From contig JADHVZ010000006.1 in NCBI GenBank assembly GCA_016783745.1, positions 3,397-67,396 of the forward strand: 64,000 nucleotides of DNA, read 5' to 3'. This stretch comes from Candidatus Omnitrophota bacterium. GTDB lineage: Bacteria > Omnitrophota > Gorgyraeia > JAHIPI01. The notes under the pieces are model-generated. The model ran no database searches. It was not told where the DNA came from and saw only the letters and a list, made by a program, of their open reading frames with translations. Made by a program: the position numbers and the translations under genes. How positions within the stretch are numbered: position 1 is the first letter of the stretch; each line of letters starts with the position of its first letter. Of the stretch, positions 1 through 64,000 are shown piece by piece.

Positions 1-1173
<1,173 letters not shown>

Positions 1174-1192
1174 ATTTTTTATTCCGAAATTT

Positions 1193-1219
1193 TTAGCACT
1201 CTAAGTATATGAGTGCTAA
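1193..1219. promoter_or_regulatory. CIRCE operator (HrcA binding site): TTAGCACTC-N9-GAGTGCTAA, perfect match
   Basis: ttagcactc taagtatat gagtgctaa seen directly 20 bp upstream of groES start; perfect 9-bp inverted repeat with 9-bp spacer. Confidence 0.85.
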
Positions 1220-1229
1220 GTAGACTTTC

Positions 1230-1257
1230 ATTATACGGTAATATCCGAAAAAATCAA
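1230..1257 (-). promoter_or_regulatory. Putative sigma70-type promoter for groESL (minus strand): -35 TTGATT (1252-1257), 16-nt spacer, -10 TATAAT (1230-1235)
   Basis: Reverse complement reads cTTGATTttttcggatattaccgTATAATg, located just upstream of CIRCE. Confidence 0.5.
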
Positions 1258-1265
1258 GTATTTTC

Positions 1266-2012
1266 TTATATTTTTTTCATTTTTTCTAAATATGCCAGTT
1301 TTACGCCTTTCAGGGTAAGATCCTCGTCTACCTTCCGTATCGCAATACTATGTTTCGCGATCAAACGCGCGTTACCGCCCGTAGCTATCACCTTAAATTT
1401 ATATTTAAATTTGTTTTGCAGTTTTTTAACAAGCCCATCGCACAACAAAGCGCATCCGTAGTATATTCCGCTTGCCATGCTTTCAGATGTGGTTTTTCCT
1501 AAAACAGCCGGAATTTTTTTAAGTGTGATCTTCGGCAAAAGGGCTGTCTTTTCGGCAAGGGAATTCAAGGACAATTCGATGCCCGGCGCGATGATGCCCC
1601 CAGCATATGCTCCGCTTTTTGATACAACATCAAAGGTCACTGCGGTTCCGAAGTCCACGATTATCAGGGGGGCTTTATATATCACGCAACCGGCGTAGGC
1701 ATTGATCAATCTATCCTGCCCCACCTGTTCAGGCCTTTTGTATAAATTCCTTATAGGCACGCGGATATCCTTGCCCATAATAAGCGGTTTTATCTTGAAT
1801 ATTCTCTTCAAAATACCGGTCAGTGCCTTTTCCGCCTTGGGCACAACGCTGCAGATCAGGATCGCGCCTACCTTATATCTAGCAAATGCCTTCTTTATCT
1901 TCCGGGCAAGAGCCTTATCGTACGTAGGTATCCGTGACTTCTTCACAAGCTGTTTATCCTTGAATACCCCCAGCGTTATATTGCTGTTTCCGATATCTAT
2001 TGCGAGTAACAT
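1266..2012 (-). CDS. coaX: Type III pantothenate kinase
   Basis: MLLAIDIGNSNITLGVF... N-terminus and length 248 aa typical of CoaX; adjacent to birA as in many bacteria. Confidence 0.9.
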   Translation of the reverse strand: MLLAIDIGNSNITLGVFKDKQLVKKSRIPTYDKALARKIKKAFARYKVGAILICSVVPKAEKALTGILKRIFKIKPLIMGKDIRVPIRNLYKRPEQVGQDRLINAYAGCVIYKAPLIIVDFGTAVTFDVVSKSGAYAGGIIAPGIELSLNSLAEKTALLPKITLKKIPAVLGKTTSESMASGIYYGCALLCDGLVKKLQNKFKYKFKVIATGGNARLIAKHSIAIRKVDEDLTLKGVKLAYLEKMKKI

Positions 2013-2021
2013 GCCTTCCTC

Positions 2022-2978
2022 CTAATGCGCTATAGTTACGTCCCCTGAGAGTATCCGCTTCTGGATCCCGCTGTCCAATCTTACTACAAGCGCCCCGTCT
2101 TTGTCAACATCAAGGGCGTGTCCCTCTGTTTTCTCGTTATGGCAATGTATCTTTACATGATGGCCTAAAGTTGCCGAATAATCACGCCATTCATTTCGGA
2201 TCTTGCCGAAGCCTTCTTTATTAAAAAGCGCCATATGCTCTTCCAGGCTTTCCAGTATTTTTTTCGTTAAGGCGACCTTGGAGATCTTTCCTTCAGATTC
2301 TTTCGCCAGCGAGGTAGCGGTTTTAGGCAGGTTCCCTGTAGCCGCGCCCACATTTATCCCGATGCCCACGATAACAAAATCCACTCTGTCCTGCTCAGCC
2401 TTCATCTCTGTCAGTATGCCGCAGACCTTTTTCTTTCCTATCATTATATCATTTGGCCATTTGATCATGGCAGAGACACCTGTTATTTCTCTTATGGATG
2501 AGCAGACCGCGACCGCGGCCACGAGCGTTATCTTGGCGACCTCTCGCGGCTCGATATCAGGCCTCAATATACAGGAAAGATAGATGCCGCCATTAGGGGA
2601 TATCCAGTTCCTCCCCTGTCTGCCTTTGCCTTTCTTCTGGCGCTCCGCCACAACTATAGCGCCTTCCTTCTCGCCTTTTTCGGCCAGGCCGTAGGCAGTA
2701 TTATTTGTAGAATCAAGGCTCTCGTATGCCAGGACCTTATTCCCCAGGGACCTGGTAGAGAGCTTATATTGAATTTCCTCAGGGATCAACCGATCGGGAC
2801 GGGCCACTAATTTATACCCCAGATGCGGTACCGCGTCGATCTCATACCCCAGGTGCCGTAAGGTCTGGATATGTTTCCATACGCTGGCCCTTGAGAATCC
2901 CAGCTCCTTGCTTATTTCTTCCCCGGAAACATAATTGTCATCATGCTTCCCGAATATCCTCAGTATCTTCTCATCCAT
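2022..2978 (-). CDS. birA: Bifunctional biotin--[acetyl-CoA-carboxylase] ligase / biotin operon repressor BirA (N-terminal HTH + ligase domain)
   Basis: 318 aa; N-terminal HTH (GEEISKELGFSRASVWKHIQTLRHLGYEI), central GRQGRNWISP motif of biotin protein ligases. Confidence 0.9.
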   Translation of the reverse strand: MDEKILRIFGKHDDNYVSGEEISKELGFSRASVWKHIQTLRHLGYEIDAVPHLGYKLVARPDRLIPEEIQYKLSTRSLGNKVLAYESLDSTNNTAYGLAEKGEKEGAIVVAERQKKGKGRQGRNWISPNGGIYLSCILRPDIEPREVAKITLVAAVAVCSSIREITGVSAMIKWPNDIMIGKKKVCGILTEMKAEQDRVDFVIVGIGINVGAATGNLPKTATSLAKESEGKISKVALTKKILESLEEHMALFNKEGFGKIRNEWRDYSATLGHHVKIHCHNEKTEGHALDVDKDGALVVRLDSGIQKRILSGDVTIAH

Positions 2979-2991
2979 ATTAAAGCCTCCA

Positions 2992-3368
2992 CGTCATTGC
3001 GAGCCCCAAAGGGGCGAAGCAATCTCAAAGATTGTTATACAAGTCAATAAAATCTGGATTGATGCTTTTTATAAGTTGTATTTTCTTCTTCCTGGACCCT
3101 GCCTTGATTTGTTTTTCTCTCTCTATCGCATCATTAATATCGTCAAATACTTCATAATAAACTAATTTATCTACATTGTATCTTTTAGTGAATCCGCCTA
3201 ATAACTTGTGTTTGTGCTCGTAAATTCTTTTTTGCAGATCACTTGAAATACCTGTGTAAATTACAGTATTTCTTTTGTTTGTCATCATGTATATATAACT
3301 TTGACGTTCATCCATTTGTATTGGCTTTGCTGGGATTGCTTCGGTCGCTTCGCGGCCTCGCAATGACG
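2992..3368. mobile_element. Small GIY-YIG gene cassette bounded by ~35-bp imperfect terminal inverted repeats (left 2992-3024 cgtcattgcgagccccaaaggggcgaagcaatc; right 3334-3368 gattgcttcggtcgcttcgcggcctcgcaatgacg)
   Basis: Outer 12 nt (cgtcattgcgag/ctcgcaatgacg) and inner 9 nt (gaagcaatc/gattgcttc) of the two arms are exact reverse complements; they bracket exactly one small GIY-YIG ORF in the birA-uvrB spacer. Confidence 0.5.
3025..3315 (-). CDS. GIY-YIG (URI-domain) nuclease family protein, ~96 aa (ORF track extends to 3363 but the extra N-terminus lies inside the right inverted repeat; start at MDERQ more likely)
   Basis: ...YIYMMTNKRNTVIYTGISSDLQKRIYEHK...YYEVFDDINDAIEREKQIKAGSRKKK matches GIY-(10-11)-YIG and the conserved R/E of small GIY-YIG proteins. 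Confidence 0.75.
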   Translation of the reverse strand: MDERQSYIYMMTNKRNTVIYTGISSDLQKRIYEHKHKLLGGFTKRYNVDKLVYYEVFDDINDAIEREKQIKAGSRKKKIQLIKSINPDFIDLYNNL

Positions 3369-3379
3369 GGAAACAGTTT

Positions 3380-5374
3380 TTACGTCTTCTTCTTTATTGA
3401 CTTCTCCTTCTTATATTTTTTAGTCAGCCTGGTCAGCTGGTCGCGATATACAGCGGCTCTCTCGAATTCCAGATTGCGCGCCGCAAGCTCCATATTGTGT
3501 TCCAGTTCAGAGATAAGCTCGTTAAATTCGTGCTGATCCTCGTTCTCACCCGCAACTTGAGCTACAAACTCCTTCGCTTTGGAATAAGCCTCTATGCCTT
3601 CTCTTATAGCTTTTTTAATGGAAGTGGGCTTGATATTGTTCTTTTTGTTGAATTCAAGCTGCTTCTCTCTCCTCCTGCGCGTCTCATCGATCGTCTTCCT
3701 CATCGAACCTGTTATCCTATCCGCATATAAGATGACCTGGCCGTTCACGTTTCTGGCAGCCCTTCCCGCTAGCTGCGTTAAAGATGTCTGGCTTCGCAGG
3801 AAACCTTCCTTATCAGCATCCAGCACCGCTACTAAAGAGACCTCAGGCAGGTCTATGCCTTCCCTCAAAAGATTTATTCCTACTATGCAGTCGAATTTCT
3901 TAAGACGGAGGTCTCTTATGATCTCTACCCTTTCTATGACATCGATCTCCGAATGGAGGTATTTTACGCGGATCCCCACTTCCTTAAGATATGCTGCCAG
4001 GTCCTCGGACATCCTCTTTGTCAGGGTATTGACGATGACTCTCTCTTTTACCTCCGCCCTCTTCCGCACCTCTTCAATAAGGTCGTCTATCTCATTTTCG
4101 CTGGGTTTTATGATGATATCCGGGTCAAGTAATCCGGTAGGCCTTATGATCTGCTCCGCGACAACAGCGCTTTTGCCAAGTTCATAGGGTGCTGGCGTAG
4201 CTGAGGCAAACACGGTATGCGAGGTGATTTTTTCAAATTCATCGGATTTTAACGGGCGGTTGTCCAGCGCTGAGGGTAATCTGAAACCATACTCCACAAG
4301 CGTAAGCTTGCGGGAACGATCCCCCTCATACATGCCGCGTACCTGCGGAACCGTTACGTGCGACTCGTCTATTATCACAAGAAGATCTTTCGGGAAATAA
4401 TCGATCAGACAATACGGTTTTGACCCCGGAGCCCTGCCTGAAAGATGACGGGAATAGTTTTCAATACCTGAGCAATACCCCAGCTCTTTCAGCATATCTA
4501 TATCATAATTAGTCCTGGACTCAAGCCTCTGGGCCTCAAGAAGCTTATTATTTTCTCTTAATTCCTTCAGCCTGCCGGCGAGCTCTTCTTTTATAGTCAC
4601 TATTGCTTTATTTATCTTATCTTCGGTAGTGACAAAGTGCTTTGCCGGATATATAGCAACCTTATTGATCTCGTTTATAGTCTTACCGGTAAGCGGGTCT
4701 ATCTCTCTAAGCCGTGATATCACATCATCCGATAGCTCCACCCTGATGGCCTTGTTCTCATAAGCCGGAAATATCTCTATCACCTCGCCGCGCGCCCTGA
4801 AGGTACCCCTCGCGAAATCGTAATCATTTCTGGAATAATGGATGTTTACCAGCTTTTTCATTATCTCATCCCGGGGTGTTTTCTCGCCCTTCTCCAGAAA
4901 TACAAGAAGCTCCGCATAGTCTTCGGGCGAACCCAAACCGTATATACAGGATACGCTGGCAACGATTATCACATCGCGCCTTGACATAAGCGAGCTTGTA
5001 GCTGAAAGCCTCAGCTTGTCGATTTCCTTGTTTATGGAAGCGTCTTTCTCAATATAGGTATCGGTGCGGGGAACATACGCCTCAGGCTGGTAATAATCAT
5101 AATAGCTTACAAAATACTCTACGGCGTTCTCTTGAAAAAGCTCTTTGAATTCACTGTAAAGCTGGGCGGCCAGAGTCTTGTTGTGAGAGATGACCAGAGT
5201 CGGCCTGTTGAGGTTATTTATGACGTGGGCAAGCGAAAAAGTCTTTCCCGAACCCGTAACGCCAAGAAGCGTTTGATAGCGGTTTCCTTTTGAGATACTG
5301 TCAGTGAGGGCCTTGATGGCTTTAGGCTGGTCGCCTCTCGGCCTTAAGTCTGTAGTGAGCTTGAATTTGTTCAT
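3380..5374 (-). CDS. uvrB: Excinuclease ABC subunit B
   Basis: 664 aa, [32 protein letters not shown] (Walker A), helicase motifs, C-terminal UvrB/UvrC-interaction coiled coil. Confidence 0.95.
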
Positions 5375-5497
5375 GTTTACGAGTGCCTTTTAAGCAATGT
5401 TGATATGCCCCGAGCGAATCAAAAATTTAGCCTCGAGCAAGCAAAAAATCGGTTTCTAAAAGGACAGTCGTTGTCCGGTGGCACTTACTACGCTCCG

Positions 5498-5528
5498 GTC
5501 CTTCGCTTTGTGAAGCAAAGCGAAGGAC
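5498..5528. repeat. Perfect 13-bp stem / 5-nt loop hairpin (gtccttcgctttg tgaag caaagcgaaggac) in the nadC-uvrB spacer
   Basis: Seen directly; no adjacent U-tract on either strand, so not a canonical intrinsic terminator. Confidence 0.5.
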
Positions 5529-5629
5529 GAGCCGACGCGGTAGCGTCAGGCGAGTTCGACCGTCCCCGATTTTTTGCGCCGCGAGAGGCGTATAAAATTT
5601 TTGTTGAGCAGAGGGGCTATCAACATTGC

Positions 5630-6508
5630 TTATATTACATTCAAAGAAAAATCTATTATCGCGGGGGAATGCGTGAGCGCGCCGATGGAGATCCGGTCCA
5701 CGCCGGTCTTCGCGTATTCCTCTATATTATTGAGGTTGATATTGCCGGATACCTCGATCACAGCCCGCTTCCCTTTTGAGCCGCCCGAATCTCTTATTTT
5801 TATGGCTTCTTTTATCATATCAGGCTTCATGTTATCCAGCATGATGATGTCAGCGCCGGATGAAAGCGCGTCCTGGAACTCAGCTATATTCTTTACCTCT
5901 ACCTCTATCTTTATATTCTTCTGCGCCTTATTTTTGGCGGCCTTTACAGAATCCTCGACAACCGATGACCCCTTTGTCTTTTTCAGCCTCTCGATGATCG
6001 CCAGGTGATTATCCTTTATCAGGACCTGATCATATAGGCCCATCCTGTGGTTTTTTCCGCCGCCTATCTTTACCGCGTATTTCTCAAAATAGCGCAGATT
6101 GGGAGTTGTCTTTCTCGTATCAAATATATCCACTTTATACGGGGCCGCCTTATCGACAAACCTTTTCGTAAGGGTGGCTATACCGCTTAGGCGGTTCAGA
6201 AAATTCAGCACCAGCCGCTCGCCTTTCAGTACCGATGAAGCCTTTCCCTCTATGTAGCAGACGGCCTTACCGTGTTCGATCTCACTTCCCTCGCCAATAT
6301 TCAATTTGACTCTAAGGTCAGCGTCCAGAAACCCGTACACAGCTTCCACAATAGGCAGTCCCGCCACAATACCTTCTGATTTCGCTATGATATCCGCTTT
6401 GATCTTTTCCCCGGGAGGGATCAAAAACGAGGTGGTAAGATCGATCCTGCCTATATCCTCTTCCAGCGCCCTTTTTATAACATCTAAGATCTTTTCTTTT
6501 TTTAACAT
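5630..6508 (-). CDS. nadC: Nicotinate-nucleotide pyrophosphorylase (quinolinate phosphoribosyltransferase)
   Basis: 292 aa; type II PRTase fold motifs (DxRKTxPxxR, IMLDN). Confidence 0.9.
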   Translation of the reverse strand: MLKKEKILDVIKRALEEDIGRIDLTTSFLIPPGEKIKADIIAKSEGIVAGLPIVEAVYGFLDADLRVKLNIGEGSEIEHGKAVCYIEGKASSVLKGERLVLNFLNRLSGIATLTKRFVDKAAPYKVDIFDTRKTTPNLRYFEKYAVKIGGGKNHRMGLYDQVLIKDNHLAIIERLKKTKGSSVVEDSVKAAKNKAQKNIKIEVEVKNIAEFQDALSSGADIIMLDNMKPDMIKEAIKIRDSGGSKGKRAVIEVSGNINLNNIEEYAKTGVDRISIGALTHSPAIIDFSLNVI

Positions 6509-6516
6509 AATAACAC

Positions 6517-7221
6517 CTAAAGTTCTTTCAACTTCTTTATCTCCGTTTCTCTCAATCGCCGGTAAGCTCCCTTTCTCAGGGACCCCAGCTTAAGAAACTC
6601 ATATCCGATCCTCTCAAGTTTCTTAATGGGGTGGCCTAAAAAAAGGAACATGCTCCTGATCTGTCTTTTTCTTCCTTCGTGTACCTCTATATACAGATCG
6701 CTTACCTTCTCATCAGCGCTGATTATGCTCACTTTGGCTCGAGCCGTCTTTCGGCCCTCTATGATAATACCTCTTTCAAGGCGCCTTATTTCTCTATCGC
6801 CGATCTTCCCCCTGCAATAGACGCGGTATTTCTTTCTTACTTCAAACTTCGGGTGCGTCAGCCTGTAGGTCAGGTCCCCGTCATTGGTCAGGATCAAAAG
6901 CCCTGTCGTATCCATATCAAGCCGGCCCACAGGATGCAGCTCGCGGAACTCCTTAGGAAGCATGTCAAAAACCGTCTTCCGCCCCTCCGGATCATGTTTA
7001 GATGTAATAAAACCTTTCGGCTTATTAAGGATGATATATACTTTTTTCTTGAATGTGAGCCTTTTGCCGCTTACCTCCACGTTGTCTTTATCCGGATCGA
7101 CAGCATAGCCTTTTTCACGGACTATCTTTCCGTTTACAAGAACATGGCCGTTTTCGATTATCTCTACGGCTTTCCTGCGGGAGGTTATTCCGGCGCGAGA
7201 AAGAACCACTTGAAGGCGCAT
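6517..7221 (-). CDS. rRNA pseudouridine synthase, RsuA/RluB family (S4 domain + catalytic domain)
   Basis: 234 aa; N-terminal S4 (RLQVVLSRAGITSRRKAVEII), catalytic HPVGRLDMDTTGLLILTNDG motif. Confidence 0.85.
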   Translation of the reverse strand: MRLQVVLSRAGITSRRKAVEIIENGHVLVNGKIVREKGYAVDPDKDNVEVSGKRLTFKKKVYIILNKPKGFITSKHDPEGRKTVFDMLPKEFRELHPVGRLDMDTTGLLILTNDGDLTYRLTHPKFEVRKKYRVYCRGKIGDREIRRLERGIIIEGRKTARAKVSIISADEKVSDLYIEVHEGRKRQIRSMFLFLGHPIKKLERIGYEFLKLGSLRKGAYRRLRETEIKKLKEL

Positions 7222-7224
7222 ATG

Positions 7225-9873
7225 TCAGCTCAGATCCTTTAAATTCTCTTCCAGGCGTTTTAAGGTGCTTTTAAAACCGGTTTCCGATAGCTTTGTCTTT
7301 TCGATAATATCCTTAGGCGCCCTTTCCATAAAGTTCTTATTCTTAAGCTTCTGCGCTATCACCTCAAGCCTTTTGACCACTTCCTGTTTTTGCTTAATAA
7401 GCCTGCTTTTCTCTTTTTCAAAATCTATTATGCCTTCAAGCGGTATATATACCTCCGCCATCTGCGGCGCTGCGTAAGCGGAGTGGGACGGCTTCGCGAT
7501 GCCCTTTCCTATCTCTAATGCTTTGACCCGGCATAACTTCTTTATGTATGCCTCTAGATCCTTTAAGATATTGCCGTGCTTCGGCTGCTTATATGACAAA
7601 ACCACTTTTATCTCGGTCCTCTGGTCTATGTTCCATTCGGAGCGTATATTGCGGATGGCCGTTATAACCTGTATGACGCCCTCAATATCATCTTCCAGTT
7701 CCTTAGAGATGAACTGCTTCTGTAGATGAGGCCATGAGCTTATCATGATGGGATCTCTCTCGTGCGGCAGATTCTGCCACAATTCTTCCGTAATAAACGG
7801 CATAAAAGGATGCAGCACCCTGAGAGACTTCTCAAGCACCTTATAGAGTATTATCTGGGTAGACTTCTCACCGGCTGAAAGTTTTGTAAACTCGATGTAC
7901 CAGTCGCAGAACTCATGCCAGAAAAATTCATATATCCGTGAGGCGGCATCATTAAAGCGGTAATTATCGAGACTTTCTGTGATATCTTTAAGCGCGGAGA
8001 AAAATCTGCTGAGTATCCACTTATCCACGGTCTTAAGGCTTGCAGCCTTGGCGTATACGCAAAGATCCACATTTATGTCATTCTGAAAAGTCGTAAGGAT
8101 ATAACGTGTGGCGTTCCATATCTTATTGGCAAAATTTCTGCCTATCTCGAATCTCCTGGGAGAAAGAAAGACATCCTGGCCTGTGGCCGTTATGGATATT
8201 ATGCTGAACCTGAGCGCGTCCGCGCCGAAAGAGCCTATTATCTCAAGCGGGTCTATTACATTGCCGAGTGATTTTGACATCTTTGTGCCTGTATCATCCC
8301 GGACCGTGCCATGGATATACACATCTTTAAAAGGTATTTCCCCTGTGAACTCGAATCCGGCCATGATCATCCGGGCGACCCAGAAAAATATTATCTCCTG
8401 CGCCGTTACCAGCACATTCGTCGGATAGAAATATTCAAATTCCGTCTTATTCTTCTCATCGCCTTCACTGAACGGCCAGTAAAAAGTAGCAAAAGGCCAT
8501 AGCCATGAAGAAAACCATGTATCAAGTACGTCCGGATCCTGCTCAAGCGCTTCAGAGTTACATTTCGGGCATTTATCCGGCCTTGCATTAGAAACTATTA
8601 CCTCCTCACACTGCGTGCAGTAATATACCGGGATCCTGTGCCCCCACCATATCTGCCGTGATATGCACCAGTCATGGATGTTTTCCATCCAGTTAAGATA
8701 GACCTTTGTCCATCTGGCGGGATAGAATTTTATTTTTCCTTTTTTGACTGCGTCTATGGCCGGTTTGGCAAGCGGCTTCATCTTCACAAACCACTGTTTA
8801 GATAGATACGGCTCGATTATTGTGTGGCAGCGGTAGCAATGTCCGGCTGAAAGCTGATGCGGCTCTACTTTTTCAAGAAGGTTCTTTTCTTTGAGGTCCT
8901 TCAGTATCACCTTTCTAGCCTCAAACCTGTCCATATCCTTATATTCGCCCGCGTTTTCGTTCATGCGGCCGTCAGGATGCATTACATTGACAAATTCCAG
9001 TCCGTGCTTTTTGCCCATGGCATAGTCGTTGGGATCATGCGCGGGTGTCACCTTGACCGCTCCTGTCCCGAACTTCTTATCTACCATGTCATCGGCGATT
9101 ATCTTGATCTCCCTGTTTATCAAAGGAAGGATAAGCGTTTGCCCGATATATTTTTTATACCTTTTGTCCTTGGGATTTACAGCGACAGCCGTATCCCCCA
9201 GCATGGTCTCCGGCCTGGTAGTCGCGACCATCACATATTTTTTAGCGTCATCCTTAAACGGGTATTTAAAATAATAGAGGCTGCCCTGGAGCTCCTTGCG
9301 CGGGGCCTCTTCATCGGAAAGCGCGGTATGGCACCGCGGACACCAGTTGATTATGTAATTCCCCTGATAGATGAGGCCCTTTCCATGCAGCCTGACAAAA
9401 ACATCTGTGATCACCCTGGAATAGGCGTCGTCCATTGTGAAACGAGTCCTCGACCAGTCGCATGAAGCGCCAAGCTTTTTAAGCTGGTGTATTATGGTAG
9501 AGCCGTATTCTTCTTTCCACTTCCATACGCGCTCGATAAATTCTTCACGGCCCAGATCCTGTCGCCTGAGATTCTCCTTGGCAATATCCTTTTCGACGGC
9601 ATTCTGTGTGGCTATGCCGGCATGGTCAGTGCCCGGCATCCATAAGGACTCGTGGCCCTGCATTCTCTTAAAACGTATGAGGATATCCTGGATGGTATTA
9701 TTGAGGGCATGGCCCATGTGCAGGATGCCGGTGATATTAGGCGGAGGGATGACTATGGAATACGGCTTTTTCTTGCCGTCTTCCTTCGCGGCGAATAGAT
9801 TCCTCTGTTCCCAGGATTTGTAGACACGATCCTCTACGGTTCTGGGGTCGTATGCTTTTGGAAGTTCTTTCAT
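7225..9873 (-). CDS. valS: Valine--tRNA ligase
   Basis: 882 aa; HIGH (PPPNITGILHMGHALN) and KMSKS (GTKMSKSLGNVIDP) motifs; C-terminal coiled coil. Confidence 0.95.
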   Translation of the reverse strand: MKELPKAYDPRTVEDRVYKSWEQRNLFAAKEDGKKKPYSIVIPPPNITGILHMGHALNNTIQDILIRFKRMQGHESLWMPGTDHAGIATQNAVEKDIAKENLRRQDLGREEFIERVWKWKEEYGSTIIHQLKKLGASCDWSRTRFTMDDAYSRVITDVFVRLHGKGLIYQGNYIINWCPRCHTALSDEEAPRKELQGSLYYFKYPFKDDAKKYVMVATTRPETMLGDTAVAVNPKDKRYKKYIGQTLILPLINREIKIIADDMVDKKFGTGAVKVTPAHDPNDYAMGKKHGLEFVNVMHPDGRMNENAGEYKDMDRFEARKVILKDLKEKNLLEKVEPHQLSAGHCYRCHTIIEPYLSKQWFVKMKPLAKPAIDAVKKGKIKFYPARWTKVYLNWMENIHDWCISRQIWWGHRIPVYYCTQCEEVIVSNARPDKCPKCNSEALEQDPDVLDTWFSSWLWPFATFYWPFSEGDEKNKTEFEYFYPTNVLVTAQEIIFFWVARMIMAGFEFTGEIPFKDVYIHGTVRDDTGTKMSKSLGNVIDPLEIIGSFGADALRFSIISITATGQDVFLSPRRFEIGRNFANKIWNATRYILTTFQNDINVDLCVYAKAASLKTVDKWILSRFFSALKDITESLDNYRFNDAASRIYEFFWHEFCDWYIEFTKLSAGEKSTQIILYKVLEKSLRVLHPFMPFITEELWQNLPHERDPIMISSWPHLQKQFISKELEDDIEGVIQVITAIRNIRSEWNIDQRTEIKVVLSYKQPKHGNILKDLEAYIKKLCRVKALEIGKGIAKPSHSAYAAPQMAEVYIPLEGIIDFEKEKSRLIKQKQEVVKRLEVIAQKLKNKNFMERAPKDIIEKTKLSETGFKSTLKRLEENLKDLS

Positions 9874-9884
9874 CTCGGCAGTTT

Positions 9885-10142
9885 TTAGCGCTTCATCATC
9901 GCGCAGCTACTCTTCGAGCCCCACCCCTTATACATCTTCCCGTGGCCCTGATAAGCCGAACATACGCTAAAGACCAGAGTAAATGCCGCGGCTACCCAGA
10001 GAGACATGGCGATCACATTTCCGAAGGATCTAAGCAGGCCCTTCTTTAATTTATCCGCTATTACCAGTACAAAGAAACTGAGCATCACTAGAAGCAGCGC
10101 GCTGGTGATCCCGCATAACCCGAAACTCCTCATAGCGATCAT
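9885..10142 (-). CDS. Small hypothetical membrane protein (~85 aa, two predicted TM helices)
   Basis: ORF preceded by AAGGAGG-5nt-ATG; hydrophobic segments ALLLVMLSFFVLVIA and IAMSLWVAAAFTLVFSV; no recognisable family. Confidence 0.5.
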   Translation of the reverse strand: MIAMRSFGLCGITSALLLVMLSFFVLVIADKLKKGLLRSFGNVIAMSLWVAAAFTLVFSVCSAYQGHGKMYKGWGSKSSCAMMKR

Positions 10143-10152
10143 GTGCACCTCC

Positions 10153-11733
10153 TTATTTTTTCGCGTCCTTCATTAGTTTATATTCTATGCCGTCTACAAG
10201 CGCGAGCCAGCTGGCTTCGATGATATTCACCGATACCCCTACCGTCCACCATGAATCTTGCTCATCCTGTGACTGGATGAGCACCCGCACCTTAGCGGCA
10301 GTTCCCGCTTTCTCGTCCAATACCCTGACCTTAAAATCGGCCAGGTGCATCTTGTCTAGAGATGGATAAAATTCCACAAGCGCCTTTCGAAGCGCGTTAT
10401 CAAGGGCGTTCACAGGCCCGTCTCCGAGCGCGGCCGTATGTTCTTTTTTACCGCCCACCTTGACTTTGATCGTGGCCTCGGAGACCAGATTACCGTCTTC
10501 ATCGTCTTCCACGATCACCCTGAAGCCTTCCAGGCGGAAGAATGATTTAAAATGCTTCATGGATCTTCTCATGAGGATCTCGAAAGACGCCTCGGCTGAT
10601 TCAAATTGATAGCCCTTATGCTCAAGCTCCTGCACAAGCTTAAGTATCTTTTTAGCCTTGGGGCTGTCTTTCTGTAATTGCAGATTGAACTCCTCTGCCT
10701 TTCTCAGGATGGTGGATTTTCCGGAAAGCTCCGAGATGAGAAGCCTGCGCCTGTTGCCAGTAGCGGCCGGATCCATATGCTCGTAACTTTTCGGATTCTT
10801 TAATATCGCGTTGACATGCACCCCCGCCTTATGGGCAAACGCGCTCGCTCCCACAAAAGGCTGATTGCCCATCTGCCTCATGTTGCTGATCTCTGAAATA
10901 AACCTTGAGGCCTCAGTCAGCTCCTTAAGCTGCGTATTCGATACGCAATTGATACCCAGCTTCAGTTTAAGGATAGAGATGATAGAGACCAGATTAGCGT
11001 TACCGCATCTTTCGCCGAAACCGTTTATGGTCCCCTGCACATGTTCGCATCCGGCCTGTACGGCGGAGATGGAATTGGCAACCGCAAGTTCTGAATCATT
11101 ATGCGCATGGATGCCGAGGCGTTTTTTTACGATTCTTTTCACCTCGGCGGTTATCCTATAGATATCCGATGCAAGTGTTCCGCCGTTAGTATCACAGAGG
11201 ACCAGGCAGTCCGATCCTCCGTTATCCGCCGCTTCCAGAGTCGCGATGGCGTAATCAGGGTTGGATTTAAATCCGTCAAAAAAATGTTCCGCGTCATAGA
11301 TGACCTCTTTATTTTTTGACTTAAGATAGGCTACACTTTCTGTGATCATGTTAAGGTTTTCTTCCAGGCTTGTGCGCAAAATATCTTTAACATGCAGGTC
11401 CCAGCTTTTTCCGAATATAGTGATGGCCTTTGTTTCCGCCTTGATCAGGGATCTCAGGTTTACATCGTCTTTGGCCTTGATCTTAGGCCTTTTGGTCGAA
11501 CCGAAAGCCGTGATCTTTGAGTTTTTGAGCCGTAATTTTTTGAGTTTTTTGAACACCTCGATATCCTTGGGGTTTGCCCCGGGCCAGCCCGCTTCGATGT
11601 AATGGACACCCAGTTCATCCAGCTTCTGCGCTATCCTCACTTTATCCGTGACGCTGAATGAGATTCCCTCTGTCTGCGCGCCGTCGCGCAGCGTCGTATC
11701 GTATAACTTTACATTGTCAGCCAATGTACTCAC
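10153..11733 (-). CDS. (R)-citramalate synthase / 2-isopropylmalate synthase family protein (CimA-like, with C-terminal LeuA-dimerisation/regulatory domain)
   Basis: 526 aa; N-terminal DTTLRDGAQ...IEAGWPGANPKD HMGL-like TIM barrel typical of the CimA subgroup; start overlaps lysC. Confidence 0.8.
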   Translation of the reverse strand: MSTLADNVKLYDTTLRDGAQTEGISFSVTDKVRIAQKLDELGVHYIEAGWPGANPKDIEVFKKLKKLRLKNSKITAFGSTKRPKIKAKDDVNLRSLIKAETKAITIFGKSWDLHVKDILRTSLEENLNMITESVAYLKSKNKEVIYDAEHFFDGFKSNPDYAIATLEAADNGGSDCLVLCDTNGGTLASDIYRITAEVKRIVKKRLGIHAHNDSELAVANSISAVQAGCEHVQGTINGFGERCGNANLVSIISILKLKLGINCVSNTQLKELTEASRFISEISNMRQMGNQPFVGASAFAHKAGVHVNAILKNPKSYEHMDPAATGNRRRLLISELSGKSTILRKAEEFNLQLQKDSPKAKKILKLVQELEHKGYQFESAEASFEILMRRSMKHFKSFFRLEGFRVIVEDDEDGNLVSEATIKVKVGGKKEHTAALGDGPVNALDNALRKALVEFYPSLDKMHLADFKVRVLDEKAGTAAKVRVLIQSQDEQDSWWTVGVSVNIIEASWLALVDGIEYKLMKDAKK

Positions 11734-12968
11734 CTCTCTTTTACAATTGCCTTCTTGCTCAGATTAAATGCCTTATGAAGCGCCTTTACGGCATCTTGGG
11801 CCTTCTTCCTGCTTATCACGCAGGATATCTTGATCTCGCTTGTGGATATCATCCCTATATTTATTTTTTTGCCCGCGAGCGCGGTAAACATCTTCGCGGC
11901 AACGCCGGCATGCGTCTTCATGCCTATGCCGACGACGGAGACCTTGGCGATATCATCATCGGAGGTCACGCCCTCGGCCCCTATCTTATCGGATATTTCC
12001 TTCGCGGTCCTTATGGTCTTGAGAAGATCATCCCTGTTTACGGTGAATGACACGTCGGTGGCGCCCGTTCGCGAAATATTCTGTATGATCATGTCTATGT
12101 TGATGTTCTTATCCGCCAGGACCTTGAATATATGAGCGGCCGCGCCCGGCTTATCGGGAACATCGCAAATGGTGATCTTGGCCTCATTCTTGTTCACGGT
12201 AACCCCGCTCACTACCACTTTCTCCATCATCTTGACCTCCTCCGAAATCACAGTCCCTTTTTTATCGTTAAAGCTTGATCTGACATGAAGCGGTATCTTG
12301 AATCTGCCCGCTATCTCGATGCTTCTTGGCTGCATGACCTGAGCGCCGAGTGATGCCAGCTCCAGCATCTCCTCATAGCTGATCTTGTCAAGTTTCCTGG
12401 CGTTTTTCACGATGCGCGGGTCAGCCGTATAAATACCGTCGACATCCGTATATATCTCACACACACTCGCGTTAAGTGATTTCGCCAGCGCTACCGCGGT
12501 CACGTCGGACCCTCCGCGGCCCAGAGTCGTTATTTCCTGCTTAAGCGAGACACCCTGAAACCCGGCCACTATCACTATCCTATTCTTCTCAAGCTCCTTC
12601 AGTATTTTCGTCGCGTTAACATCTATTATGCGTGCCTTTGTATGCGAGCTGTCGGTCCTTATCCCTACCTGTGACCCTGTGAATGAGATAGCCTCTTCAC
12701 CCAGCTTATGTATGGCCATAGCTAAAAGCGAGACGGATATCTGTTCCCCCGTCGATACAAGCATATCCATTTCCCGTTCGGAAGGATATTTTGTTATCTG
12801 CCGGGATAGTTCTATAAGCTTGTCGGTGGTACCGCCCAGCGCGCTTACCACGACTACCATCTTATACCCCAGGCGCTTAAACTTCACTATGCGCCTGGCA
12901 ACATCCTGTATCCGGCCTGTATTGGCGACGCTTGATCCGCCGTATTTTTGCACGACGATGTTACGCAT
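11730..12968 (-). CDS. lysC: Aspartate kinase (monofunctional, C-terminal ACT domains)
   Basis: 412 aa; VVQKYGGSSV...KMVVVVSALGGTTDKL amino-acid kinase signature; two ACT repeats. Confidence 0.9.
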   Translation of the reverse strand: MRNIVVQKYGGSSVANTGRIQDVARRIVKFKRLGYKMVVVVSALGGTTDKLIELSRQITKYPSEREMDMLVSTGEQISVSLLAMAIHKLGEEAISFTGSQVGIRTDSSHTKARIIDVNATKILKELEKNRIVIVAGFQGVSLKQEITTLGRGGSDVTAVALAKSLNASVCEIYTDVDGIYTADPRIVKNARKLDKISYEEMLELASLGAQVMQPRSIEIAGRFKIPLHVRSSFNDKKGTVISEEVKMMEKVVVSGVTVNKNEAKITICDVPDKPGAAAHIFKVLADKNINIDMIIQNISRTGATDVSFTVNRDDLLKTIRTAKEISDKIGAEGVTSDDDIAKVSVVGIGMKTHAGVAAKMFTALAGKKINIGMISTSEIKISCVISRKKAQDAVKALHKAFNLSKKAIVKER

Positions 12969-14571
12969 GTTTATACCTCTTCTTCTTTTTCAGATATACG
13001 TATACCTCAAACAACATGTACACTGTTATTATCAAAAGCGCGCATGATATGATCCCTAAAAGAACATCCCCGTTCTTTAGATATTTAGGTATGTTATATA
13101 ACAACGCTCCGAACGTGGTCAATAGCATAAATATACAGGGAAGAATCGTATATATTATTCTTGCGTTTCTGCTTAAAAGCCATACGGTGATCACCAGTAA
13201 AGCAAGTGCCGCTACAAGCTGGTTAGCGGCGCCGAATACCGGCCATATCTTCGTCCAGTTTCCGCTAAGGCCAAGCCAGCCGCTTAAAGCTACTACTATA
13301 AAAGTAGCCAGATACCTGTTCTTTATGCCAAAAAGTTCGTGCGTAAGATAACGGCCTATCCTTGTGGCGGTATCAAGTGTCGTCAAAATAAAAGCATTCA
13401 AGATCACTATAGCCAAAAACCCGCCCATACCCGCCAGCATCGATCCTGTAAGCGCGCCGTAACCGTGCCCGAAAGCTCCTACCGGCCCTGAACCGCCCTT
13501 ACCCAAAAAAGCGGTGAGCGCCGCCTGGTTTTTTAGCCCGGCCGCGACTACCAGGACCGCCATGACCGCGACAGCGGCCTCGACGATCATTCCGCCGTAG
13601 CTTATCCCTCTGGCGTGCGTCTCACTTGACAGCTGTTTCGAAGTAGTCCCGCTCGCCACAAATGAATGAAACCCTGATATCGCCCCGCAGGCAACAGTTA
13701 CAAAAAGCATCGGCCAAAGTGAATTATCAACTAAATGAAAACCGTTGAAAAACGGAAGCGCTATATTGGGACGGGAAACTATAATGCCCAGATAGCCGAA
13801 AATCACGCCAAATATCAGAAGAAACGCCGAAAGATAATCGCGAGGCTGAAGAAGTATCTGTACAGGCGTTATCGAAGCGATAAAAGAATATATAAGCAGC
13901 AAGCAACCCCAGAAAACTTGAGGGTTTTCAGCTTCGATCCTGACCGGGAACTTATTACCGATGATGATCAATAAGGCCATAACCCCCACCCCAAGCAATG
14001 TGACCGCCGCGTGATTCGCCTTCACGTTATAAAGCAAATACCCCACGAGTATCGCGACAGCTATCAGGCCTATTGAGGGAATCACTATCTTCGGTTCATA
14101 GGCGAGGGTCTTCGCGCATAGATAGACAAACACCGCTATCACCAGTATAAGCGTCAGCCATACAAATGAAGCGAAAAAGAGTTTTGCCCTGCGCGAGACC
14201 ACATTCTCAGCTATATCCGAGATCGAGCGTCCGCTGTTTTTTATAGACAATACCAAAGAGCCGAAATCGTGAACACCGCCGATAAAAATAGACCCTATTA
14301 TGATCCAGATGATAGTGGGCCCCCACCCCCAAATGGATAAAGCAAGTATGGGCCCTATAATGGGAGCGGCGCCTGAAATACTCGAAAAATGATGCCCGAA
14401 AAGCACCAGCGGGTTCTTTGCCGGCACATAATCAACGCCGTCATAGTTTTTATGCGCCGGCGTCACCGCTTTTGCGGATATACCGAATAGCTTGACGAAT
14501 TTCTTACTGTAAAAAATGTAACCCAGGGTCAAAAAGACTATCGCTATGGCAGCAACCAAAAGCGAATTCAT
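12961..14571 (-). CDS. cstA: Carbon starvation protein A family transporter
   Basis: 536 aa polytopic membrane protein with CstA motifs (LFGHHFSSISGAAPIIGP, VTVACGAISGFHSFVASGTTSKQL). Confidence 0.85.
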   Translation of the reverse strand: MNSLLVAAIAIVFLTLGYIFYSKKFVKLFGISAKAVTPAHKNYDGVDYVPAKNPLVLFGHHFSSISGAAPIIGPILALSIWGWGPTIIWIIIGSIFIGGVHDFGSLVLSIKNSGRSISDIAENVVSRRAKLFFASFVWLTLILVIAVFVYLCAKTLAYEPKIVIPSIGLIAVAILVGYLLYNVKANHAAVTLLGVGVMALLIIIGNKFPVRIEAENPQVFWGCLLLIYSFIASITPVQILLQPRDYLSAFLLIFGVIFGYLGIIVSRPNIALPFFNGFHLVDNSLWPMLFVTVACGAISGFHSFVASGTTSKQLSSETHARGISYGGMIVEAAVAVMAVLVVAAGLKNQAALTAFLGKGGSGPVGAFGHGYGALTGSMLAGMGGFLAIVILNAFILTTLDTATRIGRYLTHELFGIKNRYLATFIVVALSGWLGLSGNWTKIWPVFGAANQLVAALALLVITVWLLSRNARIIYTILPCIFMLLTTFGALLYNIPKYLKNGDVLLGIISCALLIITVYMLFEVYVYLKKKKRYKHA

Positions 14572-14578
14572 AGGGTCT

Positions 14579-15799
14579 TTACGCGCCTTTCATAAAGCTA
14601 TCCATGAGCTGCCAGCCGCTCGGAAACGTCAGCCGGGAAGCCTTTCCGGATTTCTCACTGAAGACCATGGTATTGTCAGCTTCGACGCCGGCACCGCATA
14701 TGACAAAAGGAATCGGGTCAGAGGTATGGGTACCTATCGATATCGGAGTCGAGTGGTCAGGAAGGAGCATCATTTTGACATCGTCCCTGCCTTTAAAGTA
14801 CTTCAATGCGGTCCCTACTATGTGTTTATCAAAGTTTTCGATTGCCGTTATCTTGGCGCGTATATCCTTGTTGTGGCCGGCCTCATCCGTTGCTTCCACG
14901 TGTACGAATACAAAATCATTATTATCGAGCGCCGCCATGGCGTAGTCAGCCTTTCCCTGATAATTCGTATCGTAGTATCCTGTCGCGCCCGGCACATCTA
15001 TGACCTCAAGCCCTATAAGCTTGCCTATGCCGTTTACGAGGTTGACTGCTGAGACTATAGCCCCCTTCACACCGTATTTTTCCTCAAACATGGGAAGCCT
15101 CGGCTTTGTACCCTGGCCCCAGAGCCATACCATGCTGGCGGGGTTTTCCTTAAGATCCAGCCTGACCCTATTGATGTCCTGCTTCTCCAGAACAGCCTTT
15201 GAATCATTCATCAGTTTTATGAGGAAATCAGCTCCCTTACCCTTAGGAAGATTCTTGTCTACCCTCTGGCCTACTATATCGTGCGGCGGCATGTAAGATA
15301 TCTTGCTAAGATCCGCATCCTTGCCTGAAGATTTAAAATGCCTGCCGTTTTTTATCACCATAAGATGCCGGTAACTTATTCCCGGATAAAATTTCACATC
15401 ACCCTTGCCCAGCTTCTTATCGATGGCCCTTATAAGTATGTCAGCTTCCTTGGTGGTTATGTGTCCCGAGCTGTAATCGGTCAGGATACCTTTATCCTCA
15501 GTTATAAGATTGCACCTGAAGGCCACATCGTCATCACCAAGACCTATATCCATATTTGCCGCTTCAAGCGGGCCCCTGCCCGAATAATACTTTAGAGGGT
15601 CATAACCGATGATGGAAAGGTTGGCAACATCGCTTGCCGGGGTCATGCCTTTCGGGATCACGGAAACCATGCCCACTTTACCGTTCTTGGCCATATAAGT
15701 CATGTTCGGTACTTTGGAGCATTCAAGCGGTGTCCTCCCGTCTAGCTCTTCTAAAGGATAATCCCCCATTCCGTCAGGAACCATAACTATGTATTTCAT
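14579..15799 (-). CDS. Cofactor-independent phosphoglycerate mutase (archaeal ApgM/COG3635) family protein; from operon context likely the non-orthologous homoserine kinase
   Basis: 406 aa, MKYIVMVPDGMGDYP... metalloenzyme superfamily N-terminus; sits between thrC and lysC in a hom-thrC-X-...-lysC array lacking a GHMP-type thrB. Confidence 0.75.
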   Translation of the reverse strand: MKYIVMVPDGMGDYPLEELDGRTPLECSKVPNMTYMAKNGKVGMVSVIPKGMTPASDVANLSIIGYDPLKYYSGRGPLEAANMDIGLGDDDVAFRCNLITEDKGILTDYSSGHITTKEADILIRAIDKKLGKGDVKFYPGISYRHLMVIKNGRHFKSSGKDADLSKISYMPPHDIVGQRVDKNLPKGKGADFLIKLMNDSKAVLEKQDINRVRLDLKENPASMVWLWGQGTKPRLPMFEEKYGVKGAIVSAVNLVNGIGKLIGLEVIDVPGATGYYDTNYQGKADYAMAALDNNDFVFVHVEATDEAGHNKDIRAKITAIENFDKHIVGTALKYFKGRDDVKMMLLPDHSTPISIGTHTSDPIPFVICGAGVEADNTMVFSEKSGKASRLTFPSGWQLMDSFMKGA

Positions 15800-15811
15800 T
15801 TTTTCTCCTCG

Positions 15812-16870
15812 TTAATAACCTATTTCTTTCAAGACAGCGCTCATATCGTTCTCGAGAACTATTGGCTTATCTACGCTGGCAATAGCCCTATCAGGGTCTT
15901 TTAAGCCGTGCCCCGTTACAATACAGACTATCTTTGACTTCTTCTTAAAATAGCCTTTTTTCGAATATTTAAGCAGTCCCGCGACTGAAGCTGCCGAAGC
16001 GGGCTCCACAAACACGCCTTCTTTTTGAGCCAGGATCTTATACGCGTTAAGGATCTCGTCATCGGAAACCATATCTATGGCCCCTCCCGATTCATCCCTC
16101 GCGGCTACAGCCTGTTCCCAGCTGGCGGGGTTGCCTATCTTTATGGCGGTCGCTATTGTCTGGGGCTTTTTTACAATATGCCCCTTCACGATGGGAGCCG
16201 CGCCTTCCGCCTGAAACCCTACCATTTTCGGGAGACTTTTTATGATGCCTTTTTCTTTATATTCTTTATAACCTTTCCAGTACGCCGTGATATTACCCGC
16301 GTTTCCTACAGGAATAACATGATAATCCGGAGCTTTGCCGCCAAAGGCATCGCATATCTCAAAGGCCCCTGTCTTTTGGCCCTCGATCCTGAAAGGATTG
16401 AGCGAATTGACAAGTGTTATAGGATATTTATCCGTGATCTCACGCACAAGCATCAGGGCATCGTCAAAGTTGCCCTTAATAGCAATGACTTGAGCTCCGT
16501 GAATAAGCGCCTGAGCCAATTTGCCCAGAGCTATAGAGCCTTCCGGTATTAAAACCACACATTTCATTCCGGCGCGCGCTGCGTACGCGGAGGCAGAAGC
16601 GGAGGTATTGCCGGTAGAGGCGCACATAACCGCCTTTGAGCCTTCCTCCAGGGCCTTGCTGACAGCCATGGTCATACCCCTGTCCTTGAATGAACCTGTC
16701 GGATTCAGCCCCTCATATTTTACGTAAAGCTCAACATCGCCGCCGGCCAGCTCATCCAGATATGGTGTTCTGATAAGCGGCGTATCGCCCTCATTAAGAG
16801 TTATTACGGGCGTATCTTTGCCTACCGGTAAATATTTCTTATATCTTTCTATGACCCCCTTATACATCAT
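15812..16870 (-). CDS. thrC: Threonine synthase (short form)
   Basis: 352 aa; PLP-lysine motif TGSFKDRGM. Confidence 0.9.
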
Positions 16871-16873
16871 ACA

Positions 16874-18169
16874 TCACCTCATCTCCATTCTGATGGCTAC
16901 GGGTTTTCCGCTGATCGAGTTAAGCTTGTTTATCTGACCGAGCGCCTTTCTTAGATCCATCTCTATTGCCTCATGGGTCAGCATGACTATAGGAACCGCG
17001 TGCTCTTTATTTCTCTCTTTCTGCGAAACGCTGGAAATGCTTATTTTATATTTAGCGAGAATGCCTGATATGCCGGCCAGGACGCCGGGTTTATCCATCG
17101 CCATGAACCTTATGTAGTAACGGCTTTTTACTCTTCCGATACCCTTTATTCCGCTTACACCCGAATCAAAATTCATCTCGGGCATTATCATCTTCTTTCC
17201 GGCCGCGACAGCTTCCGCGATATCTGTTACATCCGATATGATCGCGCTTGAAGTCGCCTTCTCGCCGGCGCCTTCACCGTAAAGAAGGCTCTCCCCTATC
17301 ATGTCCCCTTTTATATAGATGGCATTTTGCGCGCCTCTGACTCCGGCTAAAAGATGTTTTGTGGTAAGCAAAGTGGGGTGCACTCTTACGTCAAGTTTGC
17401 CCTCATCCTTTTTCGCGATAGCCAGAAGTTTAATGGAATATCCGAGCTCCTTGGCGTATTGTATGTCCTGTAATTCCACGCTCTGAATGCCTTCTGTAAA
17501 AATATCTCCGACATCTACATACCTTCCGAATCCTAATAACGATAAAATGGCGAGCTTATGCGCCGAATCCATACCGTTTATATCCAGAGTCGGGTTACTT
17601 TCAGCTATTCCCAGCCCTTTGGCTTTTTTTAGCGCGCCATTAAATGTCTCGCCTTCTTCCTCCATCTTAGTCAGAATATAATTTGAAGTACCGTTTATGA
17701 TGCCGTATACCGCCTGGATCCTGTTCGCCACAAAATCACCGCTTAACGCCTTTACCACAGGTATGCCGCCGCCTACACTTGCCTCGAACCTTACCGTCAC
17801 ACCGCATTTTTTCGCTACTTTGAATATCTCTTTGCCGCATGCCGCCAGGAGAGCCTTATTGGCTGTGACCACATGTTTCCCGCTTTCCAGCGCCTTTATC
17901 ACAAATTCCTTCGCGGGATGTATGCCCCCGATGAGTTCGATGACAATATCAATATTGGGGTCATTTAAGATATCGCCGGCTTTTTTAGTGAGTTTTTTAC
18001 GGGAGACCTTGACCGGCCTTTTTGTTCTAAGGTCCTTATCGGCTATACGGACGAGCTCAAGCTCAAGACCCCTTTTTTTCTTTATAAATAACCTCTTGCC
18101 GGCCAGCGCCTTGACTACACCTGTTCCGATAGTGCCGAATCCTATAAGGGCGATATTGACTTTCTTCAT
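16874..18169 (-). CDS. hom: Homoserine dehydrogenase (with C-terminal ACT domain)
   Basis: 431 aa; N-terminal Rossmann GFGTIGTGV, catalytic domain and C-terminal ACT. Confidence 0.9.
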   Translation of the reverse strand: MKKVNIALIGFGTIGTGVVKALAGKRLFIKKKRGLELELVRIADKDLRTKRPVKVSRKKLTKKAGDILNDPNIDIVIELIGGIHPAKEFVIKALESGKHVVTANKALLAACGKEIFKVAKKCGVTVRFEASVGGGIPVVKALSGDFVANRIQAVYGIINGTSNYILTKMEEEGETFNGALKKAKGLGIAESNPTLDINGMDSAHKLAILSLLGFGRYVDVGDIFTEGIQSVELQDIQYAKELGYSIKLLAIAKKDEGKLDVRVHPTLLTTKHLLAGVRGAQNAIYIKGDMIGESLLYGEGAGEKATSSAIISDVTDIAEAVAAGKKMIMPEMNFDSGVSGIKGIGRVKSRYYIRFMAMDKPGVLAGISGILAKYKISISSVSQKERNKEHAVPIVMLTHEAIEMDLRKALGQINKLNSISGKPVAIRMEMR

Positions 18170-18208
18170 ATCAAACCTTTCGTATTAGGAAAAATCGTGG
18201 GACACAAC

Positions 18209-18345
18209 GTCACCAGGTCACCCGTCACCAGGTCACCAAAATCCTATGTGAAATATCTTGGGTTTCAAAGTCACCCGTCACCAGGTCACAAGGGGTTTTC
18301 TTATCCTTTTCTCGTGTGACCTTGTGACGTGTGACCTTGTGACCC
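18209..18345. repeat. REP-like dyad element, 'gtcacc' family: tandem gtcacc(a/c)ggtcacc words plus a palindrome gtcacccgtcaccaggtcacaagg-[loop ggttttcttatccttttctc]-gtgtgaccttgtgacgtgtgaccttgtgac
   Basis: Seen directly; related copy with the same loop word (ggggttttcttat) at 28907-28970. Confidence 0.8.
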
Positions 18346-18362
18346 TTGTATTTTCCAAGAAC

Positions 18363-18441
18363 TGGTCGGGGGGACCAGATTCGAACTGGCGACCTCTTGC
18401 ACCCCAAGCAAGCGCGCTAAACCAAACTGCGCCACCCCCCG
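18363..18441 (-). tRNA. tRNA-Pro (anticodon GGG), genomically encoded CCA, C1-G72 pair and A73 discriminator
   Basis: Minus-strand cloverleaf traced by hand: acceptor CGGGGGG/CCCCCCG, D-stem GCGC, anticodon stem CTTGC/GCAAG with loop TTGGGGT, T-arm GCCAG-TTCGAAT-CTGGT, then ACCA. Confidence 0.8.
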
Positions 18442-18445
18442 GTTT

Positions 18446-19444
18446 TTATAAATGTTCGATCTTCGGAGACCTCATCATAAGGTCTTTTACTACGTCCTTT
18501 GGGGATTTATCTTTATATATTACGTTATAGATCTCGCGCGTGATCGGCATATCCACGCCGATTTTCTGCGAGAGCCGGTATGCCGATTCCGTAGTCGTCA
18601 CACCCTCTACTACCATCTCAGTCTCTTCCACTATTGCTTTGGCCCGCTTGCCCCTGCCAAGCATCTCACCAAACCATCTATTCCTGCTGTGCGGGCTTAT
18701 ACATGTTGTTATAAGATCGCCCATACCGCTTAATCCGGCGAATGTCTCCCGCCTTGCTCCCATAGCAACTCCCAGGCGCGTGATCTCCGCAAGGCCTCTG
18801 GTTAAAATAGCGGCTTTTGTGTTCGCGCCGAACCCCAGACTATCTGATATTCCCGCGGCAATGGCAATTATATTCTTTAGAGCGCCCCCTAATTCGACAC
18901 CCGTTAAATCATCGCTGGAATATACCCTCAGCTTATCTCCGGCAAGAACATTCTGCACTTCCCTGGCCAGATTCAAGCTCCTGGAAGATGCCACTATTGT
19001 CGCGGGCATGCCCTTAGCCACCTCGATCGCTATGCTGGGGCCTGATATTGCCGCGATCTTCCTATCTTTGCCAAGGACATCCTCTATCAGCTCTGACATC
19101 CTCATCAATGTCCTACCTTCAATGCCCTTAGCGGCAGAGACCAGAATAGACGCATCTGCCAGAACACCCTTAAGGCGCGGCAGTATGTCACGCAAATATT
19201 TTGACGGGATAGCCAGGATAACTATGCCTGCTCCGCTTAAGGCCGGCTTTAAAGACGGTGTTATATTGACTTCGGCGGGGATAGCAATACCTTTCAGGAA
19301 TTTTGTGTTTTGGCGGGTCTCTGATATGGATCTTATATAATCCTCAAAAACACCCCACAAGGATACATCAACGCCTTTTTCCGATAGACGTATCGCTAGA
19401 GCCGTCCCCCATCCCCCGTCACCTAATATGCATACTTTATTCAT
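18446..19444 (-). CDS. gpsA: NAD(P)H-dependent glycerol-3-phosphate dehydrogenase
   Basis: 332 aa; MNKVCILGDGGWGTALA Rossmann N-terminus. Confidence 0.9.
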   Translation of the reverse strand: MNKVCILGDGGWGTALAIRLSEKGVDVSLWGVFEDYIRSISETRQNTKFLKGIAIPAEVNITPSLKPALSGAGIVILAIPSKYLRDILPRLKGVLADASILVSAAKGIEGRTLMRMSELIEDVLGKDRKIAAISGPSIAIEVAKGMPATIVASSRSLNLAREVQNVLAGDKLRVYSSDDLTGVELGGALKNIIAIAAGISDSLGFGANTKAAILTRGLAEITRLGVAMGARRETFAGLSGMGDLITTCISPHSRNRWFGEMLGRGKRAKAIVEETEMVVEGVTTTESAYRLSQKIGVDMPITREIYNVIYKDKSPKDVVKDLMMRSPKIEHL

Positions 19445-19508
19445 ATTACTACGCTAATTTTATGCTATAAATTTACCATGTAATATTATATTAGTCAAGG
19501 GGGAAAGT

Positions 19509-19540
19509 AAAAAGTCCCCGGTTTTATCCGGGGACTTTTT
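19509..19540. terminator. Bidirectional intrinsic terminator: AAAAA-gtccccgg-ttttat-ccggggac-TTTTT
   Basis: 8-bp GC-rich stem flanked by A5 and T5; 35 nt downstream of the minus-strand ORF ending at 19575. Confidence 0.7.
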
Positions 19541-19574
19541 CGGAGGTACAGGGGTATGGATGAGTCCGAATCCC

Positions 19575-20063
19575 TTAAGAGATCTCTTTGGCAACAGCAA
19601 CAACCGCTAAGTCCATTTTAAAGGAATGAACGAATGCTATGCTGTACACATATTGCCCAACTATGGCGTAACATGTGCCTGCGGTCTTACATAGAAGTGT
19701 ATCCTCTCCTGTGAAGGAGCTGTGCCTTCTTAGTATATGAAAGTGCTTCTTTTTCCATGTATTGCTTGCTTCTTTAAGTTCTCTAAGGCTTTGCATGTCC
19801 TTGGGGCTTTTCAATAAGACCTTCTTCCTTACAAAATAAGTACATCTCCTCTCGATACGCGCCAATATGCCGTCTTTAGAGACAAGCTCTTTTATGTACA
19901 AGCGACGCTTCTTATTGCCTTTTTGAGTGAGATTTCTGTACAATATTTCTCTCATTTTAAGTATCCGCCTTCGCGGCCTCCATAAGTACTTAAAACTTTT
20001 TAAAGCTCTTGAATTAATTGGTAAAAAAAAATTCGCACTTTCTGTACCATATAAGTATACCAC
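19575..20063 (-). CDS. Hypothetical highly basic protein (162 aa, K/R-rich) in an AT-rich insert; true start may be internal (MREIL..)
   Basis: Longest ORF in a ~650-bp AT-rich (~38% GC) segment between plsY and gpsA; followed by a clean terminator; no confident family assignment. Confidence 0.35.
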   Translation of the reverse strand: MVYLYGTESANFFLPINSRALKSFKYLWRPRRRILKMREILYRNLTQKGNKKRRLYIKELVSKDGILARIERRCTYFVRKKVLLKSPKDMQSLRELKEASNTWKKKHFHILRRHSSFTGEDTLLCKTAGTCYAIVGQYVYSIAFVHSFKMDLAVVAVAKEIS

Positions 20064-20108
20064 AAGAAGGGGGCAGCGTCAATGGACCAAATCTTACTTT
20101 TTTAACTC

Positions 20109-20729
20109 TTAATTCTTATGGGCGCCTATCTTGTTTTCATTACCGGCAAGCAGCCTTTTTATGTTACTCTTATGCTTGTAACTTATTATTATACAGATAG
20201 TTATGGCAAGTAGTACATTTTCTAGCCTATCGCCCATTAGAGCCGCTACTACGGGCAATGCCACCACTAAATGGAGTGACGCTAAAGATACATATTTGGT
20301 AAAAGCTAATGTTATGAAAAAGATTATGACCGCGGCTATCATGGCCTTCGGCATGAGTATTCCCAGTACCCCACAGCTTGTCGCGACACCTTTACCGCCT
20401 TTGAATTTTAAAAAAAAGCTCCAGTTATGGCCGCATACAGCACATAGTCCAAGCAAGGTGCGATACATCTCTATAGTGATGATCGCATTGTCATTATAGA
20501 AATAAGTTGCGATAAAAGTAACGGCTAGCACCCCCTTCAATATATCCACTATCAAGGTTATCAGCGCAGGCAGCTTTCCTACGGTCCTCAGCACATTTGT
20601 TGCCCCCACATTGCCGCTGCCCGCTTTGCGGACATCTATGCCTTTGATCTTTCCCATTAAATAGCTGGTCGGGATCGATCCTAATATGTATGCGGAAACC
20701 ATACCGAGTAGCGCGTATATTATGGCCAT
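20109..20729 (-). CDS. plsY: Glycerol-3-phosphate acyltransferase (acyl-phosphate dependent)
   Basis: 206 aa, 5 TM; GSGNVGATNVLR signature. Confidence 0.9.
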   Translation of the reverse strand: MAIIYALLGMVSAYILGSIPTSYLMGKIKGIDVRKAGSGNVGATNVLRTVGKLPALITLIVDILKGVLAVTFIATYFYNDNAIITIEMYRTLLGLCAVCGHNWSFFLKFKGGKGVATSCGVLGILMPKAMIAAVIIFFITLAFTKYVSLASLHLVVALPVVAALMGDRLENVLLAITICIIISYKHKSNIKRLLAGNENKIGAHKN

Positions 20730-20741
20730 TTCTTCTCCTGC

Positions 20742-22073
20742 TTATTTTTTATTCTTCTTCCGTTTTATTCTTATCCTTATCGGCACACCTGTAAGCCCCA
20801 GTTCATTCCTTAAAATATTTTTGATGCACTCTATATAATCACCTGAGACATTGCGCGGGTCATTGACCGATACCTCAAAAGTAGGCGGGGCCCCATCCTC
20901 CTGCTTCATGCCCTCTATCTTTATTAATTTACCGGAACGCACAAGCGGCACCTTATCGCTCATCTCTATTAGCTGCCGGATCCGCTTTATTTCATCGTCG
21001 GGAAACCTGGCCGTGATGTTTCTGAAGACCAGGCTTATAAGGGAGAATACATCCTCTAAGTTAAGGCCTGTTTTACAGGAGGTAAACAATACCGGTATGC
21101 CCCTGAGATATTTCATCTTTCTTACAAGCGCGTCCTGGTATTTAGCCATCTCAAATCCTGATATAAGGTCCCACTTATTGACGATGAGAAAAGAACCCTT
21201 CCCTGCCTCTTCCACAGAGCTTAGTATGCTCATATCGTCTCTTGTCAGCCCGTCATAAGCGTCTATCATGATCAAACTTATATCGCTTCGATCTATACTT
21301 TCTTTCGCCCTTAACATCCCGTAAACATCTACGGCGTCGTGTACCTTTCTTTTGTGGCGCATACCGGCCGTATCGACAATAATATAGTCGGTGTTCTGTC
21401 TCTTAAGATGTATGTCTATAGAATCCCTGGTAGTACCCGGTTCCTCGTGGACGATCACCCTCTCCTCATTTATTATCTTATTCACGAATGATGATTTTCC
21501 GACATTCGGCCTGCCGACTATCGCCACTCTTATGCCGGTCTCCGCGGGGCTTTCGTCGATCGACTGAGGCTTGATCCTTCCCGCGATGCTCTCGAGCAGC
21601 GTCGATATCCCGATATTATGGATCGCGGAAACAGGGTAAAGCTCGCCTATGCCGAAGGAATAAAATTCGCTTACATTCTCCTCCAATTTCTCATTATCCA
21701 CTTTATTCACGACGAGCACGATGTCCCCGCCGGATCTTCTTAAGACGGACAATATCTCCTCGTCCAGATTCGTTATTCCGTCGGTCACATCGCAGACAAA
21801 AAGTATTATATCAGCGCTTTCCAGCGCTATCTCGATCTGCCTTTTGATCATGCCGGAAATATGGTCGACGCGCCCAAAATCCAGTCCGCCGGTATCCACC
21901 AGCTCAAAGCTATATCCTTCCTTTTTAACTAAAGCGCTCACCCTGTCCCTGGTGGTGCCGGATTTCTTTTCGGTTATCGAGTGCCGCCGTCCGACGATCC
22001 TGTTAAACAGCGTCGATTTACCGACGTTAGGCCTTCCTATGATCGCGATCCTACTTATGCTTGACTGTTTCAT
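20742..22073 (-). CDS. der: Ribosome-associated GTPase Der/EngA (tandem GTPase domains + KH-like domain)
   Basis: 443 aa; two G domains (GRPNVGKST each with DTAG/NKxD). Confidence 0.9.
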   Translation of the reverse strand: MKQSSISRIAIIGRPNVGKSTLFNRIVGRRHSITEKKSGTTRDRVSALVKKEGYSFELVDTGGLDFGRVDHISGMIKRQIEIALESADIILFVCDVTDGITNLDEEILSVLRRSGGDIVLVVNKVDNEKLEENVSEFYSFGIGELYPVSAIHNIGISTLLESIAGRIKPQSIDESPAETGIRVAIVGRPNVGKSSFVNKIINEERVIVHEEPGTTRDSIDIHLKRQNTDYIIVDTAGMRHKRKVHDAVDVYGMLRAKESIDRSDISLIMIDAYDGLTRDDMSILSSVEEAGKGSFLIVNKWDLISGFEMAKYQDALVRKMKYLRGIPVLFTSCKTGLNLEDVFSLISLVFRNITARFPDDEIKRIRQLIEMSDKVPLVRSGKLIKIEGMKQEDGAPPTFEVSVNDPRNVSGDYIECIKNILRNELGLTGVPIRIRIKRKKNKK

Positions 22074-22611
22074 TTAACATCCTGTTTGTACGCACCAGAT
22101 AATAGATGCCTGAGGCAACCGTGAACAAGGCCGCCGCGCTCCATATGATATTAGAATAATTGAACCTTAAAAGAACGGCCAGGATCGTCATCATCTGCAA
22201 AAAAGTAGTGAATTTTCCGATCAGGCTTGGTTTGAATTCTATGGACCCGAACATCATCAATATCGCTGAAGCTCCGGTAAGTATGAATAAGTCTCTTGTT
22301 AAAACTATTATGAGGACCCAGGGCGGTATCCTGAGATGGCCGGGCACGGTGGATACAAATGTAAGGGTTATAAAGCTTACTACGATCAGGAATTTGTCGG
22401 CGAGCGGATCTAAAATGGCTCCCAGCCGACTCGCCTGTCCGTACCGGCGCGCTATATATCCGTCCACTGCGTCGGTAATAATAGCCGAGATAAAAATAGC
22501 GATAGGCAGGCCGGCCAGCACAGCATTATCCGCGCGGTAATACAGCATGGATAATACAAATAACGGCGTCAGCAACAACCTTATAAAAGAGAATTTATTG
22601 GCAAGATTCAT
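22051..22611 (-). CDS. pgsA: CDP-diacylglycerol--glycerol-3-phosphate 3-phosphatidyltransferase (CDP-alcohol phosphatidyltransferase family)
   Basis: 186 aa; DAVDGYIARRYGQASRLGAILDPLADK = D-G-x2-A-R-x8-G-x3-D-x3-D motif. Confidence 0.85.
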   Translation of the reverse strand: MNLANKFSFIRLLLTPLFVLSMLYYRADNAVLAGLPIAIFISAIITDAVDGYIARRYGQASRLGAILDPLADKFLIVVSFITLTFVSTVPGHLRIPPWVLIIVLTRDLFILTGASAILMMFGSIEFKPSLIGKFTTFLQMMTILAVLLRFNYSNIIWSAAALFTVASGIYYLVRTNRMLNETVKHK

Positions 22612-22655
22612 AATTTGAAGCTACTATATCACATGGCTATATCAAAGTCAATCAT

Positions 22656-22767
22656 TTGGGGACGTGTGAGAAGGGGACGGTCCAAAAGGGGACAGGTCAC
22701 TTAGATAGTATGGTGTGTCCCCTTTTGACACGTCCCCAAATGACACGTCCCCTTCTCACACGTCCCC
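22656..22767. repeat. REP-like dyad element, 'ggggacg' family: ggggacgtgtgagaaggggacggtccaaaaggggacaggtcac-[loop]-gtgtccccttttgacacgtccccaaatgacacgtccccttctcacacgtcccc
   Basis: ~110-bp imperfect palindrome, each arm carrying three ggggac words; abuts the stop codon of the truncated ABC ATPase. Confidence 0.8.
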
Positions 22768-22773
22768 TTTTTG

Positions 22774-23280
22774 CTACGGTTCATCCAGAAGAAGGATGTC
22801 CGCCTTCTGGATCAATGAAGCTGATATCATGATCTTCTGGTGTTCCCCGGAGCTCAGCGTGCCCATATCCCGCTCTTTAAAACGGCTCATATGAACGGCT
22901 TCCAGGGCCTCATCGACTTCGCGCTCATCTTCCGCGGTCACCATGGAAAAAGGATTGAGGTACGGATACTTGCTCAAAAGGATAAATTCATGAACTTTAA
23001 AAGGGTACGCTCTCGCGTCAGGCTGGGGAACATAACTCATCTCTTTGGCGAGGTCTTTCTGCTTAAAATGCCTTACTTCGGTTCCATTGATCTTTATACC
23101 GCCGGTCCCGCCGGTAAGGATCCTTATCATATTCTTTAGAAGCGTGGTCTTTCCCGCCCCGTTAGGGCCGACTATTGTCAGATATTCGCCCTTCTTCACG
23201 GAAAATCCTACGGAGCGCAGGATATCGCCGTTGCCGTAAGAGTATGAGAAATTTTCTACTTCTATAGCGAATTTTTCCAT
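22774..23280 (-). pseudogene. ABC transporter ATP-binding protein (iron-siderophore/cobalamin FepC/BtuD-like), C-terminally truncated: reading frame stops immediately after Walker B (..ILLLDEP*)
   Basis: 168 aa with Walker A GPNGAGKTT, Q-loop, signature LSSGEHQK, Walker B ILLLDEP then TAG; lacks D-loop/H-loop (~60-80 aa); stop lies 7 bp from palindromic element 22656-22767. Confidence 0.55.
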
Positions 23281-23286
23281 GTGGGA

Positions 23287-24144
23287 TCAGAGGACCTGCT
23301 CGATATCTCTCAATATCAAGGTAAAGCGGGGGCCGGGGATGGCTATGTAATCGCCGTTCAAAACGTGAATATCTCCGCTTTTAACGGCATTTACCTTATC
23401 GATAGTTTTCCATTCCTCAATTAATCCAGGCTTGTCCTCGTCAGGGATATGCGGCGCCATCTCCAGTATTATATCGGGATTCATCCTCATTATAGACTCT
23501 ACGGACAAGGTGGGATAACTTATATCATTATCGGAAGATACGTTTTCACAGCCCAGGATATCCAAAAGGTCGCTATAGAAGGTCTCTTTCCCCGCTACAT
23601 ATACATTTTCAAGCGAGCCTTTGTTTCTACTGACCGCTATCATTATCCGTTTAGCCGTTCTAAGCTCGGCTCTTTCCCGGAATGACTTTATACTATCCCG
23701 TTTATTATTCACTATCTCCCGCGCTTTATTTTTCACGCCGCATTTTAAGCCTATTTCTTCTATCGTAGTCAGTATACTGTCGACAGTTTGCGTGTTTACC
23801 GTAAAATGATCGATTTCCGTGGCATCAAAAAGTTTTTTTATCTCATCGTCATATTCGGACGGCGAGATCACCAGGTCCGGCTTCAGGAATATAATGGATT
23901 CGAAGTTAGTGTTCAGATATCCCCCTACCCTGAACTTATCATTCACATCCGGAGGATAACTGCAGAAGTCAGTCACTCCCACAACTTTATCCCCGAGTCC
24001 CAGCTCATAAAGTATCTCGGTTATGCTGGGAGACAAAGACACTATACGGTTATAGGTCATTTTTTGATCTTGCGCAAGGCAGGGCCGATAAAGAAATGTC
24101 AGGCAAAAAATTAGAATAAGCGTTTTTTTCATAAAAAATCTCAT
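23287..24144 (-). CDS. ABC transporter periplasmic substrate-binding protein, BtuF/FecB-like (cobalamin/iron-siderophore class)
   Basis: 285 aa with signal peptide; RIVSLSPSITEILYELGLGDKVVGVTDFCSYPP typical of BtuF-type binding proteins. Confidence 0.8.
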   Translation of the reverse strand: MRFFMKKTLILIFCLTFLYRPCLAQDQKMTYNRIVSLSPSITEILYELGLGDKVVGVTDFCSYPPDVNDKFRVGGYLNTNFESIIFLKPDLVISPSEYDDEIKKLFDATEIDHFTVNTQTVDSILTTIEEIGLKCGVKNKAREIVNNKRDSIKSFRERAELRTAKRIMIAVSRNKGSLENVYVAGKETFYSDLLDILGCENVSSDNDISYPTLSVESIMRMNPDIILEMAPHIPDEDKPGLIEEWKTIDKVNAVKSGDIHVLNGDYIAIPGPRFTLILRDIEQVL

Positions 24145-24253
24145 AGCTTCAACTCTTCTTTCGATAAATAATTATACCATAAAATGAGGTTAAAACGTAA
24201 CTTTTCCTCCGCTGTCTGCACTACGTTGATACCCGGTATATCTTTAAAAACGG

Positions 24254-24365
24254 GAGGGGACAGACACTTTTTTTGAAGAGTTGGGACAGACACTTTTTGT
24301 AGCTATATAAGTAACCTCAAAAAGTGTCTGTCCCTGACAACGCCGCAAAAAAAGTGTCTGTCCCC
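24254..24365. repeat. REP-like dyad element, 'gggacagacac' family: two gggacagacacttttt words on each arm around loop tagctatataagtaacctc
   Basis: Left arm ggggacagacactttttttgaagagttgggacagacacttttt; right arm is its reverse complement with a different inter-word spacer. Confidence 0.85.
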
Positions 24366-24371
24366 TTCATG

Positions 24372-24950
24372 CTATTTAAGCTTCTGGATGCGCCAGGGAG
24401 GCCACCAAATGAACATGGCCCTTCCTATAACATTCTCTTGCGGCACAAACCCCCAATACCGGGAGTCCTTGGAGCTGGCGCTGTTATCGCCCAGGACAAA
24501 ATAATCGTCTTCGGGGACATCGACAGGCCAACCCGACCTTCCGTAATAACCTTTATTATAATAGTGTATATTTTCGACCTCCGGCGGGCCATCCAGAGAT
24601 TTTCCGTTTATGATTATATCTCCGTTAGAGATCTCGACCGCTTCTCCGCCTTCGCCGACCAGCCGTTTTATAAAATCCTTCTTCTCATCCTCGGGATATT
24701 TAAAGACGATAATGTCTCCTCTCATGGGCTTCCTTAATCCCGGCAGCTTGATATCTGTAAACGGGATCTTAGGCCCATAAAGAAGTTTATTGACCATTAT
24801 CTTATCGCCTTCTTTTAATGTGGGCCTCATCGACCCGGAAGGGATCCTGAAAGCCTGAATAAAAAAAGCCCTTATGAATAACGCGAGAACAACCGCTATT
24901 ACAATTGATTCGACCCATTCCCTGATTATAGCTTTAGTGCTATGTCTCAT
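24372..24950 (-). CDS. lepB: Signal peptidase I (start placed at internal ATG 24950, directly after lepA stop)
   Basis: Catalytic Ser box IPSGSMRPTL and Lys box; the longer ORF (to 25082) would overlap lepA by 130 nt; MRHSTKAII start gives classic lepA-lepB coupling. Confidence 0.8.
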   Translation of the reverse strand: MRHSTKAIIREWVESIVIAVVLALFIRAFFIQAFRIPSGSMRPTLKEGDKIMVNKLLYGPKIPFTDIKLPGLRKPMRGDIIVFKYPEDEKKDFIKRLVGEGGEAVEISNGDIIINGKSLDGPPEVENIHYYNKGYYGRSGWPVDVPEDDYFVLGDNSASSKDSRYWGFVPQENVIGRAMFIWWPPWRIQKLK

Positions 24951-24952
24951 GA

Positions 24953-26746
24953 TCAAGCCTTTAGCGCGGCCATAAAAGCCTTTTGCGGTATTTGGACTTT
25001 TCCGAATTGCTTCATCTTTTTCTTGCCTTCTTTCTGCTTTTCCCAAAGCTTTCTTTTGCGCGTTATGTCCCCGCCGTAACATTTGCCCGTGACATTCTTC
25101 TTTAAGGGCTTGACGGTGGACCTGGCTATTATATTATTGCCTATCGCCGCCTGAATAGCGACTTCTATCATCTGCTTGGGTATCAGTTCCTTTAATTTAT
25201 CGACTATGGCGCGGCCTTTGAACTGGGCTTTTTCCCTGTGTATGATGGATGACATCGCGTCAAAGGGGTCTCCGTTTAAAAGTATATCCAACTTTACCAT
25301 ATCGCTCTCCTGGTAGTCAAGGAATTCGTAGTCAAGCGAACCGTAGCCTCTTGTAAGCGATTTTATCTTATCATAGAAATCCACTATGATCTCGGAAAGG
25401 GGCATTATGTATATCAGCTTGGCCTTCTTTTCTCCTATATACTCTGTGCTTATATACTCGCCCCTTTTGGATTCAGCAAGCTGCATCATGTTTCCTATTG
25501 ATTCGCTCGGGGTGATTATATAAGCGGATACATAAGGCTCTCTTATCTCCTGGATAAGGTTAACCGCCGGCAGCTTGCACGGATTGTCAACCTCTACCAT
25601 CTCGCCGTCTGTTTTCAGGATCCTGTATATTACGCTCGGGGTACTTACGACAAGATTAAGGTCATGCTCCCTCTCCAGTCTTTCCTGTATTATCTCCATA
25701 TGCAAAAGCCCCAGGAATCCGCAGCGGAAGCCGAAACCCAGCGACGCGGAACTCTCAGGCTCATAATGGAATGACGCGTCACTCAATCTTAATTTCGCCA
25801 TGGCGTCTTTTAAGGCCTCATAGTCTTTACTGTTTACGGGATATATCCCGCTAAAGACCATCGGCTGAAGTTTTTTATATCCCGGCAAGGATTCTTTGGC
25901 AGGGTCACTTGCCATGGTTATGGTATCCCCTATCTCTATTTCTCCGGCGTCTCTTATATTGCAAGTGAGATAGCCTACTTCCCCGCAGTACAACTTATCA
26001 ATAGCCTTCGCCTTCGGCGTAAAAACACCTATCTCCAGAACCTCATATTTTTTCTTAGTACTCATCATAAGGATCTCATCGCCCTTGCTTATGGATCCGT
26101 TTTTTATTCTGACATAAATAATAGCGCCTTTGTATGTATCATAGCTTGAATCAAATATCAGCGCCTGCAAAGGATTGGACTCACTCCCGCCGGGAGACGG
26201 GATCCTGTTAATGATCTCTTCGATCACGCTTATCACATTGGTCCCCTCTTTGGCGCTGACAAGAAGTATCTCTTCTCCCTGCCCCTTAAGGAGATTAACG
26301 ATCTGGTGCTTCACTTTTTCAGGCTCAGCGTTTGAAAGGTCTATCTTATTGATGACGGGTATTATAACGATATTATGCTCCATCGCCATATAAAGGTTGG
26401 CCACCGTCTGCGCCTGTATACCCTGAGCGGCATCCACAACCAGTAACGCGCCTTCGCAGGCCGCGACGGATTTTGACACTTCATAAGTAAAATCCACGTG
26501 CCCCGGGGTATCTATGAGATTAAGAATATACTCTTCGCCGGAGGTAGACTTATAGTGAAGCCTGACAGCGCTGGATTTTATGGTGATGCCTCTTTCCCGC
26601 TCGATGTCCATATCATCCAGCATCTGCGCGTGAAACTCCCTCTCCGTTATGGCAAATGTCAATTGCAGTATCCGGTCGGCGAGGGTGGACTTGCCGTGGT
26701 CGATATGCGCGATTATAGAAAAATTTCGAATTTTGCTGATGTCCAT
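24953..26746 (-). CDS. lepA: Elongation factor 4 (LepA)
   Basis: 597 aa; G-domain [21 protein letters not shown]; LepA-specific C-terminal domain. Confidence 0.95.
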
Positions 26747-26771
26747 AATTCTGATTTTTGAGTCAATTTGA

Positions 26772-26820
26772 GGTTACGAGACGTTACGAGAGGTTACGAG
26801 AAGTTACGAAAGGTTACAGA
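26772..26820. repeat. Tandem decamer array (ggttacgaga cgttacgaga ggttacgaga agttacgaaa ggttacagaa), 'gttacgag' family
   Basis: Five direct 10-bp units filling the lepA/phosphohexomutase spacer; same word at 48704-48734. Confidence 0.85.
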
Positions 26821-26827
26821 ATCCCTC

Positions 26828-28246
26828 CTACTTTAAGCTGTTCGCTATCCTCTTGCCCGCGTCAAGCAGCTTGAGCGCCCTCTTATCGCTTGCCGCCTCC
26901 GAGTATATCCTTAATATCGGCTCGGTTCCCGAAAACCTGAGAAGAAGCCATGTCTTATCTTCCAGGATAAATTTCACTCCGTCGTATGATTTTACGTCCA
27001 CGACTTTTTTGCCTAATATTCTGGCCGGCGGCTTAACCTTCAGCGTATTCATAAGCTTCTGCTTAAGATGATCCGGATATCTTGTGTCTATGCGCCTGTA
27101 ATAGTAACTTCCGTATTCTTTCGCTATATCCTTTAGTATCGCGGACAACTTCTTATTCCTGTGGCACATCATCTCAAGCACCAGAAGGCCTGAGAGTATT
27201 CCGTCTCTCTCCGGAATATAGTTTTTGTATCCTATGCCTCCCGCTTCTTCTCCTCCGATCAGGATATCGTTAAATCTCATAAGGTCGCATATATATTTAA
27301 ATCCTACGGGCGTCTCGTATATCTTGAGGCCGTATTTCTCGCAGATCTTGTCTATAAGAACTGTCCCGCATATGGTCTGCACGACTGCACCCGTCATCTT
27401 CCTGTCTTCTAGAAAATGAAGCAGTAAAAGCGCGATCACCCTGTGCCCTGTCAGCACTTTGCCGTCCGGGCCGACTATAGCTACCCTGTCAACGTCTCCG
27501 TCTGTCGCTATGCCCAGGTCATATCCGCCCTTTTTCACGCCTTCCATCAAAGAGCCCAGATTCTTTTCGATAGGTTCCGGATTAATGCCTCCGAAATACG
27601 GGTCTCTATGGCTGCGGATAGTCACGACTTTATTCTTTGTCTTTGACAAGAGCTGCTCAGCAAAATTATACGCTGAGCCGTGCATCACATCCACCAGCAC
27701 CTTGAATTTTCCCTTCTTCAAAGCCTTCCAGTCCAGGTACGATGATAAAAAACGCAAATGTGCCGGGCAGACATTTTCATATTTCAACAGCCCGTTCTTA
27801 GCAAACTTTGTCGTGGTGGTCCTTTTAGGCTTGGTCTTATACAGGTTTTTCTCTATTTTTCCTGTGATCCCCGGATCCGCGCTGCCGGAATAGAACGCCT
27901 TGTACTTGATGCCGTTATAATAGGGCGGGTTATGGCTTGCGGTTATCATGACACCGCCGTTCAGCTTTTTATCCTTGATAGCGTAAGAGACTGCCGGAGT
28001 CGGTGACGGCCTGTCGGTAAGGATAACACGGATACCGTTAGTCACCAGATTTTTAGCCACTATTTCCGCGTATTTTTCCGACATGAAACGGGGGTCATAA
28101 CCGACTATGATCCTGATCACTTTTCCTCTATATTCTTTTTTTAGAAAATCGCTTATGGCCTGCGCCACGATCCTCACGTTTTCAAAAGTAAAGTCATCAC
28201 TTATTACGGCTCTCCATCCATCTGTTCCAAACTTGATCTTACTCAC
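26828..28246 (-). CDS. Phosphoglucomutase/phosphomannomutase family protein (alpha-D-phosphohexomutase)
   Basis: 472 aa; FGTDGWRA N-terminus and active-site TASHNP. Confidence 0.85.
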   Translation of the reverse strand: MSKIKFGTDGWRAVISDDFTFENVRIVAQAISDFLKKEYRGKVIRIIVGYDPRFMSEKYAEIVAKNLVTNGIRVILTDRPSPTPAVSYAIKDKKLNGGVMITASHNPPYYNGIKYKAFYSGSADPGITGKIEKNLYKTKPKRTTTTKFAKNGLLKYENVCPAHLRFLSSYLDWKALKKGKFKVLVDVMHGSAYNFAEQLLSKTKNKVVTIRSHRDPYFGGINPEPIEKNLGSLMEGVKKGGYDLGIATDGDVDRVAIVGPDGKVLTGHRVIALLLLHFLEDRKMTGAVVQTICGTVLIDKICEKYGLKIYETPVGFKYICDLMRFNDILIGGEEAGGIGYKNYIPERDGILSGLLVLEMMCHRNKKLSAILKDIAKEYGSYYYRRIDTRYPDHLKQKLMNTLKVKPPARILGKKVVDVKSYDGVKFILEDKTWLLLRFSGTEPILRIYSEAASDKRALKLLDAGKRIANSLK

Positions 28247-28250
28247 TTTA

Positions 28251-28889
28251 TTACCCCCTTAAATATTTTATCGCCTTTTTCATGTCAGGCGCGTTAAAAA
28301 TGTATGTACCGGCTACAAGAATATTCGCGCCGGCTTTAACAGCTTCCCTCGCGGTTATTTTGCTTATTCCGCCATCGACCTGTATATCGCCTTTATAGAT
28401 CTTTCTTAATTCTCTGATCTTCGGCATCATATCCCTCATAAATGCCTGGCCGCCGAATCCCGGCTCAACCGTCATGATCAGCACCATATCTATTTTTTTG
28501 AGATTCTTACGGATCATATCTATGCCGCTCTTAGGCTTTAGCGAAACACCGGCCTTTATGCCGGATGACTTGATGCGCGATAAAAGAGCGCCTATATTTC
28601 TCTCTGATTCCGCGTGGATGGTTATGATATCGCTTCCCGCCTTCCTAAACCCGTCTATATATTTAGAAGGCTCTTTTATCATAAGGTGCACATCAAGAGG
28701 TATGCTGGTGATCTTTCTTAAGTCACGTACCACCGAAGGCCCTATTGTAATATTAGGTACGAAGTGGCCGTCCATGATGTCGACGTGTATCATGTCCGCT
28801 CCGGCTGCCTCCGCTCTCTTTACCTCGCTGCCAAGTTTGCTGAAGTCCGCGGCGAGTATGGACGGTGCAATAAGTATTTTTCTAGCCAT
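28251..28889 (-). CDS. rpe: Ribulose-phosphate 3-epimerase
   Basis: 212 aa; IAPSILAADF...HVDIMDGHFVPNIT signature. Confidence 0.9.
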   Translation of the reverse strand: MARKILIAPSILAADFSKLGSEVKRAEAAGADMIHVDIMDGHFVPNITIGPSVVRDLRKITSIPLDVHLMIKEPSKYIDGFRKAGSDIITIHAESERNIGALLSRIKSSGIKAGVSLKPKSGIDMIRKNLKKIDMVLIMTVEPGFGGQAFMRDMMPKIRELRKIYKGDIQVDGGISKITAREAVKAGANILVAGTYIFNAPDMKKAIKYLRG

Positions 28890-28906
28890 TGTTTTCTCCG
28901 TAATTA

Positions 28907-28970
28907 CAAGGTCACCAGGTCACCAGGGGTTTTCTTATACTGGTGACGTGTGACTTTGTGACCTTGTGAC
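28907..28970. repeat. REP-like dyad element, 'gtcacc' family (aaggtcaccaggtcaccagg-ggttttcttata-ctggtgacgtgtgactttgtgaccttgtgac)
   Basis: Shares arm words and loop word with 18209-18345. Confidence 0.8.
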
Positions 28971-28999
28971 TCATGTATTTTAACATTATAATTCATTCT

Positions 29000-30058
29000 T
29001 CACCTTCGCACCATTATTGAATAGATCCTGGCGATATCCTCGAGCGTCACTACCCCGCAAATCGCGGAGTTGCGCAATACCGGCAGCGCCTTGATCTGGT
29101 TCTCCTCCATCAAGCGCTGCACCTTAGTAAGCTTGTCCTCGGGAGCAACATAAGGCACTTTGACTCTCATTATGTCGGATAGCGGCGTAGCGGGACCACT
29201 CTTATGCATAGCAAGAATAATGTCAGATCTTGTGGCGAACCCCACCATCTCAGCGCCATCCATCACAGGGAAGTCCTCCTGGTGCGCATGAAACACAAGT
29301 TCAAGCACTTTCGAGATCGTTGTACCCTTATCAAGCGTCATAAATTGCGAATTAAGTATATCCTTTACTCTATAGCCTTTCAAAGTCTCCCTGACGTCAA
29401 CATGGCTTTCTTCAGCCGACGCGGCCATGTAAATGAAAATTGCTATTAATATCAAAAAAGGGTGCCTGTAAACAAACCCTATATATCCGAAAAATATCGC
29501 GAATATATGCCCTATGTAAACCGCTATCTTTGTAGCTCTTCTGAAATCGATCCTGGTGGCAAGTATAGAACGCAGCAGCCTCCCGCCGTCCATCGGAAAT
29601 GCCGGCAATAGATTAAAAACAGCAAGCACTATGTTGATCAACGGGACCATCGCGACTGTATGGCGCCATGTGTTACCTAATGTGGGATTGCGCAAAATAC
29701 TCTTTGGCATCCACGGCGCGCTGCTAAGTATCAAATAAAGCAAGGCCGCTATAACGATGTTTGAAAGCGGGCCTACTATCGAAATAATGAATTCCTGCTT
29801 CGGGCTTTCCGGCATCTTGCTCATCGACGCCACTCCGCCTATAGGCAGAAGCGTGATGTCCCTTACCTTTATACCGAATTTCCTTGCCGCTAAACTATGG
29901 GTCAGCTCATGGATAGTCACGCAGATAAATACAATAAGCACAAGCACCATGGATTTCAACCCTCCGATCATAAGAAAAATGACCGGCAAAAAAAGGAAGG
30001 TAATATGAACATTGACGGATATCCCTAAGACCTTGAATAATTTAATAGATCCCTTCAT
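29000..30058 (-). CDS. Site-2 protease family (M50) zinc metalloprotease with C-terminal CBS-domain pair
   Basis: 352 aa; HELTH zinc motif in TM helix, multiple TM segments, CBS-like repeats at C-terminus. Confidence 0.8.
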   Translation of the reverse strand: MKGSIKLFKVLGISVNVHITFLFLPVIFLMIGGLKSMVLVLIVFICVTIHELTHSLAARKFGIKVRDITLLPIGGVASMSKMPESPKQEFIISIVGPLSNIVIAALLYLILSSAPWMPKSILRNPTLGNTWRHTVAMVPLINIVLAVFNLLPAFPMDGGRLLRSILATRIDFRRATKIAVYIGHIFAIFFGYIGFVYRHPFLILIAIFIYMAASAEESHVDVRETLKGYRVKDILNSQFMTLDKGTTISKVLELVFHAHQEDFPVMDGAEMVGFATRSDIILAMHKSGPATPLSDIMRVKVPYVAPEDKLTKVQRLMEENQIKALPVLRNSAICGVVTLEDIARIYSIMVRR

Positions 30059-30083
30059 GATTCCACGCTTATCGCCGGCGGTT

Positions 30084-31361
30084 TTAAAACGCCCGCGTTA
30101 TCTCCTTTATTCTTTTACTCTCTTTTTCCACTGCCGGGCCTACTATGGCTATATTGAGAGATCCTTTTCTGAATACCCGCCGGGCGCTATCCCGCACATC
30201 ATCAATAGTCACATCTTGAACCGCGGACAATATTTTGTTTACATCAATAGGTCCGTCACCCGTAACGGTCTTCTTGCCCAGCCACAACATGTGAGAGGCC
30301 GTATCCTCGAGAAGAAACATCAGATGACCCAGGTAATATTCCTTAGCCCGCTCAAATTCTTTGCGCGTTATAGGATCTTCCTTTATCCTTGAGACCTCCT
30401 TCATCATAAGATCGACCGCCTTAGCGACTTTCCTGTTATCCACACCCGCTTCTATCAGCGCGGCGCCTCCGTCAGCGTAATAATGCACGTGTGAACCGAT
30501 GGCATAAGCAAGGCCTCTCTTCTCGCGCAATTCATGAAATAATCTGGAAGACATATTAGCGCCTAAGGCAACGTTTAAAAGATCCATAGCGTACCTTAGA
30601 GGGTTGTTACGTGAAAACCCGTGAAACCCTATCACTATATGTGTCTGCTCTGTGTCCTTATTAAGCAATTTTACTTTGGGAGAGCGCTGATCCACCTTCA
30701 TCTTGTTATAATTATTCGCCTTGCCCGTTTTTCTGCCTGAGAACAGACTCGCGCATGAGTCGACCAGCACGTTCCAATCAACGTCGCCACAAGCCACAAC
30801 AGTAATGCTGGAAGGGCTGTATGTCCTGTTTCTGTACGCCAGAATATCACGCCTGGTCACAGAATTTACGGTGTCGATAGTGCCCACCAGCGGTATGCCC
30901 ATTGCCTGCTTAGGCCACATGAGCTCTCCCATGAGATCGTTCGCGTATTGGTCAGGCTGGTCCTTATACATCTTGATCTCTTCCAGGATAACAAACCGTT
31001 CCTTCTCAATATCTTTGAGGTCTATCTTGGCGTTCAGCACCATGTCGCCCAGGACATCGACACCCAGCTTCAAATGCCTTCCCAACACCTTGGCTAAATA
31101 ACATGTGACTTCCTCAGATGTAAAGGCGTTCAATGAGCCGCCGATACCCTCTATGGTATTTTTTATCTGGGAGGTAGTTCTTTTCTTTGTCCCTTTAAAT
31201 AAAAGGTGCTCGAGGAAATGGCTTATGCCCCTGTTCCTTGTGTTTTCATAGCGCCCACCCGTAGCTATCCATATCCCCAGAGCAACCGATCTCATCTGCG
31301 GCATACTACGCGCTATTATTTTTAATCCGTTATTAAGGGTTTCTGTATTATATTCGCACAT
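30084..31361 (-). CDS. M16 family zinc peptidase (insulinase/pitrilysin-like)
   Basis: 425 aa; inverted zinc motif HFLEHLLF...E. Confidence 0.85.
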   Translation of the reverse strand: MCEYNTETLNNGLKIIARSMPQMRSVALGIWIATGGRYENTRNRGISHFLEHLLFKGTKKRTTSQIKNTIEGIGGSLNAFTSEEVTCYLAKVLGRHLKLGVDVLGDMVLNAKIDLKDIEKERFVILEEIKMYKDQPDQYANDLMGELMWPKQAMGIPLVGTIDTVNSVTRRDILAYRNRTYSPSSITVVACGDVDWNVLVDSCASLFSGRKTGKANNYNKMKVDQRSPKVKLLNKDTEQTHIVIGFHGFSRNNPLRYAMDLLNVALGANMSSRLFHELREKRGLAYAIGSHVHYYADGGAALIEAGVDNRKVAKAVDLMMKEVSRIKEDPITRKEFERAKEYYLGHLMFLLEDTASHMLWLGKKTVTGDGPIDVNKILSAVQDVTIDDVRDSARRVFRKGSLNIAIVGPAVEKESKRIKEITRAF

Positions 31362-31362
31362 A

Positions 31363-31782
31363 CTATGTTTTAGTATCGTTGGCGCTTAAATAGCTTTGAA
31401 GGATCAACTGCGCGGCCATCTTGTCATCCACTTTCTTTCTCTTTTTTCTGCTTACATCCGCCTGTAGTAAGATACGGCTTGCCTCCATCGTCGTAAGCCT
31501 CTCATCCCAGAGTTTTATAGGTATATTGAGTTCGCCGTTTAAAAGCTCCACAAACTCATATGCCTCATCGGCCTTCTCCCCGGCTGTCCCGTCCATGTTT
31601 AGCGGAAGCCCGACTACCACCCTGGTGACGTTCATATTGCGTATGATCGCCTTCAAATGATCCAGATCTCCTGCCCGATCAGTTCTTGTAAGCACTTCAA
31701 GCGGTTGAGCCGTAATGCCAAGCGCGTCACTTATGGCAAGTCCTATTCTTTTTTTTCCGAGATCAAGAGCCAGTGTCCTCAT
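31363..31782 (-). CDS. ruvX: Putative pre-16S rRNA nuclease / Holliday junction resolvase-like YqgF
   Basis: 139 aa; LALDLGKKRIGLAISD RNase H-like N-terminus. Confidence 0.85.
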   Translation of the reverse strand: MRTLALDLGKKRIGLAISDALGITAQPLEVLTRTDRAGDLDHLKAIIRNMNVTRVVVGLPLNMDGTAGEKADEAYEFVELLNGELNIPIKLWDERLTTMEASRILLQADVSRKKRKKVDDKMAAQLILQSYLSANDTKT

Positions 31783-32900
31783 AAAAACTTCTTAAGGGCC
31801 TTTTTATTTTTCATCTTCGCCACAAGTTTTCTGATATCTCCCGCCTTCTTTCTGTCGCAGACCAGAACCGCGTCATCAGTACATACTATTATCATATTCC
31901 CTACGCCCACGGTACCCACGATCCGGTCACTATCCGAGAAGATAATGCATTTCCTGGTATCGATACCCGCGTGAGAGCCAAAAACAGCGTTGCCGTTCTT
32001 ATCCTTTTTGGCCAGCAGGGAGATGCTGTCAAAAGAGCCCACATCGTTCCATCCTAAATTTAAGGGTATGACGCGTATATTCCCGCTCTTCTCCAGCACC
32101 GCATAATCCAGTGACGTACCCTTGATCTTACCGTACAATTTCCTTAATTCCTTGTCAAACTTTGTCTTCTTTTTTCTCGCGGGCAGCATTTGAAGACCTT
32201 CGTGTAATACAGGCATATATTTTTTAAAAGCTGTAAGCATTACCGATGCTTTGAATACGAATATACCGCTGTTCCAGAAATATTTTCCGCTCGATATCAG
32301 GCGGGCGGCTTTCGCGGGACCGGGCTTCTCCACAAATCTTACCACCTTGCGTGAAGAACCGAAGGCTTCTCCGAGCCTACGACTCGGAGAGCCGGAAGGA
32401 GTTCCGGAGGCCTTTCCGTCTACCCCTATATACCCATAAGCGCTTTCCGCGGAGCGCGGTTTTATGCCGAGCGTTATGATAGCTTCTGTTTTTACCGCTT
32501 CTCTCACCGCGCGGCTGATCACCTTATAAAACCCTCTGCCATCAACTATAAGATGGTCGCTTGGCATCACGACGAGAACAGCGTTTCTATTCTTTCTATA
32601 TGAAAGCAGGGCAGCAAGTCCCACAGCGGGCGCCGTATTCCTGCCGAAAGGTTCCTTGACAATAACGCTTTTTCCGACTCTTCCGAGCTGCTTTACCATA
32701 TTTCCGGCGCTTTCCTTATTCGCTATTATGAATATATTTCCGCCGGCTATCTTTGCGGCCCGGATAAATGTATTCTGGAAGAGGGTATTCCGGCCTTGAA
32801 GCTTCAGGTTCTGCTTCGGATAAGCCGCCCTGCTCTTTGGCCACAGCCGCTCACCCTTACCGCCGGCTAATATCGCTGCGTAAATATCTTTTTTATTCAT
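31779..32900 (-). CDS. Mannose-1-phosphate guanylyltransferase (nucleotidyltransferase domain only), with a low-complexity Ser/Gly/Pro insertion
   Basis: 373 aa; AAILAGGKGERLWP N-terminus of ManC/CpsB-type sugar nucleotidyltransferases; insertion GTPSGSPSRRLGEAFGSSRK. Confidence 0.75.
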   Translation of the reverse strand: MNKKDIYAAILAGGKGERLWPKSRAAYPKQNLKLQGRNTLFQNTFIRAAKIAGGNIFIIANKESAGNMVKQLGRVGKSVIVKEPFGRNTAPAVGLAALLSYRKNRNAVLVVMPSDHLIVDGRGFYKVISRAVREAVKTEAIITLGIKPRSAESAYGYIGVDGKASGTPSGSPSRRLGEAFGSSRKVVRFVEKPGPAKAARLISSGKYFWNSGIFVFKASVMLTAFKKYMPVLHEGLQMLPARKKKTKFDKELRKLYGKIKGTSLDYAVLEKSGNIRVIPLNLGWNDVGSFDSISLLAKKDKNGNAVFGSHAGIDTRKCIIFSDSDRIVGTVGVGNMIIVCTDDAVLVCDRKKAGDIRKLVAKMKNKKALKKFL

Positions 32901-33693
32901 TATGTACAGCTTTTGCTATGCTTGAAGTAAATTTTCCGACTGCCTTATTAAGCGTACTCTTCCCCTCGTTCTCTCCTATCACTCTTATGAGCGCGCTGCC
33001 TATTATCACTCCATCGGCCACTCTTGAAATATCCCGCGCCTGCTTCTCATTGGAGACGCCAAAACCTACGCACACAGGCTTGTCTGTAAGGCGCTTGATC
33101 CTCTTAATATTCTTTGAGATATGCGATGGGAGCGCTGCCCTGGCGCCGGTAACGCCCGTAAGTGAGACATAGTATATGAAGCCTTTTGAATGCCTCGCTA
33201 TGATCTTCAGGCGGTCGTTCGTGCTTGTGGGTGAGGCAAGAAATATCAAATAAAGATCTTGGGCCCTGGCTGCCCCTTCAAGCTCGGCTGCCTCCTCAGC
33301 GGGAAGATCCGGGAAGATAGCGCCGTCAACGCCGCATTTCACCGCGTCACGGACAAATTTCTCAACGCCATAATGATAGACAGGGTTCAGATAACTCATA
33401 AGAATGATAGGGATCTGACTCTTTCCCCTGATCTTCTTGACACTCTTTAATATTTTATGCAATGTAGTTCCTGATTTAAGTGACCTTTCGGATGATCTCT
33501 GGATGGTAAGCCCGTCAGCCATCGGGTCGGAAAACGGTACTCCCAGCTCGACTATGTCCACTCCGGATCTTTCAAGCTCTAAAACTATTTTTTCGGTCGC
33601 GGCCATGGACGGATATCCCGCGGTTATATAGACGATGAATGCCTTGCGCTTATCCTTGCTCAGCTTATTGAATGTTTTTTTTATTCTATTCAT
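32893..33693 (-). CDS. trpA: Tryptophan synthase alpha chain
   Basis: 266 aa; TIM barrel with YITAGYP and GFGV motifs. Confidence 0.9.
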   Translation of the reverse strand: MNRIKKTFNKLSKDKRKAFIVYITAGYPSMAATEKIVLELERSGVDIVELGVPFSDPMADGLTIQRSSERSLKSGTTLHKILKSVKKIRGKSQIPIILMSYLNPVYHYGVEKFVRDAVKCGVDGAIFPDLPAEEAAELEGAARAQDLYLIFLASPTSTNDRLKIIARHSKGFIYYVSLTGVTGARAALPSHISKNIKRIKRLTDKPVCVGFGVSNEKQARDISRVADGVIIGSALIRVIGENEGKSTLNKAVGKFTSSIAKAVHNE

Positions 33694-33785
33694 TGGTTAC
33701 GGTTCTCGGTTTTCGGTTTTCGGTTCTCGGTTCTCGGTTGCAGGATTCTTCCCCCTACCCCCTACTACCTACCCCCTACTACCTA
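33694..33785. repeat. Composite tandem array filling the whole trpB-trpA spacer: (ggtt[c/t]tc)x5-6 followed by (taccccctactacc)x2
   Basis: Seen directly; the ggttttc/ggttctc heptamer is shared with elements at 53052-53125 and 56047-56124. Confidence 0.85.
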
Positions 33786-34958
33786 TTATAAGTACTCTTT
33801 AACTATATCTATATCCTTATCGCCGCGTCCTGAAAGACAGACGATTATGATATTCTTTTTACTCAGTTTGGGCGCAAGCTTTGAGGCCTGATATATCGCG
33901 TGCGCCGGTTCAAGGGCGGGGATGATACCTTCTATCTCAGAAAGCATCTTAAAACCTGCGAGCGCCTCCTTATCGTTGACCGCCACATACGAGGCTCGGC
34001 CGGATTTTTTATAAAAAGAGTGTTCGGGCCCTACTCCGGGATAATCCAATCCAGCGCTTATCGAATGAGTGAAGTTTATCTGGCCGTCACTATCCTGAAG
34101 AACATAACTTTTGCTGCCGTGAAGTATGCCTATACCCCCCTTGATCAGAGTCGCGGCGTGTTTTGACGATGAGATCCCGGCTCCTCCGGCTTCAACGCCG
34201 ACAAATCTGACCTTGTCCTTAAAGAACGGGTAAAACAGGCCCATGGAATTACTGCCTCCGCCCACGCAGGCGAGGAGATAATCCGGTAACCTTCCTTCCT
34301 CCTTAAGTATCTGCGCGCGCGCCTCTTTACCTATTACGGACTGAAAGTCCCTTACCATCTTGGGATACGGGTGCGGCCCTACCACCGATCCAAGAACATA
34401 GTGAGTTGTCCTTATATTAGTGACCCAGTCACGCAGGGTCTCGTTAATGGCGTCTTTTAAAGTCTTTGAACCGCTTGTCACGGGGATGACCTCCGTGCCC
34501 ATAAGGGCCATCCTGAAGACATTAAGCGCCTGCCGCTTCATATCCTCCTGGCCCATATAAACGTGGCATTCGCATCCGAATAGCGCGGCGGCTGTCGCAG
34601 TGGCCACTCCATGTTGGCCCGCTCCGGTCTCCGCGATAATTCGGTTCTTTTTCATGCGCTTAGCCAGAAGCAACTGGCCTATGGTATTGTTTATCTTATG
34701 CGCTCCTGTATGCAGCAAGTCTTCGCGCTTCAGATATATCCTGGCGCCCTTAAATTTTTTTGTCAGGTTGCGCGCAAAATATAAAGGTGTAGGCCTTCCC
34801 GCGTACTTTTTAAGATAGAAATCAAATTCTTTTTTAAATCCGGGGTTTTTCTTCGCCTTAAGATACTCACGCTCAAGTTCATCCAGAGCGGACATGAGAG
34901 TCTCAGGGACATATTTTCCGCCGAATCTTCCGAAGTATCCTCTTTTACCGGGTAACAT
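33786..34958 (-). CDS. trpB: Tryptophan synthase beta chain
   Basis: 390 aa; PLP site HTGAHKINN. Confidence 0.95.
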
Positions 34959-34988
34959 TGTATTTTTCCTTGTTAGACAGCATCATTA

Positions 34989-35055
34989 GGCCGTAGGTTT
35001 ATAGGTTATATAGAAACTCACTTAACCGTACACCGTAAACCGAAAACCGTACACC
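34989..35055. repeat. Low-complexity element of the 'ccgtaaacc/ccgtacacc' family (aaccgtacaccgtaaaccgaaaaccgtacacc), preceded by taggtttataggttata
   Basis: Same words, in inverted-repeat form, at 56047-56124. Confidence 0.7.
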
Positions 35056-37442
35056 TAAATAATGACCAGGCTCTGCTTCTTCCCTGTTAATGGGAAAGAC
35101 AGCTTCAGTATACCGTCTTTGTGCTTAAAATTTATCTCGCTTCCGTCAAGTGAGACACTGTACGGCTTTCGTATTTCTATCAGTATCTCGCAATGACCGC
35201 CCGCGCTTCCGTGCAGGGCAAGCCTCAATTCTCTGTCCGTGCATGAAGCCTTAAGTATCTCAGCCGTGGAATACCTGATCTTCGCCCGCCTGGAAACAGG
35301 CACATTGAGCGGAAGAACATAAGAGCTCCTGTTGGGCATAAGAAGTTTATTTTCCTGCGGTATCGTGGCGGACTTATTTAGACCCGGGATCCGGAAGTTC
35401 AAAGTCACTTCATGCGGTTCGTCGTTGAAATTCGACACAAACAGGAATCCGTATTTTTTATTAGACCTCATCACAGCATGAACATCATTCACTGATGTCT
35501 TTATGCAACGCGGCAGATTAAGGATCTGCATAAAATGGTCTATCAATCCTATTTGATAATCGAGAGTATGCTTCACTGCGAACCCGAGCAAAAGCAATTT
35601 GCCTTTCTTTATCTTCTTAAGGATACCGCACGGTTTTCTGTCTCTGGTCCGCGCTACTACCCGTCTCTTTTTAGACTCAAATACCTTGATATCACCTTCT
35701 ATCAAATAATCTTTTCCGGTGACAAATACCAGATTATCATTTACCGTCTCGCCTATACTGACATCAAATTCTTTTAACAAAGACTCTTCTCTTAAGAGCC
35801 CCATATTTTTATTAGGCGCTGTGGGATTCATGATAAGCGTTCCGCCTCTTTTGACGTACTCGGCTAATTTGAGTTGTGTCGCCTGATCCATATAGTCCAT
35901 TGAAAAGACCCACATGGCGGGAATTTCCTGCAGATCCCTTATCTTCGCTCTTTCAATATCCACCAGATTATAATTATAACCATTGATCATCAGCAGCCTT
36001 GCTATTCCGTCAAAGAAGAAATTATCTCTCGCAAGAGCCATCTGGTCTATGACTGAACCTTTGAGATAACCGGTCTCATAATAAGGCGCATAGAGGCCCA
36101 TTGCAAAATCATAATTTTTCTTTGTATCCGCTATCTGACTTCCGAAGGTCTTCACGAGATCACCGACATCCTCCATAGGCTTGATCTTGGAGTTCTTTTT
36201 TCCCTTACTGTCTATGGGAGCCTGCCATTCATGGTAGGTTCCTCTAAAACCCAATCCCGGCGGATTCAGCCCCCCGCAGAACATATACGCGTTAAGGCCG
36301 TTCAGGCCGTGCCCGATTGAGTATCTCATAAGTAAATTGATATCATTAGGATATATTCTGGGCCGGTCATTCATGCCTCCTACCTGGGCCTCCAAACAGA
36401 CCCTGGGTGCGGTTTTATCGCCTATCATATTCAATCCCTCGGTCATGAGGATAGCGTCATGAAAATTTTCAAAGTTGAGATTTCTCATCTGATACGCGCC
36501 GCCAAAAATAATATGCGGCGTATATTTTATAAAATCCCTGTATTGAAGAACGGTCATCAGCCCCTGATTACCTCTGGCGCATATGTTATAGTCCCAGAAC
36601 ATCGGGATATTGGCTACGAAAGGAAGGTCGATTTTCGCGCCCTTCGCGCGCTTGGATAAAGAATTGTAGTAGCGGGCGTAAAAATCTCTATAGAAATGTA
36701 CCCAGTCCCAGCATCTTCTTACGCCTTCTTCATCCACGTCACCTTTCGGCTGCGGGATCTCCTTAAAGCTCGTATGATTCGTGTAATACCTGTCGTTAAG
36801 GGCGGATAGCTCACCGCCATAAAGCGCCTTCAGGTATTCTCCGTACATCTCGGTCGTAGCCTTATTATAATCCGCGTCACCCATGACCCAATTCATCATG
36901 CCGATCTCGTTATCCAGCTGCACCATTATCACCGGCCCGCCTTTTGTAAAAGAGTTCTTATGGATTATCGGCAGGATCTTCGAATACCACCCGGATACGC
37001 GCTCCTGAAAAACAGGATGCATATAAGAGACCATGGCCTCGTGCGGAACATTCGATCCTTTTCTGTTTTTCGCGCGCGCTTCCTGGTAATTTTCCAGAAA
37101 CCAGGGCGGGGTGCCTTCACCCTTTATCTCCGCGTTAGAAGTAGGGCCTATCCTGGCTATAAGATTAAAGCCGGCGTTTTTGACAAGCTTGATAAAATAT
37201 ATAAGATCCTTTTGAGGAGAAGTCTTACCGGTGAAATCAAACTGGCCTTCTTCATGCTCGTGCCAGGCCCACGGTATGTAAGTGCTTATAGTATTTAATC
37301 CCGTTTCCCTGGCCTTCCTCAGCCTATCCACCCATTTATCCTTCGGTATCCTGAAATAATGGATCTCGCCCGAATAGAGGAAAAAAGGCTCATTATTCAA
37401 CAGGATCTTACCGTCTTTCAATTCGATCTTATTCCTGCCCAT
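35055..37442 (-). CDS. Glycoside hydrolase family 35-like beta-galactosidase
   Basis: 795 aa; N-terminal GEIHYFRIP...GLNTISTYIPWAWHE...FDF...GP...AE...PPWFL and acid/base VQLDNEIG match the GH35 catalytic TIM barrel. Confidence 0.75.
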   Translation of the reverse strand: MGRNKIELKDGKILLNNEPFFLYSGEIHYFRIPKDKWVDRLRKARETGLNTISTYIPWAWHEHEEGQFDFTGKTSPQKDLIYFIKLVKNAGFNLIARIGPTSNAEIKGEGTPPWFLENYQEARAKNRKGSNVPHEAMVSYMHPVFQERVSGWYSKILPIIHKNSFTKGGPVIMVQLDNEIGMMNWVMGDADYNKATTEMYGEYLKALYGGELSALNDRYYTNHTSFKEIPQPKGDVDEEGVRRCWDWVHFYRDFYARYYNSLSKRAKGAKIDLPFVANIPMFWDYNICARGNQGLMTVLQYRDFIKYTPHIIFGGAYQMRNLNFENFHDAILMTEGLNMIGDKTAPRVCLEAQVGGMNDRPRIYPNDINLLMRYSIGHGLNGLNAYMFCGGLNPPGLGFRGTYHEWQAPIDSKGKKNSKIKPMEDVGDLVKTFGSQIADTKKNYDFAMGLYAPYYETGYLKGSVIDQMALARDNFFFDGIARLLMINGYNYNLVDIERAKIRDLQEIPAMWVFSMDYMDQATQLKLAEYVKRGGTLIMNPTAPNKNMGLLREESLLKEFDVSIGETVNDNLVFVTGKDYLIEGDIKVFESKKRRVVARTRDRKPCGILKKIKKGKLLLLGFAVKHTLDYQIGLIDHFMQILNLPRCIKTSVNDVHAVMRSNKKYGFLFVSNFNDEPHEVTLNFRIPGLNKSATIPQENKLLMPNRSSYVLPLNVPVSRRAKIRYSTAEILKASCTDRELRLALHGSAGGHCEILIEIRKPYSVSLDGSEINFKHKDGILKLSFPLTGKKQSLVII

Positions 37443-37457
37443 CGACTTCTCCTATAT

Positions 37458-39248
37458 TTATTTACTTCTTACGAGTTCTATTCTGTCCACATAGATCTTT
37501 GATCTCTCTACCGGATATTTCGCGCGTATATCCAATGAGATCTCAATAACGCGGGAGAGCCCGAATATATTGTCTCCGTAAGTCACGCCGTCATACGGAT
37601 CCCTTTTGAAGTCTTTCCATAGATCAAAGGAATATTTGTTCCATCCGCTCTTATTAAGGAAGATAGGGGGTGAATTATAAATTTCCCCTTCCCTGTCTTT
37701 TATATTTAGATGCGCAACATTGCTCGCGTGGCCGCTGGATCCGTTTGAATATACCCATAGGTTAACGGCATCGTAAGTGCTCCAATCCTGAGGATACAAA
37801 AAAGGCCGCCTTATTGTGGCATTGGCTCTTTTTGCTTTTTCGTTCGGTGTAAACTCGATTCGCATAGAATGTGTACCGTCGACCGCCAGTTCATCCGTCC
37901 AGCCCAATGCTACCTCCGCCTTACTTAAATGCATGAGATCCTCCGGATATGCGGTTTTAAATTTTATATCCGTATATTCAAAGTCATCCACTACCGGCAC
38001 AAATTGGTAATCAGGATCATACTCCAGACTTTCGATCATCCTATTGGATTCATCCAGGTCTTTGAACGCCGAAAAAGGATTAAAGCTGCTCTTGGCGAAA
38101 AGATACCACGAAGTGCTGGAGATGCACAAGGGTTTATCCTGCATAAGCCAGCTGTCATATACAGGCGTCCCCTCATTGCTCGCATAAGGTAAACCTTTTG
38201 TGTGAGGAAAAGCCGGACTATCCGTAAGGCACCTGTCCAGTTCGTTTAAAAAATAGAGCCTTTCCTCTTCCCTGCCGGCCACTTCATATGCCAATACCAT
38301 GTGCGCCGTACCCTCAAACCAGACAGCGTCTTTGTCGGGAAAAGGCGAATTCTTATAGGAAGATCCGAAGTCGAATCCTTCAACCTTTACGTCTTTGACT
38401 TTATAGAGCTGTGAGTTAAGCCCCTTATCAATGGCAAAATCCAGACTAACAGCGTAATCCTTTCCCAGGCTTAATACCGCCCATGAGGACAAATCCGTGG
38501 CAAAATTAGGATTGCGCCTGCCAAGGAAAAATCTTTTCGCTTTATCATCCCAGGCATCATCATCCAGCCATTTCTTTACTTCTTTCGCGGCTCTTAAATA
38601 TTTTTCATCGCTTGTCAGGATGCCCAGATCTCTTAAGCCGGCATAACAGTCAAAATTATGCTCCGAAGATATCCAGACCATGGGATTACCGTTGCCGTAA
38701 TAACCTCCTATTATTCCTCCCTCTATAGACTGCAGGGAAATAAGCCAGTCCGCTATATCTTTCGCGAGCGGAAGGAATTCATCATCACCGGTTTCATGAT
38801 AATAATAGTTCGCCGCCATAAGAACCCAGGCACCCGGTCCGGCGGCCCGGGTCTCCGTCTCTTCTCCGTCTCGTTTATATACATCCGTAAAACCCCATAT
38901 ATCACCTTTTTCCTCAATGTGGGCCTTCCTTACATCATCAAAAAACTTGAGCAATAACCTGGCCCTGTCATAATCCCCTCTAAGCGTAAAAGCCATTGCT
39001 GCCAATGCCTCGTCATAAACAAAACAATCTTCTCCCTTTTCCATACTGGGCAGTAATCCGGTGCGGAAGAGGAGCCATTGCCTGTTAGTCCGCTGATTAG
39101 AAACCAGCCATTGATAAGCCTTATCCGCGTCTGACCACTCCTTATGGCCTCTTACAGCCAGGATATCCTGGATAGCGGGGGTCAAGGCTAAAGACCCGGC
39201 AAGGACGCAAATAATAATTAAGGAAATAATTAATATTTTTTTCATCAT
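37458..39248 (-). CDS. Secreted hypothetical protein, probable alpha/alpha-toroid glycosidase-like domain with C-terminal beta-sandwich (CBM-like) domain
   Basis: 596 aa with signal peptide; no confident family match; C-terminal ~150 aa resembles the CBM-like paralogs 41545-43154 in composition. Confidence 0.45.
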   Translation of the reverse strand: MMKKILIISLIIICVLAGSLALTPAIQDILAVRGHKEWSDADKAYQWLVSNQRTNRQWLLFRTGLLPSMEKGEDCFVYDEALAAMAFTLRGDYDRARLLLKFFDDVRKAHIEEKGDIWGFTDVYKRDGEETETRAAGPGAWVLMAANYYYHETGDDEFLPLAKDIADWLISLQSIEGGIIGGYYGNGNPMVWISSEHNFDCYAGLRDLGILTSDEKYLRAAKEVKKWLDDDAWDDKAKRFFLGRRNPNFATDLSSWAVLSLGKDYAVSLDFAIDKGLNSQLYKVKDVKVEGFDFGSSYKNSPFPDKDAVWFEGTAHMVLAYEVAGREEERLYFLNELDRCLTDSPAFPHTKGLPYASNEGTPVYDSWLMQDKPLCISSTSWYLFAKSSFNPFSAFKDLDESNRMIESLEYDPDYQFVPVVDDFEYTDIKFKTAYPEDLMHLSKAEVALGWTDELAVDGTHSMRIEFTPNEKAKRANATIRRPFLYPQDWSTYDAVNLWVYSNGSSGHASNVAHLNIKDREGEIYNSPPIFLNKSGWNKYSFDLWKDFKRDPYDGVTYGDNIFGLSRVIEISLDIRAKYPVERSKIYVDRIELVRSK

Positions 39249-41536
39249 CTCAACAACTCTATGCTTGTCCTTGAATATTTTGCATAATCGGAATCCGGAT
39301 GATTGTCGATTATATGCTGGTACTCTCTTATGGCCTCTTCTTTTGCCCCAACAGAAGCCAGGGATGACGCAAGTTCAAAACGCGCCATAATTGAAAAATC
39401 GCTATCAGGATAAAGGGCGATCATTTCTTTTAAGAAAGAAATTGTCTTCTGAGCCCTTGCGCCCTGGCTGTATACAGTAAATATACTGAGGGTCTCCTTT
39501 ATAGCGCTTTGAGCCAGATCACTTTCCGAATAATTCACTATGAAATCGCGGAAGGCCTGAATGGCTTTGCTGTATGAACGCTTTTCTTTCAGCGCTACCC
39601 CTATCGCATATGCGGCATCATCCGCTAACTCACTATTAGGGAATTCGGCGATCAATCTTTGATACACATTGACAGCTTCATCATACACCTCATTCCTCTT
39701 ATAGGAACTGGCAAGTTCCATTATCGCAAATGACGCCTCTTCCTGAGAAAGATTCTGTATCACATTATTCATATAAATGTTATATAATATCTTTGCGCGC
39801 TCAACATCGCCGTTGCTAAGCGCCAGCTCCGCTTTTTCCGTAAGCAGCGCCTTTACCTTCCCGGCATCGGTGATCTGCCCTATATTAGCGGCATATTCGC
39901 GTAAAAGGCGCCTGGAAAGCCTGACCTCTCCCTCCTCCTGCAATAATTCCGAATAGGTAAGCAGCGGCATAGCATTGCCTGTCGATTTAGCGTGCGCCAT
40001 TATCTCTTTTTCAAGCCGCTCAAGAGCAACCGTCTCCTGCCCTACAAGAAGATCATTATATATCAACCATTCAAGATACAAGACCTTTAAATAATACTCC
40101 GCGCCTTCCGTTTTTTTCCGGGCGGTTTTCATATGACCCACCACTTTACTGAGGTGCCTCATCTTCTCCGCGTAATAAGTCTCCCACGATCCGATATGCG
40201 CCAGATGCTCTAATTTGCACCATCCCGCCAGCGCGGCGTAATAATGCAAGAGTCCGGAAAATTCTGAATCGGGATAAGAAGACATGTACTCCTCAAGATA
40301 AGAGGAAAGTTGATCGAATCCCCGCTTCTCCAGTAATCTACCGGCCAGATCTTCAAGCATATCCGGAACAGCGGGACTTGACGGAGTCAGATTTAACTGA
40401 TTCTCAAGCTTTTCGATATCACTGTCTACTATAATATCTTCCTTCCAGACTTTTCTCAATGCGCTTCTTTTAACCGCGTTATAGGTACCCCGGCAATATT
40501 CTGATATCGCGAGCAGAAAATTCCTGAATATAGTGTTTCTGAACATCTGCTTGGCCGCGTAATATCCGCCTTTCGGCTTCCTGTCCCCCTTTACCAAGCC
40601 CCAATGCTCTTCCACGTTATCATCCTGGTTGTTTATATCACCGGCTTTGGACCAGTCATCCGCCCACTGGAATAATATGGCGCCTAATATGTGCCTATTG
40701 ACCTTGGCTATCTGGTCGGATATCACATCTTCCTGCAATTTGGCGGTCCAGTAAGTGCTGTAACCCATTTCGGTTATAATGATGGGCTTTTTATACTTAC
40801 GCGAGATCTCTACAAGCTCATCCACTGTCTTCTTCGCCAGGTCAGGATCATACATACCGCTACGCCAGTCAGATACACCCAGGTAAACGTTGTACCCTAG
40901 AATATCCAGGAAATCCGCACCCAGTGTCTTTGCCTCTTCATCAACTATCAGGGTGGCTGCGGTGACAGGCCTTAGCGGATCCTGCTTCTTTACGGTCTCG
41001 TACAGTTCTTTAAGGAAACTATTTACAACATCCTTACCGTAGGCCTTGATGACATCCCCTTTTCCGGTACCGTATGTCCACGGCGCGTCATTCCATATGC
41101 TCCACGCATAAATGCACTCCCTGTTCTTATCCCTTCTTATGTTCCTTACAGCTTCTCTCTTCAGCGCCTGAAGCTGGTAAGGTGAAGTGAAGTCCGTCCA
41201 GTCTCCGGGAAATACTATTGTTTCAATGACCTTTATGCCATACTTATCGGCCAGGTCAAGGATGAATTCAGGGGGCATGCCGTACAGTCTTATCGTATTT
41301 ATTCCCGCCTCTTTGATGCGTTTAAAATCCTCTTCAAAGACCTCGCGCGGTATTTGAGAATAGTGCCGCACTTTCGGATACTGGGTGTCATATGTCACGC
41401 CTTTTATAGCATCAGGTTTTTTCGGCAGCAACACAAGAAAGATGAGTATCGCAAAAAAGAGCGCCAACAATCCCAGAACTAATCGCCTGGCAATCCGTAA
41501 CCGGCCGCCTTCTATCTTGTTTTTACTTTTTAACAT
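39245..41536 (-). CDS. Membrane-anchored clan GH-A-like TIM-barrel (glycosidase-like) domain fused to C-terminal TPR repeats
   Basis: 763 aa; N-terminal TM helix; residues ~40-330 paralogous to ORF 43177-44250 (AGINTIRLYG...LDLADKYGIKVIE...WSIWNDAPW...IITEMGYSTY); C-terminal ~330 aa with repeated A/Y/L-rich TPR-like units. Confidence 0.55.
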   Translation of the reverse strand: MLKSKNKIEGGRLRIARRLVLGLLALFFAILIFLVLLPKKPDAIKGVTYDTQYPKVRHYSQIPREVFEEDFKRIKEAGINTIRLYGMPPEFILDLADKYGIKVIETIVFPGDWTDFTSPYQLQALKREAVRNIRRDKNRECIYAWSIWNDAPWTYGTGKGDVIKAYGKDVVNSFLKELYETVKKQDPLRPVTAATLIVDEEAKTLGADFLDILGYNVYLGVSDWRSGMYDPDLAKKTVDELVEISRKYKKPIIITEMGYSTYWTAKLQEDVISDQIAKVNRHILGAILFQWADDWSKAGDINNQDDNVEEHWGLVKGDRKPKGGYYAAKQMFRNTIFRNFLLAISEYCRGTYNAVKRSALRKVWKEDIIVDSDIEKLENQLNLTPSSPAVPDMLEDLAGRLLEKRGFDQLSSYLEEYMSSYPDSEFSGLLHYYAALAGWCKLEHLAHIGSWETYYAEKMRHLSKVVGHMKTARKKTEGAEYYLKVLYLEWLIYNDLLVGQETVALERLEKEIMAHAKSTGNAMPLLTYSELLQEEGEVRLSRRLLREYAANIGQITDAGKVKALLTEKAELALSNGDVERAKILYNIYMNNVIQNLSQEEASFAIMELASSYKRNEVYDEAVNVYQRLIAEFPNSELADDAAYAIGVALKEKRSYSKAIQAFRDFIVNYSESDLAQSAIKETLSIFTVYSQGARAQKTISFLKEMIALYPDSDFSIMARFELASSLASVGAKEEAIREYQHIIDNHPDSDYAKYSRTSIELLR

Positions 41537-41544
41537 TATATTTT

Positions 41545-42327
41545 CTACTCCGCGTTATTTGTGAAAATGAAATCATCGATGTAGGCGATGTCGCCCTGCA
41601 TATTACCGACATCCTTTCCAAACGCTATGCCTAAATTATCAAGTTGAGACAGATCCACTTTACCGCTGATCTGAGCAAGCGGTATCATTATCCTCTGCCA
41701 CTGGGCAGTCAGGTCAGGGAGCCTATATCTGATCTGAGGGTCATAATCCAAGGCGTGGCCATCCCTGACCAAAAGCTCCATTTTCTCGCCGCCACTTTCG
41801 CCTTTTGCCCAAAATACAATAAATTTATATCCGGAGGCATCCAGCGACTCTACTTTTTTTGGAGTTGTCGTTATATCTATCGTAGAACCCAGATCCATCG
41901 CAAAACTGCCCCAGGCAAGCTCCGGTTTAACGCCAAGTCCGTTTACAAGCCTGAAGGAATTATTGCCGGAACGGACATTCGCCGTATTGTAGCCGAGTGA
42001 AACAGGATCATAGACCCAGGAAACAGGAAACTCGTTTACATTTTCCCAATCAGGTTCCAACGCCCCGTATACACCTATTTCGCCGCCTAGATTATTCGGC
42101 CACCCTTCAAAATCAGCGACGATCAAGGCATCATCCGACACCGCCGCCTTCTCCGATTCCACCATAGGCTTTGAGGGTATTGCGGGCGGGGCTTTCGGTG
42201 TTTCTACTTGACTACTTTGCGCGGTTTCCGGCTCTGAGATAGGCTGTTCCACCTCAGCCTTTTTCCCGCATCCTGAAACCGCGAATAACAGCACAAAAAG
42301 GAGAACACAAAATCTATTCATTATCAT
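41545..42327 (-). CDS. Secreted lipoprotein, CBM-like beta-sandwich domain (paralog of 42435-43154)
   Basis: 260 aa; lipobox AVSGC; shares ADFEGWPNNLGGE(I/V)GVYG...SFRLVNGLG...WGSFAMDLG...F(I/L)VFW with the downstream paralog. Confidence 0.5.
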   Translation of the reverse strand: MIMNRFCVLLFVLLFAVSGCGKKAEVEQPISEPETAQSSQVETPKAPPAIPSKPMVESEKAAVSDDALIVADFEGWPNNLGGEIGVYGALEPDWENVNEFPVSWVYDPVSLGYNTANVRSGNNSFRLVNGLGVKPELAWGSFAMDLGSTIDITTTPKKVESLDASGYKFIVFWAKGESGGEKMELLVRDGHALDYDPQIRYRLPDLTAQWQRIMIPLAQISGKVDLSQLDNLGIAFGKDVGNMQGDIAYIDDFIFTNNAE

Positions 42328-42376
42328 AATTACCTCCTATTGATAATGCACGTATATTATACATAAATCAATGACA

Positions 42377-42408
42377 AAAGCAATACCGAATTAACGGTAT
42401 TGCTTTTG
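42377..42408 (-). terminator. Probable intrinsic terminator (13-bp perfect stem aaaagcaataccg / cggtattgctttt, loop aattaa) downstream of ORF 42435-43154
   Basis: On the minus strand the hairpin is followed by UUUUGUCAUUGAUUU. Confidence 0.45.
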
Positions 42409-42434
42409 CAGAAACAGGATGTATTTTGCGGCGA

Positions 42435-43154
42435 TTATTCGCCGTTGTTAAACATGAAATCGTCTAAATAAACGATCTCGCCTTTCAGGTTGCCGACATC
42501 CCTTCCGAAAGCTATGCCAATATTGTCAAGCGCTGCCAGATCAAGCTTGCCGCTGAACTGCTGCAAAGGAATAACAACCTTCTGCCATTCAGTAGTGGCA
42601 TCCGAAAGCTTATGCTTGACCTGCGGCATATAGTTAAGCGCATGCGCATCTCTCATAAGAAACTGCAACCGCTCTCCGCCTTTTTCGCCCCGTAACCAGA
42701 AAACCAGATATTTAAATCCTGAACAGTCAAAAGATTCCACTCTTTTAGGGATAACTGTTAGATCCGTTGTCGGACCAAGATCCATAGCAAAACTTCCCCA
42801 TGTCTCTTCGGGCTTAAGCCCCAGGCCGTTTACCAGTCTGAATGATTGTCTTCCTCCGTGGACATTCTTGATATCATAAGTCGGCGTTATGGTCTCATAG
42901 ACCCATGAATATGGTACACTCGCTATATCATCCCAATTCGGCTCGAGCGATCCGTAAACACCTACTTCACCGCCCAAATTATTAGGCCAGCCCTCGAAAT
43001 CCGCTATCAAGACAACGCCGGCCTCGGCCTCAGTCACCACGACCTCTTCCATTTCCGTCAGCTCGCTTATCAGATCATCCTGTCCTATAGCAGTATTTAC
43101 AAACAGGAAAGTCGCGACTGCCAGAAATAACGCAAAAAATGTTCTTCTTACCAT
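42435..43154 (-). CDS. Secreted CBM-like beta-sandwich protein (paralog of 41545-42327)
   Basis: 239 aa with signal peptide; ~55% identical to the upstream paralog over the C-terminal 200 aa. Confidence 0.5.
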   Translation of the reverse strand: MVRRTFFALFLAVATFLFVNTAIGQDDLISELTEMEEVVVTEAEAGVVLIADFEGWPNNLGGEVGVYGSLEPNWDDIASVPYSWVYETITPTYDIKNVHGGRQSFRLVNGLGLKPEETWGSFAMDLGPTTDLTVIPKRVESFDCSGFKYLVFWLRGEKGGERLQFLMRDAHALNYMPQVKHKLSDATTEWQKVVIPLQQFSGKLDLAALDNIGIAFGRDVGNLKGEIVYLDDFMFNNGE

Positions 43155-43176
43155 GTCCTACCTCCTTTGTTATTTT

Positions 43177-44250
43177 TTAAAATTTTACTACTCCTCTATA
43201 GCCCCTTGATTTTGTCTGTATCATACCAAAAGCCTGAGACACCGCTTTGTAGCCGCTCTTTTGATCCCTGAAAGCGTCCACTATTCCCCAGTGCTCTTCT
43301 ATATGATTATCCTGGGTCAGGGGATTTCCCGCTTTATGCCATCCATCGGACCATTGGAACACTACGACCCCGGCTACCTTTGTACCCGCAGCCTTTATTT
43401 GCGCTTCCACTACTTTACCCTGACTGTACTTTTTACAATAAGTGCTGTACCCTGTTTCCAGGATCAATCCCGGCTTCTTTTGCTGTATACTGCATATACG
43501 TTCTATTTTGCTGACCTGCTTCTTAGCCTCTCTCAGGCTAAATCCCCCATTGAACCAGTCTGTGATCCCTACAAAAGCATTAAAACCCAAAACATCCAGA
43601 AAACCAAAGCCTATGTCCTCGCCCTCTTCTCCCAGTATATTAGAACCTGTCACCGGGTGATCAGGGTCACTTTCTTTGATGGCATCATATATTTCCTTCA
43701 AAAAAGCGTTTACTGTCCTCTTGTCATACTTTTTAAGTATGGATCCTTCTTTGCTCCACCTGAAAGGCATATCGTTCCATATGGACCACATTAGTATAGC
43801 CGGGTGGTCTTTATCTCTTTCGACATAGGCCAGAGCTGTTCGCTTCAGTCCCTCAAGGTCAGACTTGGAGTTGAATTTCGTGCCTCCGCCCGGATAACAT
43901 ATATTTTCGATGACTTTCAGTCCGTACTTATCCGCCAGGTCTAATACACTTGTAGGGAGCGGCGCGTATGTACGTATGGTATTGATGCCGGCCTGCCTCA
44001 TCATCTCGAAATCCTTTTCCCATACGCTGAAAGGTACGCTCTTAAAATCCTGCTTTGGGCCGTAGTCTAAAGAGTAGCTCACGCCTTTCACATAGAAAAG
44101 CTGGCCGTTTACATATATATTTCTTTCATCCCAGGTTATCTTAGCGGGTTTCTTGACTTTATCCTGGCAATCCGCGACATCTACCCCGGATGACAGGAGG
44201 AACGCGAGACACAAAAAACCGCTTAATATATTTCTGATCAGCCTAACCAT
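43177..44250 (-). CDS. Secreted clan GH-A-like TIM-barrel glycosidase-like protein (paralog of N-domain of 39245-41536)
   Basis: 357 aa with signal peptide; QAGINTIRTYAPLPTSVLDLADKYGLKVIE, WSIWNDMPF, ILETGYSTY. Confidence 0.55.
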   Translation of the reverse strand: MVRLIRNILSGFLCLAFLLSSGVDVADCQDKVKKPAKITWDERNIYVNGQLFYVKGVSYSLDYGPKQDFKSVPFSVWEKDFEMMRQAGINTIRTYAPLPTSVLDLADKYGLKVIENICYPGGGTKFNSKSDLEGLKRTALAYVERDKDHPAILMWSIWNDMPFRWSKEGSILKKYDKRTVNAFLKEIYDAIKESDPDHPVTGSNILGEEGEDIGFGFLDVLGFNAFVGITDWFNGGFSLREAKKQVSKIERICSIQQKKPGLILETGYSTYCKKYSQGKVVEAQIKAAGTKVAGVVVFQWSDGWHKAGNPLTQDNHIEEHWGIVDAFRDQKSGYKAVSQAFGMIQTKSRGYRGVVKF

Positions 44251-46664
44251 ACGTCCACTATATGTGTTTTGTTATCGTTTCTTGCTCTTACAATTTTATG
44301 TTTCTGCTCAATACCGTCGACTATTATACGCTTTACGCCGCTTTGGACTCCCATGGGGTTTTTAATAGTGATCTTGTACTTATCCCCCCTGAAAAGTCTT
44401 GTTATGGAACATTTTTTCCAGTGCGAAGGTATAGAAGGGTCTATCCGCAGTCCATTAAACTCTCTGTGTACACCTAAAAGATATTCTGTAGCGGCCAGGT
44501 ATGTCCACGCCGCGGTGCCGGTTATCCAGCTAAAAGCTCCCTCACCATATCTGTAAGGATGTTCCGGGCCTATTAGATATTCCGCATATACGTAAGGCTC
44601 TGTCTTGTAAAGATTCATGTCCTTCTGGCTGCTCGGCATGATCTTCCTCATGCTCTCATACGCCTTGTTCCCGCGTCCTGCCATGCAGTCAGCGACTATC
44701 TTGAACGTCGCGGCATGGCAAAATACGGCGGCGTTCTCCTTGGTACCTTCGGAAAACATGGTTATCCGGCCAAGCTTGGGATTGTAATTAGAGTAAGCCG
44801 GAAAAAAAAGAGCTATGCCGTGTTTTCCGTCCAGGTACTTATCGACTGCCTTAAATAATTTTTTCCTCCGTCCGGCAGTCGCGACACCACTTAAGACCGC
44901 CCAACTCTGGGTGTTTACGAATATCTTACCCTCACTATTTTTAGCTGAACCGTATATGGTATCGCAGTCCGTAAATCCGCGCAAATACCAGCTTCCGTCC
45001 CAGCAGTGCTTATTTATACGTTCGGTCATGATTTTAGCGCGGTTTCTGAATTGTTTGGCCTTATTTCCGTAGCCTATGATGTCCGCCAGCTCCAATAAAA
45101 TACTGTATGAGCGCACAAGCGCCATTGCCAGCCAGACACTTTCACCTTTTAAGTGCTTTCCTGCCGCATCTATGCCGTCGTTCCAGTCCGCGTGGCCGAT
45201 CAGCGGTAAGCCGCGTTTTCCGGTATCCGTAAATGTAAAATTGAGATTCTTCTCAAGATGCTCGAACAAAGTCCCCTCGCCGTCCCTAACGGCGCCACCC
45301 TTCCAATGTACATCCTTCCTGGTAGCCTTTTCTCTCCAGGCGTCTTTCATATAGGGGAATCTCTCAAGAAGGATCTTCTTATCGCCTGTTTCTTTCACAT
45401 AAGCCGAAACTGTCGAAGTCAACCAGACGGGGTGATCCTTATTTGGCGCGAAAGCGGCCGGACCCCTGGTAGATGACCAGCCCGGAGCGCTTGAACCATC
45501 CCTTCTTATAAGGGTCGCCAAGGTGGCTATTTTACCATACGCGTGCTTCGGATTTATCGACATAATGCCTTCGGCATCCTGGCACGAATCCCTATAGCCC
45601 CTTCCGCCGGAACCTTCATGGTAGTAAGACGGAGACCTGGACCACAGATTACAGATATACATCTGGTACTTTACCCAGATATTTATCATAGTATTAAAAT
45701 TTTTGTCCGGAGTCTCTACGGTAACATTATCAAGGATCCTATTTTGCCACAGTTTTTTGGTCTTTTCGAATTCAGACTGAGCGGTTTTGACATTTCTGTA
45801 TTTTGAGACTATCGCTTTTGCTTTATTTTTATTGTCTGTCTGACCCAATATAACCGCGAAAACTTTTTCCTCTTTCGGGCCAAGCCCGGCCTTAAGGCAA
45901 AAAGAGCCTATCCCGTCCTCCCCCGAACAGATCTCTGAAGATATATACCTGTCGGACGACACGGATTCCGGACAGGACTCATTGTTATATCTTCCCAAAA
46001 ATCTGTCTTTCCTCGTCGCGTAACCACTGGCCGGCAGGCTTGAAGCCAAGAAAGCTACAGAGTGAAACGGCTGTATATTATTCGCCTCCCACATAGCGGT
46101 CTTTCTCGCGAATATTATCTCATCTTTTTTGTCGTACCATACCCTGTTATAAAGGTTCATAATATTTCTATAGCGAAGCTCCATATGGTAATCGCCCATA
46201 AGCCACTCGACATAAGGGGCAATAGTAAGGCTTCTCTTCCTGGATGTAGTGTTTTTAAGCCTGACAAGCCAGATCTCACAACTGTCTTCAGGAGGCACAA
46301 AGTATGTGACTTCAGATTCTATTCCGTGATTTCTTGTCTTTATCGCTGTATATCCCAGGCCATGCCTGGCTTCAAAAAAATCGAATTTAGCTCTTACCGG
46401 CTGGTATGTAGCGCCCCAGTATTTTTTTGTTTTATTATCCCTTAAATATATATATTTACCGGGCCTATCCTTATGATAATTTTGCGGAGCCCAGCGCGTT
46501 GTCCTGTCAGTCCGGCAGTCTTTATAAAAACTATAACCTCCGGCACACTGCGAAATAACGCAGCAATAATCATTATTAGTCAGATAATTTATCCAGGGCC
46601 GTGGCGTCTGGGGTGTTTTAATTATATATTCCATGCCGTCTTTTGAAAAATTTCCGTATTTCAT
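44238..46664 (-). CDS. GH94 glycoside phosphorylase (cellobiose/chitobiose/cellodextrin phosphorylase-like)
   Basis: 808 aa; N-terminus MKYGNFSKDGMEYIIKTPQTPRPWINYLTN matches the characteristic cellobiose-phosphorylase N-terminus; GHADWNDG motif; length typical of GH94. Confidence 0.8.
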   Translation of the reverse strand: MKYGNFSKDGMEYIIKTPQTPRPWINYLTNNDYCCVISQCAGGYSFYKDCRTDRTTRWAPQNYHKDRPGKYIYLRDNKTKKYWGATYQPVRAKFDFFEARHGLGYTAIKTRNHGIESEVTYFVPPEDSCEIWLVRLKNTTSRKRSLTIAPYVEWLMGDYHMELRYRNIMNLYNRVWYDKKDEIIFARKTAMWEANNIQPFHSVAFLASSLPASGYATRKDRFLGRYNNESCPESVSSDRYISSEICSGEDGIGSFCLKAGLGPKEEKVFAVILGQTDNKNKAKAIVSKYRNVKTAQSEFEKTKKLWQNRILDNVTVETPDKNFNTMINIWVKYQMYICNLWSRSPSYYHEGSGGRGYRDSCQDAEGIMSINPKHAYGKIATLATLIRRDGSSAPGWSSTRGPAAFAPNKDHPVWLTSTVSAYVKETGDKKILLERFPYMKDAWREKATRKDVHWKGGAVRDGEGTLFEHLEKNLNFTFTDTGKRGLPLIGHADWNDGIDAAGKHLKGESVWLAMALVRSYSILLELADIIGYGNKAKQFRNRAKIMTERINKHCWDGSWYLRGFTDCDTIYGSAKNSEGKIFVNTQSWAVLSGVATAGRRKKLFKAVDKYLDGKHGIALFFPAYSNYNPKLGRITMFSEGTKENAAVFCHAATFKIVADCMAGRGNKAYESMRKIMPSSQKDMNLYKTEPYVYAEYLIGPEHPYRYGEGAFSWITGTAAWTYLAATEYLLGVHREFNGLRIDPSIPSHWKKCSITRLFRGDKYKITIKNPMGVQSGVKRIIVDGIEQKHKIVRARNDNKTHIVDVWLG

Positions 46665-46671
46665 TCAGCTT

Positions 46672-47979
46672 CTATCTTTCCCTCTCCTTCAGTAATTTGT
46701 TTGCCTTAGGAGTAGCTTCTCTTATCACTTCCTCAACATCAGCTGTCCCGTTAAAGACCAGATCCAGCTTAGGCGATAGATATAATTCGTTTACTTCACG
46801 CCATTTAATGTGAAAAGGTTCGAATACGACATGTCCTACGGCTTCATTAAGCATACCTTTATTTTTTGGCGGACTATCGCTGCCCGCAAAGTACGGGCCT
46901 AAGGCTATTGGCTTAAGGGCCGGCTGCGCCAGTCCCATTTCAGACAAAAATATTTGAGCTTTATCACTCGTCAGGGCTTTTACGATGCTCCACGCAAGTT
47001 CCGGATATTTAGTGGATTTGAGCACGCAGTAACCCGATCCGCCGGTCCCGAATTTCCTTATACCGGAAGGGCCTTTGGGAAACATGGCCACATCCCAATC
47101 AAAATCCTTTATGTTGCCAAACATAACGCTTTCCCAGAAGCCGGACTGATACATGGCAAGCTTCTGTGACATAAATAACTGCTGTGCGCCCATGCCAAGG
47201 TTACCGAATTCAACCGGGCTGGGAGAGACCTTATGTTTATTGATAAGGTCCGAGTAAAACTGTAATCCCTCTATACTTTCCGGCCTGCCCAGAGTGAATT
47301 CCCTGGGGTCTCCCACGTTATCTACTATGCTGCCGCCGTTTGAATAAACAAAATTTTGCCAGGTCCAACCGTAAAAACCGTACTGCGCCACCCTTCCGTT
47401 TTCATCCAGCTTAGTAAGCGCCTTTGCCTTGGAAAGCATATCATCCCAGGTCCAATCATCAGCAGGATACGGTATGCCGGCTTTGTCAAACAAGCGCTTG
47501 TTATAAAATACACAGGCAAATGGCGCCGTGTCTCTGGGTATGCAGTAAGTCTTACCGTCCTTAGTAAATCTCTCGATCATCTCCGGGAAAAAATCGTCCA
47601 CATTAAATTCTGTATCACTCTCTATGTAAGGCTTAAGATCCAGAAAAGCATCCATAGCCCAGAAATTCACAAATATATTTGATTCCACAAACATGACGTC
47701 CGGAGCCGTGCCGCCCGCTATTCTTATGAGCAGCTTGTTTGTGTAAGACCCGGCCGGTGTGTGCTCAATTTTAGCGACTGCTTCCGGATGGCCTTTTTGC
47801 CATTCATCGATTATCTTGTTGATTATCTCTATCTCATCCGGCCCGCCCCATATAGCGACTTTGATCACAGGCTGTTTGGAAGAAGTGCCGCATCCGGCCA
47901 TATTGAGTAATGAAAAGACTGTAATAAGGGTAAGTATAAAAAAAACAACTGGCTTTTTATTGATGCTAAATCTGCTCAT
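46672..47979 (-). CDS. Carbohydrate ABC transporter substrate-binding lipoprotein (family 1 extracellular solute-binding protein)
   Basis: 435 aa; lipobox MAGCG; sugar-SBP fold composition; no permease/ATPase genes adjacent. Confidence 0.8.
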   Translation of the reverse strand: MSRFSINKKPVVFFILTLITVFSLLNMAGCGTSSKQPVIKVAIWGGPDEIEIINKIIDEWQKGHPEAVAKIEHTPAGSYTNKLLIRIAGGTAPDVMFVESNIFVNFWAMDAFLDLKPYIESDTEFNVDDFFPEMIERFTKDGKTYCIPRDTAPFACVFYNKRLFDKAGIPYPADDWTWDDMLSKAKALTKLDENGRVAQYGFYGWTWQNFVYSNGGSIVDNVGDPREFTLGRPESIEGLQFYSDLINKHKVSPSPVEFGNLGMGAQQLFMSQKLAMYQSGFWESVMFGNIKDFDWDVAMFPKGPSGIRKFGTGGSGYCVLKSTKYPELAWSIVKALTSDKAQIFLSEMGLAQPALKPIALGPYFAGSDSPPKNKGMLNEAVGHVVFEPFHIKWREVNELYLSPKLDLVFNGTADVEEVIREATPKANKLLKERER

Positions 47980-48055
47980 TTTTTACCTCACATTTATTTC
48001 TATGTGAATTTTCGATATAAGCAAAGAGGTAAGTATTATAACATAATCATTGAAA

Positions 48056-48676
48056 TTAGTCAAGAGCCTTAATAATGCTTATTATCCGCTCCATAAGCTT
48101 TTTATCCTTTTTACCCGGGATTAGCTCTATGGAGCTGGATATGTCTACTCCATAAGGCCTTACAGCTTTTATAGCTTCCTCTATATTATATAGAGAGAGG
48201 CCCCCTGAAAGTATCATGGGTATGCCCAGGCTCCTGGCTTTAAGCGCAAGGCCCCAGTCAAAAGTCTTTCCTGTGCCGCCGTAAGCCTCTTTAGAGTAAG
48301 TATCCAAAAGGCAGGCGAAAATATCCTTATAATCAGTTATGGGCTTGAGGCTTTTTTCGTCTTTGATCCTGAACGCCTTTATCACCTTCCACCGCAACAG
48401 CTTAGAACAAAAAAGCGGGTTTTCATCGCCGTGAAGCTGGAGGGCGTCTAAAGAACAATTTCCGGCAATTCTTTCAATATTAGACAGGTCTTCATTCACG
48501 AAAACGCCGACTTTTAGAACGCTTCCCTTGAGCCCCTTTATGATGGATCTGGCTTTTTTCGGATCCACTTTTCTGGGGCTTTCAGCGAATACAAAGCCGA
48601 TCGCGTCAGCGCCTAAGTCCACAGCGCCTTGCGCGTCTTCCTGATTGGTTATACCGCATATCTTGATCTTGGTCAT
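48056..48676 (-). CDS. trpF: N-(5'-phosphoribosyl)anthranilate isomerase
   Basis: 206 aa; MTKIKICGIT...ADAIGFVF. Confidence 0.9.
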   Translation of the reverse strand: MTKIKICGITNQEDAQGAVDLGADAIGFVFAESPRKVDPKKARSIIKGLKGSVLKVGVFVNEDLSNIERIAGNCSLDALQLHGDENPLFCSKLLRWKVIKAFRIKDEKSLKPITDYKDIFACLLDTYSKEAYGGTGKTFDWGLALKARSLGIPMILSGGLSLYNIEEAIKAVRPYGVDISSSIELIPGKKDKKLMERIISIIKALD

Positions 48677-48703
48677 TATTCTATTGGATAGCTGGATACT
48701 GAT

Positions 48704-48734
48704 GTTACGAGACGTTACGAAAGATTACGTAACC
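48704..48734. repeat. 'gttacgag' family element (gttacgagacgttacgaaagattacgtaacc) in trpC-trpF spacer
   Basis: Direct gttacga words followed by inverted cgtaac; related to tandem array 26772-26820. Confidence 0.75.
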
Positions 48735-48743
48735 TCAATATAA

Positions 48744-49523
48744 TTACCCTATTAACTCCCTCATCTTTTCTCCTATGTCCTCGCTGCGCATCAGGGCTTC
48801 GCCTACAAGCACCGCGTTGATCCCGAAAGACCTTAAATATGAGATATTCTCCTTTGATTTTATGCCGCTTTCGGAGACTATCACCTTACCGCCCGGGATC
48901 ATCTTTAAAAGGCGGGGTGTGGTCTTTATGTCGACCTTAAAGGTATGCAGGTCTCTATTGTTTATGCCTATTATATCACACCCTGAATCCAGCGCTTTTT
49001 TGACGTCTTCTTCGCCATGCACTTCGACAAGAAAATCAATGGAATACCGGCTGCCTATTTCCAGAAATCTTTTTATTTCCTCGACCGACAGCAGGTCCGC
49101 GATCAAAAGCGCGGCGTCTGCTCCCGCTAAAACCGATTCGTATATCTGATATTCGTCTATTATAAAATCTTTTCTTAAAATAGGCAGGGATATACCCTTC
49201 CTTATTTCTTTTAAATATGACAGCTTACCCTGGAAAAATTTCTTGTCTGTAAGCACTGATATAGCCGATGCGCCATTTGCCTGGTATACAGAAGCTATCT
49301 TGACAGGATTAAAATCTTCTCTTATCACTCCGGCTGAAGGGGACGCCTTCTTCACCTCGGCTATAAGATGGATCTTGTGGGGTTTGCTTAGTGAGTTTTT
49401 AAAAAGATTCTTTGGGCGGGGCGCTATACCCTCAAGCCTCGCTATCAGATCCTCCTGAGGGGCCTTTTTCCTGGATCTTTCTACTTCCTTTCTCTTCGTT
49501 TCTATTATCTCGGTTAGGATCAT
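48744..49523 (-). CDS. trpC: Indole-3-glycerol phosphate synthase
   Basis: 259 aa; IAEVKKASPS motif. Confidence 0.9.
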   Translation of the reverse strand: MILTEIIETKRKEVERSRKKAPQEDLIARLEGIAPRPKNLFKNSLSKPHKIHLIAEVKKASPSAGVIREDFNPVKIASVYQANGASAISVLTDKKFFQGKLSYLKEIRKGISLPILRKDFIIDEYQIYESVLAGADAALLIADLLSVEEIKRFLEIGSRYSIDFLVEVHGEEDVKKALDSGCDIIGINNRDLHTFKVDIKTTPRLLKMIPGGKVIVSESGIKSKENISYLRSFGINAVLVGEALMRSEDIGEKMRELIG

Positions 49524-50533
49524 CTGCCGCTCTCGTCTATCAGCTTGCGCAATGTCTCAAGCGCCTTTCCGGAGCTTACGCATTCCGCTGCTATCTTTAC
49601 GCCTTCCCTGAAATCGCCTGCCTTGCCGGCCATATGTAAAGCGGCGCCGGAATTTATCAACACCATATCAAGGCGCGGGCCTTTATCCTTTCCTTCCAGT
49701 ATCTCCAGCACAGCTTTCTTGTTATGTTCTCTACTCCCGCCTCTTATATCTTCCAGGGAACCTTCTTTAATGCCAAAATCTGACGGTTCGATAGTGTGTG
49801 TCTCGACCTTCCCGTCCTTAAGTTCCGACAGCCTGGTTTTTCCTTTAATTGATATCTCATCCAGGCCTTCATATCCATGGACTACAAATGCCCTTTCAGA
49901 ACCCAGTTTATTGAGGGCCTCCGCCATTACCTCCGTCAATTCAGCCTTAAAAACGCCGAGCACCTGCATCTTCGCGCCGGCGGGGTTGGAGAGCGGGCCC
50001 AGAATATTAAAAATAGTCCGCGTCTTGAGTTCACTTCTTATCTGTGCCACATTTTTCATCGCGGGATGAAAATTCTTAGCGAATATAAATCCTATGCCTA
50101 TCTTTTCAATAAGTTCAGCGACCTTCTCAGGCGGAATATTTATATTAACACCGAGCTCCATCAGTATATCGGCGCTTCCGCACTTACCGGTAAAGGATAC
50201 ATTGCCGTGCTTGGCCACTTTCATGCCGCAGCCGGCCAGAATAATGGCAGAGACCGTAGAAACGTTTATATCATTAAACGGCGCGCCGCCTGTGCCGCAT
50301 GTATCGATAAGATCCTTTTTAGGCACGGAGACTTTCGTCATTTTGTCCCTCATGATCTTCGCTGCCGCGGCGATCTCCCCGGGACTCTCCCCCTTCGCTT
50401 TAAGGGATAAAAGGAACTCCTTTACATCATCACTTCCGGCTTCTCCGTTCATTATCTCGCTAAAAACGGCTTCCATCTCGGCGCTATCGAGATCGACTTT
50501 CTTTGACAATACACGTATGGCTTCTTTTATCAT
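49520..50533 (-). CDS. trpD: Anthranilate phosphoribosyltransferase
   Basis: 337 aa; DTCGTGGAPFNDINVST motif. Confidence 0.9.
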   Translation of the reverse strand: MIKEAIRVLSKKVDLDSAEMEAVFSEIMNGEAGSDDVKEFLLSLKAKGESPGEIAAAAKIMRDKMTKVSVPKKDLIDTCGTGGAPFNDINVSTVSAIILAGCGMKVAKHGNVSFTGKCGSADILMELGVNINIPPEKVAELIEKIGIGFIFAKNFHPAMKNVAQIRSELKTRTIFNILGPLSNPAGAKMQVLGVFKAELTEVMAEALNKLGSERAFVVHGYEGLDEISIKGKTRLSELKDGKVETHTIEPSDFGIKEGSLEDIRGGSREHNKKAVLEILEGKDKGPRLDMVLINSGAALHMAGKAGDFREGVKIAAECVSSGKALETLRKLIDESGR

Positions 50534-50542
50534 TCTAACTCC

Positions 50543-51109
50543 CTATTTGATCTGCAGAAAATTATTAAGGATCTTTTTCCCTTCGCCGGTCAATATCGAT
50601 TCAGGGTGAAACTGTACGCCGTATATATGATGGTCCTTATGCTTTAAGGCCATTATCTCTTTTTCCTTTGTCTCGGCAGTGATTAAAAAGCAATCGGGAA
50701 GGGAACTTCTTTCCGCGATAAGCGAATGATATCTTGTAGCTTCAAAAGGGTTTTTTACACCTTTAAATATATCTCTTCCGTCGTGCATAATGGCCGATGT
50801 CTTACCGTGCATCAGTTTTTCCGCCCTTACTATGACTCCGCCGAAGACCTCCGCTACCGCCTGATGGCCCAGGCACACCCCAAGGATAGGTATTTTACCC
50901 GCGAAGGCCCTGATGGCAGGCTCTGATATACCGGCATCCGAAGGATAGCCCGGCCCGGGAGATATTATTATCCGCTCCGGATCCAGTTTTTCCATATCTT
51001 TAAGATCTATCTTGTCATTACGATAGACTTCAAGTTCCGCCCCAAGCTCACCAAGGTATTGCACCAGGTTATACGTAAACGAATCATAATTATCTATTAC
51101 CAATATCAT
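50543..51109 (-). CDS. trpG: Anthranilate synthase component II (class I glutamine amidotransferase)
   Basis: 188 aa; GVCLGHQ catalytic Cys motif and HPES. Confidence 0.85.
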
Positions 51110-51110
51110 C

Positions 51111-52577
51111 TTACGCTTCCTCTATGGCCTTTATCAGCGCCATTGCCTTATTCAACGTCTCCTGATATTCCTTATCCGGATCGGAATCAGCCACTATTCC
51201 CGCGCCCGCCTGGATATACGCCTTGTTCTTCTTGACCAGGATAGTCCTTATAGTGATACAACTGTCTATATTCCCGGAAAAACTGAAATAGCCGACACAT
51301 CCTGAATAAGTCCCGCGCTTCAGATTTTCGAGCTCATCAATGATCTCCATAGCTCTTATCTTAGGGGCGCCTGTCACAGTGCCCGCCGGAAACGATGCCC
51401 TTACCACATCATATATGTTACTGTCCTTTGACAATCTGCCCGTGACATCGCTGACTATGTGCATGACGTGGGAATACTTCTCCACCTTCATCAGTTCGCC
51501 TACGCGCACACTGTTAAACCTTGATACCCTTCCAACATCATTCCGGCCAAGATCCACTAGCATGATATGCTCGGCCCTCTCTTTTGGGTCCCCCAGCAGC
51601 TCTTTCTCAAGCCTGCTATCCTCGCTCTTGTTTCTTCCTCTCGGCCTTGTACCCGCGATCGGCCTTAACTCTATTTTGCCGTCTTCACATCTTACCATTA
51701 TCTCAGGGGATGAACCGATAAGCTTGATGTCTTTGAATCTTAGATAATACATATAAGGCGAAGGATTTATAGAACGCAGCTGTCTGTATATACTGAAGGG
51801 GTCTTTTTTTCCAAGATCGGCTTCCAGTCTTTGAGATAGAACTACCTGTATGATGTCCCCGTTCTTTATATACTCCTTTCCTTTTCTTACGATATCGCCG
51901 AAAGAATTTTTTGTAAAATTCGATCTTATCTTAATTTTGCGGTTTACGGTTTGCGGCTTACGGTTTACTTTCGTGTTCTTCAGAAGCGTTTTTTCTATCT
52001 TAGCTATCTTCTTCAGGGCCTCGCTGTACGCCGCTCGCGGGTTGCGCTTCACATGGACGTTTGAGACTATCTTTATCTTATGCATAATATGGTCGAATAT
52101 CAGAAGCGTGTCGGTAAGTACAAAAATGCAGTCCGGCACTTTAAGATCGTCCGGATTCCTGTCAGGCAGTCTTTCAAAAAACCGAACCATATCATAACCG
52201 ATATAGCCGACAAGGCCTCCGCAAAAACGGGGCAGCCCCTTGATACTTACAAACTTAAACTGAGACATCAGATTTTTTATTTCTTCAAGCGGATCCGAGT
52301 CCGCCTTATAGCGCCTGAGCTTCTCACCCTCCCTTATCTCCACATCCATTCCCTTGCTCCTGAATACCAGTGAAGGATTTGACCCTAAAAAAGAGTACCG
52401 CGCTATTTTTTCTTCACCCTCTACGGACTCAAGAAGATATGAATAATCTCCGGAGTCTATTTTTAAAAAAGAAGATACCGGCGTCTCCAGGTCAGCGCTT
52501 ATTTCCTTATATACGGGAATGACGTTCCCTTTTTTTGAGAGACCGATGAATTCTTTTTTACTCGGATATATCATCAA
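51111..52577 (-). CDS. trpE: Anthranilate synthase component I
   Basis: 488 aa; chorismate-binding C-terminal domain ([10 protein letters not shown]). Confidence 0.9.
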
Positions 52578-52954
52578 TACACCTTGCCAGGATCAAAGAC
52601 TTTCTCTTCTACTGTTTCCAGTCCGCCTTCACCCGTAGCGCGCCTGTAGTAGCATGTAAAGTAGCCCGCATGGCAAGCGGCGACTTTTTGTTCGATCTTA
52701 AGGAGCAGTGACTTTCCCTCGCAATCCATAAGCGCTTCCTTGAGTATCTGGATGTGACCCGAGGTCTCGCCTTTCATCATCAGCCTGCTCTTGGACCTGC
52801 GAAAAAGATACACCTTGCCTTCCTTGAAAGTCATCTCAAGCGACTCCTTGTTCATATAGCATAGCGTCAGCACCTTGCCGGAATCACTATCCTGAATAAC
52901 AGCAGGAATAAGTCCGTCATCGTTAAATTTTAGTTGTTCAATAAATTTGTCCAT
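52574..52954 (-). CDS. hisI: Phosphoribosyl-AMP cyclohydrolase (monofunctional HisI)
   Basis: 126 aa; LIPAVIQD...MNKESL...GETSGH motif; stop overlaps trpE start by 4 nt. Confidence 0.85.
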   Translation of the reverse strand: MDKFIEQLKFNDDGLIPAVIQDSDSGKVLTLCYMNKESLEMTFKEGKVYLFRRSKSRLMMKGETSGHIQILKEALMDCEGKSLLLKIEQKVAACHAGYFTCYYRRATGEGGLETVEEKVFDPGKVY

Positions 52955-53051
52955 GTTTGCTCCTTAGGTAATGATGATATCCGCTCGGTCGCTTAACAAG
53001 GATTCCACACATGTTAAATGTGCTCTCGAATCGTTTGTTATTTCGCAGAGA

Positions 53052-53125
<74 letters not shown>

Positions 53126-53159
53126 AACATGAATTTGCCAAATAAGCTTACTGTTAGTA

Positions 53160-53287
53160 AATCACAAATAACAAATTACAAATAACAAACAAATAACAAG
53201 CACCAAATTCCAAACACATTGTTTTGAATTTTGAATTTGAGATTTTGAATTTGTTTGTGATTTGTTATTTGAAATTTGTTATTTCCG
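53160..53287. repeat. AT-rich dyad element built from 'caaataacaa' words and inverted ttgttatttg words
   Basis: cacaaataacaaattacaaataacaaacaaataacaag...ttgttttgaattttgaatttgagattttgaatttgtttgtgatttgttatttgaaatttgttattt. Confidence 0.75.
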
Positions 53288-53323
53288 TATTTTATGTAAT
53301 TAACACGTATTTCACTTTTTATT

Positions 53324-54088
53324 TCAAATTCGGACAATAACCCCTTTATCACGCAAGTATTCTTTCGTTTCCTGTATCGTATATTCCTTAAAATGAAAGA
53401 TCGATGCGGCGAGGGCCGCGTCAGCCTTGCCTTCTGTCAGCACTTCGCGCATGTGTTCTATATTGCCGCATCCGCCTGAAGCTATGACGGGAATGTTTAC
53501 GGCCTCGCAGATACTTCTCGTCAGTTCGATATCGTAGCCGTCCTTTGTGCCGTCAGCGTCCATGCTTGTAAGAAGGATCTCACCGGCGCCCAGATCCTCC
53601 ACCTTACGGGCCCACTCTATAGCGTCTATCCCCGTCGGAGTCCTGCCGCCGTTAACATATATCTCCCACTTCGCGCCTTCATCCTTTTTTCTCTTCGCGT
53701 CTATCGCCACCACTATGCACTGGCTTCCGAATTTATCCGAAGCCTCCTTCACGAACTCCGGCCGCTTGACAGCCGAAGTGTTAATGGATACTTTATCACA
53801 GCCCGCATTGAGCAGGTCTCTTATATCATCAATATCTCTTATCCCGCCCCCGACCGTAAACGGCATAAACACGCATTTTGCCACACGCTCGACTACATCT
53901 ATCATGATCTTGCGCTTCTCATGAGAAGCCGTTATGTCCAGAAACACAAGTTCATCGGCACCTTCATCATTATAGACCTTTGCCTGCTCTACGGGGTCTC
54001 CGGCATCGCGCAATTGGAGAAATTTTACGCCCTTTACCACTCTACCCTCTTTCACATCAAGGCACGGGATTATTCTTTTTGCAAGCAT
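53324..54088 (-). CDS. hisF: Imidazole glycerol phosphate synthase cyclase subunit
   Basis: 254 aa; RIIPCLDV... Confidence 0.9.
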
Positions 54089-54801
54089 ATTGAAATAGCC
54101 TCCTTTAGATCAAGCGCGCCCTCGTAAAGCGCCTTCCCCACTATTACGCCGTACAGATTCTTCCTGTCGAGAGCTTTAAGTCTTTTTATATCATCTAATG
54201 ACGATATTCCGCCGGCGGATATTACTGAAATATTGACCTTGCTCAAAAAATCATCCAGCCCGTCAAGATTCGGGCCGCTCAATGTACCGTCCACGGTTAT
54301 ATCCGTGTATATGACCGCGAAGGCCCCGAGGCCTTCTACTTTCTTTGCCAGATCGATAGCCTTTACAGTCGACGCCTTAGTCCAGCCTTGAAGCATTACA
54401 AGACCGTCTCTGGAATCGATCGATACGATTATTTTCTCTCCGTATTTATTTATGGCATCCTTTACAACGTCGACCTCTTCCACGGCCTTACTCCCCAAAA
54501 CCACCTTTGAGGCACCGGATTTAAAAGCTCCGCTAATGTCTTTCTCGCTTCTAAGCCCGCCGCCAAGCTCAACGGGTATGCCGACTGCTTTTACGATTTT
54601 CGCGACCGATCCCGAATTCTTCGGCTTACCGGCCAGAGCGCCGTCCAGATCCACTATATGCAGTGTACTTGCCCCCTGATCCTGCCAGTTTTTCGCGATC
54701 CTCACCGGATCATCGGAATAAACCTTTACCTGCTGGTAATCTCCCCTTGTTAAACGCACTACCTTTCCGTCCTTCAGATCGATGGCCGGTATTATCTGCA
54801 T
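54070..54801 (-). CDS. hisA: 1-(5-phosphoribosyl)-5-[(5-phosphoribosylamino)methylideneamino]imidazole-4-carboxamide isomerase
   Basis: 243 aa; [17 protein letters not shown]. Confidence 0.9.
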
Positions 54802-55406
54802 TATAACCTCATAAAATTCTCCAGAAACTTTAATCCCGCTTTCTGGCTTTTCTCGGGGTGAAACTGGACAGCGTACAGATTCTCATCCCAGACCATGGAG
54901 GCAAAATCCCCGCCATAGTCAGTAGCGGCCGCGACTATGGCGCTGTCTTTCGGCCTTACATAATAAGAATGCACAAAATAAAAAAATGAATCCTGCTCAA
55001 TACCGTTAAAAAGAGAACATCCGCTTTTTTTTATCTTTACCTGATTCCATCCTATCTGCGGCACCTTGATGCCTCCTGAGGAGAATTTGACTACATCTCC
55101 TTTAAGGATACCCAGGCCTTCGCATCCGCCGCCTTCTTCGCTTCTCTCAAAAAGCAGCTCATACCCTAAGCATATTCCGAGATATGGCTTTTTTCTCTTT
55201 ATCTCGTCCTTAAGCGGCTCGATAAGGCCCAATCGTTTAAGGGCGTTCATCGCGTCCTTAAAAGCGCCCACTCCGGGTAGTACTATCTTAGCCGCCCCGC
55301 TCAAGTCCGCGCCCTTCTGGGTGATCACGACATCGCCACCTAAATATTCCAGGGCCTTAGATACGCTGCCTAAGTTGCCCATCTCATAATCAATAACAGC
55401 TATCAT
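54801..55406 (-). CDS. hisH: Imidazole glycerol phosphate synthase glutamine amidotransferase subunit
   Basis: 201 aa; MIAVIDYEMGNL...GICLGYELL (catalytic Cys). Confidence 0.9.
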   Translation of the reverse strand: MIAVIDYEMGNLGSVSKALEYLGGDVVITQKGADLSGAAKIVLPGVGAFKDAMNALKRLGLIEPLKDEIKRKKPYLGICLGYELLFERSEEGGGCEGLGILKGDVVKFSSGGIKVPQIGWNQVKIKKSGCSLFNGIEQDSFFYFVHSYYVRPKDSAIVAAATDYGGDFASMVWDENLYAVQFHPEKSQKAGLKFLENFMRL

Positions 55407-56014
55407 TCGTCCGCGATTATCCCTTTTGTGGATGGAATTTCTTTTCTTCTGGGGTCTATCTGAGTAGCATGGTCAAGGGCCACGCCAAATGCCTTGAAAA
55501 CCGCCTCAAGCACATGGTGCAGATCACTTCCTGTAAATATCTCAACATGCAAATTTATGTTAAGCTTTTTAGCGAAACTGTCAAGGAAGTCTAATCCGTC
55601 ATTAAACGTATAACCCTTTTCCTCGCCCAGCGCCGGTATGATTGTCTGAGGAAAATGTTTTTCAAACGCAAACCGGTTGCTGATGTCCACCACCACCTTT
55701 GCCCTTGCCTTATCCATTGGGATTTCCGAAGAACCGAAACGTTTGATGCCCTTACAATCCCCCAGCGCTCTTTTAAAGGCCATGCCCAAAGCAATGCCTA
55801 TATCCTCATTAGTGTGGTGCATATCCACATTTAAATCGCCCGTCGCCTTCAGCTCAAGATCAAATAGCCCGTGGAAGGTAAACAATTCCAGCATGTGATC
55901 AAGAAAGCCTATACCGGTCTTTATGTCGGAATCCCCATTACCGTCTAAAACCAGTTTGCCGGATATATCAGTTTCTTTTGTCTTTCTTTGTATTTCAGCG
56001 GTCCTTGGTTTCAT
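55403..56014 (-). CDS. hisB: Imidazoleglycerol-phosphate dehydratase
   Basis: 203 aa; metal-binding HH/E motifs (HTNEDIGIALG, HHVLEAVFKAFG). Confidence 0.9.
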   Translation of the reverse strand: MKPRTAEIQRKTKETDISGKLVLDGNGDSDIKTGIGFLDHMLELFTFHGLFDLELKATGDLNVDMHHTNEDIGIALGMAFKRALGDCKGIKRFGSSEIPMDKARAKVVVDISNRFAFEKHFPQTIIPALGEEKGYTFNDGLDFLDSFAKKLNINLHVEIFTGSDLHHVLEAVFKAFGVALDHATQIDPRRKEIPSTKGIIADE

Positions 56015-56046
56015 GGATTGACCTTTCTTGACATATTTTTTAGGTT

Positions 56047-56124
56047 AACGGTGTACGGTTTTCGGTTTACGGTTTTCAAAATCCCACGGTTGTTCCGTAA
56101 ACCGTACACCGAAAACCGTAAACC
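56047..56124. repeat. Dyad element of the 'ccgtaaacc/ggttttc' family: aacggtgtacggttttcggtttacggttttc-[aaaatcccacggttgtt]-ccgtaaaccgtacaccgaaaaccgtaaacc
   Basis: Near-perfect ~30-bp inverted arms in hisD-hisB spacer. Confidence 0.85.
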
Positions 56125-56125
56125 T

Positions 56126-57346
56126 TCACTTAAACCTCACCTTGATCGATTCCAGATGCTTGGGAAGGCCTTCCATCGCCGCGAGCCTCTCCAGGCTTCC
56201 GCGTGCCTTCTCCAGCCCTTTTTTTGTATAGCTTATTATGTGCGAGCTTTTTGTAAAATCACTCAGCCCCAGTCCTGAGAAAAACCTCGCGGTCCCGCCT
56301 GTGGGTAGTACATGAGAAGGTCCGGCGACATAATCCCCTACGGCAGTAGGTGAATATGAACCTATGAATATAGCGCCCGCGTTCCTTATCTTCTTTATGA
56401 CTTTCTTAGGGCTTCTTATCTGGATCTCAAGGTGCTCAGGAGCCAGATCATTGATGGCATCCACCGCCTCATCGAGATTCTTCGCTAAGATGATATACCC
56501 CTGCTCTACTTCCTTCTTCACTGTCTTCGCCAGCTTTTTTGAGGTAGTCACAAGCACAGAAAGCCCGCCGTAATGTTCGCCCTGAGCAAGAAGATCCGCC
56601 TTTACATAGTCAAAATTCGCGTGCTGGTCGGCGAGCACCACTACCTCGCTGGGGCCGGCTATCATATCTATGCCGCAATAACCGAAAACCTGCCTCTTCG
56701 CCTCAGTCACGTATTGATTCCCGGGGCCCACTATCTTGTCGACTTTCGGAATAGTCTTTGTGCCAAAAGCCAGCGCGCCGATAGCCTGAGCTCCGCCGAT
56801 CTTGTATATCTCATCCACTTTCAAGAGATTCGCGACTACTAATATGTGAGGGTCAACGCTCTTATATTTATTAGGAGGCGTCGCGAGCGCCACTCTTTTT
56901 ACTCCGGCAAGCCTCGCCGGCAGCACCGTCATATAAACGCTTGAAATAAGCGGCACTGTTCCGCTTGGCACATATACGCCGACGGAATCAAGCGGCTGAT
57001 ACTTTTCCCCCAGCACTACACCGTCGTCATCTTTTATTTTCCAGGACTTTCTGATCTGCTTTTTGTAGAATCTGCTTATATTATCTATGACAAGTTTAAG
57101 ATTTGTCACGAAATCCGGGCTTATATCCTGATATGCGCCGTTTGTCTCACTTTCGGATACTCTGAGTTCCTTAGGAGCCAGCTTCACCTTGTCGAATTTC
57201 CTGGTATATCTTAAGATAGCGTCGTCTCCTCGCAGCCTTACGTCTTCAAGTATCTTTTCGACACTCGCGGCTACTCTTTTATTTTTCGTAAAATTGCGAG
57301 AACATAATCTTTCGTATCTTTTACCCGTAACTTTTATAAGTCTCAC
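56126..57346 (-). CDS. hisD: Histidinol dehydrogenase
   Basis: 406 aa; conserved zinc/NAD-binding core. Confidence 0.9.
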   Translation of the reverse strand: MRLIKVTGKRYERLCSRNFTKNKRVAASVEKILEDVRLRGDDAILRYTRKFDKVKLAPKELRVSESETNGAYQDISPDFVTNLKLVIDNISRFYKKQIRKSWKIKDDDGVVLGEKYQPLDSVGVYVPSGTVPLISSVYMTVLPARLAGVKRVALATPPNKYKSVDPHILVVANLLKVDEIYKIGGAQAIGALAFGTKTIPKVDKIVGPGNQYVTEAKRQVFGYCGIDMIAGPSEVVVLADQHANFDYVKADLLAQGEHYGGLSVLVTTSKKLAKTVKKEVEQGYIILAKNLDEAVDAINDLAPEHLEIQIRSPKKVIKKIRNAGAIFIGSYSPTAVGDYVAGPSHVLPTGGTARFFSGLGLSDFTKSSHIISYTKKGLEKARGSLERLAAMEGLPKHLESIKVRFK

Positions 57347-59991
57347 TTTTCAAGCTCCTCCCGCACTACATCGCCCGCCTTCTCCAGCGCCTCGTCAAGT
57401 TTAGTCATATCCTTGCCTCCGGCCTGCGCGAAATCAGCCCTTCCTCCGCCTGAGCCGCCCACTATTTGAGCTATTTTCTTAATAACATCGCTCGCGCTGA
57501 CTTTATCCGTGATCTCTTTGCTGACGGCGCACACAAGGGCCACTTTACCTTTGACTTCGGATCCGAGGACAATGATAGACGCTCCTATCCTGTTTTTTAT
57601 ATTGTCGGTCATAGTCCTCAATGAACCGATGTTCATATTCTGAAGCCTGGAAGAGATCACCTTGACGCCGTTTATCTCCCGTGAACCCCGGATCAACTCA
57701 TCTATATTCATGGATGCGCGCCCGCTTTGAAGGTCAGAGACCTCTTTCTCAAGGCTTCGTATCTTTAATGCGGCGTCTACCGCCGCCTTGACTACATCTT
57801 TCGGCGATGTCTTAAGGGCTAAAGCCACATCGCTCATAATATCCTCATCTGATTTTACGCTTCGATACGCGCCCCTGCCGGTAAGCGCTTCTATACGCCG
57901 TATCCCGCCGGCTATAGAGCTTTCGCTCGTGATGCGGAAAAGCCCGATCTCACCTGTCGAGTCCAGATGAGTGCCTCCGCATAGTTCTTTCGAGTAATCC
58001 CCGACGGAGACCATACGCACACTCTTGCCGTATTTCTCCCCGAAAAGGGCAATAGCCCCCTTCTTTTTTGCCTCTTCAATCTTTAATTGCTCGCCTTTTA
58101 CTTTTATGTTTGCCCTCACAAGCTCATTTACGAGCCCTTCTATTCTGTCGAGTTCGCGTTTTCCCGCTGACTTAAAGTGTGTGAAGTCGAATCTTAACCT
58201 GTCCCTGGCTACAAGCGATCCGGACTGCTTGACATGCTTGCCCAGGACCTCTCTAAGCGCGTAATGAAGCAAGTGAGTCGCCGTATGATTGCGCGCTATA
58301 TCCAGACGTGAATCCCTGTCGACTATAGCTTTGACCTTACTCTTTTCGCTTATGCTGCCTTTGAGGACCTCGCAAATATGCACTATAATGCCCCCGGCCT
58401 TCCTGGCGTCATCAACCCTTACCTTTACTTTCTTGCTGATAATGACCCCGGAATCACCGATCTGCCCTCCGGCTTCACCATAGAAGGGAGTCTTATCCAA
58501 TATGAGCTCTATTTTTTCGCCTTCTTTTGCCACTTTTACCCTTTTCCCCCTTGCAACGATCGCCGTAACTGCCGCATCTGATCCACAAGTCTTATGGCCG
58601 GTAAAGTCTGTGGGCTTTAATGCCTCTGACAGCTTCTTAAGCGCATCCTCATCTCTTGAATTATCGAATATCGAAGACTTAAGTTTGCTCTTTGATCTGG
58701 CCAATTTTCTCTGCTTTTCCATTGCCTTCTCATACCCCTTTTTATCTATTGAGAGGCCTTCTGACTTAGCAAGCTCCTCGGTCAGCTCTACCGGAAATCC
58801 GTATGTATCATATAATTTAAAGGCATCTTCACCCGAAAGCTCGCTTTTGCCGCTCTGTTTTAAATCCTCGATAATACTCTCAAGCACTCTTGTGCCTTCT
58901 TCAAGGGTATTCTGAAATCTTTTTTCCTCATTCAGGATCACATCCGCTATGCCCTCTCTCATCGTCTCAAGGGCCGGATAGGGCTCCCTCATGACCTTCG
59001 CCACTGACGGAACAAGTTTATACAAAAACGGTAGTCCTATACCAAGCTCTTTTCCGGTCCTGAAGGCCCTTCTTATGAGCATCCTCTCTACGTATCCTCT
59101 TCCCTCATTCGAAGGCAAAATACCGTCGGAGATCATAAATGAGACGGCTTTTATGTGGTCCGCTATCGCCTTGACGCGCGGATCATCATGGGCACATTCA
59201 CTTCCGGTGAGATCCCTGATCACTCCGGTAATAGGCGTAAACAGGTCTGTCTCAAAATTATTGGACACACCCTGCATCACGGCTGCCACTCTTTCAAGCC
59301 CCATTCCCGTATCTATATTTTTACTCTTTAAGGGTTTAAGCTTATTTTTGCCGACTCTGTTAAACTGCGTGAATACCAGGTTCCAGACCTCCACAAACCT
59401 ATCGCAGCCGCATGAAGGTTCGCAATCCTCGCCCTTATTACATCCCGCATCTTTCCCCTGATCGTAAAATATCTCGCTGCAGGGCCCGCAGGGCCCGTTA
59501 GGCCCTTCTTCAGGGGCGTTTGCCGGCCAGAAATTATCATCCGCGCCGTAGCGCTTTATTTTATGTTCAGGGACCTTTATTAGATCCCTCCAGACTTCAT
59601 AGGCTTCTTCATCGTCTTTGTAAACGGAGACCCATAATCTCTCCGGCGGAAGCTTAAGCTCCTTTGTCATAAATTCCCAGCCCCATTCAATAGCTTCCTT
59701 CTTAAAATAATCCCCGAAAGAAAAATTGCCGAGCATCTCGAAGAAGGTGTGGTGCCCGGCTGTCTTTCCGACATTATTCAAGTCACCCGTCCTGAGACAC
59801 TTCTGACAGGATGTAGCGCGCTTAAATGAGATATTGATGCCCATGAACTGCTCCTTGAACTGGTTCATGCCGGCACCGGTGAAGAGTACGGAGGGGTCAT
59901 TAGCGGGAACTAATGAATCGCTCGCGACTACCTTATGCTTTTTTGATTTAAAAAACTTAAGATATTTAAGTCTGATCTCGTCTGCTGTCAT
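57343..59991 (-). CDS. alaS: Alanine--tRNA ligase
   Basis: 882 aa; class II core, editing domain HxxxH/CxxxH, C-terminal DHHA1-like domain. Confidence 0.95.
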   Translation of the reverse strand: MTADEIRLKYLKFFKSKKHKVVASDSLVPANDPSVLFTGAGMNQFKEQFMGINISFKRATSCQKCLRTGDLNNVGKTAGHHTFFEMLGNFSFGDYFKKEAIEWGWEFMTKELKLPPERLWVSVYKDDEEAYEVWRDLIKVPEHKIKRYGADDNFWPANAPEEGPNGPCGPCSEIFYDQGKDAGCNKGEDCEPSCGCDRFVEVWNLVFTQFNRVGKNKLKPLKSKNIDTGMGLERVAAVMQGVSNNFETDLFTPITGVIRDLTGSECAHDDPRVKAIADHIKAVSFMISDGILPSNEGRGYVERMLIRRAFRTGKELGIGLPFLYKLVPSVAKVMREPYPALETMREGIADVILNEEKRFQNTLEEGTRVLESIIEDLKQSGKSELSGEDAFKLYDTYGFPVELTEELAKSEGLSIDKKGYEKAMEKQRKLARSKSKLKSSIFDNSRDEDALKKLSEALKPTDFTGHKTCGSDAAVTAIVARGKRVKVAKEGEKIELILDKTPFYGEAGGQIGDSGVIISKKVKVRVDDARKAGGIIVHICEVLKGSISEKSKVKAIVDRDSRLDIARNHTATHLLHYALREVLGKHVKQSGSLVARDRLRFDFTHFKSAGKRELDRIEGLVNELVRANIKVKGEQLKIEEAKKKGAIALFGEKYGKSVRMVSVGDYSKELCGGTHLDSTGEIGLFRITSESSIAGGIRRIEALTGRGAYRSVKSDEDIMSDVALALKTSPKDVVKAAVDAALKIRSLEKEVSDLQSGRASMNIDELIRGSREINGVKVISSRLQNMNIGSLRTMTDNIKNRIGASIIVLGSEVKGKVALVCAVSKEITDKVSASDVIKKIAQIVGGSGGGRADFAQAGGKDMTKLDEALEKAGDVVREELEK

Positions 59992-60004
59992 ACGTCAATA
60001 CTTA

Positions 60005-60448
60005 TCACTTGGCCTGGTGCATTTTTTTGATGAGGATATTGAATTTGCCTGCCAGGTCGTTTACGGAATCATTCTTTCTGAAATGAAGAAGATCCACCTT
60101 CTCTCCCTTCACAAGCTTATCGATGGTCTCTTCCATTTTATAGACAGGGCCCGCGATATGATGCGAAAACCTTATCCCTATATACGACAAAAGGATCGCC
60201 GTTATTACAACAAGGGAGGTCAACGCGTGGACCGAAAAACTGAGCGTGCCCTGAATATCGACATCCGCGATCATTGTCTCACCCATAATACGCTGCATAG
60301 CGTAAAGATAGGTCTTGTTTACTATATATAGCGAGCTTCCGAGCAATACGATCGGAATGATCGCCAATAACAGTAGTAGCACTACAAACTGTAGCTGGAT
60401 CCGCTTGTTTACCAAATAATGTGTACGCCTGTTCCATGGTATCATCAT
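60005..60448 (-). CDS. Small membrane protein: two TM helices followed by a HAMP domain, no output domain
   Basis: 147 aa; HHIAGPVYKMEETIDKLVKGEKVDLLHFRKNDSVNDLAGKFNILIKKM resembles a HAMP linker. Confidence 0.55.
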   Translation of the reverse strand: MMIPWNRRTHYLVNKRIQLQFVVLLLLLAIIPIVLLGSSLYIVNKTYLYAMQRIMGETMIADVDIQGTLSFSVHALTSLVVITAILLSYIGIRFSHHIAGPVYKMEETIDKLVKGEKVDLLHFRKNDSVNDLAGKFNILIKKMHQAK

Positions 60449-60522
60449 CGCTTCTTTCCTTCCTGGCCTCTTTCTTAAAGCTGAAACTGGTCTATTTTTT
60501 TATCCAATCTAACATTGTATAT

Positions 60523-61551
60523 TTACACCATCTGGTTTCTTATCTCTTTTTCTATTTTTTCAAGCACCTTCGGGTTTTGCTTGAGAAATAAGCGGGCATT
60601 CTCCCGTCCCTGGCCTATCTTTTCTTCTCCGAAAGCTATCCAGTTGCCGGTTCTTTTAAGAATGCCCATGCTTTCGGCCGCATCCAGAACGCCTCCGGTG
60701 CGGGAGATGCCTTCATCAAACATTATGTCGAATTCCGATTTCCTGAATGGCGGGGCTACTTTATTCTTGACCACATTCGCGCGGACCCTTGAGCCCACGA
60801 TCTCATCACCTTTCTTAAGTGAACCTATTCTTCTGAGATCGATCCTGACCGAAGAATAAAATTTCAAGGCGCGGCCTCCGGTTGTGGTCTCCGGATTGCC
60901 GAACATGACACCTATCTTCATCCTTATCTGGTTGATGAATATAACGCAGGTCTTTGATTTGCTTATACAGCCTGTGAGTTTTCTAAGCGCCTGGCTCATC
61001 AATCTGGCCTGAAGCCCCATGTGAGACTGGCCCATCTCGCCTTCGATCTCAGCTCTTGGGGTAAGGGCCGCTACAGAGTCAACTACTACAACATCAACAG
61101 CATTGCTGCGGACAAGGGTCTCGGCTATGTCCAGCGCCTGTTCCCCTGTATCAGGCTGGGATATCAATAACTCATCAAGATTAACGCCGATTTTCTTAGC
61201 GTAAGCAGCGTCGAAGGCGTGTTCAGCGTCTATGAAAGCGGCCTGGCCGCCCATTTTTTGCGCCTGTGATATTATGGACAATGTAAGAGTTGTCTTGCCG
61301 CTGGCTTCAGGCCCGAATATCTCTGTGACCCTGCCCCGCGGTAAACCGCCGACGCCTAACGCCATGTCCAGAAGCGCGGTTCCGGTAGGAATGCTGGGGA
61401 CATTAACCTTAAACCCATCACCTAACCTCATAATGGAGCCTTTGCCAAACTGCTTCTCGATCTGATTAATGGCCAGGCCCAGCGCTTTAGTCTTATTCTC
61501 TTTTTCGTCCTTTTTATCCTGAACCTCTTTGACCTCTATGACTTTGACCAT
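60523..61551 (-). CDS. recA: Recombinase RecA
   Basis: 342 aa; GPEASGKTT Walker A, L1/L2 loops. Confidence 0.95.
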
Positions 61552-61723
61552 GTAAACACCTCCTAATTTGTCTTAATAATATTAGACTGTTATTATACAT
61601 CCCTGCTAACTTTTTGTAAAGTGTATTATTGGGCATTTCAGCTCATATGCATCACCTCCTCACCTATATATACGTTTGAAACGGCGATTTCTTACATTAT
61701 TTTTTAAAAAAATACGCAAAGGC

Positions 61724-61752
61724 TTGTCTTATGCTTGATAATAAGCTATAAT
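61724..61752 (+). promoter_or_regulatory. Candidate sigma70-type promoter for cinA: -35 TTGTCT, 17-nt spacer, -10 TATAAT
   Basis: Seen directly ~30 bp upstream of cinA ATG in the recA/cinA divergent region. Confidence 0.4.
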
Positions 61753-61781
61753 TAGATATATTCGATCAGAAAGATGAGGCG

Positions 61782-63035
61782 ATGAAACCTAATAATGTAA
61801 GCGCGGAGATCATAGCTGTAGGAAGCGAGCTGCTTCTGGGGCAAATAGTCAATACAAACGCGGCCTATATTTCAACGAAGCTTTCCGAGATAGGCATAGA
61901 CCTTTTCCGCCAGTCAGTCGTTGGAGATAACCCCGAGCGGCTCACGGTTGCCCTGAAAGACGCTTTAAGTAAGTCTGATATTGTGATAACAAGCGGCGGG
62001 CTGGGGCCCACAGTTGACGATATAACTATGGCCGCAATAGCAAGCACGGTCTCCCGCCCCCTGATATTAGATGAAGAGATATGGAAGAGTATTAAAGATT
62101 TTTTTAAAAAGAGGCGCTTAAAAATGCCGCATTATGTATCAAAACAGGCGCATGTGCTTGAAGGTGCCCTGGCAATAAAGAATCCTGTAGGGACAGCGCC
62201 TGGGGTCATAATCGAGTACGGAAAAAAAACTATCATAGCCCTTCCCGGGCCTCCGCGTGAATTAAAACCCATTCTTGAAAAATCTGTCATCCCATATTTA
62301 AGAAAGAAATTCGGGAAGCGCTCGATCATACTCACTCGCTCTATCCGGACTGCGGGACTGCCCGAATCTTACGTTAATAAAAAGATCAGAAAGTTTTTGA
62401 TGATGTCAGGACAGGTGACTGCCGGTATTTATTCCCGTCCGAATGAGGTGGATATAAAAATAACCGCGAAAGCCGTAGATAAAAAAAGGGCCACCGCGAA
62501 AATAAAGAAAGTTGAGAAAAATATATTGAGCATTTTAGGAAAGGCGGTTTTTGGATTTGATGGTGACACGCTGGAACTTATTGTAGGAAAAGAACTTACA
62601 AAAAAACATATGACGCTCTCTATCGCCGAGTCCTGCACCGGAGGGCTGATATCCAGCAGGATCACAAATATCTCAGGAAGCTCCAAATATCTGGACAGGT
62701 CTATTATAACATACAGTGATAGATCAAAAATAAAAGAACTCGGCGTTAAGAAGGACCTTATCGCCAGGCATGGCGCGGTAAGCAGGCCTGTTGCTGTAGC
62801 AATGGCGAAAGGTATTCGCGGCAGGTCAGGTTCTGATGTAGCTTTAGCCGTTACGGGTATTGCCGGGCCTTCTGGCGGGACAGAGGAAAAACCCGTGGGG
62901 TTGGTTTATATAGCACTGGCAAAGCAAGGTAATGTGCGCTGCGTAGAGCGCCGTTACATCGGTAATCGAACTGATATTAAATACCAGGTATCGTCAGCCG
63001 CTCTGGAGTTATTAAGGAAAGAGCTCCTCAAATGA
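61782..63035 (+). CDS. cinA: Competence/damage-inducible protein CinA (N-terminal MoCF-binding domain + C-terminal PncC-like NMN deamidase domain)
   Basis: 417 aa; N-terminus AEIIAVGSELLLGQIVNTNAAY typical of CinA. Confidence 0.9.
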   Translation: MKPNNVSAEIIAVGSELLLGQIVNTNAAYISTKLSEIGIDLFRQSVVGDNPERLTVALKDALSKSDIVITSGGLGPTVDDITMAAIASTVSRPLILDEEIWKSIKDFFKKRRLKMPHYVSKQAHVLEGALAIKNPVGTAPGVIIEYGKKTIIALPGPPRELKPILEKSVIPYLRKKFGKRSIILTRSIRTAGLPESYVNKKIRKFLMMSGQVTAGIYSRPNEVDIKITAKAVDKKRATAKIKKVEKNILSILGKAVFGFDGDTLELIVGKELTKKHMTLSIAESCTGGLISSRITNISGSSKYLDRSIITYSDRSKIKELGVKKDLIARHGAVSRPVAVAMAKGIRGRSGSDVALAVTGIAGPSGGTEEKPVGLVYIALAKQGNVRCVERRYIGNRTDIKYQVSSAALELLRKELLK

Positions 63036-63601
63036 ATGATAAAATACGCTGCTTTATAGCGATCGAGCTATCAAAGGAGATAAAACAGGCTCTGGAAGAG
63101 ATCGAGAGCAAGCTGCAAGAGACGATTCGCGGCGTTAAATGGGTAAATCCGGATAATATCCATCTTACCTTGAAGTTTTTAGGTAATATCGAAGCAAGCG
63201 CGGTTGAAGATATAAAAAAGATCTTAGATGGCGCTGCATCCGGCGCCGGGCCTTTTAAAATAAAACTTTCAAACGCCGGAGCCTTTCCGGATCCGGCCAG
63301 GCCTCGCGTAATATGGATAGGTATTGACGAAGGCACAAAAGAAAGTACTGATCTGGCGGATCTGATCGAGCAAAAAGCTGAGCCTTTAGGTATTGAAAAA
63401 GAAGGCCGCCCTTTTCATCCGCACCTGACTTTAGCCCGGGTTAAATTTTTAAAAGATAGGGATTCCGTTAAAAACGCCTTCACTTCCCTGAAAGTACCGC
63501 ATGCTGAGATGACTGCCCCAAAAATCACACTCTTTCAAAGCAATCTTACCCCGCAAGGCGCTGTTTACACACCCATACATCAGGTAGAACTAAAAAAATA
63601 A
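63032..63601 (+). CDS. thpR: RNA 2',3'-cyclic phosphodiesterase (2H family, LigT/ThpR)
   Basis: 189 aa; two H-x-T-x motifs (HLTLKF, HLTLAR). Confidence 0.85.
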   Translation: MNDKIRCFIAIELSKEIKQALEEIESKLQETIRGVKWVNPDNIHLTLKFLGNIEASAVEDIKKILDGAASGAGPFKIKLSNAGAFPDPARPRVIWIGIDEGTKESTDLADLIEQKAEPLGIEKEGRPFHPHLTLARVKFLKDRDSVKNAFTSLKVPHAEMTAPKITLFQSNLTPQGAVYTPIHQVELKK

Positions 63602-64000
63602 GGGTAGATACGAAGTGTATCTGCCCATTACTTATAGGACAGCTTCTCATTAGAGGGCTATTGAGAGCTGTTCCTATTTGGTTGATGTTTTTTTATTCTA
63701 TTGTTTGGAATGGAGTCCTTTCAGCTCCGGGGGTTTTGCTGCTATTTGAGATCTTAGTACTACTTCTCCTTTCTTGCCCAGTCTATGGGGTTTTTAAAAC
63801 TCTTTGGTTAATGGTTAAATAAAAAGACATAAAAAAAACTAACTTTTACAACATTTTTAACTATTTCCATCTACCGTAGAGTGTACCATATGATATCTGA
63901 AAATTCAAGTGATGAAATCTTACTTTTTTATCTTTAACTAATTTTACTTGAGGAACGTTCTAGCTATCAAAAATACACATACAGCCAGGTAGGAATACAA

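Follow-up and report, generated by a model that had tools for sequence, protein, structure and literature searches.

The window, a 64-kb stretch of DNA from a Candidatus Omnitrophica population, carries on its minus strand what is left of an ABC importer locus, flanked by a conserved signal peptidase gene upstream and a conserved phosphatidyltransferase gene downstream. The features are as follows, in the direction of transcription:

24372-24950, minus strand: lepB (signal peptidase I; Pfam Peptidase_S26), the conserved upstream neighbour
24255-24366, no strand assigned: palindrome 2, 112 bp, nested, with GGGACAGACACTTTTT twice per arm
24214-24251, minus strand: remnant of btuB, codons about 75-88; the DNA aligns to positions 5323-5357 of the relative L001
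24190-24213, minus strand: remnant of the btuB 3' end (TonB-dependent receptor; SGGKVTF and stop); aligns to L001 7015-7039
24171-24179, minus strand: extended -10 element TGGTATAAT upstream of btuF, read from the sequence
23287-24144, minus strand: intact gene for a btuF-like periplasmic binding protein (Pfam Peripla_BP_2)
22774-23280, minus strand: truncated gene for a BtuD/FhuC-type ABC ATPase, 168 aa, here btuD' (Pfam ABC_tran, ortholog alignment)
22708-22773, minus strand: btuC-proximal arm of palindrome 1, four 15-bp units (GGGGACGTGTGAGAA, GGGGACGTGTCATTT, GGGGACGTGTCAAAA, GGGGACACACCATAC)
22652-22707, minus strand: distal inverted arm of palindrome 1 and loop (inverted-repeat detection, DNA fold)
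22623-22651, minus strand: last codons of a Diphthami_syn_2-like (dph-like) gene (22629-22651) and the pgsA promoter; homology to L001 marks this as the right-hand deletion limit
22051-22611, minus strand: gene for a pgsA-like CDP-alcohol phosphatidyltransferase (Pfam CDP-OH_P_transf), the conserved downstream neighbour

We found that the ATPase reading frame stops right after Walker B, as a sequence-only reading of this DNA had stated. The product covers positions 1-135 of the 137 in the ABC_tran profile (E 3.4e-29), and its translation runs through Walker A (GPNGAGKT, residues 38-45), the Q-loop (Q86), the signature (LSSGE, 142-146) and Walker B (ILLLDE, 162-167) to P168 and then TAG (22774-22776). 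Type II ABC importers include E. coli BtuCD-F, FhuBC and HmuUV; in their ATPases, the D-loop and H-loop that follow Walker B are needed for communication within the dimer and for ATP hydrolysis. Judged as a member of this class (BtuD/FhuC/HmuV), btuD' has Walker A, the Q-loop, an LSGGQ-type signature and Walker B, and lacks the D-loop, the H-loop with its switch histidine and the adjacent FecCD/BtuC gene. We aligned the product to full-length homologs, as had been proposed, and the missing C terminus was confirmed: a 262-aa ortholog (P0002) is 76% identical across all 168 aa, continues past Walker B as TTFLD...VTH200NL, and matches the structures of FhuC (PDB 7lb8, 5e-35) and HmuV (4g1u, 1e-32). 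The closest homologs (70%-76% identity) are all 261-262 aa long, and the 168-aa form occurs only in the window's own cluster. Since the full-length relatives have 261-262 aa, 94 C-terminal residues are missing from btuD'; the earlier estimate of 60-80 aa was thus too low. Residues 169-262 left no trace in any frame across the 64-kb window (tblastn, even at E = 10), so that the truncation stands. Without the D-loop, the H-loop histidine and a permease partner in the window, the product is unable to power import, and it is a pseudogene fragment. Annotation pipelines nevertheless call the fragment an "ABC transporter ATP-binding protein," which matters for metabolic reconstruction.

In syntenic relatives, the gene order is lepB, cobalamin riboswitch, btuB, btuF, btuD, btuC, dph-like gene and pgsA, and intact syntenic operons are found in L001, L002/L003, L214 and L216. 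The FecCD permease gene lies directly 3' of the ATPase gene in L001, L002, L213, L214, L215 and L216; tblastn with a relative's protein detected no FecCD/BtuC permease gene anywhere in the 64-kb window, as had been claimed. Likewise, a relative's FecCD, ATPase C terminus, TonB-dependent receptor and dph-like protein, used as tblastn queries, returned no further copy in the 64 kb. The cobalamin riboswitch (RF00174) scores 90-93 bits in L001 and L002. In the window, there is no RF00174 match at the gathering threshold, nor one at E ≤ 1 between 22500 and 24500, and palindrome 2 stands in its place; the sub-threshold Rfam matches in that interval (E ≤ 1) were to eukaryotic miRNA models only, and we dismissed them as generic hairpin matches. 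Since RF00174 riboswitches precede and control the orthologous operons of L001 and L002, the indirect evidence of these sequences would point to cobalamin, rather than an iron-siderophore, as the substrate of the importer. In L213, the importer cluster is linked to cobU/cobT/cobS.

Comparison with the intact operons showed that three to four deletions took out about 4.3 kb of the ancestral locus, which would have consisted of a promoter, the cobalamin riboswitch, btuB (outer-membrane receptor), btuF (binding protein), btuD (ATPase), btuC (permease) and the dph-like gene, in that order. On the left, homology stops at the stop codon of lepB, whose product is 80% identical to L001 LepB, and this marks the left limit of the erosion. 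The first deletion, of 599 bp (L001 4724-5322), extends from there to btuB codon 74, and removed the promoter, the riboswitch and codons 1-74. The second, of 1657 bp, lies inside btuB (codons 89 to about 640) and left a clean junction, at which the two btuB remnants are joined out of frame (24213/24214) with a 2-bp microhomology (AC) and no filler. The upstream remnant is 71% identical over 14 aa at the syntenic position (tblastn), and the heptapeptide of the downstream remnant is identical to that of L001. The third deletion, of 2083 bp, begins at btuD codon 169, takes in btuC and the dph-like gene, and ends at the -35 box of the pgsA promoter: DNA homology to L001 breaks off exactly after codon 168, and restarts exactly at TTGACTTTGA, in the last codons of the dph-like gene. 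A predicted pgsA promoter (TTGACT-17-TATAGT with a TG extension; 10/12 matches in the promoter scan) lies exactly at this breakpoint, and the PgsA-like protein is 72% identical to its L001 ortholog. L214 lost its dph-like gene independently, with the same 3' tail kept as in the window and no palindrome. Thus, direct synteny with intact relatives bears out the suggestion that an importer operon was eroding; the part that had been seen was correct, but the erosion is larger, having also removed the riboswitch, the promoter and nearly all of btuB, with a second palindrome on the scar. The end points of the deletions appear to coincide with functional limits: the stop codon of lepB, the promoter region of btuF, the hairpin elements and the -35 box in front of pgsA.

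The binding protein gene is intact, as had been noted: BtuF matches positions 1-232 of the 235 in the Peripla_BP_2 profile (E 7e-32), and is 65% identical to its L001 ortholog over its full length. Translation probably starts at the ATG at 24132, which yields the 281-aa product called in other assemblies. With a full-length fold and a hydrophobic N terminus (MKKTLILIFCLTFLYRPCLAQ, read from the sequence) that is a putative export signal, it has the features of a BtuF-type protein (Peripla_BP_2, cluster A). Its matches in PDB include the B12-binding proteins 5ysc (1e-21), 5m34 (3e-17) and 1n2z (1.5e-14); the best match is 4m7o, annotated as an iron-binding protein. Upstream, TGTGGTATAAT is shared with the btuB-btuF spacer of the intact relative L001, and the extended -10 element is probably an internal promoter for btuF-btuD, judging from its sequence. 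Relative-rate tests on btuF and btuD' gave no significant acceleration: there were 27-35 lineage-specific changes in the window btuF versus 20-22 (p 0.085-0.39), and 8-13 lineage-specific substitutions in btuD' versus 14-20 in intact orthologs, which would fit residual constraint as well as recency. Since the retained fragments have neither frameshifts nor an accelerated rate, we infer that the deletions are recent relative to the split from the nearest sampled relatives. They are undatable, because BtuF as a query returned nothing between 100% and 65% identity; PgsA as a query against metagenome contigs brought up distant relatives only, none above 62% identity, and the locus was not seen in any intermediate state. 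Through HisB, closer relatives were visible (P0122-P0125, 83%-89% identity). All assemblies are >99.8% identical to one another, and thus carry no population signal.

Palindrome 1, the palindromic element that had been noticed at the ATPase stop, spans 22652-22773, abuts the TAG, and has arms that are 81%-93% complementary. It folds as DNA to -43.3 kcal/mol, compared to -17.4 ± 2.9 for shuffled sequences (z = -8.9; 0 of 200 shuffles equally stable), and its 21-mer core occurs three times (expected, 0). The units of the btuC-proximal arm are preceded by CAAAAA, and the GGGGAC repeat begins six bases past the TAG. The distal arm, whose plus-strand units are GGGGACGTGTGAGAA, GGGGACGGTCCAAAA and GGGGACAGGTCACTT, lies where the dph-like gene stood before its deletion. 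We found related arrays in two relatives: L216 has, after the FecCD stop (7498-7559), a direct tandem array of three AGGGACGTGCCACTT units and one AGGGACACTCCACTT (TRF, period 15), and L001 has a two-unit array (9808-9835) that matches the btuC-proximal arm. Local alignment of the arm to the L216 array (A3) scored 42, compared to 14.7 ± 2.3 for shuffles (maximum, 23). These alignments show that the btuC-proximal arm is a 15-bp tandem array that was present directly 3' of btuC before the window, L001 and L216 diverged. With the arm orthologous to this post-btuC array, the 2083-bp gap would comprise two losses, one from btuD' to btuC and one of the dph-like gene. The distal inverted arm has no counterpart in either of these relatives, in which the array is followed by the dph-like gene; on the tree ((W,(L001,L216)),(L002,L214)), with W the window, a gain in the window lineage and a loss in the ancestor of L001 and L216 are equally parsimonious. 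Palindrome 1 is thus best regarded as a resident spacer element that survived deletions on both of its flanks. The suggestion that the element replaced the deleted remainder of the ATPase gene was correct as to position; the element did not arrive with the deletion.

Palindrome 2 begins 6 nt past the lepB stop, and stands in for L001 4724-5322. It contains four exact 16-mers (0.03 expected) and folds to -42.5 kcal/mol (z = -12.7). In the lepB-btuB spacers of L001, L214 and L216, no precursor of it scored above shuffles.

The palindrome 1 element appears to be one member of a class of tandem-unit, hairpin-forming repeats found genome-wide in the spacers of co-directional genes. Such hairpins occupy many spacers, for the most part with no gene loss; they lie in the M50-rpe (28909-28971), tRNA-hom (18203-18349), hisD-hisB (56038-56125) and hisF-hisI (53052-53284) spacers of the window, and in the relatives L002, L210 and L212; all window elements sit between co-directional genes. 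Unit lengths are 7-8 and 15-16 bp (types GGGGACG..., CGGTTTT, GGTCACC and AAATAAC), most elements consist of an array and an inverted array, and the core sequence of each palindrome is confined to its own element within the 64 kb. The five elements that we compared with relatives (these four and L002 13518-13631) show no gene loss. Depending on the lineage, one and the same spacer may be free of elements, or contain a direct array or a complete palindrome, and elements turn over fast between lineages by both gain and loss. Two copies are 83% identical, loop included, and thus form dispersed repeat families, with dispersed paralogs demonstrated for the GGTCAC type only. Neither of the two btu elements is flanked by a target-site duplication, nor is the gpsA-tRNA insertion of L002. 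If the elements have a role, their sequences suggest that it is probably as RNA hairpins for termination or transcript stability. Three other interpretations of repeats in the window were rejected: a deletion of hisC at the hisD-hisB palindrome, since relatives have the same hisC-less gene order; a further element in trpE (51936-51968), where the CGGTTT array is a conserved coding repeat; and integron attC sites or gene cassettes, since the flanking genes are syntenic with relatives and there are no evident recombination core sites.

We consider it highly probable that the locus is a riboswitch-controlled vitamin B12 uptake operon of a Candidatus Omnitrophica population that was wrecked by deletions, a case of ordinary operon erosion, and that the population no longer imports B12 through the btu locus. 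If instead the repeats had been collapsed or mis-joined, the real genome would have an intact operon; palindromes and tandem repeats are known trouble spots for assembly, and one contig (L006) does stop in the middle of palindrome 2. However, five contigs, each from a different assembly, have the junctions in base-identical form; the assemblies derive from four samples, one of which is represented by an ENA and a Logan assembly, and were built with at least two pipelines. All five contigs read through palindrome 1, and three of them read through palindrome 2. In alignment with the window, they have 1-13 differing positions and identical palindromes; moreover, the repeat units are only 15-16 bp long, the junctions have unique flanks, and the btuB-internal junction involves no repeat at all. 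Since the junctions are identical in five independent assemblies, they are not assembly error, and an artefact has next to no likelihood. That the reading frame ends exactly at the edge of palindrome 1 would also be expected if the element had inserted into the 3' end of a complete ATPase gene and left the remainder downstream, as the sequence-only reading had offered. But the pgsA start codon is just 40 bp away from the element, and this interval is for the most part homologous to the dph-like 3' end and the short pre-pgsA spacer rather than to btuD; beyond the element nothing of the ATPase C terminus or the permease is found, homology resuming only after 2083 bp of ancestral sequence. Palindrome 1 was thus not inserted into the ATPase gene, and such a history is extremely improbable.

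The palindromes might instead have produced the deletions, either because a hairpin or array stalls replication or is cleaved, with template-switch or fold-back repair that deletes sequence and leaves or extends a palindrome, or because they are non-autonomous transposons with adjacent deletions. Both filler-bearing junctions lie within a few nucleotides of element edges, the direct array in relatives versus the palindrome in the window fits an inverted duplication that went along with the loss of the dph-like gene, and the elements act like dispersed families that duplicate, and that are rapidly gained and lost between lineages. Against such an active role, the btuB-internal deletion is a plain microhomology junction without an element, L214 lost its dph-like gene without a palindrome, the five other elements sit in spacers without gene loss, and target-site duplications were not found; a fold-back event would not have been recent, since arm complementarity is only 81%. 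We regard this origin of the deletions as unlikely. Less likely still is that btuF and btuD' remain under selection, with BtuF a stand-alone periplasmic cobalamin binder or feeding another transporter, and with the deletions trimmed to the edges of the parts in use. An intact btuF in six assemblies, a conserved extended -10 and btuF upstream region spared by two deletions, the lack of significant acceleration in btuF and the fewer changes in btuD' than in intact orthologs would all agree with retained function. However, an ABC ATPase without D-loop, H-loop and permease has no known activity, the receptor that carries B12 into the periplasm was also destroyed, and a recent deletion explains the lack of acceleration equally well. 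Under the preferred reading of erosion by deletion, the btu locus alone is an instance of well-documented operon decay; its wider value is as a comparative snapshot of spacer repeats, in which spacer elements are able to outlast the deletion of the coding DNA to either side.

The locus resembles known systems. As in riboswitch-controlled BtuB-BtuFCD systems, the relatives' loci have a riboswitch, a TonB-dependent receptor, Peripla_BP_2, an ABC ATPase and FecCD, and the window proteins match FhuC/HmuV and BtuF structures by sequence; in contrast to these systems, the window keeps only btuF and the first 168 btuD codons. With ordinary deletion pseudogenes, the locus shares several independent deletions within a single operon, a junction that is out of frame and has a 2-bp microhomology, and flanking essential genes and promoters that were left untouched; it differs from them in the hairpin-forming repeats on two scars and in retained fragments without secondary decay.

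We also thought it possible, though rather doubtful, that the tandem-unit palindromes are an undescribed, self-renewing class of intergenic elements in Omnitrophota, formed from short tandem arrays by inverted duplication through fold-back or template switching, with their edges as preferred deletion endpoints. If so, the btu locus would display both steps, from direct array (L001, L216) to palindrome (window), with genes lost on both sides; repeat dynamics would help to drive gene loss in Omnitrophota, and this locus would be a natural case of REP-like palindromes forming de novo; whether they still do so is an open question (PMC3733652). Our literature search brought up no relevant work on repeats of Omnitrophota/Omnitrophica, whether palindromic or inverted. 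A scan of genome contigs for GGGGAC-N9-GGGGAC-N9-GGGGAC gave, among the matches listed, GC-rich 15-bp tandem repeats, for the most part in actinomycetes and other genomes of high GC content; the three that we inspected, in MAGs of Omnitrophota, Pirellulales and Verrucomicrobiales, were plain tandem repeats, and the scan was uninformative on the copy number of the element in its own genome.

Among described repeats, REP, BIME and REPIN elements are extragenic palindromes that lie mostly 3' of ORFs between co-directional genes, often as inverted pairs, with several families per genome (PMC3733652; PMC3116915). The window elements are similarly placed, mostly 3' of ORFs between co-directional genes, often pair in inverted orientation into larger hairpins, fall into several families, and include two copies that are clear paralogs. 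Their unit, however, is a short direct repeat (15-16 bp) rather than a palindrome of 20-40 bp, and near-identical high-copy members are absent from the 64 kb, so that they lack both the palindromic unit and the many near-identical copies of REP/REPIN. REP/REPIN units carry a GTAG or CGTC tag and go with a cognate RAYT transposase; CGTC occurs in palindrome 1 units only, and is absent from palindrome 2. MITEs have terminal inverted repeats, target-site duplications and multiple dispersed copies; the window elements have inverted arms, and no target-site duplication was seen at the sites named above. Cyanobacterial STRRs consist of 7-bp tandem units in intergenic operon spacers and are capable of forming hairpins, with proposed roles in transcript stability or translational coupling (PMC2670836). 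The window repeats share with them short tandem units, intergenic positions within operons and hairpin potential, a likeness of form only that implies no homology, and differ in phylum (Omnitrophota), in unit sequences and in being mostly an array paired with an inverted array.

We found that the minus-strand ORF at 22774-23280 (btuD') encodes 168 aa that match positions 1-135 of the 137 in the Pfam ABC_tran profile (E 3.4e-29). Its translation contains Walker A GPNGAGKT (38-45), Q86, the signature LSSGE (142-146) and Walker B ILLLDE (162-167), directly followed by P168 and TAG. The next 23 homologs of this product, which public collections hold as 'MAG: Candidatus Omnitrophica bacterium ABC transporter ATP-binding protein', are 260-264 aa long, nearly all exactly 262, and are 63-76% identical to it across all 168 residues; the closest full-length ortholog (P0002, 262 aa) continues beyond the truncation point through ...LLLDEP-TTFLD (D-loop) and VTH200NL (H-loop). 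Thus, the ATPase ends after Walker B at a palindrome edge, as the sequence-only reading held, but lacks 94 C-terminal residues rather than the 60-80 it predicted. The upstream minus-strand ORF at 23287-24144 (btuF) is intact, also as proposed: it encodes a complete Peripla_BP_2 binding protein (Pfam) that matches solved BtuF structures, while the full-length ATPase ortholog matches FhuC and HmuV.

Contigs from relatives with close full-length ATPase orthologs are syntenic with the window, with the gene order lepA, lepB, TonB-dependent receptor (646-651 aa), binding protein (280-284), ATPase (262), FecCD permease (335-337), a Diphthami_syn_2-like gene (dph-like), pgsA, (der), plsY and gpsA. Since a cobalamin riboswitch (Rfam RF00174, 90-93 bits) lies between lepB and the receptor gene at the syntenic loci of L001 and L002, two of these relatives, the ancestral unit is a riboswitch-controlled btuB-btuF-btuD-btuC system; Rfam detects no RF00174 in the window. 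A tblastn search of the 64 kb with the L001 receptor, ATPase C-terminus, permease and dph-like protein gave no other match, even at E = 10. The permease gene is thus absent from the window, as had been claimed, no other frame encodes the rest of the ATPase, and insertion of a repeat element into the ATPase 3' end, one of the two origins suggested earlier, is excluded. The intact operons in relatives and the gaps in the window support the erosion of an importer operon: the window ATPase is a deletion-truncated pseudogene within a mostly deleted B12 uptake operon. From established knowledge of ABC transporters, B12 import by what remains is ruled out mechanistically, since the ATPase has no D-loop or H-loop and there is neither permease nor outer-membrane receptor. 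At the gene level, a dispensable uptake system has been lost here in an ordinary reductive way.

We located the breakpoints against L001, in gene orientation (window minus strand). At the first gap, homology stops at the lepB stop codon (24372) and restarts at btuB codon ~75 (window ~24251); the missing 599 bp comprise the promoter, riboswitch, two terminator hairpins and btuB codons 1-74, and palindrome 2 (24255-24366) stands in their place. At the second, btuB codons 75-88 (24251-24214) run straight into the final seven btuB codons and stop (24213-24190) in another frame, with 1,657 bp gone, a 2-bp microhomology at the junction and no filler. At the third, homology stops exactly after btuD codon 168 and restarts at TTGACTTTGA (window 22651), the right limit lying within the last dph-like codons, 2,083 bp further on in L001.

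The exact 168-aa product recurs in five contigs from five assemblies, representing four samples (one as both ENA and Logan assembly) and at least two assembly pipelines. These contigs agree base for base at every junction and throughout both palindromes, which rules out an assembly artefact; across their aligned lengths they differ from the window at just 1-13 positions. One contig breaks off halfway through palindrome 2, a stop that a hairpin would lead one to expect, and three others read through it. The sole btu-locus difference among the six assemblies is position 23514, in btuF, which is C in the window and A in all the others.

Palindrome 1 (22652-22773; 110-125 bp) starts six bases past the ATPase stop and is made of 15-bp units, three plus-strand and four minus-strand, each of which begins GGGGAC; its arms are 81-93% complementary. 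Its 21-mer core occurs 3 times compared to none expected, and its single-stranded DNA has a fold of -43.3 kcal/mol (shuffles -17.4 ± 2.9; z = -8.9). The btuC-dph spacer of another relative, L216, holds a direct tandem array of AGGGACGTGCCACTT x3 followed by AGGGACACTCCACTT (TRF period 15, 3.5 copies), and that of L001 holds two units of this type. The gene-proximal arm of palindrome 1 (GGGGACGTGTGAGAA, GGGGACGTGTCATTT, GGGGACGTGTCAAAA, GGGGACACACCATAC) aligns with the L216 array unit for unit, including the distinctive last unit (score 42, compared to 14.7 ± 2.3 and a maximum of 23 for shuffles). In the tree from pooled identities, ((window,(L001,L216)),(L002,L214)), the 15-bp array is absent from L002 and L214, so it goes back to the common ancestor that the window shares with L001 and L216. 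The array is thus a resident spacer element, older than the deletions. The proposal that the element replaced the deleted remainder holds insofar as it sits at the scar, but it was not brought there by the deletion. With the array resident in the ancestor, the third gap is best read as two losses that would flank palindrome 1, one running from btuD codon 169 through btuC (~1.3 kb) and one of the dph-like gene (~0.75 kb). Neither L001 nor L216 has the inverted arm; its gain in the window lineage and its loss in the L001+L216 ancestor are equally parsimonious. We also note a four-codon mini-ORF, ATGGCGCCCTTTTAG (MAPF*), right before the GGGAC array in L001 (9794-9808) and L216 (7472-7499); in L216 it duplicates the last btuC codons (...LAPF*).

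Palindrome 2 carries GGGACAGACACTTTTT twice on each arm (four exact copies compared to 0.03 expected; fold z-score -12.7), and no precursor is detectable in the lepB-btuB spacers of L001, L214 and L216.

The window contains at least nine such arrays or hairpins, every one in a spacer between co-directional genes.

Tandem-unit elements in the window
18203-18349, GGTCAC units
22652-22773 and 24255-24366, GGGGAC units (the two btu elements)
26770-26821, GAGGTTACGA x5, direct only
28909-28971, GGTCAC units
33700-33785, CGGTTCT x6, adjoining a CCCCCTA-type array
34994-35059, AACCGTA units
53052-53123, CGGTTTT units
53159-53284, AAATAAC units
56038-56125, ACGGTTT units

Many spacers longer than ~60 bp between co-directional genes hold a short-unit array (period 7-10), alone or with an inverted copy that makes a long hairpin, and the unit types CGGTTTT, GGTCACC, AAATAAC and GAGGTTACGA recur; these look like a genome-wide repeat class. 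The GGTCAC hairpins at 18255-18355 and 28900-28985, which lie 10 kb from each other, share 83% identity that extends through the loop GGGGTTTTCTTAT and 3' flank TGTATTTT; they are therefore dispersed paralogs, and at least this type forms a duplicating family. A CGGTTT-like period-7 repeat within trpE (51936-51968) was rejected as an inserted element: relatives conserve the peptide it encodes, which marks it as a coding repeat. Upstream of gpsA (19514-19535) is an intrinsic terminator that is compact, canonical and bidirectional (AAAAAGTCCCCGG-ATAAAA-CCGGGGACTTTTT), so the genome employs, besides the long hairpins and distinct from them, short terminators of the ordinary kind.

Between relatives, elements turn over fast and without gene loss. 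The hisD-hisB spacer (56015-56125 in the window, with its ACGGTTT element) is 19 bp without an element in L209 (2660-2678), and contains a CGGTTAA-type hairpin in L210 (5876-6000) and, in L212 (5923-6000), a hairpin whose unit is unrelated, AGGTCACA x4 / TGTGAC x4, which points to quick turnover of hairpin sequence at a fixed position. Similarly, L002 has a 114-bp hairpin of ATCAAAA-type units (13518-13631) that separates the gpsA stop codon from a tRNA gene; since this spacer is 3-4 bp in L001 and the window, the hairpin is a clean lineage-specific gain without deletion. Thus, elements usually just expand spacers. They lie on deletion scars at the btu locus only, and it is this coincidence that an active role at the two btu junctions would explain; we consider such a role unlikely. 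One btu deletion has no element at all; this and the spacer expansions elsewhere speak for elements that passively survive in or colonise non-coding DNA and are no general cause of deletions.

A crude TRF-based screen found array-plus-inverted-array hairpins with other units adjoining pgsA homologs (37-45% PgsA identity) in far more distantly related metagenomic contigs (L015 9519-9643; L058 9889-9973; L019 5170-5253; L025 2718-2785; L014 163-240); the phenomenon may extend well past this clade. In form only, the window elements are closest to cyanobacterial STRR, 7-bp tandem units in operon spacers that are hairpin-capable and have no function assigned (PMC2670836). They resemble REP/BIME/REPIN families in position and behaviour (PMC3733652, PMC3116915), but differ from the REP definition in unit structure and in copy identity within the 64 kb, and the target-site duplications that are a MITE hallmark were not found at either btu element or at the L002 gpsA-tRNA hairpin. 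Searches of the literature turned up no account of repeats of this kind in Omnitrophota; what merits pursuit is the class of repeats and, between lineages, the contrast of array and palindrome.

From where the deletions halt (the stop codon of lepB, the predicted promoter region of btuF, the spacer elements and the predicted promoter of pgsA), we infer that selection shaped their limits. An extended -10, TGGTATAAT (24171-24179), lies upstream of btuF and is conserved with L001, the small btuB remnants lying just upstream of it, and the right breakpoint of the third gap coincides with the -35 hexamer of a pgsA promoter-like site, TTGACT-17-TATAGT with a TG extension. Neither btuF nor btuD' has frameshifts or internal stops, and Tajima relative-rate tests with two ingroup and two outgroup genomes gave no significant acceleration for btuF (27-35 window-unique and 20-22 relative-unique changes; P 0.085-0.39) or btuD' (8-13 and 14-20). 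For pooled control genes (77-112 and 67-100), one comparison out of four had P 0.009 (window 112, L001 76), and the others had 0.28-0.94. Either the deletions would be recent on the window branch or some constraint may be left; assemblies of the window population are >99.8% identical.

The dph-like gene was lost independently in L214, with no palindrome at the junction and with the same tail before pgsA as in the window. In a more distant relative (L213 1-9564), the btuB-btuF-btuD-btuC cluster has Diphthami_syn_2-like genes on either side and adjoins cobC-, cobU-, cobT- and cobS-like genes, a context that suggests a functional tie between the lost dph-like gene and cobalamin salvage. Gene content around pgsA is fluid among relatives (L214 6057-6143; L002 11203-11229): der is also missing between pgsA and plsY in L214 and L002.

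Follow-up and report, generated by a model that had tools for sequence, protein, structure and literature searches.

A carbohydrate-gene module between trpF and trpB in the his-trp array of an Omnitrophota bacterium

The trp locus and the genes between trpF and trpB

The window, by which we mean the whole 64,000-nucleotide stretch of the Candidatus Omnitrophota contig analyzed here, carries all seven trp genes on its minus strand in the canonical order E-G-D-C-F-B-A, as determined from ORF coordinates and from Pfam and NCBIfam matches. The genes trpE (51111-52577), trpG (50543-51109), trpD (49520-50533), trpC (48744-49523) and trpF (48056-48676) form one block (52577-48056), and trpB (33786-34958; TIGR00263, 629 bits) and trpA (32893-33693) form another (34958-32893). 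The two blocks are co-oriented, with 12.9 kb of carbohydrate genes between them. The original prediction, that about 13 kb of such genes split the operon between trpF and trpB, agrees with the coordinates and with both profile libraries, although the interval contains eight ORFs rather than the nine that had been counted. Upstream, hisI (52574-52954) immediately precedes trpE, the two sets of genes forming a his-trp supraoperon, and the trp genes as a whole are embedded in a long co-directional housekeeping array, alaS-hisDBHAFI-trpEGDCF...trpBA-manC-ruvX.

The intervening genes all lie on the minus strand. In the direction of transcription, the first encodes an SBP_bac_1 carbohydrate ABC-type solute-binding lipoprotein (46672-47979; E = 4e-41; lipobox LLNMAGC), and the second a GH94 disaccharide phosphorylase with cellobiose-phosphorylase-like architecture (44238-46664), composed of a catalytic domain (E = 2e-108) and a supersandwich domain. 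These are followed by a secreted clan GH-A-like TIM barrel of 357 amino acids (TIM357; 43177-44250; Glyco_hydro_2_C, E = 2e-15) and by two CBM30-like paralogs that share 57% identity. Paralog b (42435-43154) has a signal peptide and scores 27.6 bits against the CBM30 cut-off of 27; paralog a (41545-42327) is a lipoprotein (lipobox LFAVSGC) with a CBM30 match below the cut-off (E = 1.4e-3). The gap between the paralogs folds at -34.2 kcal/mol (z -5.5) and includes a hairpin with a perfect 14-bp stem on the minus strand (42375-42408), with no T-run after it. Next comes a second GH-A-like TIM barrel (39245-41536; Glyco_hydro_2_C, E = 1e-12) with an N-terminal membrane anchor (one TM segment) and C-terminal matches to TPR families; its barrel is 44% identical to TIM357. 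The penultimate gene encodes a secreted 596-residue protein of an uncharacterised family (37458-39248), and its structure model (pLDDT 92.8) consists of an (α/α)6 barrel, with GH15-like folds and MmpH as the closest folds, and a C-terminal CBM11-like β-sandwich. The last gene encodes a cytoplasmic GH35 enzyme (35055-37442; identical to NCBI protein MBL7070978.1 from Candidatus Omnitrophota).

Much of what had been proposed for these proteins from the sequence stood up. The CAZy-type family calls were essentially right by profile and PDB matches, the α/α-toroid guess for the 596-residue protein was borne out by its model, and the secreted, lipoprotein and membrane-anchored assignments correspond to signal peptides, lipoboxes and a TM segment in the N-termini. 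For TIM357, the PDB matches are GH2 barrels and GH158, all of them weak. In both TIM barrels, WND stands at the position of the NE acid/base motif of GH2 enzymes, so these two proteins may not be ordinary hydrolases. Among the island proteins, Pfam gave no match to PF10091, which we take to be the GH144 family. The same search across the other ORFs of the window found no BPD_transp_1 or other permease gene. A phosphoglucomutase gene lies 7 kb downstream.

The GH35 and GH94 enzymes and the likely substrate

The best PDB match of the GH35 protein is 7VKW/7VKX (E = 5e-111), with GlmA (5GSL) at 3e-71. All seven subsite -1 and catalytic residues of IaSGT (reference positions Y52, E102, N175, E176, N275, E343 and Y378) are kept, as Y55, E105, N178, E179, N278, E351 and Y386. 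Judged by these matches and residues, the protein is a predicted member of the IaSGT (β-1,2-glucosyltransferase) group. The β-galactosidase function first suggested for it was rejected on the same evidence, and only the GH35 part of that call was retained. A reading as a GlmA-type exo-β-D-glucosaminidase was also rejected: the NF041127 score falls short of its cut-off (282 vs 1500 bits), and the Asp that recognizes the amino group of GlcN is absent, its place being taken by Asn178 as in IaSGT.

Residues 1-808 of the GH94 protein align to residues 1-811 of Clostridium thermocellum cellobiose phosphorylase (3QDE, E = 2e-143) and keep the ADWND catalytic Asp motif; no signal peptide was found in the N-terminus, which indicates a cytoplasmic enzyme. 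Its bit scores of 482 for cellobiose phosphorylase, 411 for chitobiose phosphorylase and 370 for the Cgs GH94 domain are not decisive for specificity. The substrate cues diverge, with the GH94 pointing to cellobiose phosphorylase, the GH35 to a β-1,2-specific enzyme, and the CBM-like domains to binders of β-1,4 or mixed-linkage glucans. Taken together, the family memberships point to the use of β-gluco-oligosaccharides.

Among the closest known systems is the β-1,2-glucan (SGL) cluster of Ignavibacterium album, which includes IaSGT (IALB_1185) and has a GH35, GH94 and SBP core (PMC8861115). Shared with the window are a cytoplasmic IaSGT-group GH35, in which the subsite -1 and catalytic residues are the same, a homologous GH94, a sugar-binding protein of the ABC type and a secreted protein with the (α/α)6 fold. 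In contrast, the island lacks the PF10091 endo-β-1,2-glucanase, GH3, TonB-dependent transporter and permeases of that cluster, and its GH94 is nearer to cellobiose phosphorylase than to the Cgs/SOGP-type domain. Free-standing GH35 and GH94 loci, not in a trp operon, were also found in related uncultured bacteria (L172, L175 and the P0035 contig; the handles denote our comparator loci). In these, a GH35 of the same group (44-46% identity) lies beside a GH94, and the loci also encode a sugar-binding protein and secreted CBM11/CBM30-like proteins. Unlike the window, they have a complete importer, made up of an SBP-permease fusion and a second permease, and a PilZ protein with either a PF10091 glucanase-type gene (L175 and P0035) or a GH9 (L172), and their GH94 proteins are only 35-36% identical to that of the window.

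Distribution and age of the insertion

The array hisA-hisF-hisI-trpEGDCF-trpB-trpA-manC occurs in about a dozen Omnitrophota-type loci (among them the Omnitrophota loci L014, L017, L023, L030, L031, L036, L044, L090 and L097), and in all of them trpF directly precedes trpB, so the glycan module is the derived state. The original proposal of an insertion into an ancestral trp layout was upheld by this synteny comparison. More broadly, trpF lies next to trpB in 115 of the 143 comparator loci that were informative, including every Omnitrophota-type locus with the his-trp-manC array, and none of 160 comparator loci has island genes within 10 kb of trpF. In the 118 loci where trpB follows trpF, the gap is at least 500 nt in only five, and the largest (3963 nt) contains shikimate-pathway genes. 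One locus (L046) has aroE, aroC, aroK-aroB and aroQ between trpF and trpB. It resembles the window in its extra co-directional genes at this position; its cargo belongs to the same pathway, whereas no connection to the synthesis of aromatic amino acids is known for the island genes.

The island occupies the same trpF-trpB site in all five relatives examined (L166, L167/168, L169/170, L171 and L176), with GH35 identities to the window of 83, 75, 69, 65 and 62%. The identities of the island proteins (57-84%) parallel those of the flanking housekeeping proteins (53-87%). The TIM357 gene is limited to the window and L166 and is missing in L167, L169 and L171. In its original form, the prediction implied a recent, foreign island, acquired in a single insertion with the simple-sequence element as its scar. 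The contiguous trpF-trpB of outgroup Omnitrophota and the free-standing versions of the module in other genomes are in keeping with such an event, but the retention of the genes in place down to 62% GH35 identity, with flank-like divergence, points to an ancient arrangement within the clade.

Composition bears on the same question. The GC3 of the island genes is slightly low (0.50 vs 0.53, p 0.007), and the tetranucleotide correlation (r 0.933) falls just inside the lower limit of the values for other 13-kb segments of the window (0.932-0.9675), as a recent arrival might produce. However, the adjacent trp genes are equally low in GC3, codon usage (r 0.973) is inside the range of the control blocks (0.912-0.982), and GC content (0.459 vs 0.466) does not differ significantly, so that the compositional deviation anticipated for the island was not found. 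No integrase or transposase was detected among the eight ORFs by Pfam and NCBIfam, the island has no Rfam match and no tRNA (the only tRNA of the window is at 18363-18441), and neither flanking direct repeats nor junction-spanning repeats were found. Neither composition, nor mobility marks, nor patchy presence sets the module apart as a horizontally acquired island.

The simple-sequence element is real, being a period-7 array at 35024-35059 (TRF; ACGGUUU-type on the mRNA), but it does not mark the insertion. Further heptamer arrays occur in other gaps of the his-trp region (33700, 53052-53284 and 56039-56124), and the array is absent from the GH35-trpB junction of L166 and L167. The 92-nt trpB-trpA gap (33694-33785, minus strand) contains an AACCGAG-type array and G-rich repeats; this array and the array preceding trpB are complementary, with a duplex energy of -40.7 kcal/mol vs a median of -18. 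The junction repeat is thus a member of the his-trp heptamer array family and not an insertion scar. With these observations, a recent foreign island becomes highly improbable, and the module is, by comparative genomics, best described as a long-standing insertion in one Omnitrophota lineage.

As the window is a metagenomic contig, a chimeric assembly of a glycan locus with trp genes had to be considered. The same junctions are repeated in independent assemblies (ENA ERZ24794671/676, Logan ERR13325xxx, JGI 3300033153/3300041079/3300028920, ENA ERZ27252234/253 and NCBI GCA_030635985.1), and because independent samples and pipelines agree, misassembly is excluded; we assign this explanation a negligible probability.

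A second clade (L173 and L174) has the GH35 gene alone, between trpC and trpB. In the GH35 tree, the island clade and this GH35-only clade group together (bootstrap 93), and the mutual proximity of the two sets of GH35 genes favors one origin at the trp site. Conversely, in a tree of nine his-trp proteins, the window falls closer to Omnitrophota that lack the island (73%), with 0% for the window together with the GH35-only clade; both trees are simple NJ trees of a small sample. The conflict between them requires an extra loss or a lateral replacement. Alternatively, the his-trp supraoperon could be a recurrent landing site for co-directional cargo, so that the island and the GH35-only state arose independently or stepwise. 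Consistent with this, the clades bearing GH35 are not sisters in the his-trp tree, TIM357 is confined to the window and L166, and the trpB-trpA interval of L014, L030, L031 and L097 holds variable radical SAM, Hypoth_Ymh, NYN and FkbM methyltransferase genes with a conserved DUF6941; all eight trpB-trpA gaps of at least 500 nt fall in this Omnitrophota group. We nevertheless regard a recurrent landing site as unlikely, given the close relationship of the GH35 genes, the small sample with NJ trees only, and the lack of an identified insertion mechanism.

Transcription of trpBA and the proposed history of the module

A candidate σ70-type promoter with an extended -10 element, TTGACT-17-TGTTATAAT, is located at 48035-48063 on the minus strand; its -35 element and the trpF stop codon overlap. 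With 11 of 12 positions matching, it is near-consensus and the top site of the 20-kb scan, and it recurs at the corresponding junction of L167, L169 and L171, which with the window makes four lineages, although the spacers have otherwise diverged. Within the window, the gene strand has five occurrences of the pattern vs 0.56 expected, four of the five in gaps. From the motif and its conservation, we infer that the transcription unit of the module begins here.

At the other end, the 96-nt GH35-trpB spacer (34959-35054, minus strand), which contains the heptamer array, showed no strong promoter or terminator in a motif scan, and no terminator-like site follows trpF or GH35 at either junction of the window. 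The spacer is only 13 nt in L166 and 21 nt in L167. As trpB starts this close to GH35 in two relatives, and neither junction of the window has a terminator-like site, the most likely arrangement is co-transcription of trpBA with the module; a weak promoter could be hidden in the 96-nt spacer of the window. Of the two possibilities originally offered for trpBA, read-through and an internal promoter, these spacers favor the former.

The short spacers also bear on whether trpB keeps the GH35 gene or the module at its side through a functional link, by co-regulation with glucan availability or by an activity on indole or aryl glucosides. GH35 is immediately upstream of trpB in two clades whose GH35 genes form one group (bootstrap 93), and the acceptors preferred by IaSGT are aryl and alkyl glucosides (PMC8861115). 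On the other hand, in L173 and L174 both genes have promoters of their own, that of trpB being of the extended -10 type, and a terminator-like hairpin follows GH35, so that the two are uncoupled there. Moreover, no pathway is known to connect β-glucosides with the trpBA reaction, ordinary glycan loci elsewhere contain the same GH35 family, and the same operon carries quite different cargo in other Omnitrophota. Functional coupling is, in our view, very doubtful.

We favor, with a probability of about 0.65, an ancestral gain of a β-glucan or β-gluco-oligosaccharide module between trpF and trpB, followed by vertical inheritance, with its own promoter and a tolerated placement. The ancestor of the lineage would have gained the module at this site, and selection would have maintained it during vertical descent. 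Transcription would start at the extended -10 promoter overlapping the trpF stop, and trpBA would form the tail of this transcript, with additional read-through from trpEGDCF. By family membership, the (α/α)6 protein with its CBM11-like domain, the two TIM barrels and the two CBM30-like proteins would bind and cut extracellular or periplasmic β-glucan, and the lipoprotein would capture oligosaccharides for an ABC importer whose genes presumably lie elsewhere. The GH94 phosphorylase would act in the cytoplasm to yield glucose-1-phosphate, which the phosphoglucomutase could route into glycolysis, and the IaSGT-type GH35, also cytoplasmic, would process or transfer β-linked glucosyl units.

The published interrupted trp operons, as described by Kagan et al. 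2008 (PMC2395257) citing Xie et al. 2003, contain single inserted genes of unknown function. [quoted passage not shown] The locus therefore represents a known type of operon interruption at an unusually large size, and it would need no link to tryptophan biochemistry: a co-directional insertion may have been tolerated, and then fixed, in a constitutively transcribed array.

Gene layout of the split trp operon

Nearly all of the window is a single co-directional housekeeping array (coaX, birA, uvrB, nadC, valS, leuA, lysC, ..., lepA, pgm, rpe, ruvX, manC, trp, his, alaS, recA). It matches contigs assembled from several metagenome samples in ENA and Logan, with ENA ERZ24794671 and ERZ24794676 (runs ERR13325268-278) as the source samples. 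The annotated Candidatus Omnitrophota protein MBL7070978.1 is identical to its GH35. The ORF map and the Pfam and NCBIfam scans confirmed that carbohydrate-related genes split the trp operon between trpF and trpB. On the minus strand, hisI (52574–52954) is followed by trpE (51111–52577), trpG, trpD, trpC and trpF (48056–48676). The inserted module comprises genes for an SBP_bac_1 lipoprotein (46672–47979), a GH94 enzyme (44238–46664), a secreted 357-aa TIM barrel (TIM357; 43177–44250), two CBM30-like paralogs 57% identical to each other (42435–43154 and 41545–42327), a 763-aa membrane-anchored TIM barrel with TPR whose barrel, at residues 44–335, is 44% identical to TIM357 (39245–41536), a secreted 596-aa protein (37458–39248) and a GH35-like protein (35055–37442). 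Next come trpB (33786–34958; TIGR00263, 629 bits) and trpA (32893–33693), both also on the minus strand. The intervening genes number eight, not the nine originally counted.

Judging by the N-terminal sequences, six of the eight module proteins carry a signal peptide, a lipobox or a transmembrane anchor; none of these was seen at the N-termini of GH94 and GH35. A perfect hairpin (14-bp stem, 6-nt loop) lies between the CBM30-like paralogs at 42375–42408 and is not a canonical terminator because no T-run follows it. No sugar ABC permease gene is encoded anywhere within the window. Elsewhere, within 22717–23280, an ABC ATPase ORF of just 168 aa stops right where its ABC_tran domain ends and may be truncated; it is preceded by a Peripla_BP_2 binding-protein gene (23287–24144) and followed by a 15-nt tandem repeat (22717–22771).

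Age and origin of the insert

TrpF scans of GTDB species genomes and JGI metagenomes yielded at least 160 loci, the best of those listed with only 57% and 53% TrpF identity; these loci serve as outgroups only. Among the matches listed, trpB lies at most 400 nt from trpF in 115 of 143 informative loci, no module gene occurs within 10 kb of trpF, and a gap of at least 500 nt separates 5 of 118 trpF>trpB pairs. The largest gap listed, 3963 nt in a Gemmatimonadota MAG (L046, 10594–14503), holds co-directional aroE, aroC, aroK-aroB and aroQ, a pathway-related counterpart of the window arrangement. About a dozen of the listed loci, mostly labelled Omnitrophota (including L014, L015, L017, L023, L030, L031, L036, L044, L090 and L097), share the array hisA-hisF-hisI-trpEGDCF-trpB-(gap)-trpA-manC with the window, and trpF abuts trpB in all of them, as had been expected of related arrays. 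Given this adjacency, the absence of module genes and the rare, small gaps in the comparators, the uninterrupted trpF-trpB junction is ancestral and the 12.9-kb unrelated insert is exceptional.

Close relatives were recovered by a protein search with GH35 (24 cluster representatives, 61–100% identity) and contig look-ups, not by the TrpF scans. Contigs were fetched for GH35 homologs at 83% (L166), 75% (L167/L168), 69% (L169/L170), 65% (L171) and 62% (L176) identity. As far as the contigs reach, all have the order trpF, SBP-GH94-(TIM357)-CBM-CBM-TIM/TPR-596-GH35, trpB-trpA, continuing downstream as trpB-trpA-(manC)-ruvX-M16-M50-rpe-pgm-lepA. Module proteins are 65–84%, 58–78%, 57–78% and 45–70% identical to those of the window in L166, L167, L169 and L171, respectively; the corresponding values are 87, 83, 79 and 79% for trpB and 77, 74, 69 and 61% for trpA, and those for pgm in three relatives are 78, 72 and 73%. 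Identities of the module proteins thus drop in step with those of the flanking proteins. The content of the module has changed a little over time, because no relative but L166 shares TIM357 with the window.

Codon usage likewise matches the flanks: between the module and the remainder of the window it correlates at r 0.973 (0.912–0.982 for eight-gene control blocks). GC content does not differ, and GC3 is slightly lower (0.50 vs 0.53) but no lower than in the neighbouring trp genes. For tetranucleotides the correlation is 0.933, at the lower end of the values given by other 13-kb windows. The compositional deviation that a recent arrival might display was not observed. No integrase, tRNA, Rfam element or junction-spanning direct or inverted repeat was found at the module.

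A simple-sequence element at one junction, proposed to accompany the insertion, does exist (35024–35059), but it is one of several tandem arrays of AACCGNN / NNCGGTT type heptamers. The intergenic arrays (56015–56125, 52955–53323, 34959–35054 and 33694–33785) are limited to gaps of the his-trp stretch, and one copy lies in frame inside trpE (51936–51968), encoding 11 residues between the N-terminal and chorismate-binding domains. In the hisD/hisB and hisF/hisI gaps, where both orientations occur, strong hairpins are predicted, at −40 kcal/mol (z −6.7) for the first gap and −99 kcal/mol (z −5.9) for the second. Upstream of trpB, the array lacks a partner nearby and is instead complementary to the one just downstream of that gene; the predicted duplex energy is −40.7 kcal/mol, and the median for the window is −18. 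The 33751–33785 part of the gap downstream of trpB is a G-rich GGUAGUAGGGGG repeat. Because the arrays are spread over the his-trp gaps and L166 and L167 lack them at the equivalent junctions, they are not insertion scars.

The original prediction of an insertion into an ancestral trp operon thus holds for its direction, given the contiguous outgroups, but not for its age and nature: relatives down to 62% GH35 identity keep the module in place, its codon usage matches the flanks, and marks of mobility were not found. Rather than a foreign island of recent date, the arrangement is old, fixed and vertically inherited, with its own conserved predicted promoter.

Two more distant Omnitrophota-type genomes, L173 (GCA_964460615.1) and L174, have the order alaS-hisDBHAFI-trpEGDC-[GH35]-trpBA-ruvX..., in which a GH35 gene 46–47% identical to that of the window at the protein level is the sole gene between trpC and trpB (L173 9729–12696, L174 9858–12533) and trpF is absent from the site. 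In a neighbor-joining (NJ) tree of 56 GH35 homologs, the module-bearing and GH35-only clades form one group (bootstrap 93), with free-standing homologs outside. A concatenated his-trp tree that included the module-bearing relatives was unreliable, because these contribute just trpB and trpA, and was redone with full-length taxa only. In the resulting NJ tree of nine his-trp proteins, the window, the island-free Omnitrophota and the GH35-only pair form one clade (300/300 replicates), within which the window groups with the island-free Omnitrophota in 73% of replicates and never with the GH35-only pair. These topologies fit the presence of GH35 or the whole module at the site in a common ancestor, with later loss in the island-free group, and also fit movement of GH35 or the module between lineages, for example by recombination via the conserved trp flanks; simple NJ trees have no power to choose between the two histories.

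Predicted transcription across the insert

A promoter scan of 20 kb scored TTGACT-17-TGTTATAAT (48063–48035) best; this site is at the trpF-side junction, where its −35 element overlaps the trpF stop codon. L167, L169 and L171 have TTGACN, a spacing of 17–18 nt and TGNTANNNT at the same junction, and the remainder of the spacer differs. Across the window, the gene strand contains five matches to the strong form of this pattern, compared with 0.56 expected from shuffles for both strands. The four further TTGACN-N14-16-TGNTANNNT matches are on the minus strand at 25320, 22651, 20082 and 19498; three are intergenic and one falls near the 3' end of the lepA coding sequence, ahead of a signal peptidase gene. 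This excess, with four of the five matches in intergenic gaps, indicates that the pattern is likely the real promoter type of the organism.

No terminator-like site was found after trpF or GH35 in the window, and nothing in the 96-nt GH35-trpB spacer matches the strong promoter pattern. The same spacer is 13 nt long in L166 and 21 nt in L167, leaving no room for an intergenic promoter. We infer that trpBA would be transcribed with the module, from the module promoter and by read-through from trpEGDCF. In the GH35-only genomes L173 and L174, a separate promoter precedes GH35, and downstream of this promoter is a conserved leader hairpin that resembles a terminator (AACGCCTT...AAGGCGT and a T-run) and may be an attenuator. 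Another hairpin follows the GH35 gene, and an extended −10 promoter of its own precedes trpB. An Rfam scan of the whole window matched one tRNA and no Trp-specific leader or riboswitch.

Predicted role and significance of the module

Over its full length, the GH94 protein aligns with 3QDE, the cellobiose phosphorylase of Clostridium thermocellum (E 2e-143), and the catalytic motif ADWND is conserved; its bit scores are 482 for cellobiose phosphorylase, 411 for chitobiose phosphorylase and 370 for the Cgs GH94 domain. The GH35 protein had been taken for a beta-galactosidase, but it matches the Ignavibacterium album beta-1,2-glucosyltransferase IaSGT (7VKW) at E 5e-111, and both the exo-beta-D-glucosaminidase GlmA (E 3e-71) and beta-galactosidases far more weakly. 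All seven residues listed for subsite −1 and catalysis in IaSGT (PMC8861115) are conserved, including an Asn at the position where GlmA has its GlcN-specific Asp. A chitosan- or chitin-directed pairing of a GlmA-type GH35 with a chitobiose phosphorylase was rejected, given this Asn and the better IaSGT match. The IaSGT gene cluster holds GH144 endo-beta-1,2-glucanases, a GH94, a GH3 and a Sopn-binding protein (PMC8861115).

The 596-aa protein matches no curated family at the sequence level. Its predicted model (pLDDT 92.8) contains an (alpha/alpha)6 barrel, in line with the predicted alpha/alpha toroid, and a C-terminal CBM11-like sandwich; homologs are confined to Omnitrophota, Aureabacteria, Elusimicrobiota and PVC-group MAGs. 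In place of the ...MWSxxNE acid/base motif of GH2 enzymes, the TIM-barrel paralogs have HPAILMWSIWND / CIYAWSIWND (residues 155–160 of the 43177–44250 product and 145–150 of the 39245–41536 product), with Asp for Glu, and they retain a putative nucleophile motif (ILETGYS / ITEMGYS). L166 and L167 share the WND motif.

No known endoglucanase family and no permease is found in the module. Free-standing GH35 and GH94 loci outside the trp operon differ in content: L175 and the P0035 contig encode, in this order, a PF10091 protein, an SBP/permease fusion, a permease, GH35, GH94, CBM11/30-like proteins and PilZ, and L172 encodes GH35, GH94, GH9 and CBM11 proteins in succession. We take PF10091 to be the GH144 family; a literature search for this link found nothing. 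The L172 locus (1–5290) adjoins a gene with a 19,362-residue product that runs off the locus end. Taken together, the evidence on GH94, GH35 and the 596-aa protein and the free-standing relatives support a predicted role in the utilisation of beta-glucans or beta-gluco-oligosaccharides with beta-1,2, beta-1,4 or mixed linkage.

In island-free Omnitrophota, trpA is immediately preceded by a conserved DUF6941 gene, and variable cargo lies between trpB and trpA, namely radical SAM, Hypoth_Ymh, NYN or FkbM methyltransferase genes (L014 11955–14087, L097 12106–14462, L031 12119–14169, L030 11825–13026). Among the matches listed, all 8 trpB-trpA gaps of at least 500 nt occur in this group. That other Omnitrophota carry different cargo here hints that the his-trp array tolerates insertions. 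A bolder proposal, which we consider improbable, is that the constitutive his-trp supraoperon is a recurrent co-directional landing pad whose cargo then becomes fixed, with trpBA depending on the module promoter in the clade of the window. The cargo would be the glycan module in the clade of the window, a lone GH35 in a second and DUF6941 with variable genes in a third. Omnitrophota are thought to live as predators or epibionts, and, if the proposal were true, the last step of tryptophan synthesis would be tied to glycan foraging.

Literature searches on Omnitrophota, tryptophan and glycoside hydrolases, including one Omnitrophota genome preprint, and on genes inserted in trp operons found no description of this arrangement. 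Non-trp genes within trp operons are already known, and the arrangement is a large variant of this phenomenon, surprising in scale and stability and not in kind. It provides a clean, datable case of a large unrelated module that entered an essential biosynthetic operon and became fixed there, and illustrates that an odd gene inside an operon need not signify recent horizontal transfer. The insertion appears to have rewired transcription of trpBA, the last two genes of the operon. A secondary value lies in the conserved uncharacterised secreted Omnitrophota proteins that accompany the IaSGT-type GH35 and GH94: the new (alpha/alpha)6 and CBM11-like family, the WND TIM barrels and the CBM30-like paralogs are candidate new families of beta-glucan-active enzymes, in a phylum with, to our knowledge, almost no biochemistry.

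Follow-up and report, generated by a model that had tools for sequence, protein, structure and literature searches.

A conserved eight-gene cassette of Candidatus Omnitrophota with a predicted exported part built from atypical clan GH-A barrels and CBM-like proteins

The window analysed was a 64,000-nt stretch of DNA from Candidatus Omnitrophota bacterium (GCA_016783745.1, JADHVZ010000006.1:3397-67396), and all coordinates given here are window positions. The four ORFs reported by the first-pass annotation between 39245 and 44250 were present, all on the minus strand, and are predicted to be a genuine, exported part of an eight-gene cassette for the capture and breakdown of a sugar polymer. 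The functional unit had been limited to 39245–44250, but the cassette reached beyond those bounds. Its gene order, with all genes on the minus strand, was solute-binding protein (SBP), GH94, TIM barrel, two CBM-like genes, TM-TIM-TPR, (alpha/alpha)6 protein, and IaSGT-like GH35. SBP, GH94 and GH35 were co-oriented on one strand, and the junctions were short or overlapping.

Just upstream of the SBP gene and overlapping the end of trpF, a sigma-70-like promoter candidate (48035..48063, minus strand) consisted of TTGACT, a 17-nt spacer and TG-TATAAT; it was the best match in the region (11/12 positions and an extended -10), as a match to the consensus only. The SBP gene (46672..47979, minus strand) encoded a lipoprotein of an ABC sugar importer (Pfam SBP_bac_1, E 4e-41) with the lipobox NMAG/C, cut before C. 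It was followed by a gene for a cytoplasmic GH94 disaccharide-type phosphorylase of 808 aa (44238..46664, minus strand; Pfam GH94 catalytic domain, E 2e-108). The window ORFs scanned against Pfam, namely those of the cassette, those within about 10 kb to each side of it and the largest ones in the rest of the window, yielded neither an ABC permease nor an ATPase gene.

The next gene (43177..44250, minus strand) encoded a secreted short TIM barrel of 357 aa carrying a Trp-Asn-Asp (WND) motif, with Asp160 at the acid/base position, Glu265 as the nucleophile, and Phe226 at the position of the catalytic Tyr. Two stand-alone beta-sandwich proteins resembling CBM30/CBM11 came after it: CBM-like A (42435..43154, minus strand), secreted and 239 aa long with a signal peptide, and CBM-like B (41545..42327, minus strand), a lipoprotein of 260 aa with the lipobox AVSG/C, cut before C, and a low-complexity tether of about 50 aa. 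Directly 3' of CBM-like A, a 15-bp stem-loop (42374..42409, minus strand) was found as a possible intra-operon terminator or RNA stabiliser, and hairpins of differing sequence occupied the equivalent intergenic spot in related loci L013, L001/L014 and L010. Inspection of the intergenic sequence also revealed an extended -10-like element, TGTATAAT (42356..42363, minus strand), upstream of CBM-like B, which may be an internal promoter candidate.

The 763-aa ORF (39245..41536, minus strand) encoded a membrane-anchored WND barrel followed by a helical linker and YbgF/BamD-type TPR repeats. The TM anchor covered residues 19–37 (nt 41426-41482, minus strand) in the hydropathy scan, the TIM domain residues 44–335 (nt 40532-41407, minus strand), which included Asp150, Glu256 and a Tyr at the position on beta6, and the TPR region approximately residues 560–755 by Pfam (nt 39272-39859, minus strand). 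The last two genes encoded an exported 596-aa protein (37458..39248, minus strand), with an (alpha/alpha)6-like N-terminal domain and a C-terminal CBM11/Lyase_N-like sandwich, and a cytoplasmic GH35 (35055..37442, minus strand) of the clade of IaSGT, a beta-1,2-glucosyltransferase (PDB 7vkw, E 5e-111).

BLASTP analysis showed that the short TIM protein shared 44% identity with residues 44–332 of the 763-aa ORF over 290 aa (E 3e-83), which bore out the paralogy; the motifs quoted for this pair were present. By sequence inspection and hydropathy scan, the 357-aa ORF had a plain signal peptide, and the 763-aa ORF had a single 19-residue hydrophobic anchor with no cleavage motif. The TPR fusion of the long copy was likewise borne out by Pfam, with TPR_6 at 55.6 bits, TPR_14 at 33.1 and YfiO at 29.2 against cutoffs of 26.3, 23.5 and 25, respectively; the match to NCBIfam tol_pal_ybgF (E 2e-20, 73 bits) was below the equivalog cutoff of 90. 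Pfam GH2_C (PF02836) matched the short barrel with 57.5 bits and the long barrel with 47.9 bits (gathering threshold 21). The barrel structure model had a pLDDT of 91, and the nearest solved structures were those of GH2 and GH157. The barrels have the (beta/alpha)8 fold of retaining-type clan GH-A glycosidases. No N-terminal sugar-binding jelly-roll or Ig-like domain of GH2 was found by Pfam, and only about 40 residues separated the signal peptide or TM anchor from the start of the barrel.

Alignment with solved GH2 and GH157 enzymes (6u7j, 6ncw and 9fz9) placed Asp160 of the short copy on the acid/base Glu and E265 on the nucleophile Glu, in agreement with the earlier description of clan GH-A-like barrels that had Asp at the acid/base position and kept a TExG-type nucleophile. 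E256 of the long copy likewise fell on the nucleophile strand of these three enzymes, and the nucleophile, at the end of strand beta7, was invariant in the sequence alignment A1. The acid/base Glu of the Asn-Glu motif at the end of beta4 was replaced, with Asn-Asp in both copies and in the whole clade. In GH2 enzymes the Tyr of the beta6 N-x-Y motif has a catalytic role. The long copy read N-V-Y at this motif, and the short copy and 18/20 of its orthologs read N-A-F; in this computed alignment, we take the Phe position to be equivalent to Tyr468 of E. coli GUS. The tree of the clade placed the TIM-TPR proteins in their own subclade, and the two TIM paralogs are an old split within their clade, rather than a recent tandem duplication. 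A literature search found no structural paper on GH157 and no paper on 9FZ9.

The two beta-sandwich ORFs were also paralogs as previously noted, with 57% identity over 206 aa (E 5e-98). The shared blocks quoted for them were present, but F(I/L)VFW was inexact, as the copies read FIVFW and YLVFW. Inspection of the sequences agreed that one copy is a lipoprotein, the AVSG/C lipobox of the 260-aa ORF being followed by a Pro/Glu/Ser-rich tether, and that the other, the 239-aa ORF, has a plain signal peptide, which was also seen in the hydropathy scan. Copy A scored 27.6 bits against Pfam CBM30 (cutoff 27), copy B scored 19.1 bits, below the cutoff, and both had sub-cutoff scores for CBM11. The CBM30/CBM11 beta-jelly-roll fold was assigned by fold comparison alone, and a sequence search of the PDB gave no match. 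Across phyla the CBM-like proteins were unusually conserved, with about 59–60% identity, exceeding that of the neighbouring catalytic domains. In a search for Rosetta-stone fusions joining the families, the C-terminal sandwich of protein P0047 (E 0.05) and the sandwiches of P0311 (E 0.009) were only marginally like the window CBM-like proteins. Both proteins stand alone and are not modules appended to an enzyme, and in the families that the barrels matched the catalytic residues sit where they do in the barrels; the outcome that the first-pass annotation had named as refuting its reading was thus not obtained. Neither family has a characterised member, which makes the first-pass label of a candidate glycan-binding/processing module a fair one.

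The gene of the 596-aa protein overlapped the TIM-TPR gene by 4 nt and was translationally coupled to it. This protein and a CBM-like gene co-occurred in 11/11 full-length genome loci, and proteins of its type were found without any TIM in L018, L019, L021 and L023. The conserved core comprised the CBM-like protein, the TIM-TPR protein and the (alpha/alpha)6 protein. A single sequence gave a weak match to GH76, and a profile of 38 family sequences gave E 0.003; with these weak GH76-like matches, no GH family was assigned, including the (alpha/alpha)6 families of beta-1,2-glucanases, which have been reviewed (PMC12102758). No BLASTP similarity was detected between the C-terminus of the 596-aa protein and the window CBM-like proteins. 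In L081 and L077, the (alpha/alpha)6 domain was fused to a PilZ-TM module with RxxxR and DxSxxG intact.

The PDB relatives of the SBP bind assorted, unrelated oligosaccharides, so no inference was drawn on its specificity; its match to Lin1841, a binder of sophoro-oligosaccharides, reached just E 1.5e-13. The GH94 protein had cellobiose phosphorylase as its closest relative, ahead of the enzymes specific for beta-1,2 linkages, and its architecture, with 808 aa, was that of the dimeric cellobiose/chitobiose phosphorylase type and not that of the SOGP type of roughly 1100 aa (PMC5309861). In the GH35 protein, N175, E176, E343 and E102 (subsite -1) of 7vkw were conserved, and the residues at IaSGT L100 and R349 were Asn and Met. 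Arg349 and Leu100 of IaSGT determine the recognition of sophorose and of the aglycone, and Arg349 varies among IaSGT homologs (PMC8861115). A reading of the GH35 as an exo-beta-D-glucosaminidase (GlmA) was rejected because Asn, not Asp, precedes the acid/base Glu, as in IaSGT (PMC8861115).

The cassette lay within the trp operon in at least five Omnitrophota genomes (L001, L009, L010, L013 and L014); L013 is a partial contig, and the flanks of its cassette are outside it. The window ORFs were intact, with orthologs at 57–80% identity in several genomes and samples. GC content and skew were uniform, so that an island in the sense of a compositionally distinct unit was not recovered. This uniformity, and the syntenic insertion across genomes with only ~57–85% protein identity, ruled out a recent genomic island; the cassette is instead an insertion of long standing, conserved by vertical descent, that separates trpF from trpB. 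Co-occurrence of the orthologs with GH94 and GH35, which the earlier annotation had raised, was found in the trp-operon cassette of Omnitrophota but not for the core triad of Auribacterota and UBP3. In the latter two groups, the triad without GH94/GH35 adjoined LacI regulators, which also occurred in L012, L017, L020 and L021. Distant versions of the locus had ABC permeases, as in L081, and a GH116 beta-glucosidase, and L012 had a GH144-like (PF10091) gene. The window cassette and the related loci whose genes were listed or Pfam-scanned contained no glycosyltransferase or synthase gene, with one exception: L012 had a GT4 gene, which lay on the far side of the GH35 gene and of three unrelated genes.

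The motif W.[IML]WND[AMV]P was present in 56/56 close homologs of the barrels. After an exhaustive search of 1.84 billion representatives, the acid/base states were counted in the best 150 matches: the pair was ND in 32, with the full W-N-D in 29 of these, and NE in 99, of which 89 had a Glu nucleophile. Only G158W and E160D (plus F321W) switched between the WND and NE groups, and Y59, D80, N90, R93, N159, D195, D219, N224, E265, D302 and E318 were common to both. The WND sequences were monophyletic in the tree. Because all 56 homologs carry the motif, the switch is confined to two positions (plus F321W), and the clade is monophyletic, the WND state is fixed and not a product of decay, and it extended across dozens of 50%-identity clusters. 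The barrels belong to a branch of a well-known glycosidase superfamily that has no characterised member and that always carries aspartate in place of one catalytic glutamate. Five WND clade members were PilZ-TM-coiled-coil-TIM fusions. PilZ genes flanked P0024 in L004, and the divergent neighbours of P0052 were GT2 and DegT genes. Proteins P0047 and P0330 were TIM + CBM11-like fusions and were distant. The coupled, clade-wide change from GNE to WND and the Tyr-to-Phe change of the short copy had escaped the first-pass annotation, as had the 596-aa (alpha/alpha)6 protein, the IaSGT-like GH35 link, the LacI regulators and the PilZ-fused relatives.

Around the core, LacI regulators, ABC importers and cytoplasmic beta-glucoside enzymes recurred; therefore, a beta-glucan catabolic role is the most likely. 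It is moderately probable that the eight genes serve the capture and catabolism of beta-glucan or beta-glucosides, with the four ORFs as the exported half of the cassette. The paralogy, the folds, the residue positions, the export signals and the conserved gene neighbourhood were shown by the analysis, and we infer the class of substrate, the ability of the barrels to catalyse, and what the TPR arm and the binding proteins do. At the cell envelope, the CBM30/CBM11-like proteins would bind the glycan, one lipid-anchored on a long tether and one soluble. Cutting or remodelling of the glycan into oligosaccharides would fall to the inner-membrane-anchored WND barrel, to the short paralog secreted alongside it and to the (alpha/alpha)6 protein, with the TPR arm of the long copy probably docking partner proteins. 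The lipoprotein SBP would pass the oligosaccharides to an ABC importer, and once in the cytoplasm they would be converted into glucose-1-phosphate and glucose by the GH94 phosphorylase together with the GH35 of IaSGT type. Several points weigh against this scheme. The linkage type is ambiguous: the GH94 is closest to cellobiose phosphorylase, the GH35 is closest to a beta-1,2-acting enzyme but has two specificity residues changed, and the structural neighbours of the barrels, GH157 and GH158, are beta-1,3-glucanases. The window ORFs covered by the Pfam scan include no permease or ATPase of an ABC importer, and TPR and PilZ fusions are better known from exopolysaccharide secretion systems than from catabolic loci.

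The coupled change from Gly-Asn-Glu to Trp-Asn-Asp would amount to a remodelled acid/base and +1 subsite region, and we infer that in the long copy Asp serves as the general acid/base. Because the catalytic Tyr is also lost from the short copy, that protein may be a less active enzyme, may act as a transglycosylase or may only bind. Hydrolytic activity of the barrels is not assured, because an acid/base Asp is atypical for clan GH-A and the Tyr is absent from the short copy. The barrels may alternatively be weighed as non-hydrolytic, either as glycan binders or sensors or as pure transglycosylases. The TM-TIM-TPR protein would then serve in the membrane as a scaffold or receptor around which the CBM-like proteins and the (alpha/alpha)6 enzyme are organised, and the (alpha/alpha)6 enzyme would do the cutting. 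The universal replacement of the acid/base Glu, the fixation of Phe among the short-copy orthologs, and a TPR arm that implies protein-protein docking are consistent with such a role, and the clade member P0328, with WDN and Gln at the nucleophile position, indicates that the fold is retained even without catalysis. The (alpha/alpha)6 protein is also the most constant partner of the CBM-like gene, including in the four loci without TIM. However, Asp still supplies a carboxylate, the long copy keeps the Tyr, and the nucleophile Glu and ~15 other active-site positions are conserved as in the NE relatives, which is unexpected for a mere binder, and we regard the non-hydrolytic role as unlikely.

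It is improbable that the exported triad processes a glycan of the cell itself, a periplasmic glucan or exopolysaccharide, in the manner of BcsZ/BcsC, PelA/PelB or AlgL/AlgK and possibly under c-di-GMP control, while GH94, GH35 and the SBP recycle the fragments. The membrane anchor followed by a glycosidase fold fused to TPR, the PilZ fusions of the five WND barrels and of the (alpha/alpha)6 domain, and the neighbours of P0024 and P0052 would all suit this role. Nevertheless, the window proteins have no PilZ domain, the GT4 gene of L012 is the one glycosyltransferase or synthase in the loci covered, and LacI repressors, ABC importers and cytoplasmic phosphorylases or beta-glucosidases are hallmarks of nutrient catabolism. 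Chance similarity or decaying pseudogenes can be practically dismissed, given the paralog matches of E 5e-98 and 3e-83, the intact ORFs with 57–80% identical orthologs in several genomes and samples, and the high-confidence structure models.

Omnitrophota are uncultured and their carbon acquisition is poorly known, and the cassette offers a concrete, conserved candidate for beta-glucan capture and catabolism in one lineage. The WND clade is a natural experiment in which the entire clan GH-A active site has been retained, but with the acid/base Glu shortened to Asp and Trp in place of the Gly before it; its characterisation might establish a CAZy family or subfamily, or a specificity, that is new. 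Likewise uncharacterised are the two families conserved with it, the (alpha/alpha)6 and the CBM-like, and the PilZ-fused relatives raise the idea of c-di-GMP control of a periplasmic glycosidase. At its boldest, and doubtfully, Omnitrophota and other bacteria of the PVC group might possess an envelope glycanase system not described before, formed jointly by the WND barrel, the (alpha/alpha)6 protein and the CBM-like protein that stands alone, with two or three new CAZy-level families, the change from GNE to WND marking a new specificity or mechanism (e.g., the first TIM-barrel enzyme on beta-1,2-glucan, or an obligate transglycosylase) and the PilZ-fused relatives letting cytoplasmic c-di-GMP gate the cleavage of periplasmic glycan across one transmembrane helix. 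Should the barrels prove to be endoglucanases of the usual kind, known families would simply gain further members.

Among known systems, BcsC/BcsZ, PelB/PelA and AlgK/AlgL are TPR-bearing exopolysaccharide secretion partners. The cassette resembled them in combining a periplasmic glycan-cleaving fold with a TPR scaffold, and relatives of the cassette were PilZ-fused. Unlike these systems, the cassette and its close syntenic relatives had no synthase, beta-barrel porin or GT, the TPR was fused to the barrel behind an inner-membrane anchor, and the genomic context was catabolic. CBM30/CBM11 are beta-glucan-binding modules of the cellulases of Clostridium thermocellum, whereas the CBM-like proteins here are stand-alone and predicted to be exported.

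Common to the cassette and the beta-1,2-glucan (SGL) gene cluster of Ignavibacterium album with IaSGT (PMC8861115) were an ABC solute-binding protein, a GH94 and an IaSGT-clade GH35, and the related locus L012 also had a GH144-type gene like that cluster. The window differed in having no GH144 or GH3 gene, its exported enzyme-like proteins were the WND barrels and the unclassified (alpha/alpha)6 protein, its GH94 was nearer cellobiose phosphorylase, and L100 and R349 of IaSGT were not conserved in its GH35.

The catalytic positions of the barrels aligned with those of the GH2 TIM domain (PF02836) in the beta-glucuronidases 6u7j and 1bhg and the beta-galacturonidase 6ncw. Unlike GH2, the barrels had no sugar-binding or Ig-like N-terminal domains, Asp replaced the acid/base Glu, and Phe replaced Tyr in the short copy. 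GH157 is a family of endo-beta-1,3-glucanases. Its member 9fz9 from Labilibaculum antarcticum, like the barrels, has a catalytic (beta/alpha)8 domain that stands alone, with none of the N-terminal domains of GH2. The profile match between them covered the whole barrel (E 1e-17), yet identity was 17%; the TE.GYS nucleophile strand, the (F/Y)xADxWxKxG motif of beta8 and an EEW motif were shared. The appended domains, TPR and TM anchor, differed from those of GH157, and GH157 has the canonical N-E acid/base where the barrels have W-N-D.

The region 33786–52577, in which every gene lay on the minus strand, consisted of trpE, G, D, C and F, an eight-gene cassette, and trpB and A. The window matched a Candidatus Omnitrophica MAG, whose protein P0001 (locus tag ISS26_02275) was 100% identical. 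Between trpF and trpB, the block carried, in order, the genes of an SBP lipoprotein (46672–47979), a GH94 protein (44238–46664), a short TIM barrel of 357 aa (43177–44250), CBM-like A of 239 aa (42435–43154), CBM-like B of 260 aa (41545–42327), a 763-aa TM-TIM-TPR protein, the long barrel copy (39245–41536), a 596-aa exported protein (37458–39248), and a GH35 protein (35055–37442). Sequence composition was uniform across the block. The same block interrupted the trp operon in at least four other Omnitrophota genomes (L001, L009, L010, and L014), with protein identity of only about 57–85%; the cassettes of L009 and L010 lacked the short copy and were otherwise identical in make-up, and the short contig L013 carried part of the block, from SBP as far as the beginning of TIM-TPR. 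Overlaps of the GH94 and short TIM genes and of the TIM-TPR and 596-aa genes suggest translational coupling. The SBP was an orphan, with no permease or ATPase genes found among the window ORFs scanned. In L081, a distant relative of the cluster, both ABC permeases adjoin.

The best promoter-like site of the region was located just upstream of the SBP gene (48063–48035, minus strand; consensus match only). A 15-bp perfect hairpin (42409–42374, minus strand) directly followed CBM-like A, and a TGTATAAT element (within 42356–42409, minus strand; consensus match only) was placed after the hairpin and before CBM-like B. In L013, L001/L014, and L010, hairpins of unrelated sequence lay at this intergenic position. 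The hairpin and the TGTATAAT element hint that expression of the cassette is split or graded.

The two CBM-like proteins, described as paralogs in the first-pass annotation, shared 57% identity over 206 residues (E 5e-98), and the short copy, described there as a paralog of the N-terminal half of the long copy, shared 44% identity with its residues 44–332 (E 3e-83); the motifs quoted for both pairs were found in the ORFs. Sequence inspection and a hydropathy scan gave the export signals: CBM-like B carried a lipobox (AVSG|C) followed by a tether of low complexity, CBM-like A and the short copy had ordinary signal peptides, and the long copy had one 19-residue hydrophobic anchor without a cleavage site. 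Its TPR-like repeats were of the YbgF/BamD type.

Both barrels scored above the Pfam GH2_C gathering threshold of 21 (short copy, 57.5 bits; long copy, 47.9 bits), and the AlphaFold model of the short copy, based on a 43-sequence alignment, was a (beta/alpha)8 barrel with a pLDDT of 91. HMMER alignments matched WSIWND with WSVANE, WSITNE, and LVINE of solved enzymes, and LILETGYS with their nucleophile strands. These alignments place Asp160 (short copy) and Asp150 (long copy) at the acid/base position and Glu265 and Glu256 at the nucleophile position, as had been proposed earlier with Asp at the acid/base site and a TExG-type Glu as candidate nucleophile. The barrels are members of the GH-A/GH2_C-like superfamily that lack one of its hallmarks, the acid/base Glu.

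The motif W-x-[IML]-W-N-D-[AMV]-P was present in all 56 of 56 close homologs, while the next homolog shell (about 30% identity, mainly marine Flavobacteriia) had WELGNEYN instead. When 1.84 billion representatives were searched exhaustively with a profile, 6343 matches were obtained, and motifs were counted in the best 150 of these. N-D occupied the acid/base pair in 32 of the 150, with the full W-N-D in 29 of them; the Glu nucleophile was present in 28 of the 32, and the other four were fragments ending before the nucleophile strand. N-E was found in 99 of the 150, with the Glu nucleophile in 89. Column-by-column comparison showed a skeleton common to both groups (Y59, D80, N90, R93, N159, D195, D219, N224, E265, D302, and E318), and the only sharp switches were G158W and E160D, plus F321W. 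The Tyr of N-x-Y on beta6, which we take to be the catalytic Tyr of GH2 (as in GUS and LacZ), was kept in 93–96% of clade members and NE relatives and in the long copy; Phe stood there in the short copy (residue 226) and 18 of 20 orthologs (P0003–P0020).

In the neighbour-joining tree, the WND sequences were monophyletic, and the acid/base Asp is a fixed clade character rather than decay. The TM-TIM-TPR proteins formed their own subclade and the short copy was placed elsewhere, which points to an old split of the two paralogs. The PilZ-TM-TIM protein P0328 (705 aa), the sole clade member with W-D-N for W-N-D, had Gln at the nucleophile position and is probably a catalytically dead variant retaining the fold. 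Many WND barrels, in proteins of about 440–470 aa (P0024, P0026–P0033, P0041, P0044, and P0046), were separated from the signal peptide by a small, conserved domain rich in beta structure ('LKNG..G.I') plus a charged linker; this element also preceded the barrel in the PilZ fusions.

Pfam CBM30 matched CBM-like A at 27.6 bits (threshold 27) and CBM-like B below threshold; CBM11 was weaker than CBM30 in both, and a PDB sequence search with the CBM-like protein gave no match. The family had 144 homologs, nearly all from Omnitrophota and often two on one contig. Cross-phylum identity was higher for the CBM-like proteins (about 59–60%) than for the (alpha/alpha)6 domain (about 55%) and the barrel (about 50%). 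The very distant cluster L081 contained a tandem CBM-like pair (9878–10636 and 10662–11297) of lipoprotein and signal-peptide forms with near-identical C-terminal domains, from which the pairing appears to have arisen or been homogenised repeatedly.

The observation in the first-pass annotation was borne out and its interpretation partly supported; the four genes do not form the unit by themselves. In all 11 genome loci whose CBM-like gene was full-length, an (alpha/alpha)6 homolog lay adjacent or close by, so the conserved core is the triad of CBM-like, TIM-TPR, and 596-aa proteins, and the coordinates should reach 37458. Auribacterota (L011/L016) and UBP3 (L015) retained only this triad, followed by LacI regulators. 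The 596-aa family had no Pfam assignment; its 38-sequence profile matched GH76-like (alpha/alpha)6 proteins only weakly (E 0.003), and the C-terminal part had a weak Pfam Lyase_N match, with CBM11 matches in homologs. Distant Omnitrophota and Planctomycetota clusters were built alike, from an SBP, a pair of TIM barrels with canonical GNE motifs, CBM-like proteins, and an (alpha/alpha)6 protein, and L017 encoded an 867-aa protein with two GNE barrels (4142–6745) between close CBM-like and (alpha/alpha)6 orthologs. The L017 locus indicates that the partner families are not tied to the Asp variant, and together with the distant clusters it argues for the window cassette as a derived member of a widespread, uncharacterised PVC-type cluster. 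Canonical GNE barrels of the same superfamily also occurred in the giant proteins P0343 (3733 aa), P0378 (4203 aa), and P0399 (4523 aa), which bring to mind the giant genes that have been reported in Omnitrophota.

The best solved relative of the window GH35 was IaSGT, the Ignavibacterium album beta-1,2-glucosyltransferase (E 5e-111). Among the IaSGT residues compared (N175, E176, E343, E102, L100, and R349; PMC8861115), the first four were kept, and L100 and R349 were replaced by Asn and Met. The window GH35 is not of the beta-galactosidase or glucosaminidase type. The I. album cluster also has GH94, an ABC binding protein, and GH144 beta-1,2-glucanases (PMC8861115), and L012 had a GH144-type (PF10091) gene near the CBM-like, (alpha/alpha)6, GH94, and GH35 genes. 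The window GH94 was closest to cellobiose phosphorylase (E 2e-143) and was of the 808-aa dimeric type, not the SOGP type (types as in PMC5309861). Relatives of the SBP were uninformative on substrate. Outside GH2, the structural neighbours of the barrel were GH158, which are beta-1,3-glucanases, and GH157, presumably also beta-1,3-glucanases (CAZy). CBM11 and CBM30 ligands are beta-1,4 and mixed-linkage glucans. The predicted substrate is a beta-glucan or beta-glucoside, and these relatives point to differing linkages.

LacI-family regulators beside the triad at six independent loci, the SBP, two ABC permeases, and GH116 of the distant clusters, and the lack of glycosyltransferases in the cassette and the related loci covered by gene lists or scans, except a GT4 at the far edge of L012, point towards catabolism and speak against self-glycan processing or a c-di-GMP-gated system. 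The latter was kept as a minority reading because of the YbgF/BamD-type repeats on the long barrel and the PilZ fusions. Five WND clade members (P0052, P0322, P0323, P0325, and P0328) were fusions of PilZ (RxxxR and DxSxxG intact), a single TM helix, and a long coiled coil to the TIM barrel, and L081 (12588–14525) and L077 (11619–13622) carried the same module ahead of their (alpha/alpha)6 domain. These fusions suggest that control of a periplasmic glycosidase fold is linked to c-di-GMP, for which, to our knowledge, no precedent has been described.

Catabolism is the preferred reading. For the search for new CAZymes in uncultured phyla, the cassette is a clean, conserved, testable case. Its three exported families are predicted from sequence and context to act on glycans, and the outcome for these predicted enzyme roles may well be ordinary. 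The barrels are described as putatively working like retaining GH-A glycosidases and are not filed in GH2 or GH157. The window sandwiches are predicted from sequence and fold to work like CBM30 and CBM11, but they are stand-alone proteins.

Follow-up and report, generated by a model that had tools for sequence, protein, structure and literature searches.

We analyzed a 64-kb stretch of DNA (64,000 nt, hereafter the window) from an uncultured bacterium of the phylum Omnitrophota, where histidine and tryptophan biosynthetic genes lie in one co-directional array on the minus strand. Gene identities were assigned with NCBIfam equivalog models, and the order along that strand is recA–orf147–alaS–hisD–(111-nt dyad)–hisB-H-A-F–(369-nt double dyad)–hisI–trpE-G-D-C-F. 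These identities and coordinates confirm the his/trp array described by a first-pass annotation, and add the co-directional recA and orf147 upstream of it. The recA gene (60523..61551; TIGR02012, 536 bits) is followed by orf147 (60005..60448), which encodes hydrophobic stretches, ends 13 nt before alaS and had no family match in model searches. A RecX identity for orf147 was rejected, since no family matched and the relative L207 carries an orf148 together with a separate recX. The stop of alaS (alanine-tRNA ligase, 57343..59991; TIGR00344, 965 bits) overlaps the start of hisD (56126..57346; TIGR00069, 488 bits) by 4 nt.

The central his genes are hisB, encoding only imidazoleglycerol-phosphate dehydratase (55403..56014), hisH (54801..55406), hisA (54070..54801) and hisF (53324..54088), with successive overlaps of 4, 1 and 19 nt. 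HisA is monofunctional (TIGR00007, 268 bits versus a cutoff of 229); a bifunctional, PriA-type enzyme was rejected because the hisA-trpF model TIGR01919 scored 172 bits, below its cutoff of 306, and because trpF is present. The hisI gene (52574..52954; NF000768/NF002747 and PF01502) encodes a monofunctional phosphoribosyl-AMP cyclohydrolase of 126 aa that lacks a HisE domain. Anthranilate synthase component I, of 487 aa, is encoded by trpE (51111..52574, with the longest open reading frame reaching 52577; TIGR00564, 593 bits versus a cutoff of 517.7), and the LLESX10S tryptophan-feedback motif can be read in its sequence. The compact array continues through trpG (50543..51109), trpD (49520..50533) and trpC (48744..49523) and ends with trpF (48056..48676; NF002298, 233 bits versus a cutoff of 215). 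On its downstream side, about 13 kb of carbohydrate-utilization genes separate trpF from trpB (33786..34958; TIGR00263, 629 bits) and trpA (32893..33693; TIGR00262, 277 bits), both likewise on the minus strand, and complementary CCG-family heptamer arrays flank trpB.

At the hisI–trpE junction (52572..52585, minus strand), the two genes share a strand, the stop codon overlaps the start codon, and a Shine–Dalgarno-like AAGGTG (52585-52580) lies inside the 3' end of hisI, 5 nt before the trpE ATG. The overlap had been described as a 4-nt, ATGA-type coupling. A stop/start overlap is present with either choice of trpE start, but the 4-nt form (TTGA) belongs only to the longest reading frame, which begins at TTG 52577; the in-frame ATG 52574 (52574-52572) follows one codon later and overlaps the hisI TGA (52576-52574) by 1 nt, as TGATG. 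Gene callers picked this ATG on independent assemblies and it is conserved in relatives, and it is most likely the true start. At this junction, the window and its two closest relatives, L207 and L208, share the identical sequence AAGGTGTATTGATGATATATCC; the HisI proteins of these relatives have 78-79% identity to that of the window. A Shine–Dalgarno-like motif occurs at the hisI–trpE junction in 32 of 52 relatives. UGAUG and AUGA stop/start overlaps give translational coupling in known operons, for example at trpE-trpD and trpB-trpA of Escherichia coli. The hisI–trpE junction resembles these in its 1-nt TGATG overlap and in the Shine–Dalgarno-like sequence within the upstream gene; it differs in that its partners come from two pathways and in that its coupling is putative.

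Repeat spacers and transcription signals

Repeat elements had also been noted at hisD|hisB and hisF|hisI, and both are borne out as spacers that hold heptamer repeats arranged in dyads. The hisD–hisB spacer (56015..56125, 111 nt) holds one dyad with 31-nt arms, composed of (TTTACGG-type)n, a loop and then (CCGNAAA)n; it begins 1 nt past the hisD stop, and the minimum free energy of the spacer is -40.8 kcal/mol. The hisF–hisI spacer (52955..53323, 369 nt) holds two dyads, one A/T-rich (arms 53159-53214 and 53229-53284) and one of the CGGTTCT/CCGAAAA type (arms 53057-53082 and 53099-53124). This spacer folds with a free energy of -107 kcal/mol (z = -6.9), and its 3' end carries the hisI Shine–Dalgarno sequence TAAGGAG. 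A further array, (CCGYAAR)x4.7 at 51936..51968, lies inside trpE within a variable linker (aa 203-213) and leaves the length of TrpE unchanged relative to its homologues.

The arrays, taken from TRF rows with a period of 7, consist of tandem 7-nt units in at least three copies, are mainly intergenic and vary among close relatives. At the hisD|hisB and hisF|hisI junctions of L207 and L208, heptamer arrays are absent; the gaps there are 10 and 19 nt (hisD|hisB, L207 and L208, respectively) and 10 and 24 nt (hisF|hisI), and the repeats are therefore species-specific. Similar arrays occupy unrelated intergenic spacers in the window and in other genomes, and similar dyads stand in many further gaps between co-directional genes, trpB|trpA being one. 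Some relatives carry arrays in frame inside genes, and in L020 and L034 one unit turns up in frame in more than one gene. Several unrelated repeat-unit families coexist in the window, and its other heptamer, octamer and decamer families are common to unrelated genes. We rejected the idea that the spacers are copies of a composite mobile element, as the heptamer arrays alone recur and the remainder is unique. Other assemblies of the species are 99.8-100% identical and are therefore uninformative on strain variation in repeat copy number. On this comparative sequence evidence, we consider the spacers to be recent, species-specific expansions of simple heptamer sequence and not conserved regulatory parts of an operon.

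We scanned the region for promoters by matching consensus hexamers. Ahead of the array, a single match is a strong consensus promoter, the sigma-70-like TTTACA-17-TATAAT (11/12 matches; 61592..61620, minus strand) that precedes recA. At the other end, a sigma-70-like promoter with an extended -10, TTGACT-17-TGTTATAAT (48035..48063, minus strand), overlaps the trpF stop; its counterpart in L208 is TTGACA-17-TGATATAAT, and it appears to mark the start of the next unit, a sugar-utilization island. The repeat regions had been suggested as places to look for promoters, and this crude scan found no consensus promoter in the 111-nt or the 369-nt spacer, including no minus-strand match of at least 9/12 in the latter; the negative result is weak evidence, because the same scan also misses a plausible housekeeping promoter for alaS. 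Neither spacer contains a terminator-like match, and the sequences that come after the dyads, CUAAAAAAU and GUCUCUGCG, are not U-tracts.

Searches for amino-acid-specific control were negative, in agreement with the first-pass annotation, which had seen no leader peptide, T-box or TRAP site. Rfam models, applied to the whole window at the gathering score and to 47.9-57.5 kb at E ≤ 5, identified no relevant RNA leader or T-box. No spacer contains a Trp- or His-rich small open reading frame, and no array of at least five (G/T)AG triplets occurs within the 64-kb window. By these measures, trpE shows no sign of control by an attenuator, a T-box or TRAP. The Rfam output consisted of just tRNA-Pro and meaningless miRNA-like matches on hairpins.

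Gene order across relatives

We surveyed gene order in 80 genomes retrieved with TrpE, anchoring each locus on that protein. The adjacency of hisI and trpE, which had been proposed for such a survey, is present in 51 of the 80 genomes. Either hisI or hisF lies directly upstream of trpE in 54 genomes, and the complete alaS-hisDBHAFI-trpE order is found in 29; the 26 loci without upstream his genes belong to other phyla or to truncated contigs. Among 52 relatives, hisI and trpE overlap in 19 and are separated by 0-25 nt in another 18 (together 37/52). Apart from hisA–hisF, every junction has a median gap between -4 and 19 nt; at hisA–hisF the median rises to 44 nt, since many relatives have an extra gene there, encoding an unrelated protein with a peptidoglycan-binding domain. 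Between alaS and hisD the median distance is -4 nt (31 relatives), and the hisF–hisI gap has a median of 8 nt and a maximum of 216 nt. That distant genomes keep the genes in one order and direction with little space between them points to an operon, and the alaS-his-trpE array is conserved across this uncultured phylum.

The gene trpE is the last of the array in 30 of 46 informative genomes, with the remaining trp genes elsewhere; in six relatives (L009, L018, L021, L022, L073 and L086) the array runs on through trpB-A. Because the hisF–hisI gaps of relatives are short, and because trpE is mostly the last cistron without trpGDCF, gene order indicates that trpE is a tail appended to a conserved alaS–his operon. 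The first-pass reading, in which hisI heads the trp operon, finds no support in the same comparison.

The proposed operon and its alternatives

Our preferred reading, to which we assign a probability of about 0.65, is an Omnitrophota-wide his–trp super-operon, in which alaS–hisD-B-H-A-F-I and a coupled downstream trpE would be jointly transcribed and the repeats would be recent expansions. Co-transcription of the array would most likely begin at a promoter that precedes alaS, orf147 or recA, with trpE as a downstream cistron followed by trpG-D-C-F in the window's lineage and, ancestrally, by trpB-A as well. Ribosomes that end hisI translation at its UGA would re-initiate at the overlapping trpE AUG, or the AAGGUG within hisI would recruit them there, and anthranilate synthase output would thereby be coupled to expression of the his operon. 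Control of the pathway would probably operate at the enzyme level, through feedback on TrpE, because there is no amino-acid-specific leader and TrpE keeps its LLESX10S motif; global controls would add to it. We infer co-transcription and hisI–trpE translational coupling from spacing and conservation, and the proposed feedback control and hairpin effects are likewise to be read as conditional. The idea of a fused his/trp unit punctuated by hairpins survives in its first half, as the fused unit is the best reading; its second half does not, as the hairpins belong to species-specific arrays that also occupy unrelated spacers.

An insertion of repeats may instead have split an ancestral operon, so that transcripts end at the hairpins behind hisF while hisI-trpEGDCF forms an operon of its own, read from a promoter in the 369-nt spacer; this corresponds to the first-pass view of hisI as the leading trp cistron. 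The 369-nt gap far exceeds the within-operon spacing seen in relatives, its hairpins are very stable, and its A/T-rich repeat contains many weak -10/-35-like hexamers. The strong hisI Shine–Dalgarno sequence is equally compatible with an independent transcript start upstream, and a folded, untranslated gap of this length could give polarity, or termination of a non-canonical or Rho-dependent kind. However, the spacer lacks a minus-strand promoter match at the 9/12 threshold even though consensus promoters are detectable elsewhere in the lineage, and no U-tract stands behind either dyad. Like dyads also lie between many co-directional genes, hisD|hisB and trpB|trpA among them, and termination at each would call for a new promoter every time. 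We judge a split operon to be unlikely.

We hold it to be very unlikely that the gene order is inherited without shared regulation, such that alaS, the his genes and trpE would each be expressed from promoters inside coding regions and the overlap would be a neutral by-product of genome compaction. As a housekeeping gene, alaS would hardly be expected to track the demand for amino-acid biosynthesis, and the additional gene between hisA and hisF in many relatives shows that foreign genes are tolerated. Several promoter-like matches of 10/12 are found inside hisD, hisB and trpD, but internal matches as a whole exceed the shuffled expectation only modestly (34 versus 22.5 ± 4.4). Furthermore, the hisI–trpE junction is retained at a TrpE identity of just 57-66%, even where all the other trp genes have moved away, which is difficult to account for unless the linkage is under selection.

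The least probable alternative is that the (CCGNAAA)n/(TTTNCGG)n arrays are cis-elements of a his/trp regulon, their RNA bound by an oligomeric protein as in TRAP. In its favor, the 64-kb window has five loci with at least three CCGNNNN units, and each is within a his/trp gene or next to one (at hisD|hisB, at hisF|hisI, within trpE, ahead of trpB and at trpB|trpA), at a naive chance of ~0.001-0.002. This enrichment was spotted post hoc, however, and three of its five loci fall within 4.2 kb; the closest relatives lack arrays at the corresponding junctions, and unrelated genes share the window's other repeat families. As a general his/trp signal, (CCGAAAA)n was rejected, since exact (CCGAAAA)3CCG occurs in at least 120 metagenome contigs and almost never near his/trp genes.

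Precedents and meaning

In Actinobacteria, his and trp operons are adjacent (PMC5445326). As in the window, his genes (hisD…hisF, hisI) are followed there by trpE and more trp genes, linking two PRPP-consuming pathways; the actinobacterial clusters have lost trpF and rely on a bifunctional HisA (PriA), whereas the window has trpF and a plain HisA. In the Mycobacterium tuberculosis cluster, hisC is included and unrelated genes separate hisI from trpE; the window array differs from it in its hisI/trpE overlap, in placing alaS first and in the absence of hisC, hisG and hisE. The adjacent his and trp operons of Actinobacteria are the closest precedent for the Omnitrophota array, and the co-regulation that the first-pass annotation had called unusual has a counterpart in them. 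For Omnitrophota, we found no account of linked his and trp genes in the literature searched.

The aromatic supraoperon of Bacillus subtilis is arranged as aroFBH-trpEDCFBA-hisC-tyrA-aroE. In it, too, a trp block sits inside a longer co-directional unit of mixed pathways that includes a histidine-pathway gene, but its partners are aro, tyrA and hisC instead of alaS and hisDBHAFI. In B. subtilis, TRAP and an internal leader govern the trp genes, and nothing similar was found in the window. The supraoperon concept is discussed in PMC1173090.

REP/BIME elements are intercistronic hairpins of enterobacteria. Intergenic heptameric simple-sequence repeats include the heptanucleotides of the cyanobacteria Calothrix and Nostoc and the Xanthomonas GGGNATC repeat (PMC4692102). 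The window arrays share with these heptamers the tandem 7-nt units in intergenic spacers that vary among close relatives, and with REP elements the formation of intercistronic hairpins inside operons. They differ from both in pairing complementary left-arm and right-arm arrays and in having many unit sequences per genome, and they contain no REP consensus. We know of no RAYT transposase for heptamer arrays of this type. Like REP elements, the repeat hairpins may modulate segment stability or polarity.

We regard the array as a variant operon that reveals no new regulatory system or mechanism, and the unusual look of the region is best explained by its repeat hairpins, which sequence comparison marks as recent simple-sequence expansions. 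That trpE is kept as the last and often overlapping cistron of the alaS-his array might reflect a functional connection of histidine synthesis with the first committed step toward tryptophan, though we regard this as quite improbable. Such a connection could take the form of output at a fixed ratio, which would keep the use of PRPP and glutamine in balance, or of TrpE interacting with His enzymes, physically or in regulation. Frozen gene order is the alternative. As a synteny marker, the alaS-hisDBHAFI-trpE order is clean at the level of the phylum Omnitrophota, and it represents a second, independent chromosomal joining of his and trp genes after that of Actinobacteria, carried down to an overlapping stop and start. 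Its value lies in studies of operon evolution and in the annotation of metagenome-assembled genomes from uncultured Omnitrophota.

Gene order and the hisI/trpE junction

We assigned gene identities from the ORF listing and from NCBIfam and Pfam scans. On the minus strand, recA (60523-61551) and orf147 (60005-60448; a hydrophobic protein without a family match) precede alaS (57343-59991), hisD (56126-57346), hisB (55403-56014), hisH (54801-55406), a monofunctional hisA (54070-54801), hisF (53324-54088), hisI (52574-52954; 126 aa, cyclohydrolase only), trpE (51111-52574), trpG (50543-51109), trpD (49520-50533), trpC (48744-49523) and trpF (48056-48676). Every gene named in the first-pass annotation was borne out, and the co-directional his/trp array that it described is confirmed over a wider extent than it reported. 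Overlaps measure 4 nt at alaS/hisD, 4, 1 and 19 nt respectively through hisB/H/A/F, and 4 nt at trpD/trpC; among the his and trp genes, the only spacers longer than 15 nt are hisD|hisB (111 nt), hisF|hisI (369 nt) and trpC|trpF (67 nt). No hisG, hisC or hisE is found among the window ORFs examined. The window's only gene between recA and alaS is orf147, without recX at that position; L207, one of the two closest relatives found, carries both orf148 and recX there (L207 2523-3442).

In the same direction on the minus strand, trpB (33786-34958) and trpA (32893-33693) lie ~13 kb from trpF, with carbohydrate-uptake and glycoside-hydrolase genes between. This ~13-kb carbohydrate-utilisation island (46672-47979 through 35055-37442) encodes an ABC sugar-binding protein, GH94, GH2-like and GH35 proteins, a GH2-like/TPR fusion and several ORFs without a family match. 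The sugar-binding protein gene also follows trpF in L208, the other closest relative, indicating that the island is common to the window and L208. At the island's start, a consensus promoter, TTGACT-17-TGTTATAAT, overlaps the trpF stop and is kept in L208 as TTGACA-17-TGATATAAT.

The hisI/trpE junction reads ...GGCAAGGTGTATTGATGATATATCC... on the minus strand and is identical in the window, L207 and L208. The longest trpE ORF starts at TTG 52577, which would create a 4-nt TTGA overlap; the following codon is ATG (52574-52572), whose A is the final base of the hisI TGA stop, and AAGGTG sits 5 nt upstream of it. Because gene callers on independent assemblies picked ATG 52574, yielding a 487-aa TrpE, and alignments to the TrpE of relatives begin at residue 1, the true junction is most likely a 1-nt TGATG overlap. 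The overlap noted earlier is real, and its description as ATGA-type is slightly off.

Conservation of the his-trpE join

A search of 185,579 species genomes with TrpE gave Candidatus Omnitrophota MAGs as the top matches (57-66% identity), and a HisI protein identical to the window's occurs on metagenome contigs only. The first-pass annotation had called for a survey of hisI-trpE adjacency in related genomes. Comparing the window's proteins by tblastn with 80 retrieved loci, we found a his gene directly upstream of trpE in 54 (hisI in 51, hisF in 3) and the complete colinear alaS-hisD-B-H-A-F-I-trpE order in 29. Of the 26 loci without an upstream his gene, some are labelled as other phyla (Armatimonadota/Fervidibacter, Nitrospinota, Nitrospirota, Poribacteria, Desantisbacteria, Thermodesulfobacteriota and others), some are MAGs lacking a label or a classification, and the rest are contigs that end immediately ahead of trpE. 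Across 52 relatives, hisI and trpE overlap in 19, and are spaced by 0-25 nt in 18, 26-150 nt in 13 and more than 150 nt in 2. In L207 and L208, HisI is 78-79% identical to the window's and the gene order is the same. At three loci (L017, L019 and L070) hisF adjoins trpE with gaps of 5-12 nt and no hisI between, so the his-trpE join persists without hisI. Many Omnitrophota carry a 150-aa PF01471 peptidoglycan-binding-domain gene between hisA and hisF (L026 8454-8906), the gap being about 460-750 nt at many other loci with the insertion; the window does not have that gene.

Downstream of trpE, 46 his-linked loci retained at least 1.5 kb of sequence. Only 16 have trpG next; trpE is the final gene of the array in the other 30, and in the two checked in detail (L023 and L026) rpsP, yajC, secDF and the like come next. 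An unbroken trpE-G-D-C-F-B-A order is kept in a few genomes (L009, L018, L021, L022, L073 and L086). The conserved core is therefore alaS-hisDBHAFI-trpE, and the link of trpE with the his genes is closer than its link with the rest of the trp genes. The proposal that hisI heads a trp operon is consequently not supported. The tie of recA to the array is looser, since relatives differ in their recA-alaS distance, which spans about 500-2000 nt.

Repeat-filled spacers and regulatory signals

Most of the sequence in the 111-nt and 369-nt spacers is tandem 7-nt units, with a left array and a complementary right array on either side of a loop. Both fold strongly, at predicted energies of -40.8 kcal/mol (z = -3.4) and -106.9 kcal/mol (z = -6.9) respectively; spacer sequence outside the arrays is unique. 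The hisD-proximal dyad begins 1 nt past the hisD stop codon. In L207 and L208 the gaps are short at both junctions (hisD|hisB, 10 and 19 nt; hisF|hisI, 10 and 24 nt), so the window's repeats are insertions or expansions that arose recently in this species, within an otherwise compact operon. Arrays and dyads of a similar kind, with units of 7, 8, 10 or 15 nt, occupy hom|tRNA-Pro, pgsA|ABC, lepA|pgm, rpe|M50, trpC|trpF, trpB|trpA and GH35|trpB in the window, and period-7 arrays are common in related loci; the arrays are not peculiar to his/trp genes. Heptameric repeats are documented as over-represented in bacteria and intergenically variable (PMC4692102). The idea that internal hairpins punctuate regulation is therefore unsupported, as arrays fill unrelated spacers and are missing from close relatives. 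The hairpins may work in a REP-like way, as stability barriers or by causing partial polarity; given that close relatives do not have them, any such effect is a by-product and not a design. Heptamer-array edges are the exact breakpoints of independent short-read assemblies of this organism, at 53047 (L002, L004 and L006), 53107 (L003) and 53284 (L005). In L005 (JACKQG010167805.1) the array at 53284 is joined to unrelated glycosyltransferase genes, probably through chimeric assembly or a tangle that the repeats caused.

Runs of at least three tandem CCGNNNN units occur at five loci in the 64-kb window, all in or beside his/trp genes: hisD|hisB (56045-56122), hisF|hisI (53048-53126), inside trpE (51936-51963), upstream of trpB (35026-35053) and trpB|trpA (33696-33737). 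This clustering probably reflects chance or local spread, because close relatives do not have the arrays and metagenome copies are not his/trp-linked. The antisense array upstream of trpB is complementary to the sense array downstream, and the two could pair across the entire trpB ORF. The metagenome contig L205 has two very long, oppositely oriented (CCGAAAA)n arrays (about 12-17 units), several kb apart (1384-1499 and 7224-7304), one directly after a recA homologue 59% identical to the window's. In some Omnitrophota relatives, coding genes contain in-frame heptamer arrays (L020 9256-9320 and 17219-17250; L034 9285-9314 and 17437-17466; L024 3592-3665), in a variable HisF loop after 'AIDAK' and at the same position in a PdxA homologue. 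Both genes within one genome use one genome-specific unit (GTTCAGA/GGTTCAG in L020, GTACAGA in L034; peptides VQSSEFRVQS-like), which suggests copy-paste or concerted evolution.

A less likely reading, and the main rival to a single transcription unit, is that the 369-nt insertion split it, creating a new, separate hisI-trpEGDCF transcript. No U-tract follows the spacer dyads, a terminator scan of both spacers gave no match, and a consensus scan found no minus-strand sigma-70-like promoter at 9/12 or better in either spacer, where the first-pass annotation had advised a promoter search; the weight of this crude scan is limited, as it also identified no alaS promoter. Upstream of recA is a consensus promoter, TTTACA-17-TATAAT. 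Our preferred reading is a single ancestral transcription unit, from alaS to trpE at least and in the window to trpF, in which trpE translation would be coupled to hisI. Conserved order and the overlap thus leave the earlier proposal of a fused his/trp unit likely, stripped of its hisI-headed operon and hairpin punctuation.

The earlier statement that no leader peptide, T-box or TRAP site lies upstream of trpE also held: Rfam returned no T-box or other leader, no spacer contains a short reading frame with runs of Trp or His, no TRAP-like triplet array occurs anywhere in the window, and HisI contains no Trp codon. LLESX10S is the motif for tryptophan feedback binding; TrpE retains it on our reading of the sequence, which makes enzyme-level control plausible. 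Nothing in the array points to a new regulatory device.

Relation to known his-trp arrangements

In the aromatic supraoperon of B. subtilis, too, trp genes share a unit with a his gene, but that supraoperon is under TRAP control. Mycobacteria and other Actinobacteria are known to have his and trp operons side by side (PMC5445326; PMC13055916). There the adjacency accompanies trpF loss and a bifunctional PriA, whereas the window keeps trpF and its HisA is monofunctional. Our literature search found no description of a his-trp arrangement in Omnitrophota, and a recent complete-genome survey of the group notes only the completeness of both pathways. Given these parallels, and with no Omnitrophota description found, we file the array as a mixed-pathway biosynthetic super-operon, an already known kind, with a well-conserved hisI/trpE junction at which translation is probably coupled.
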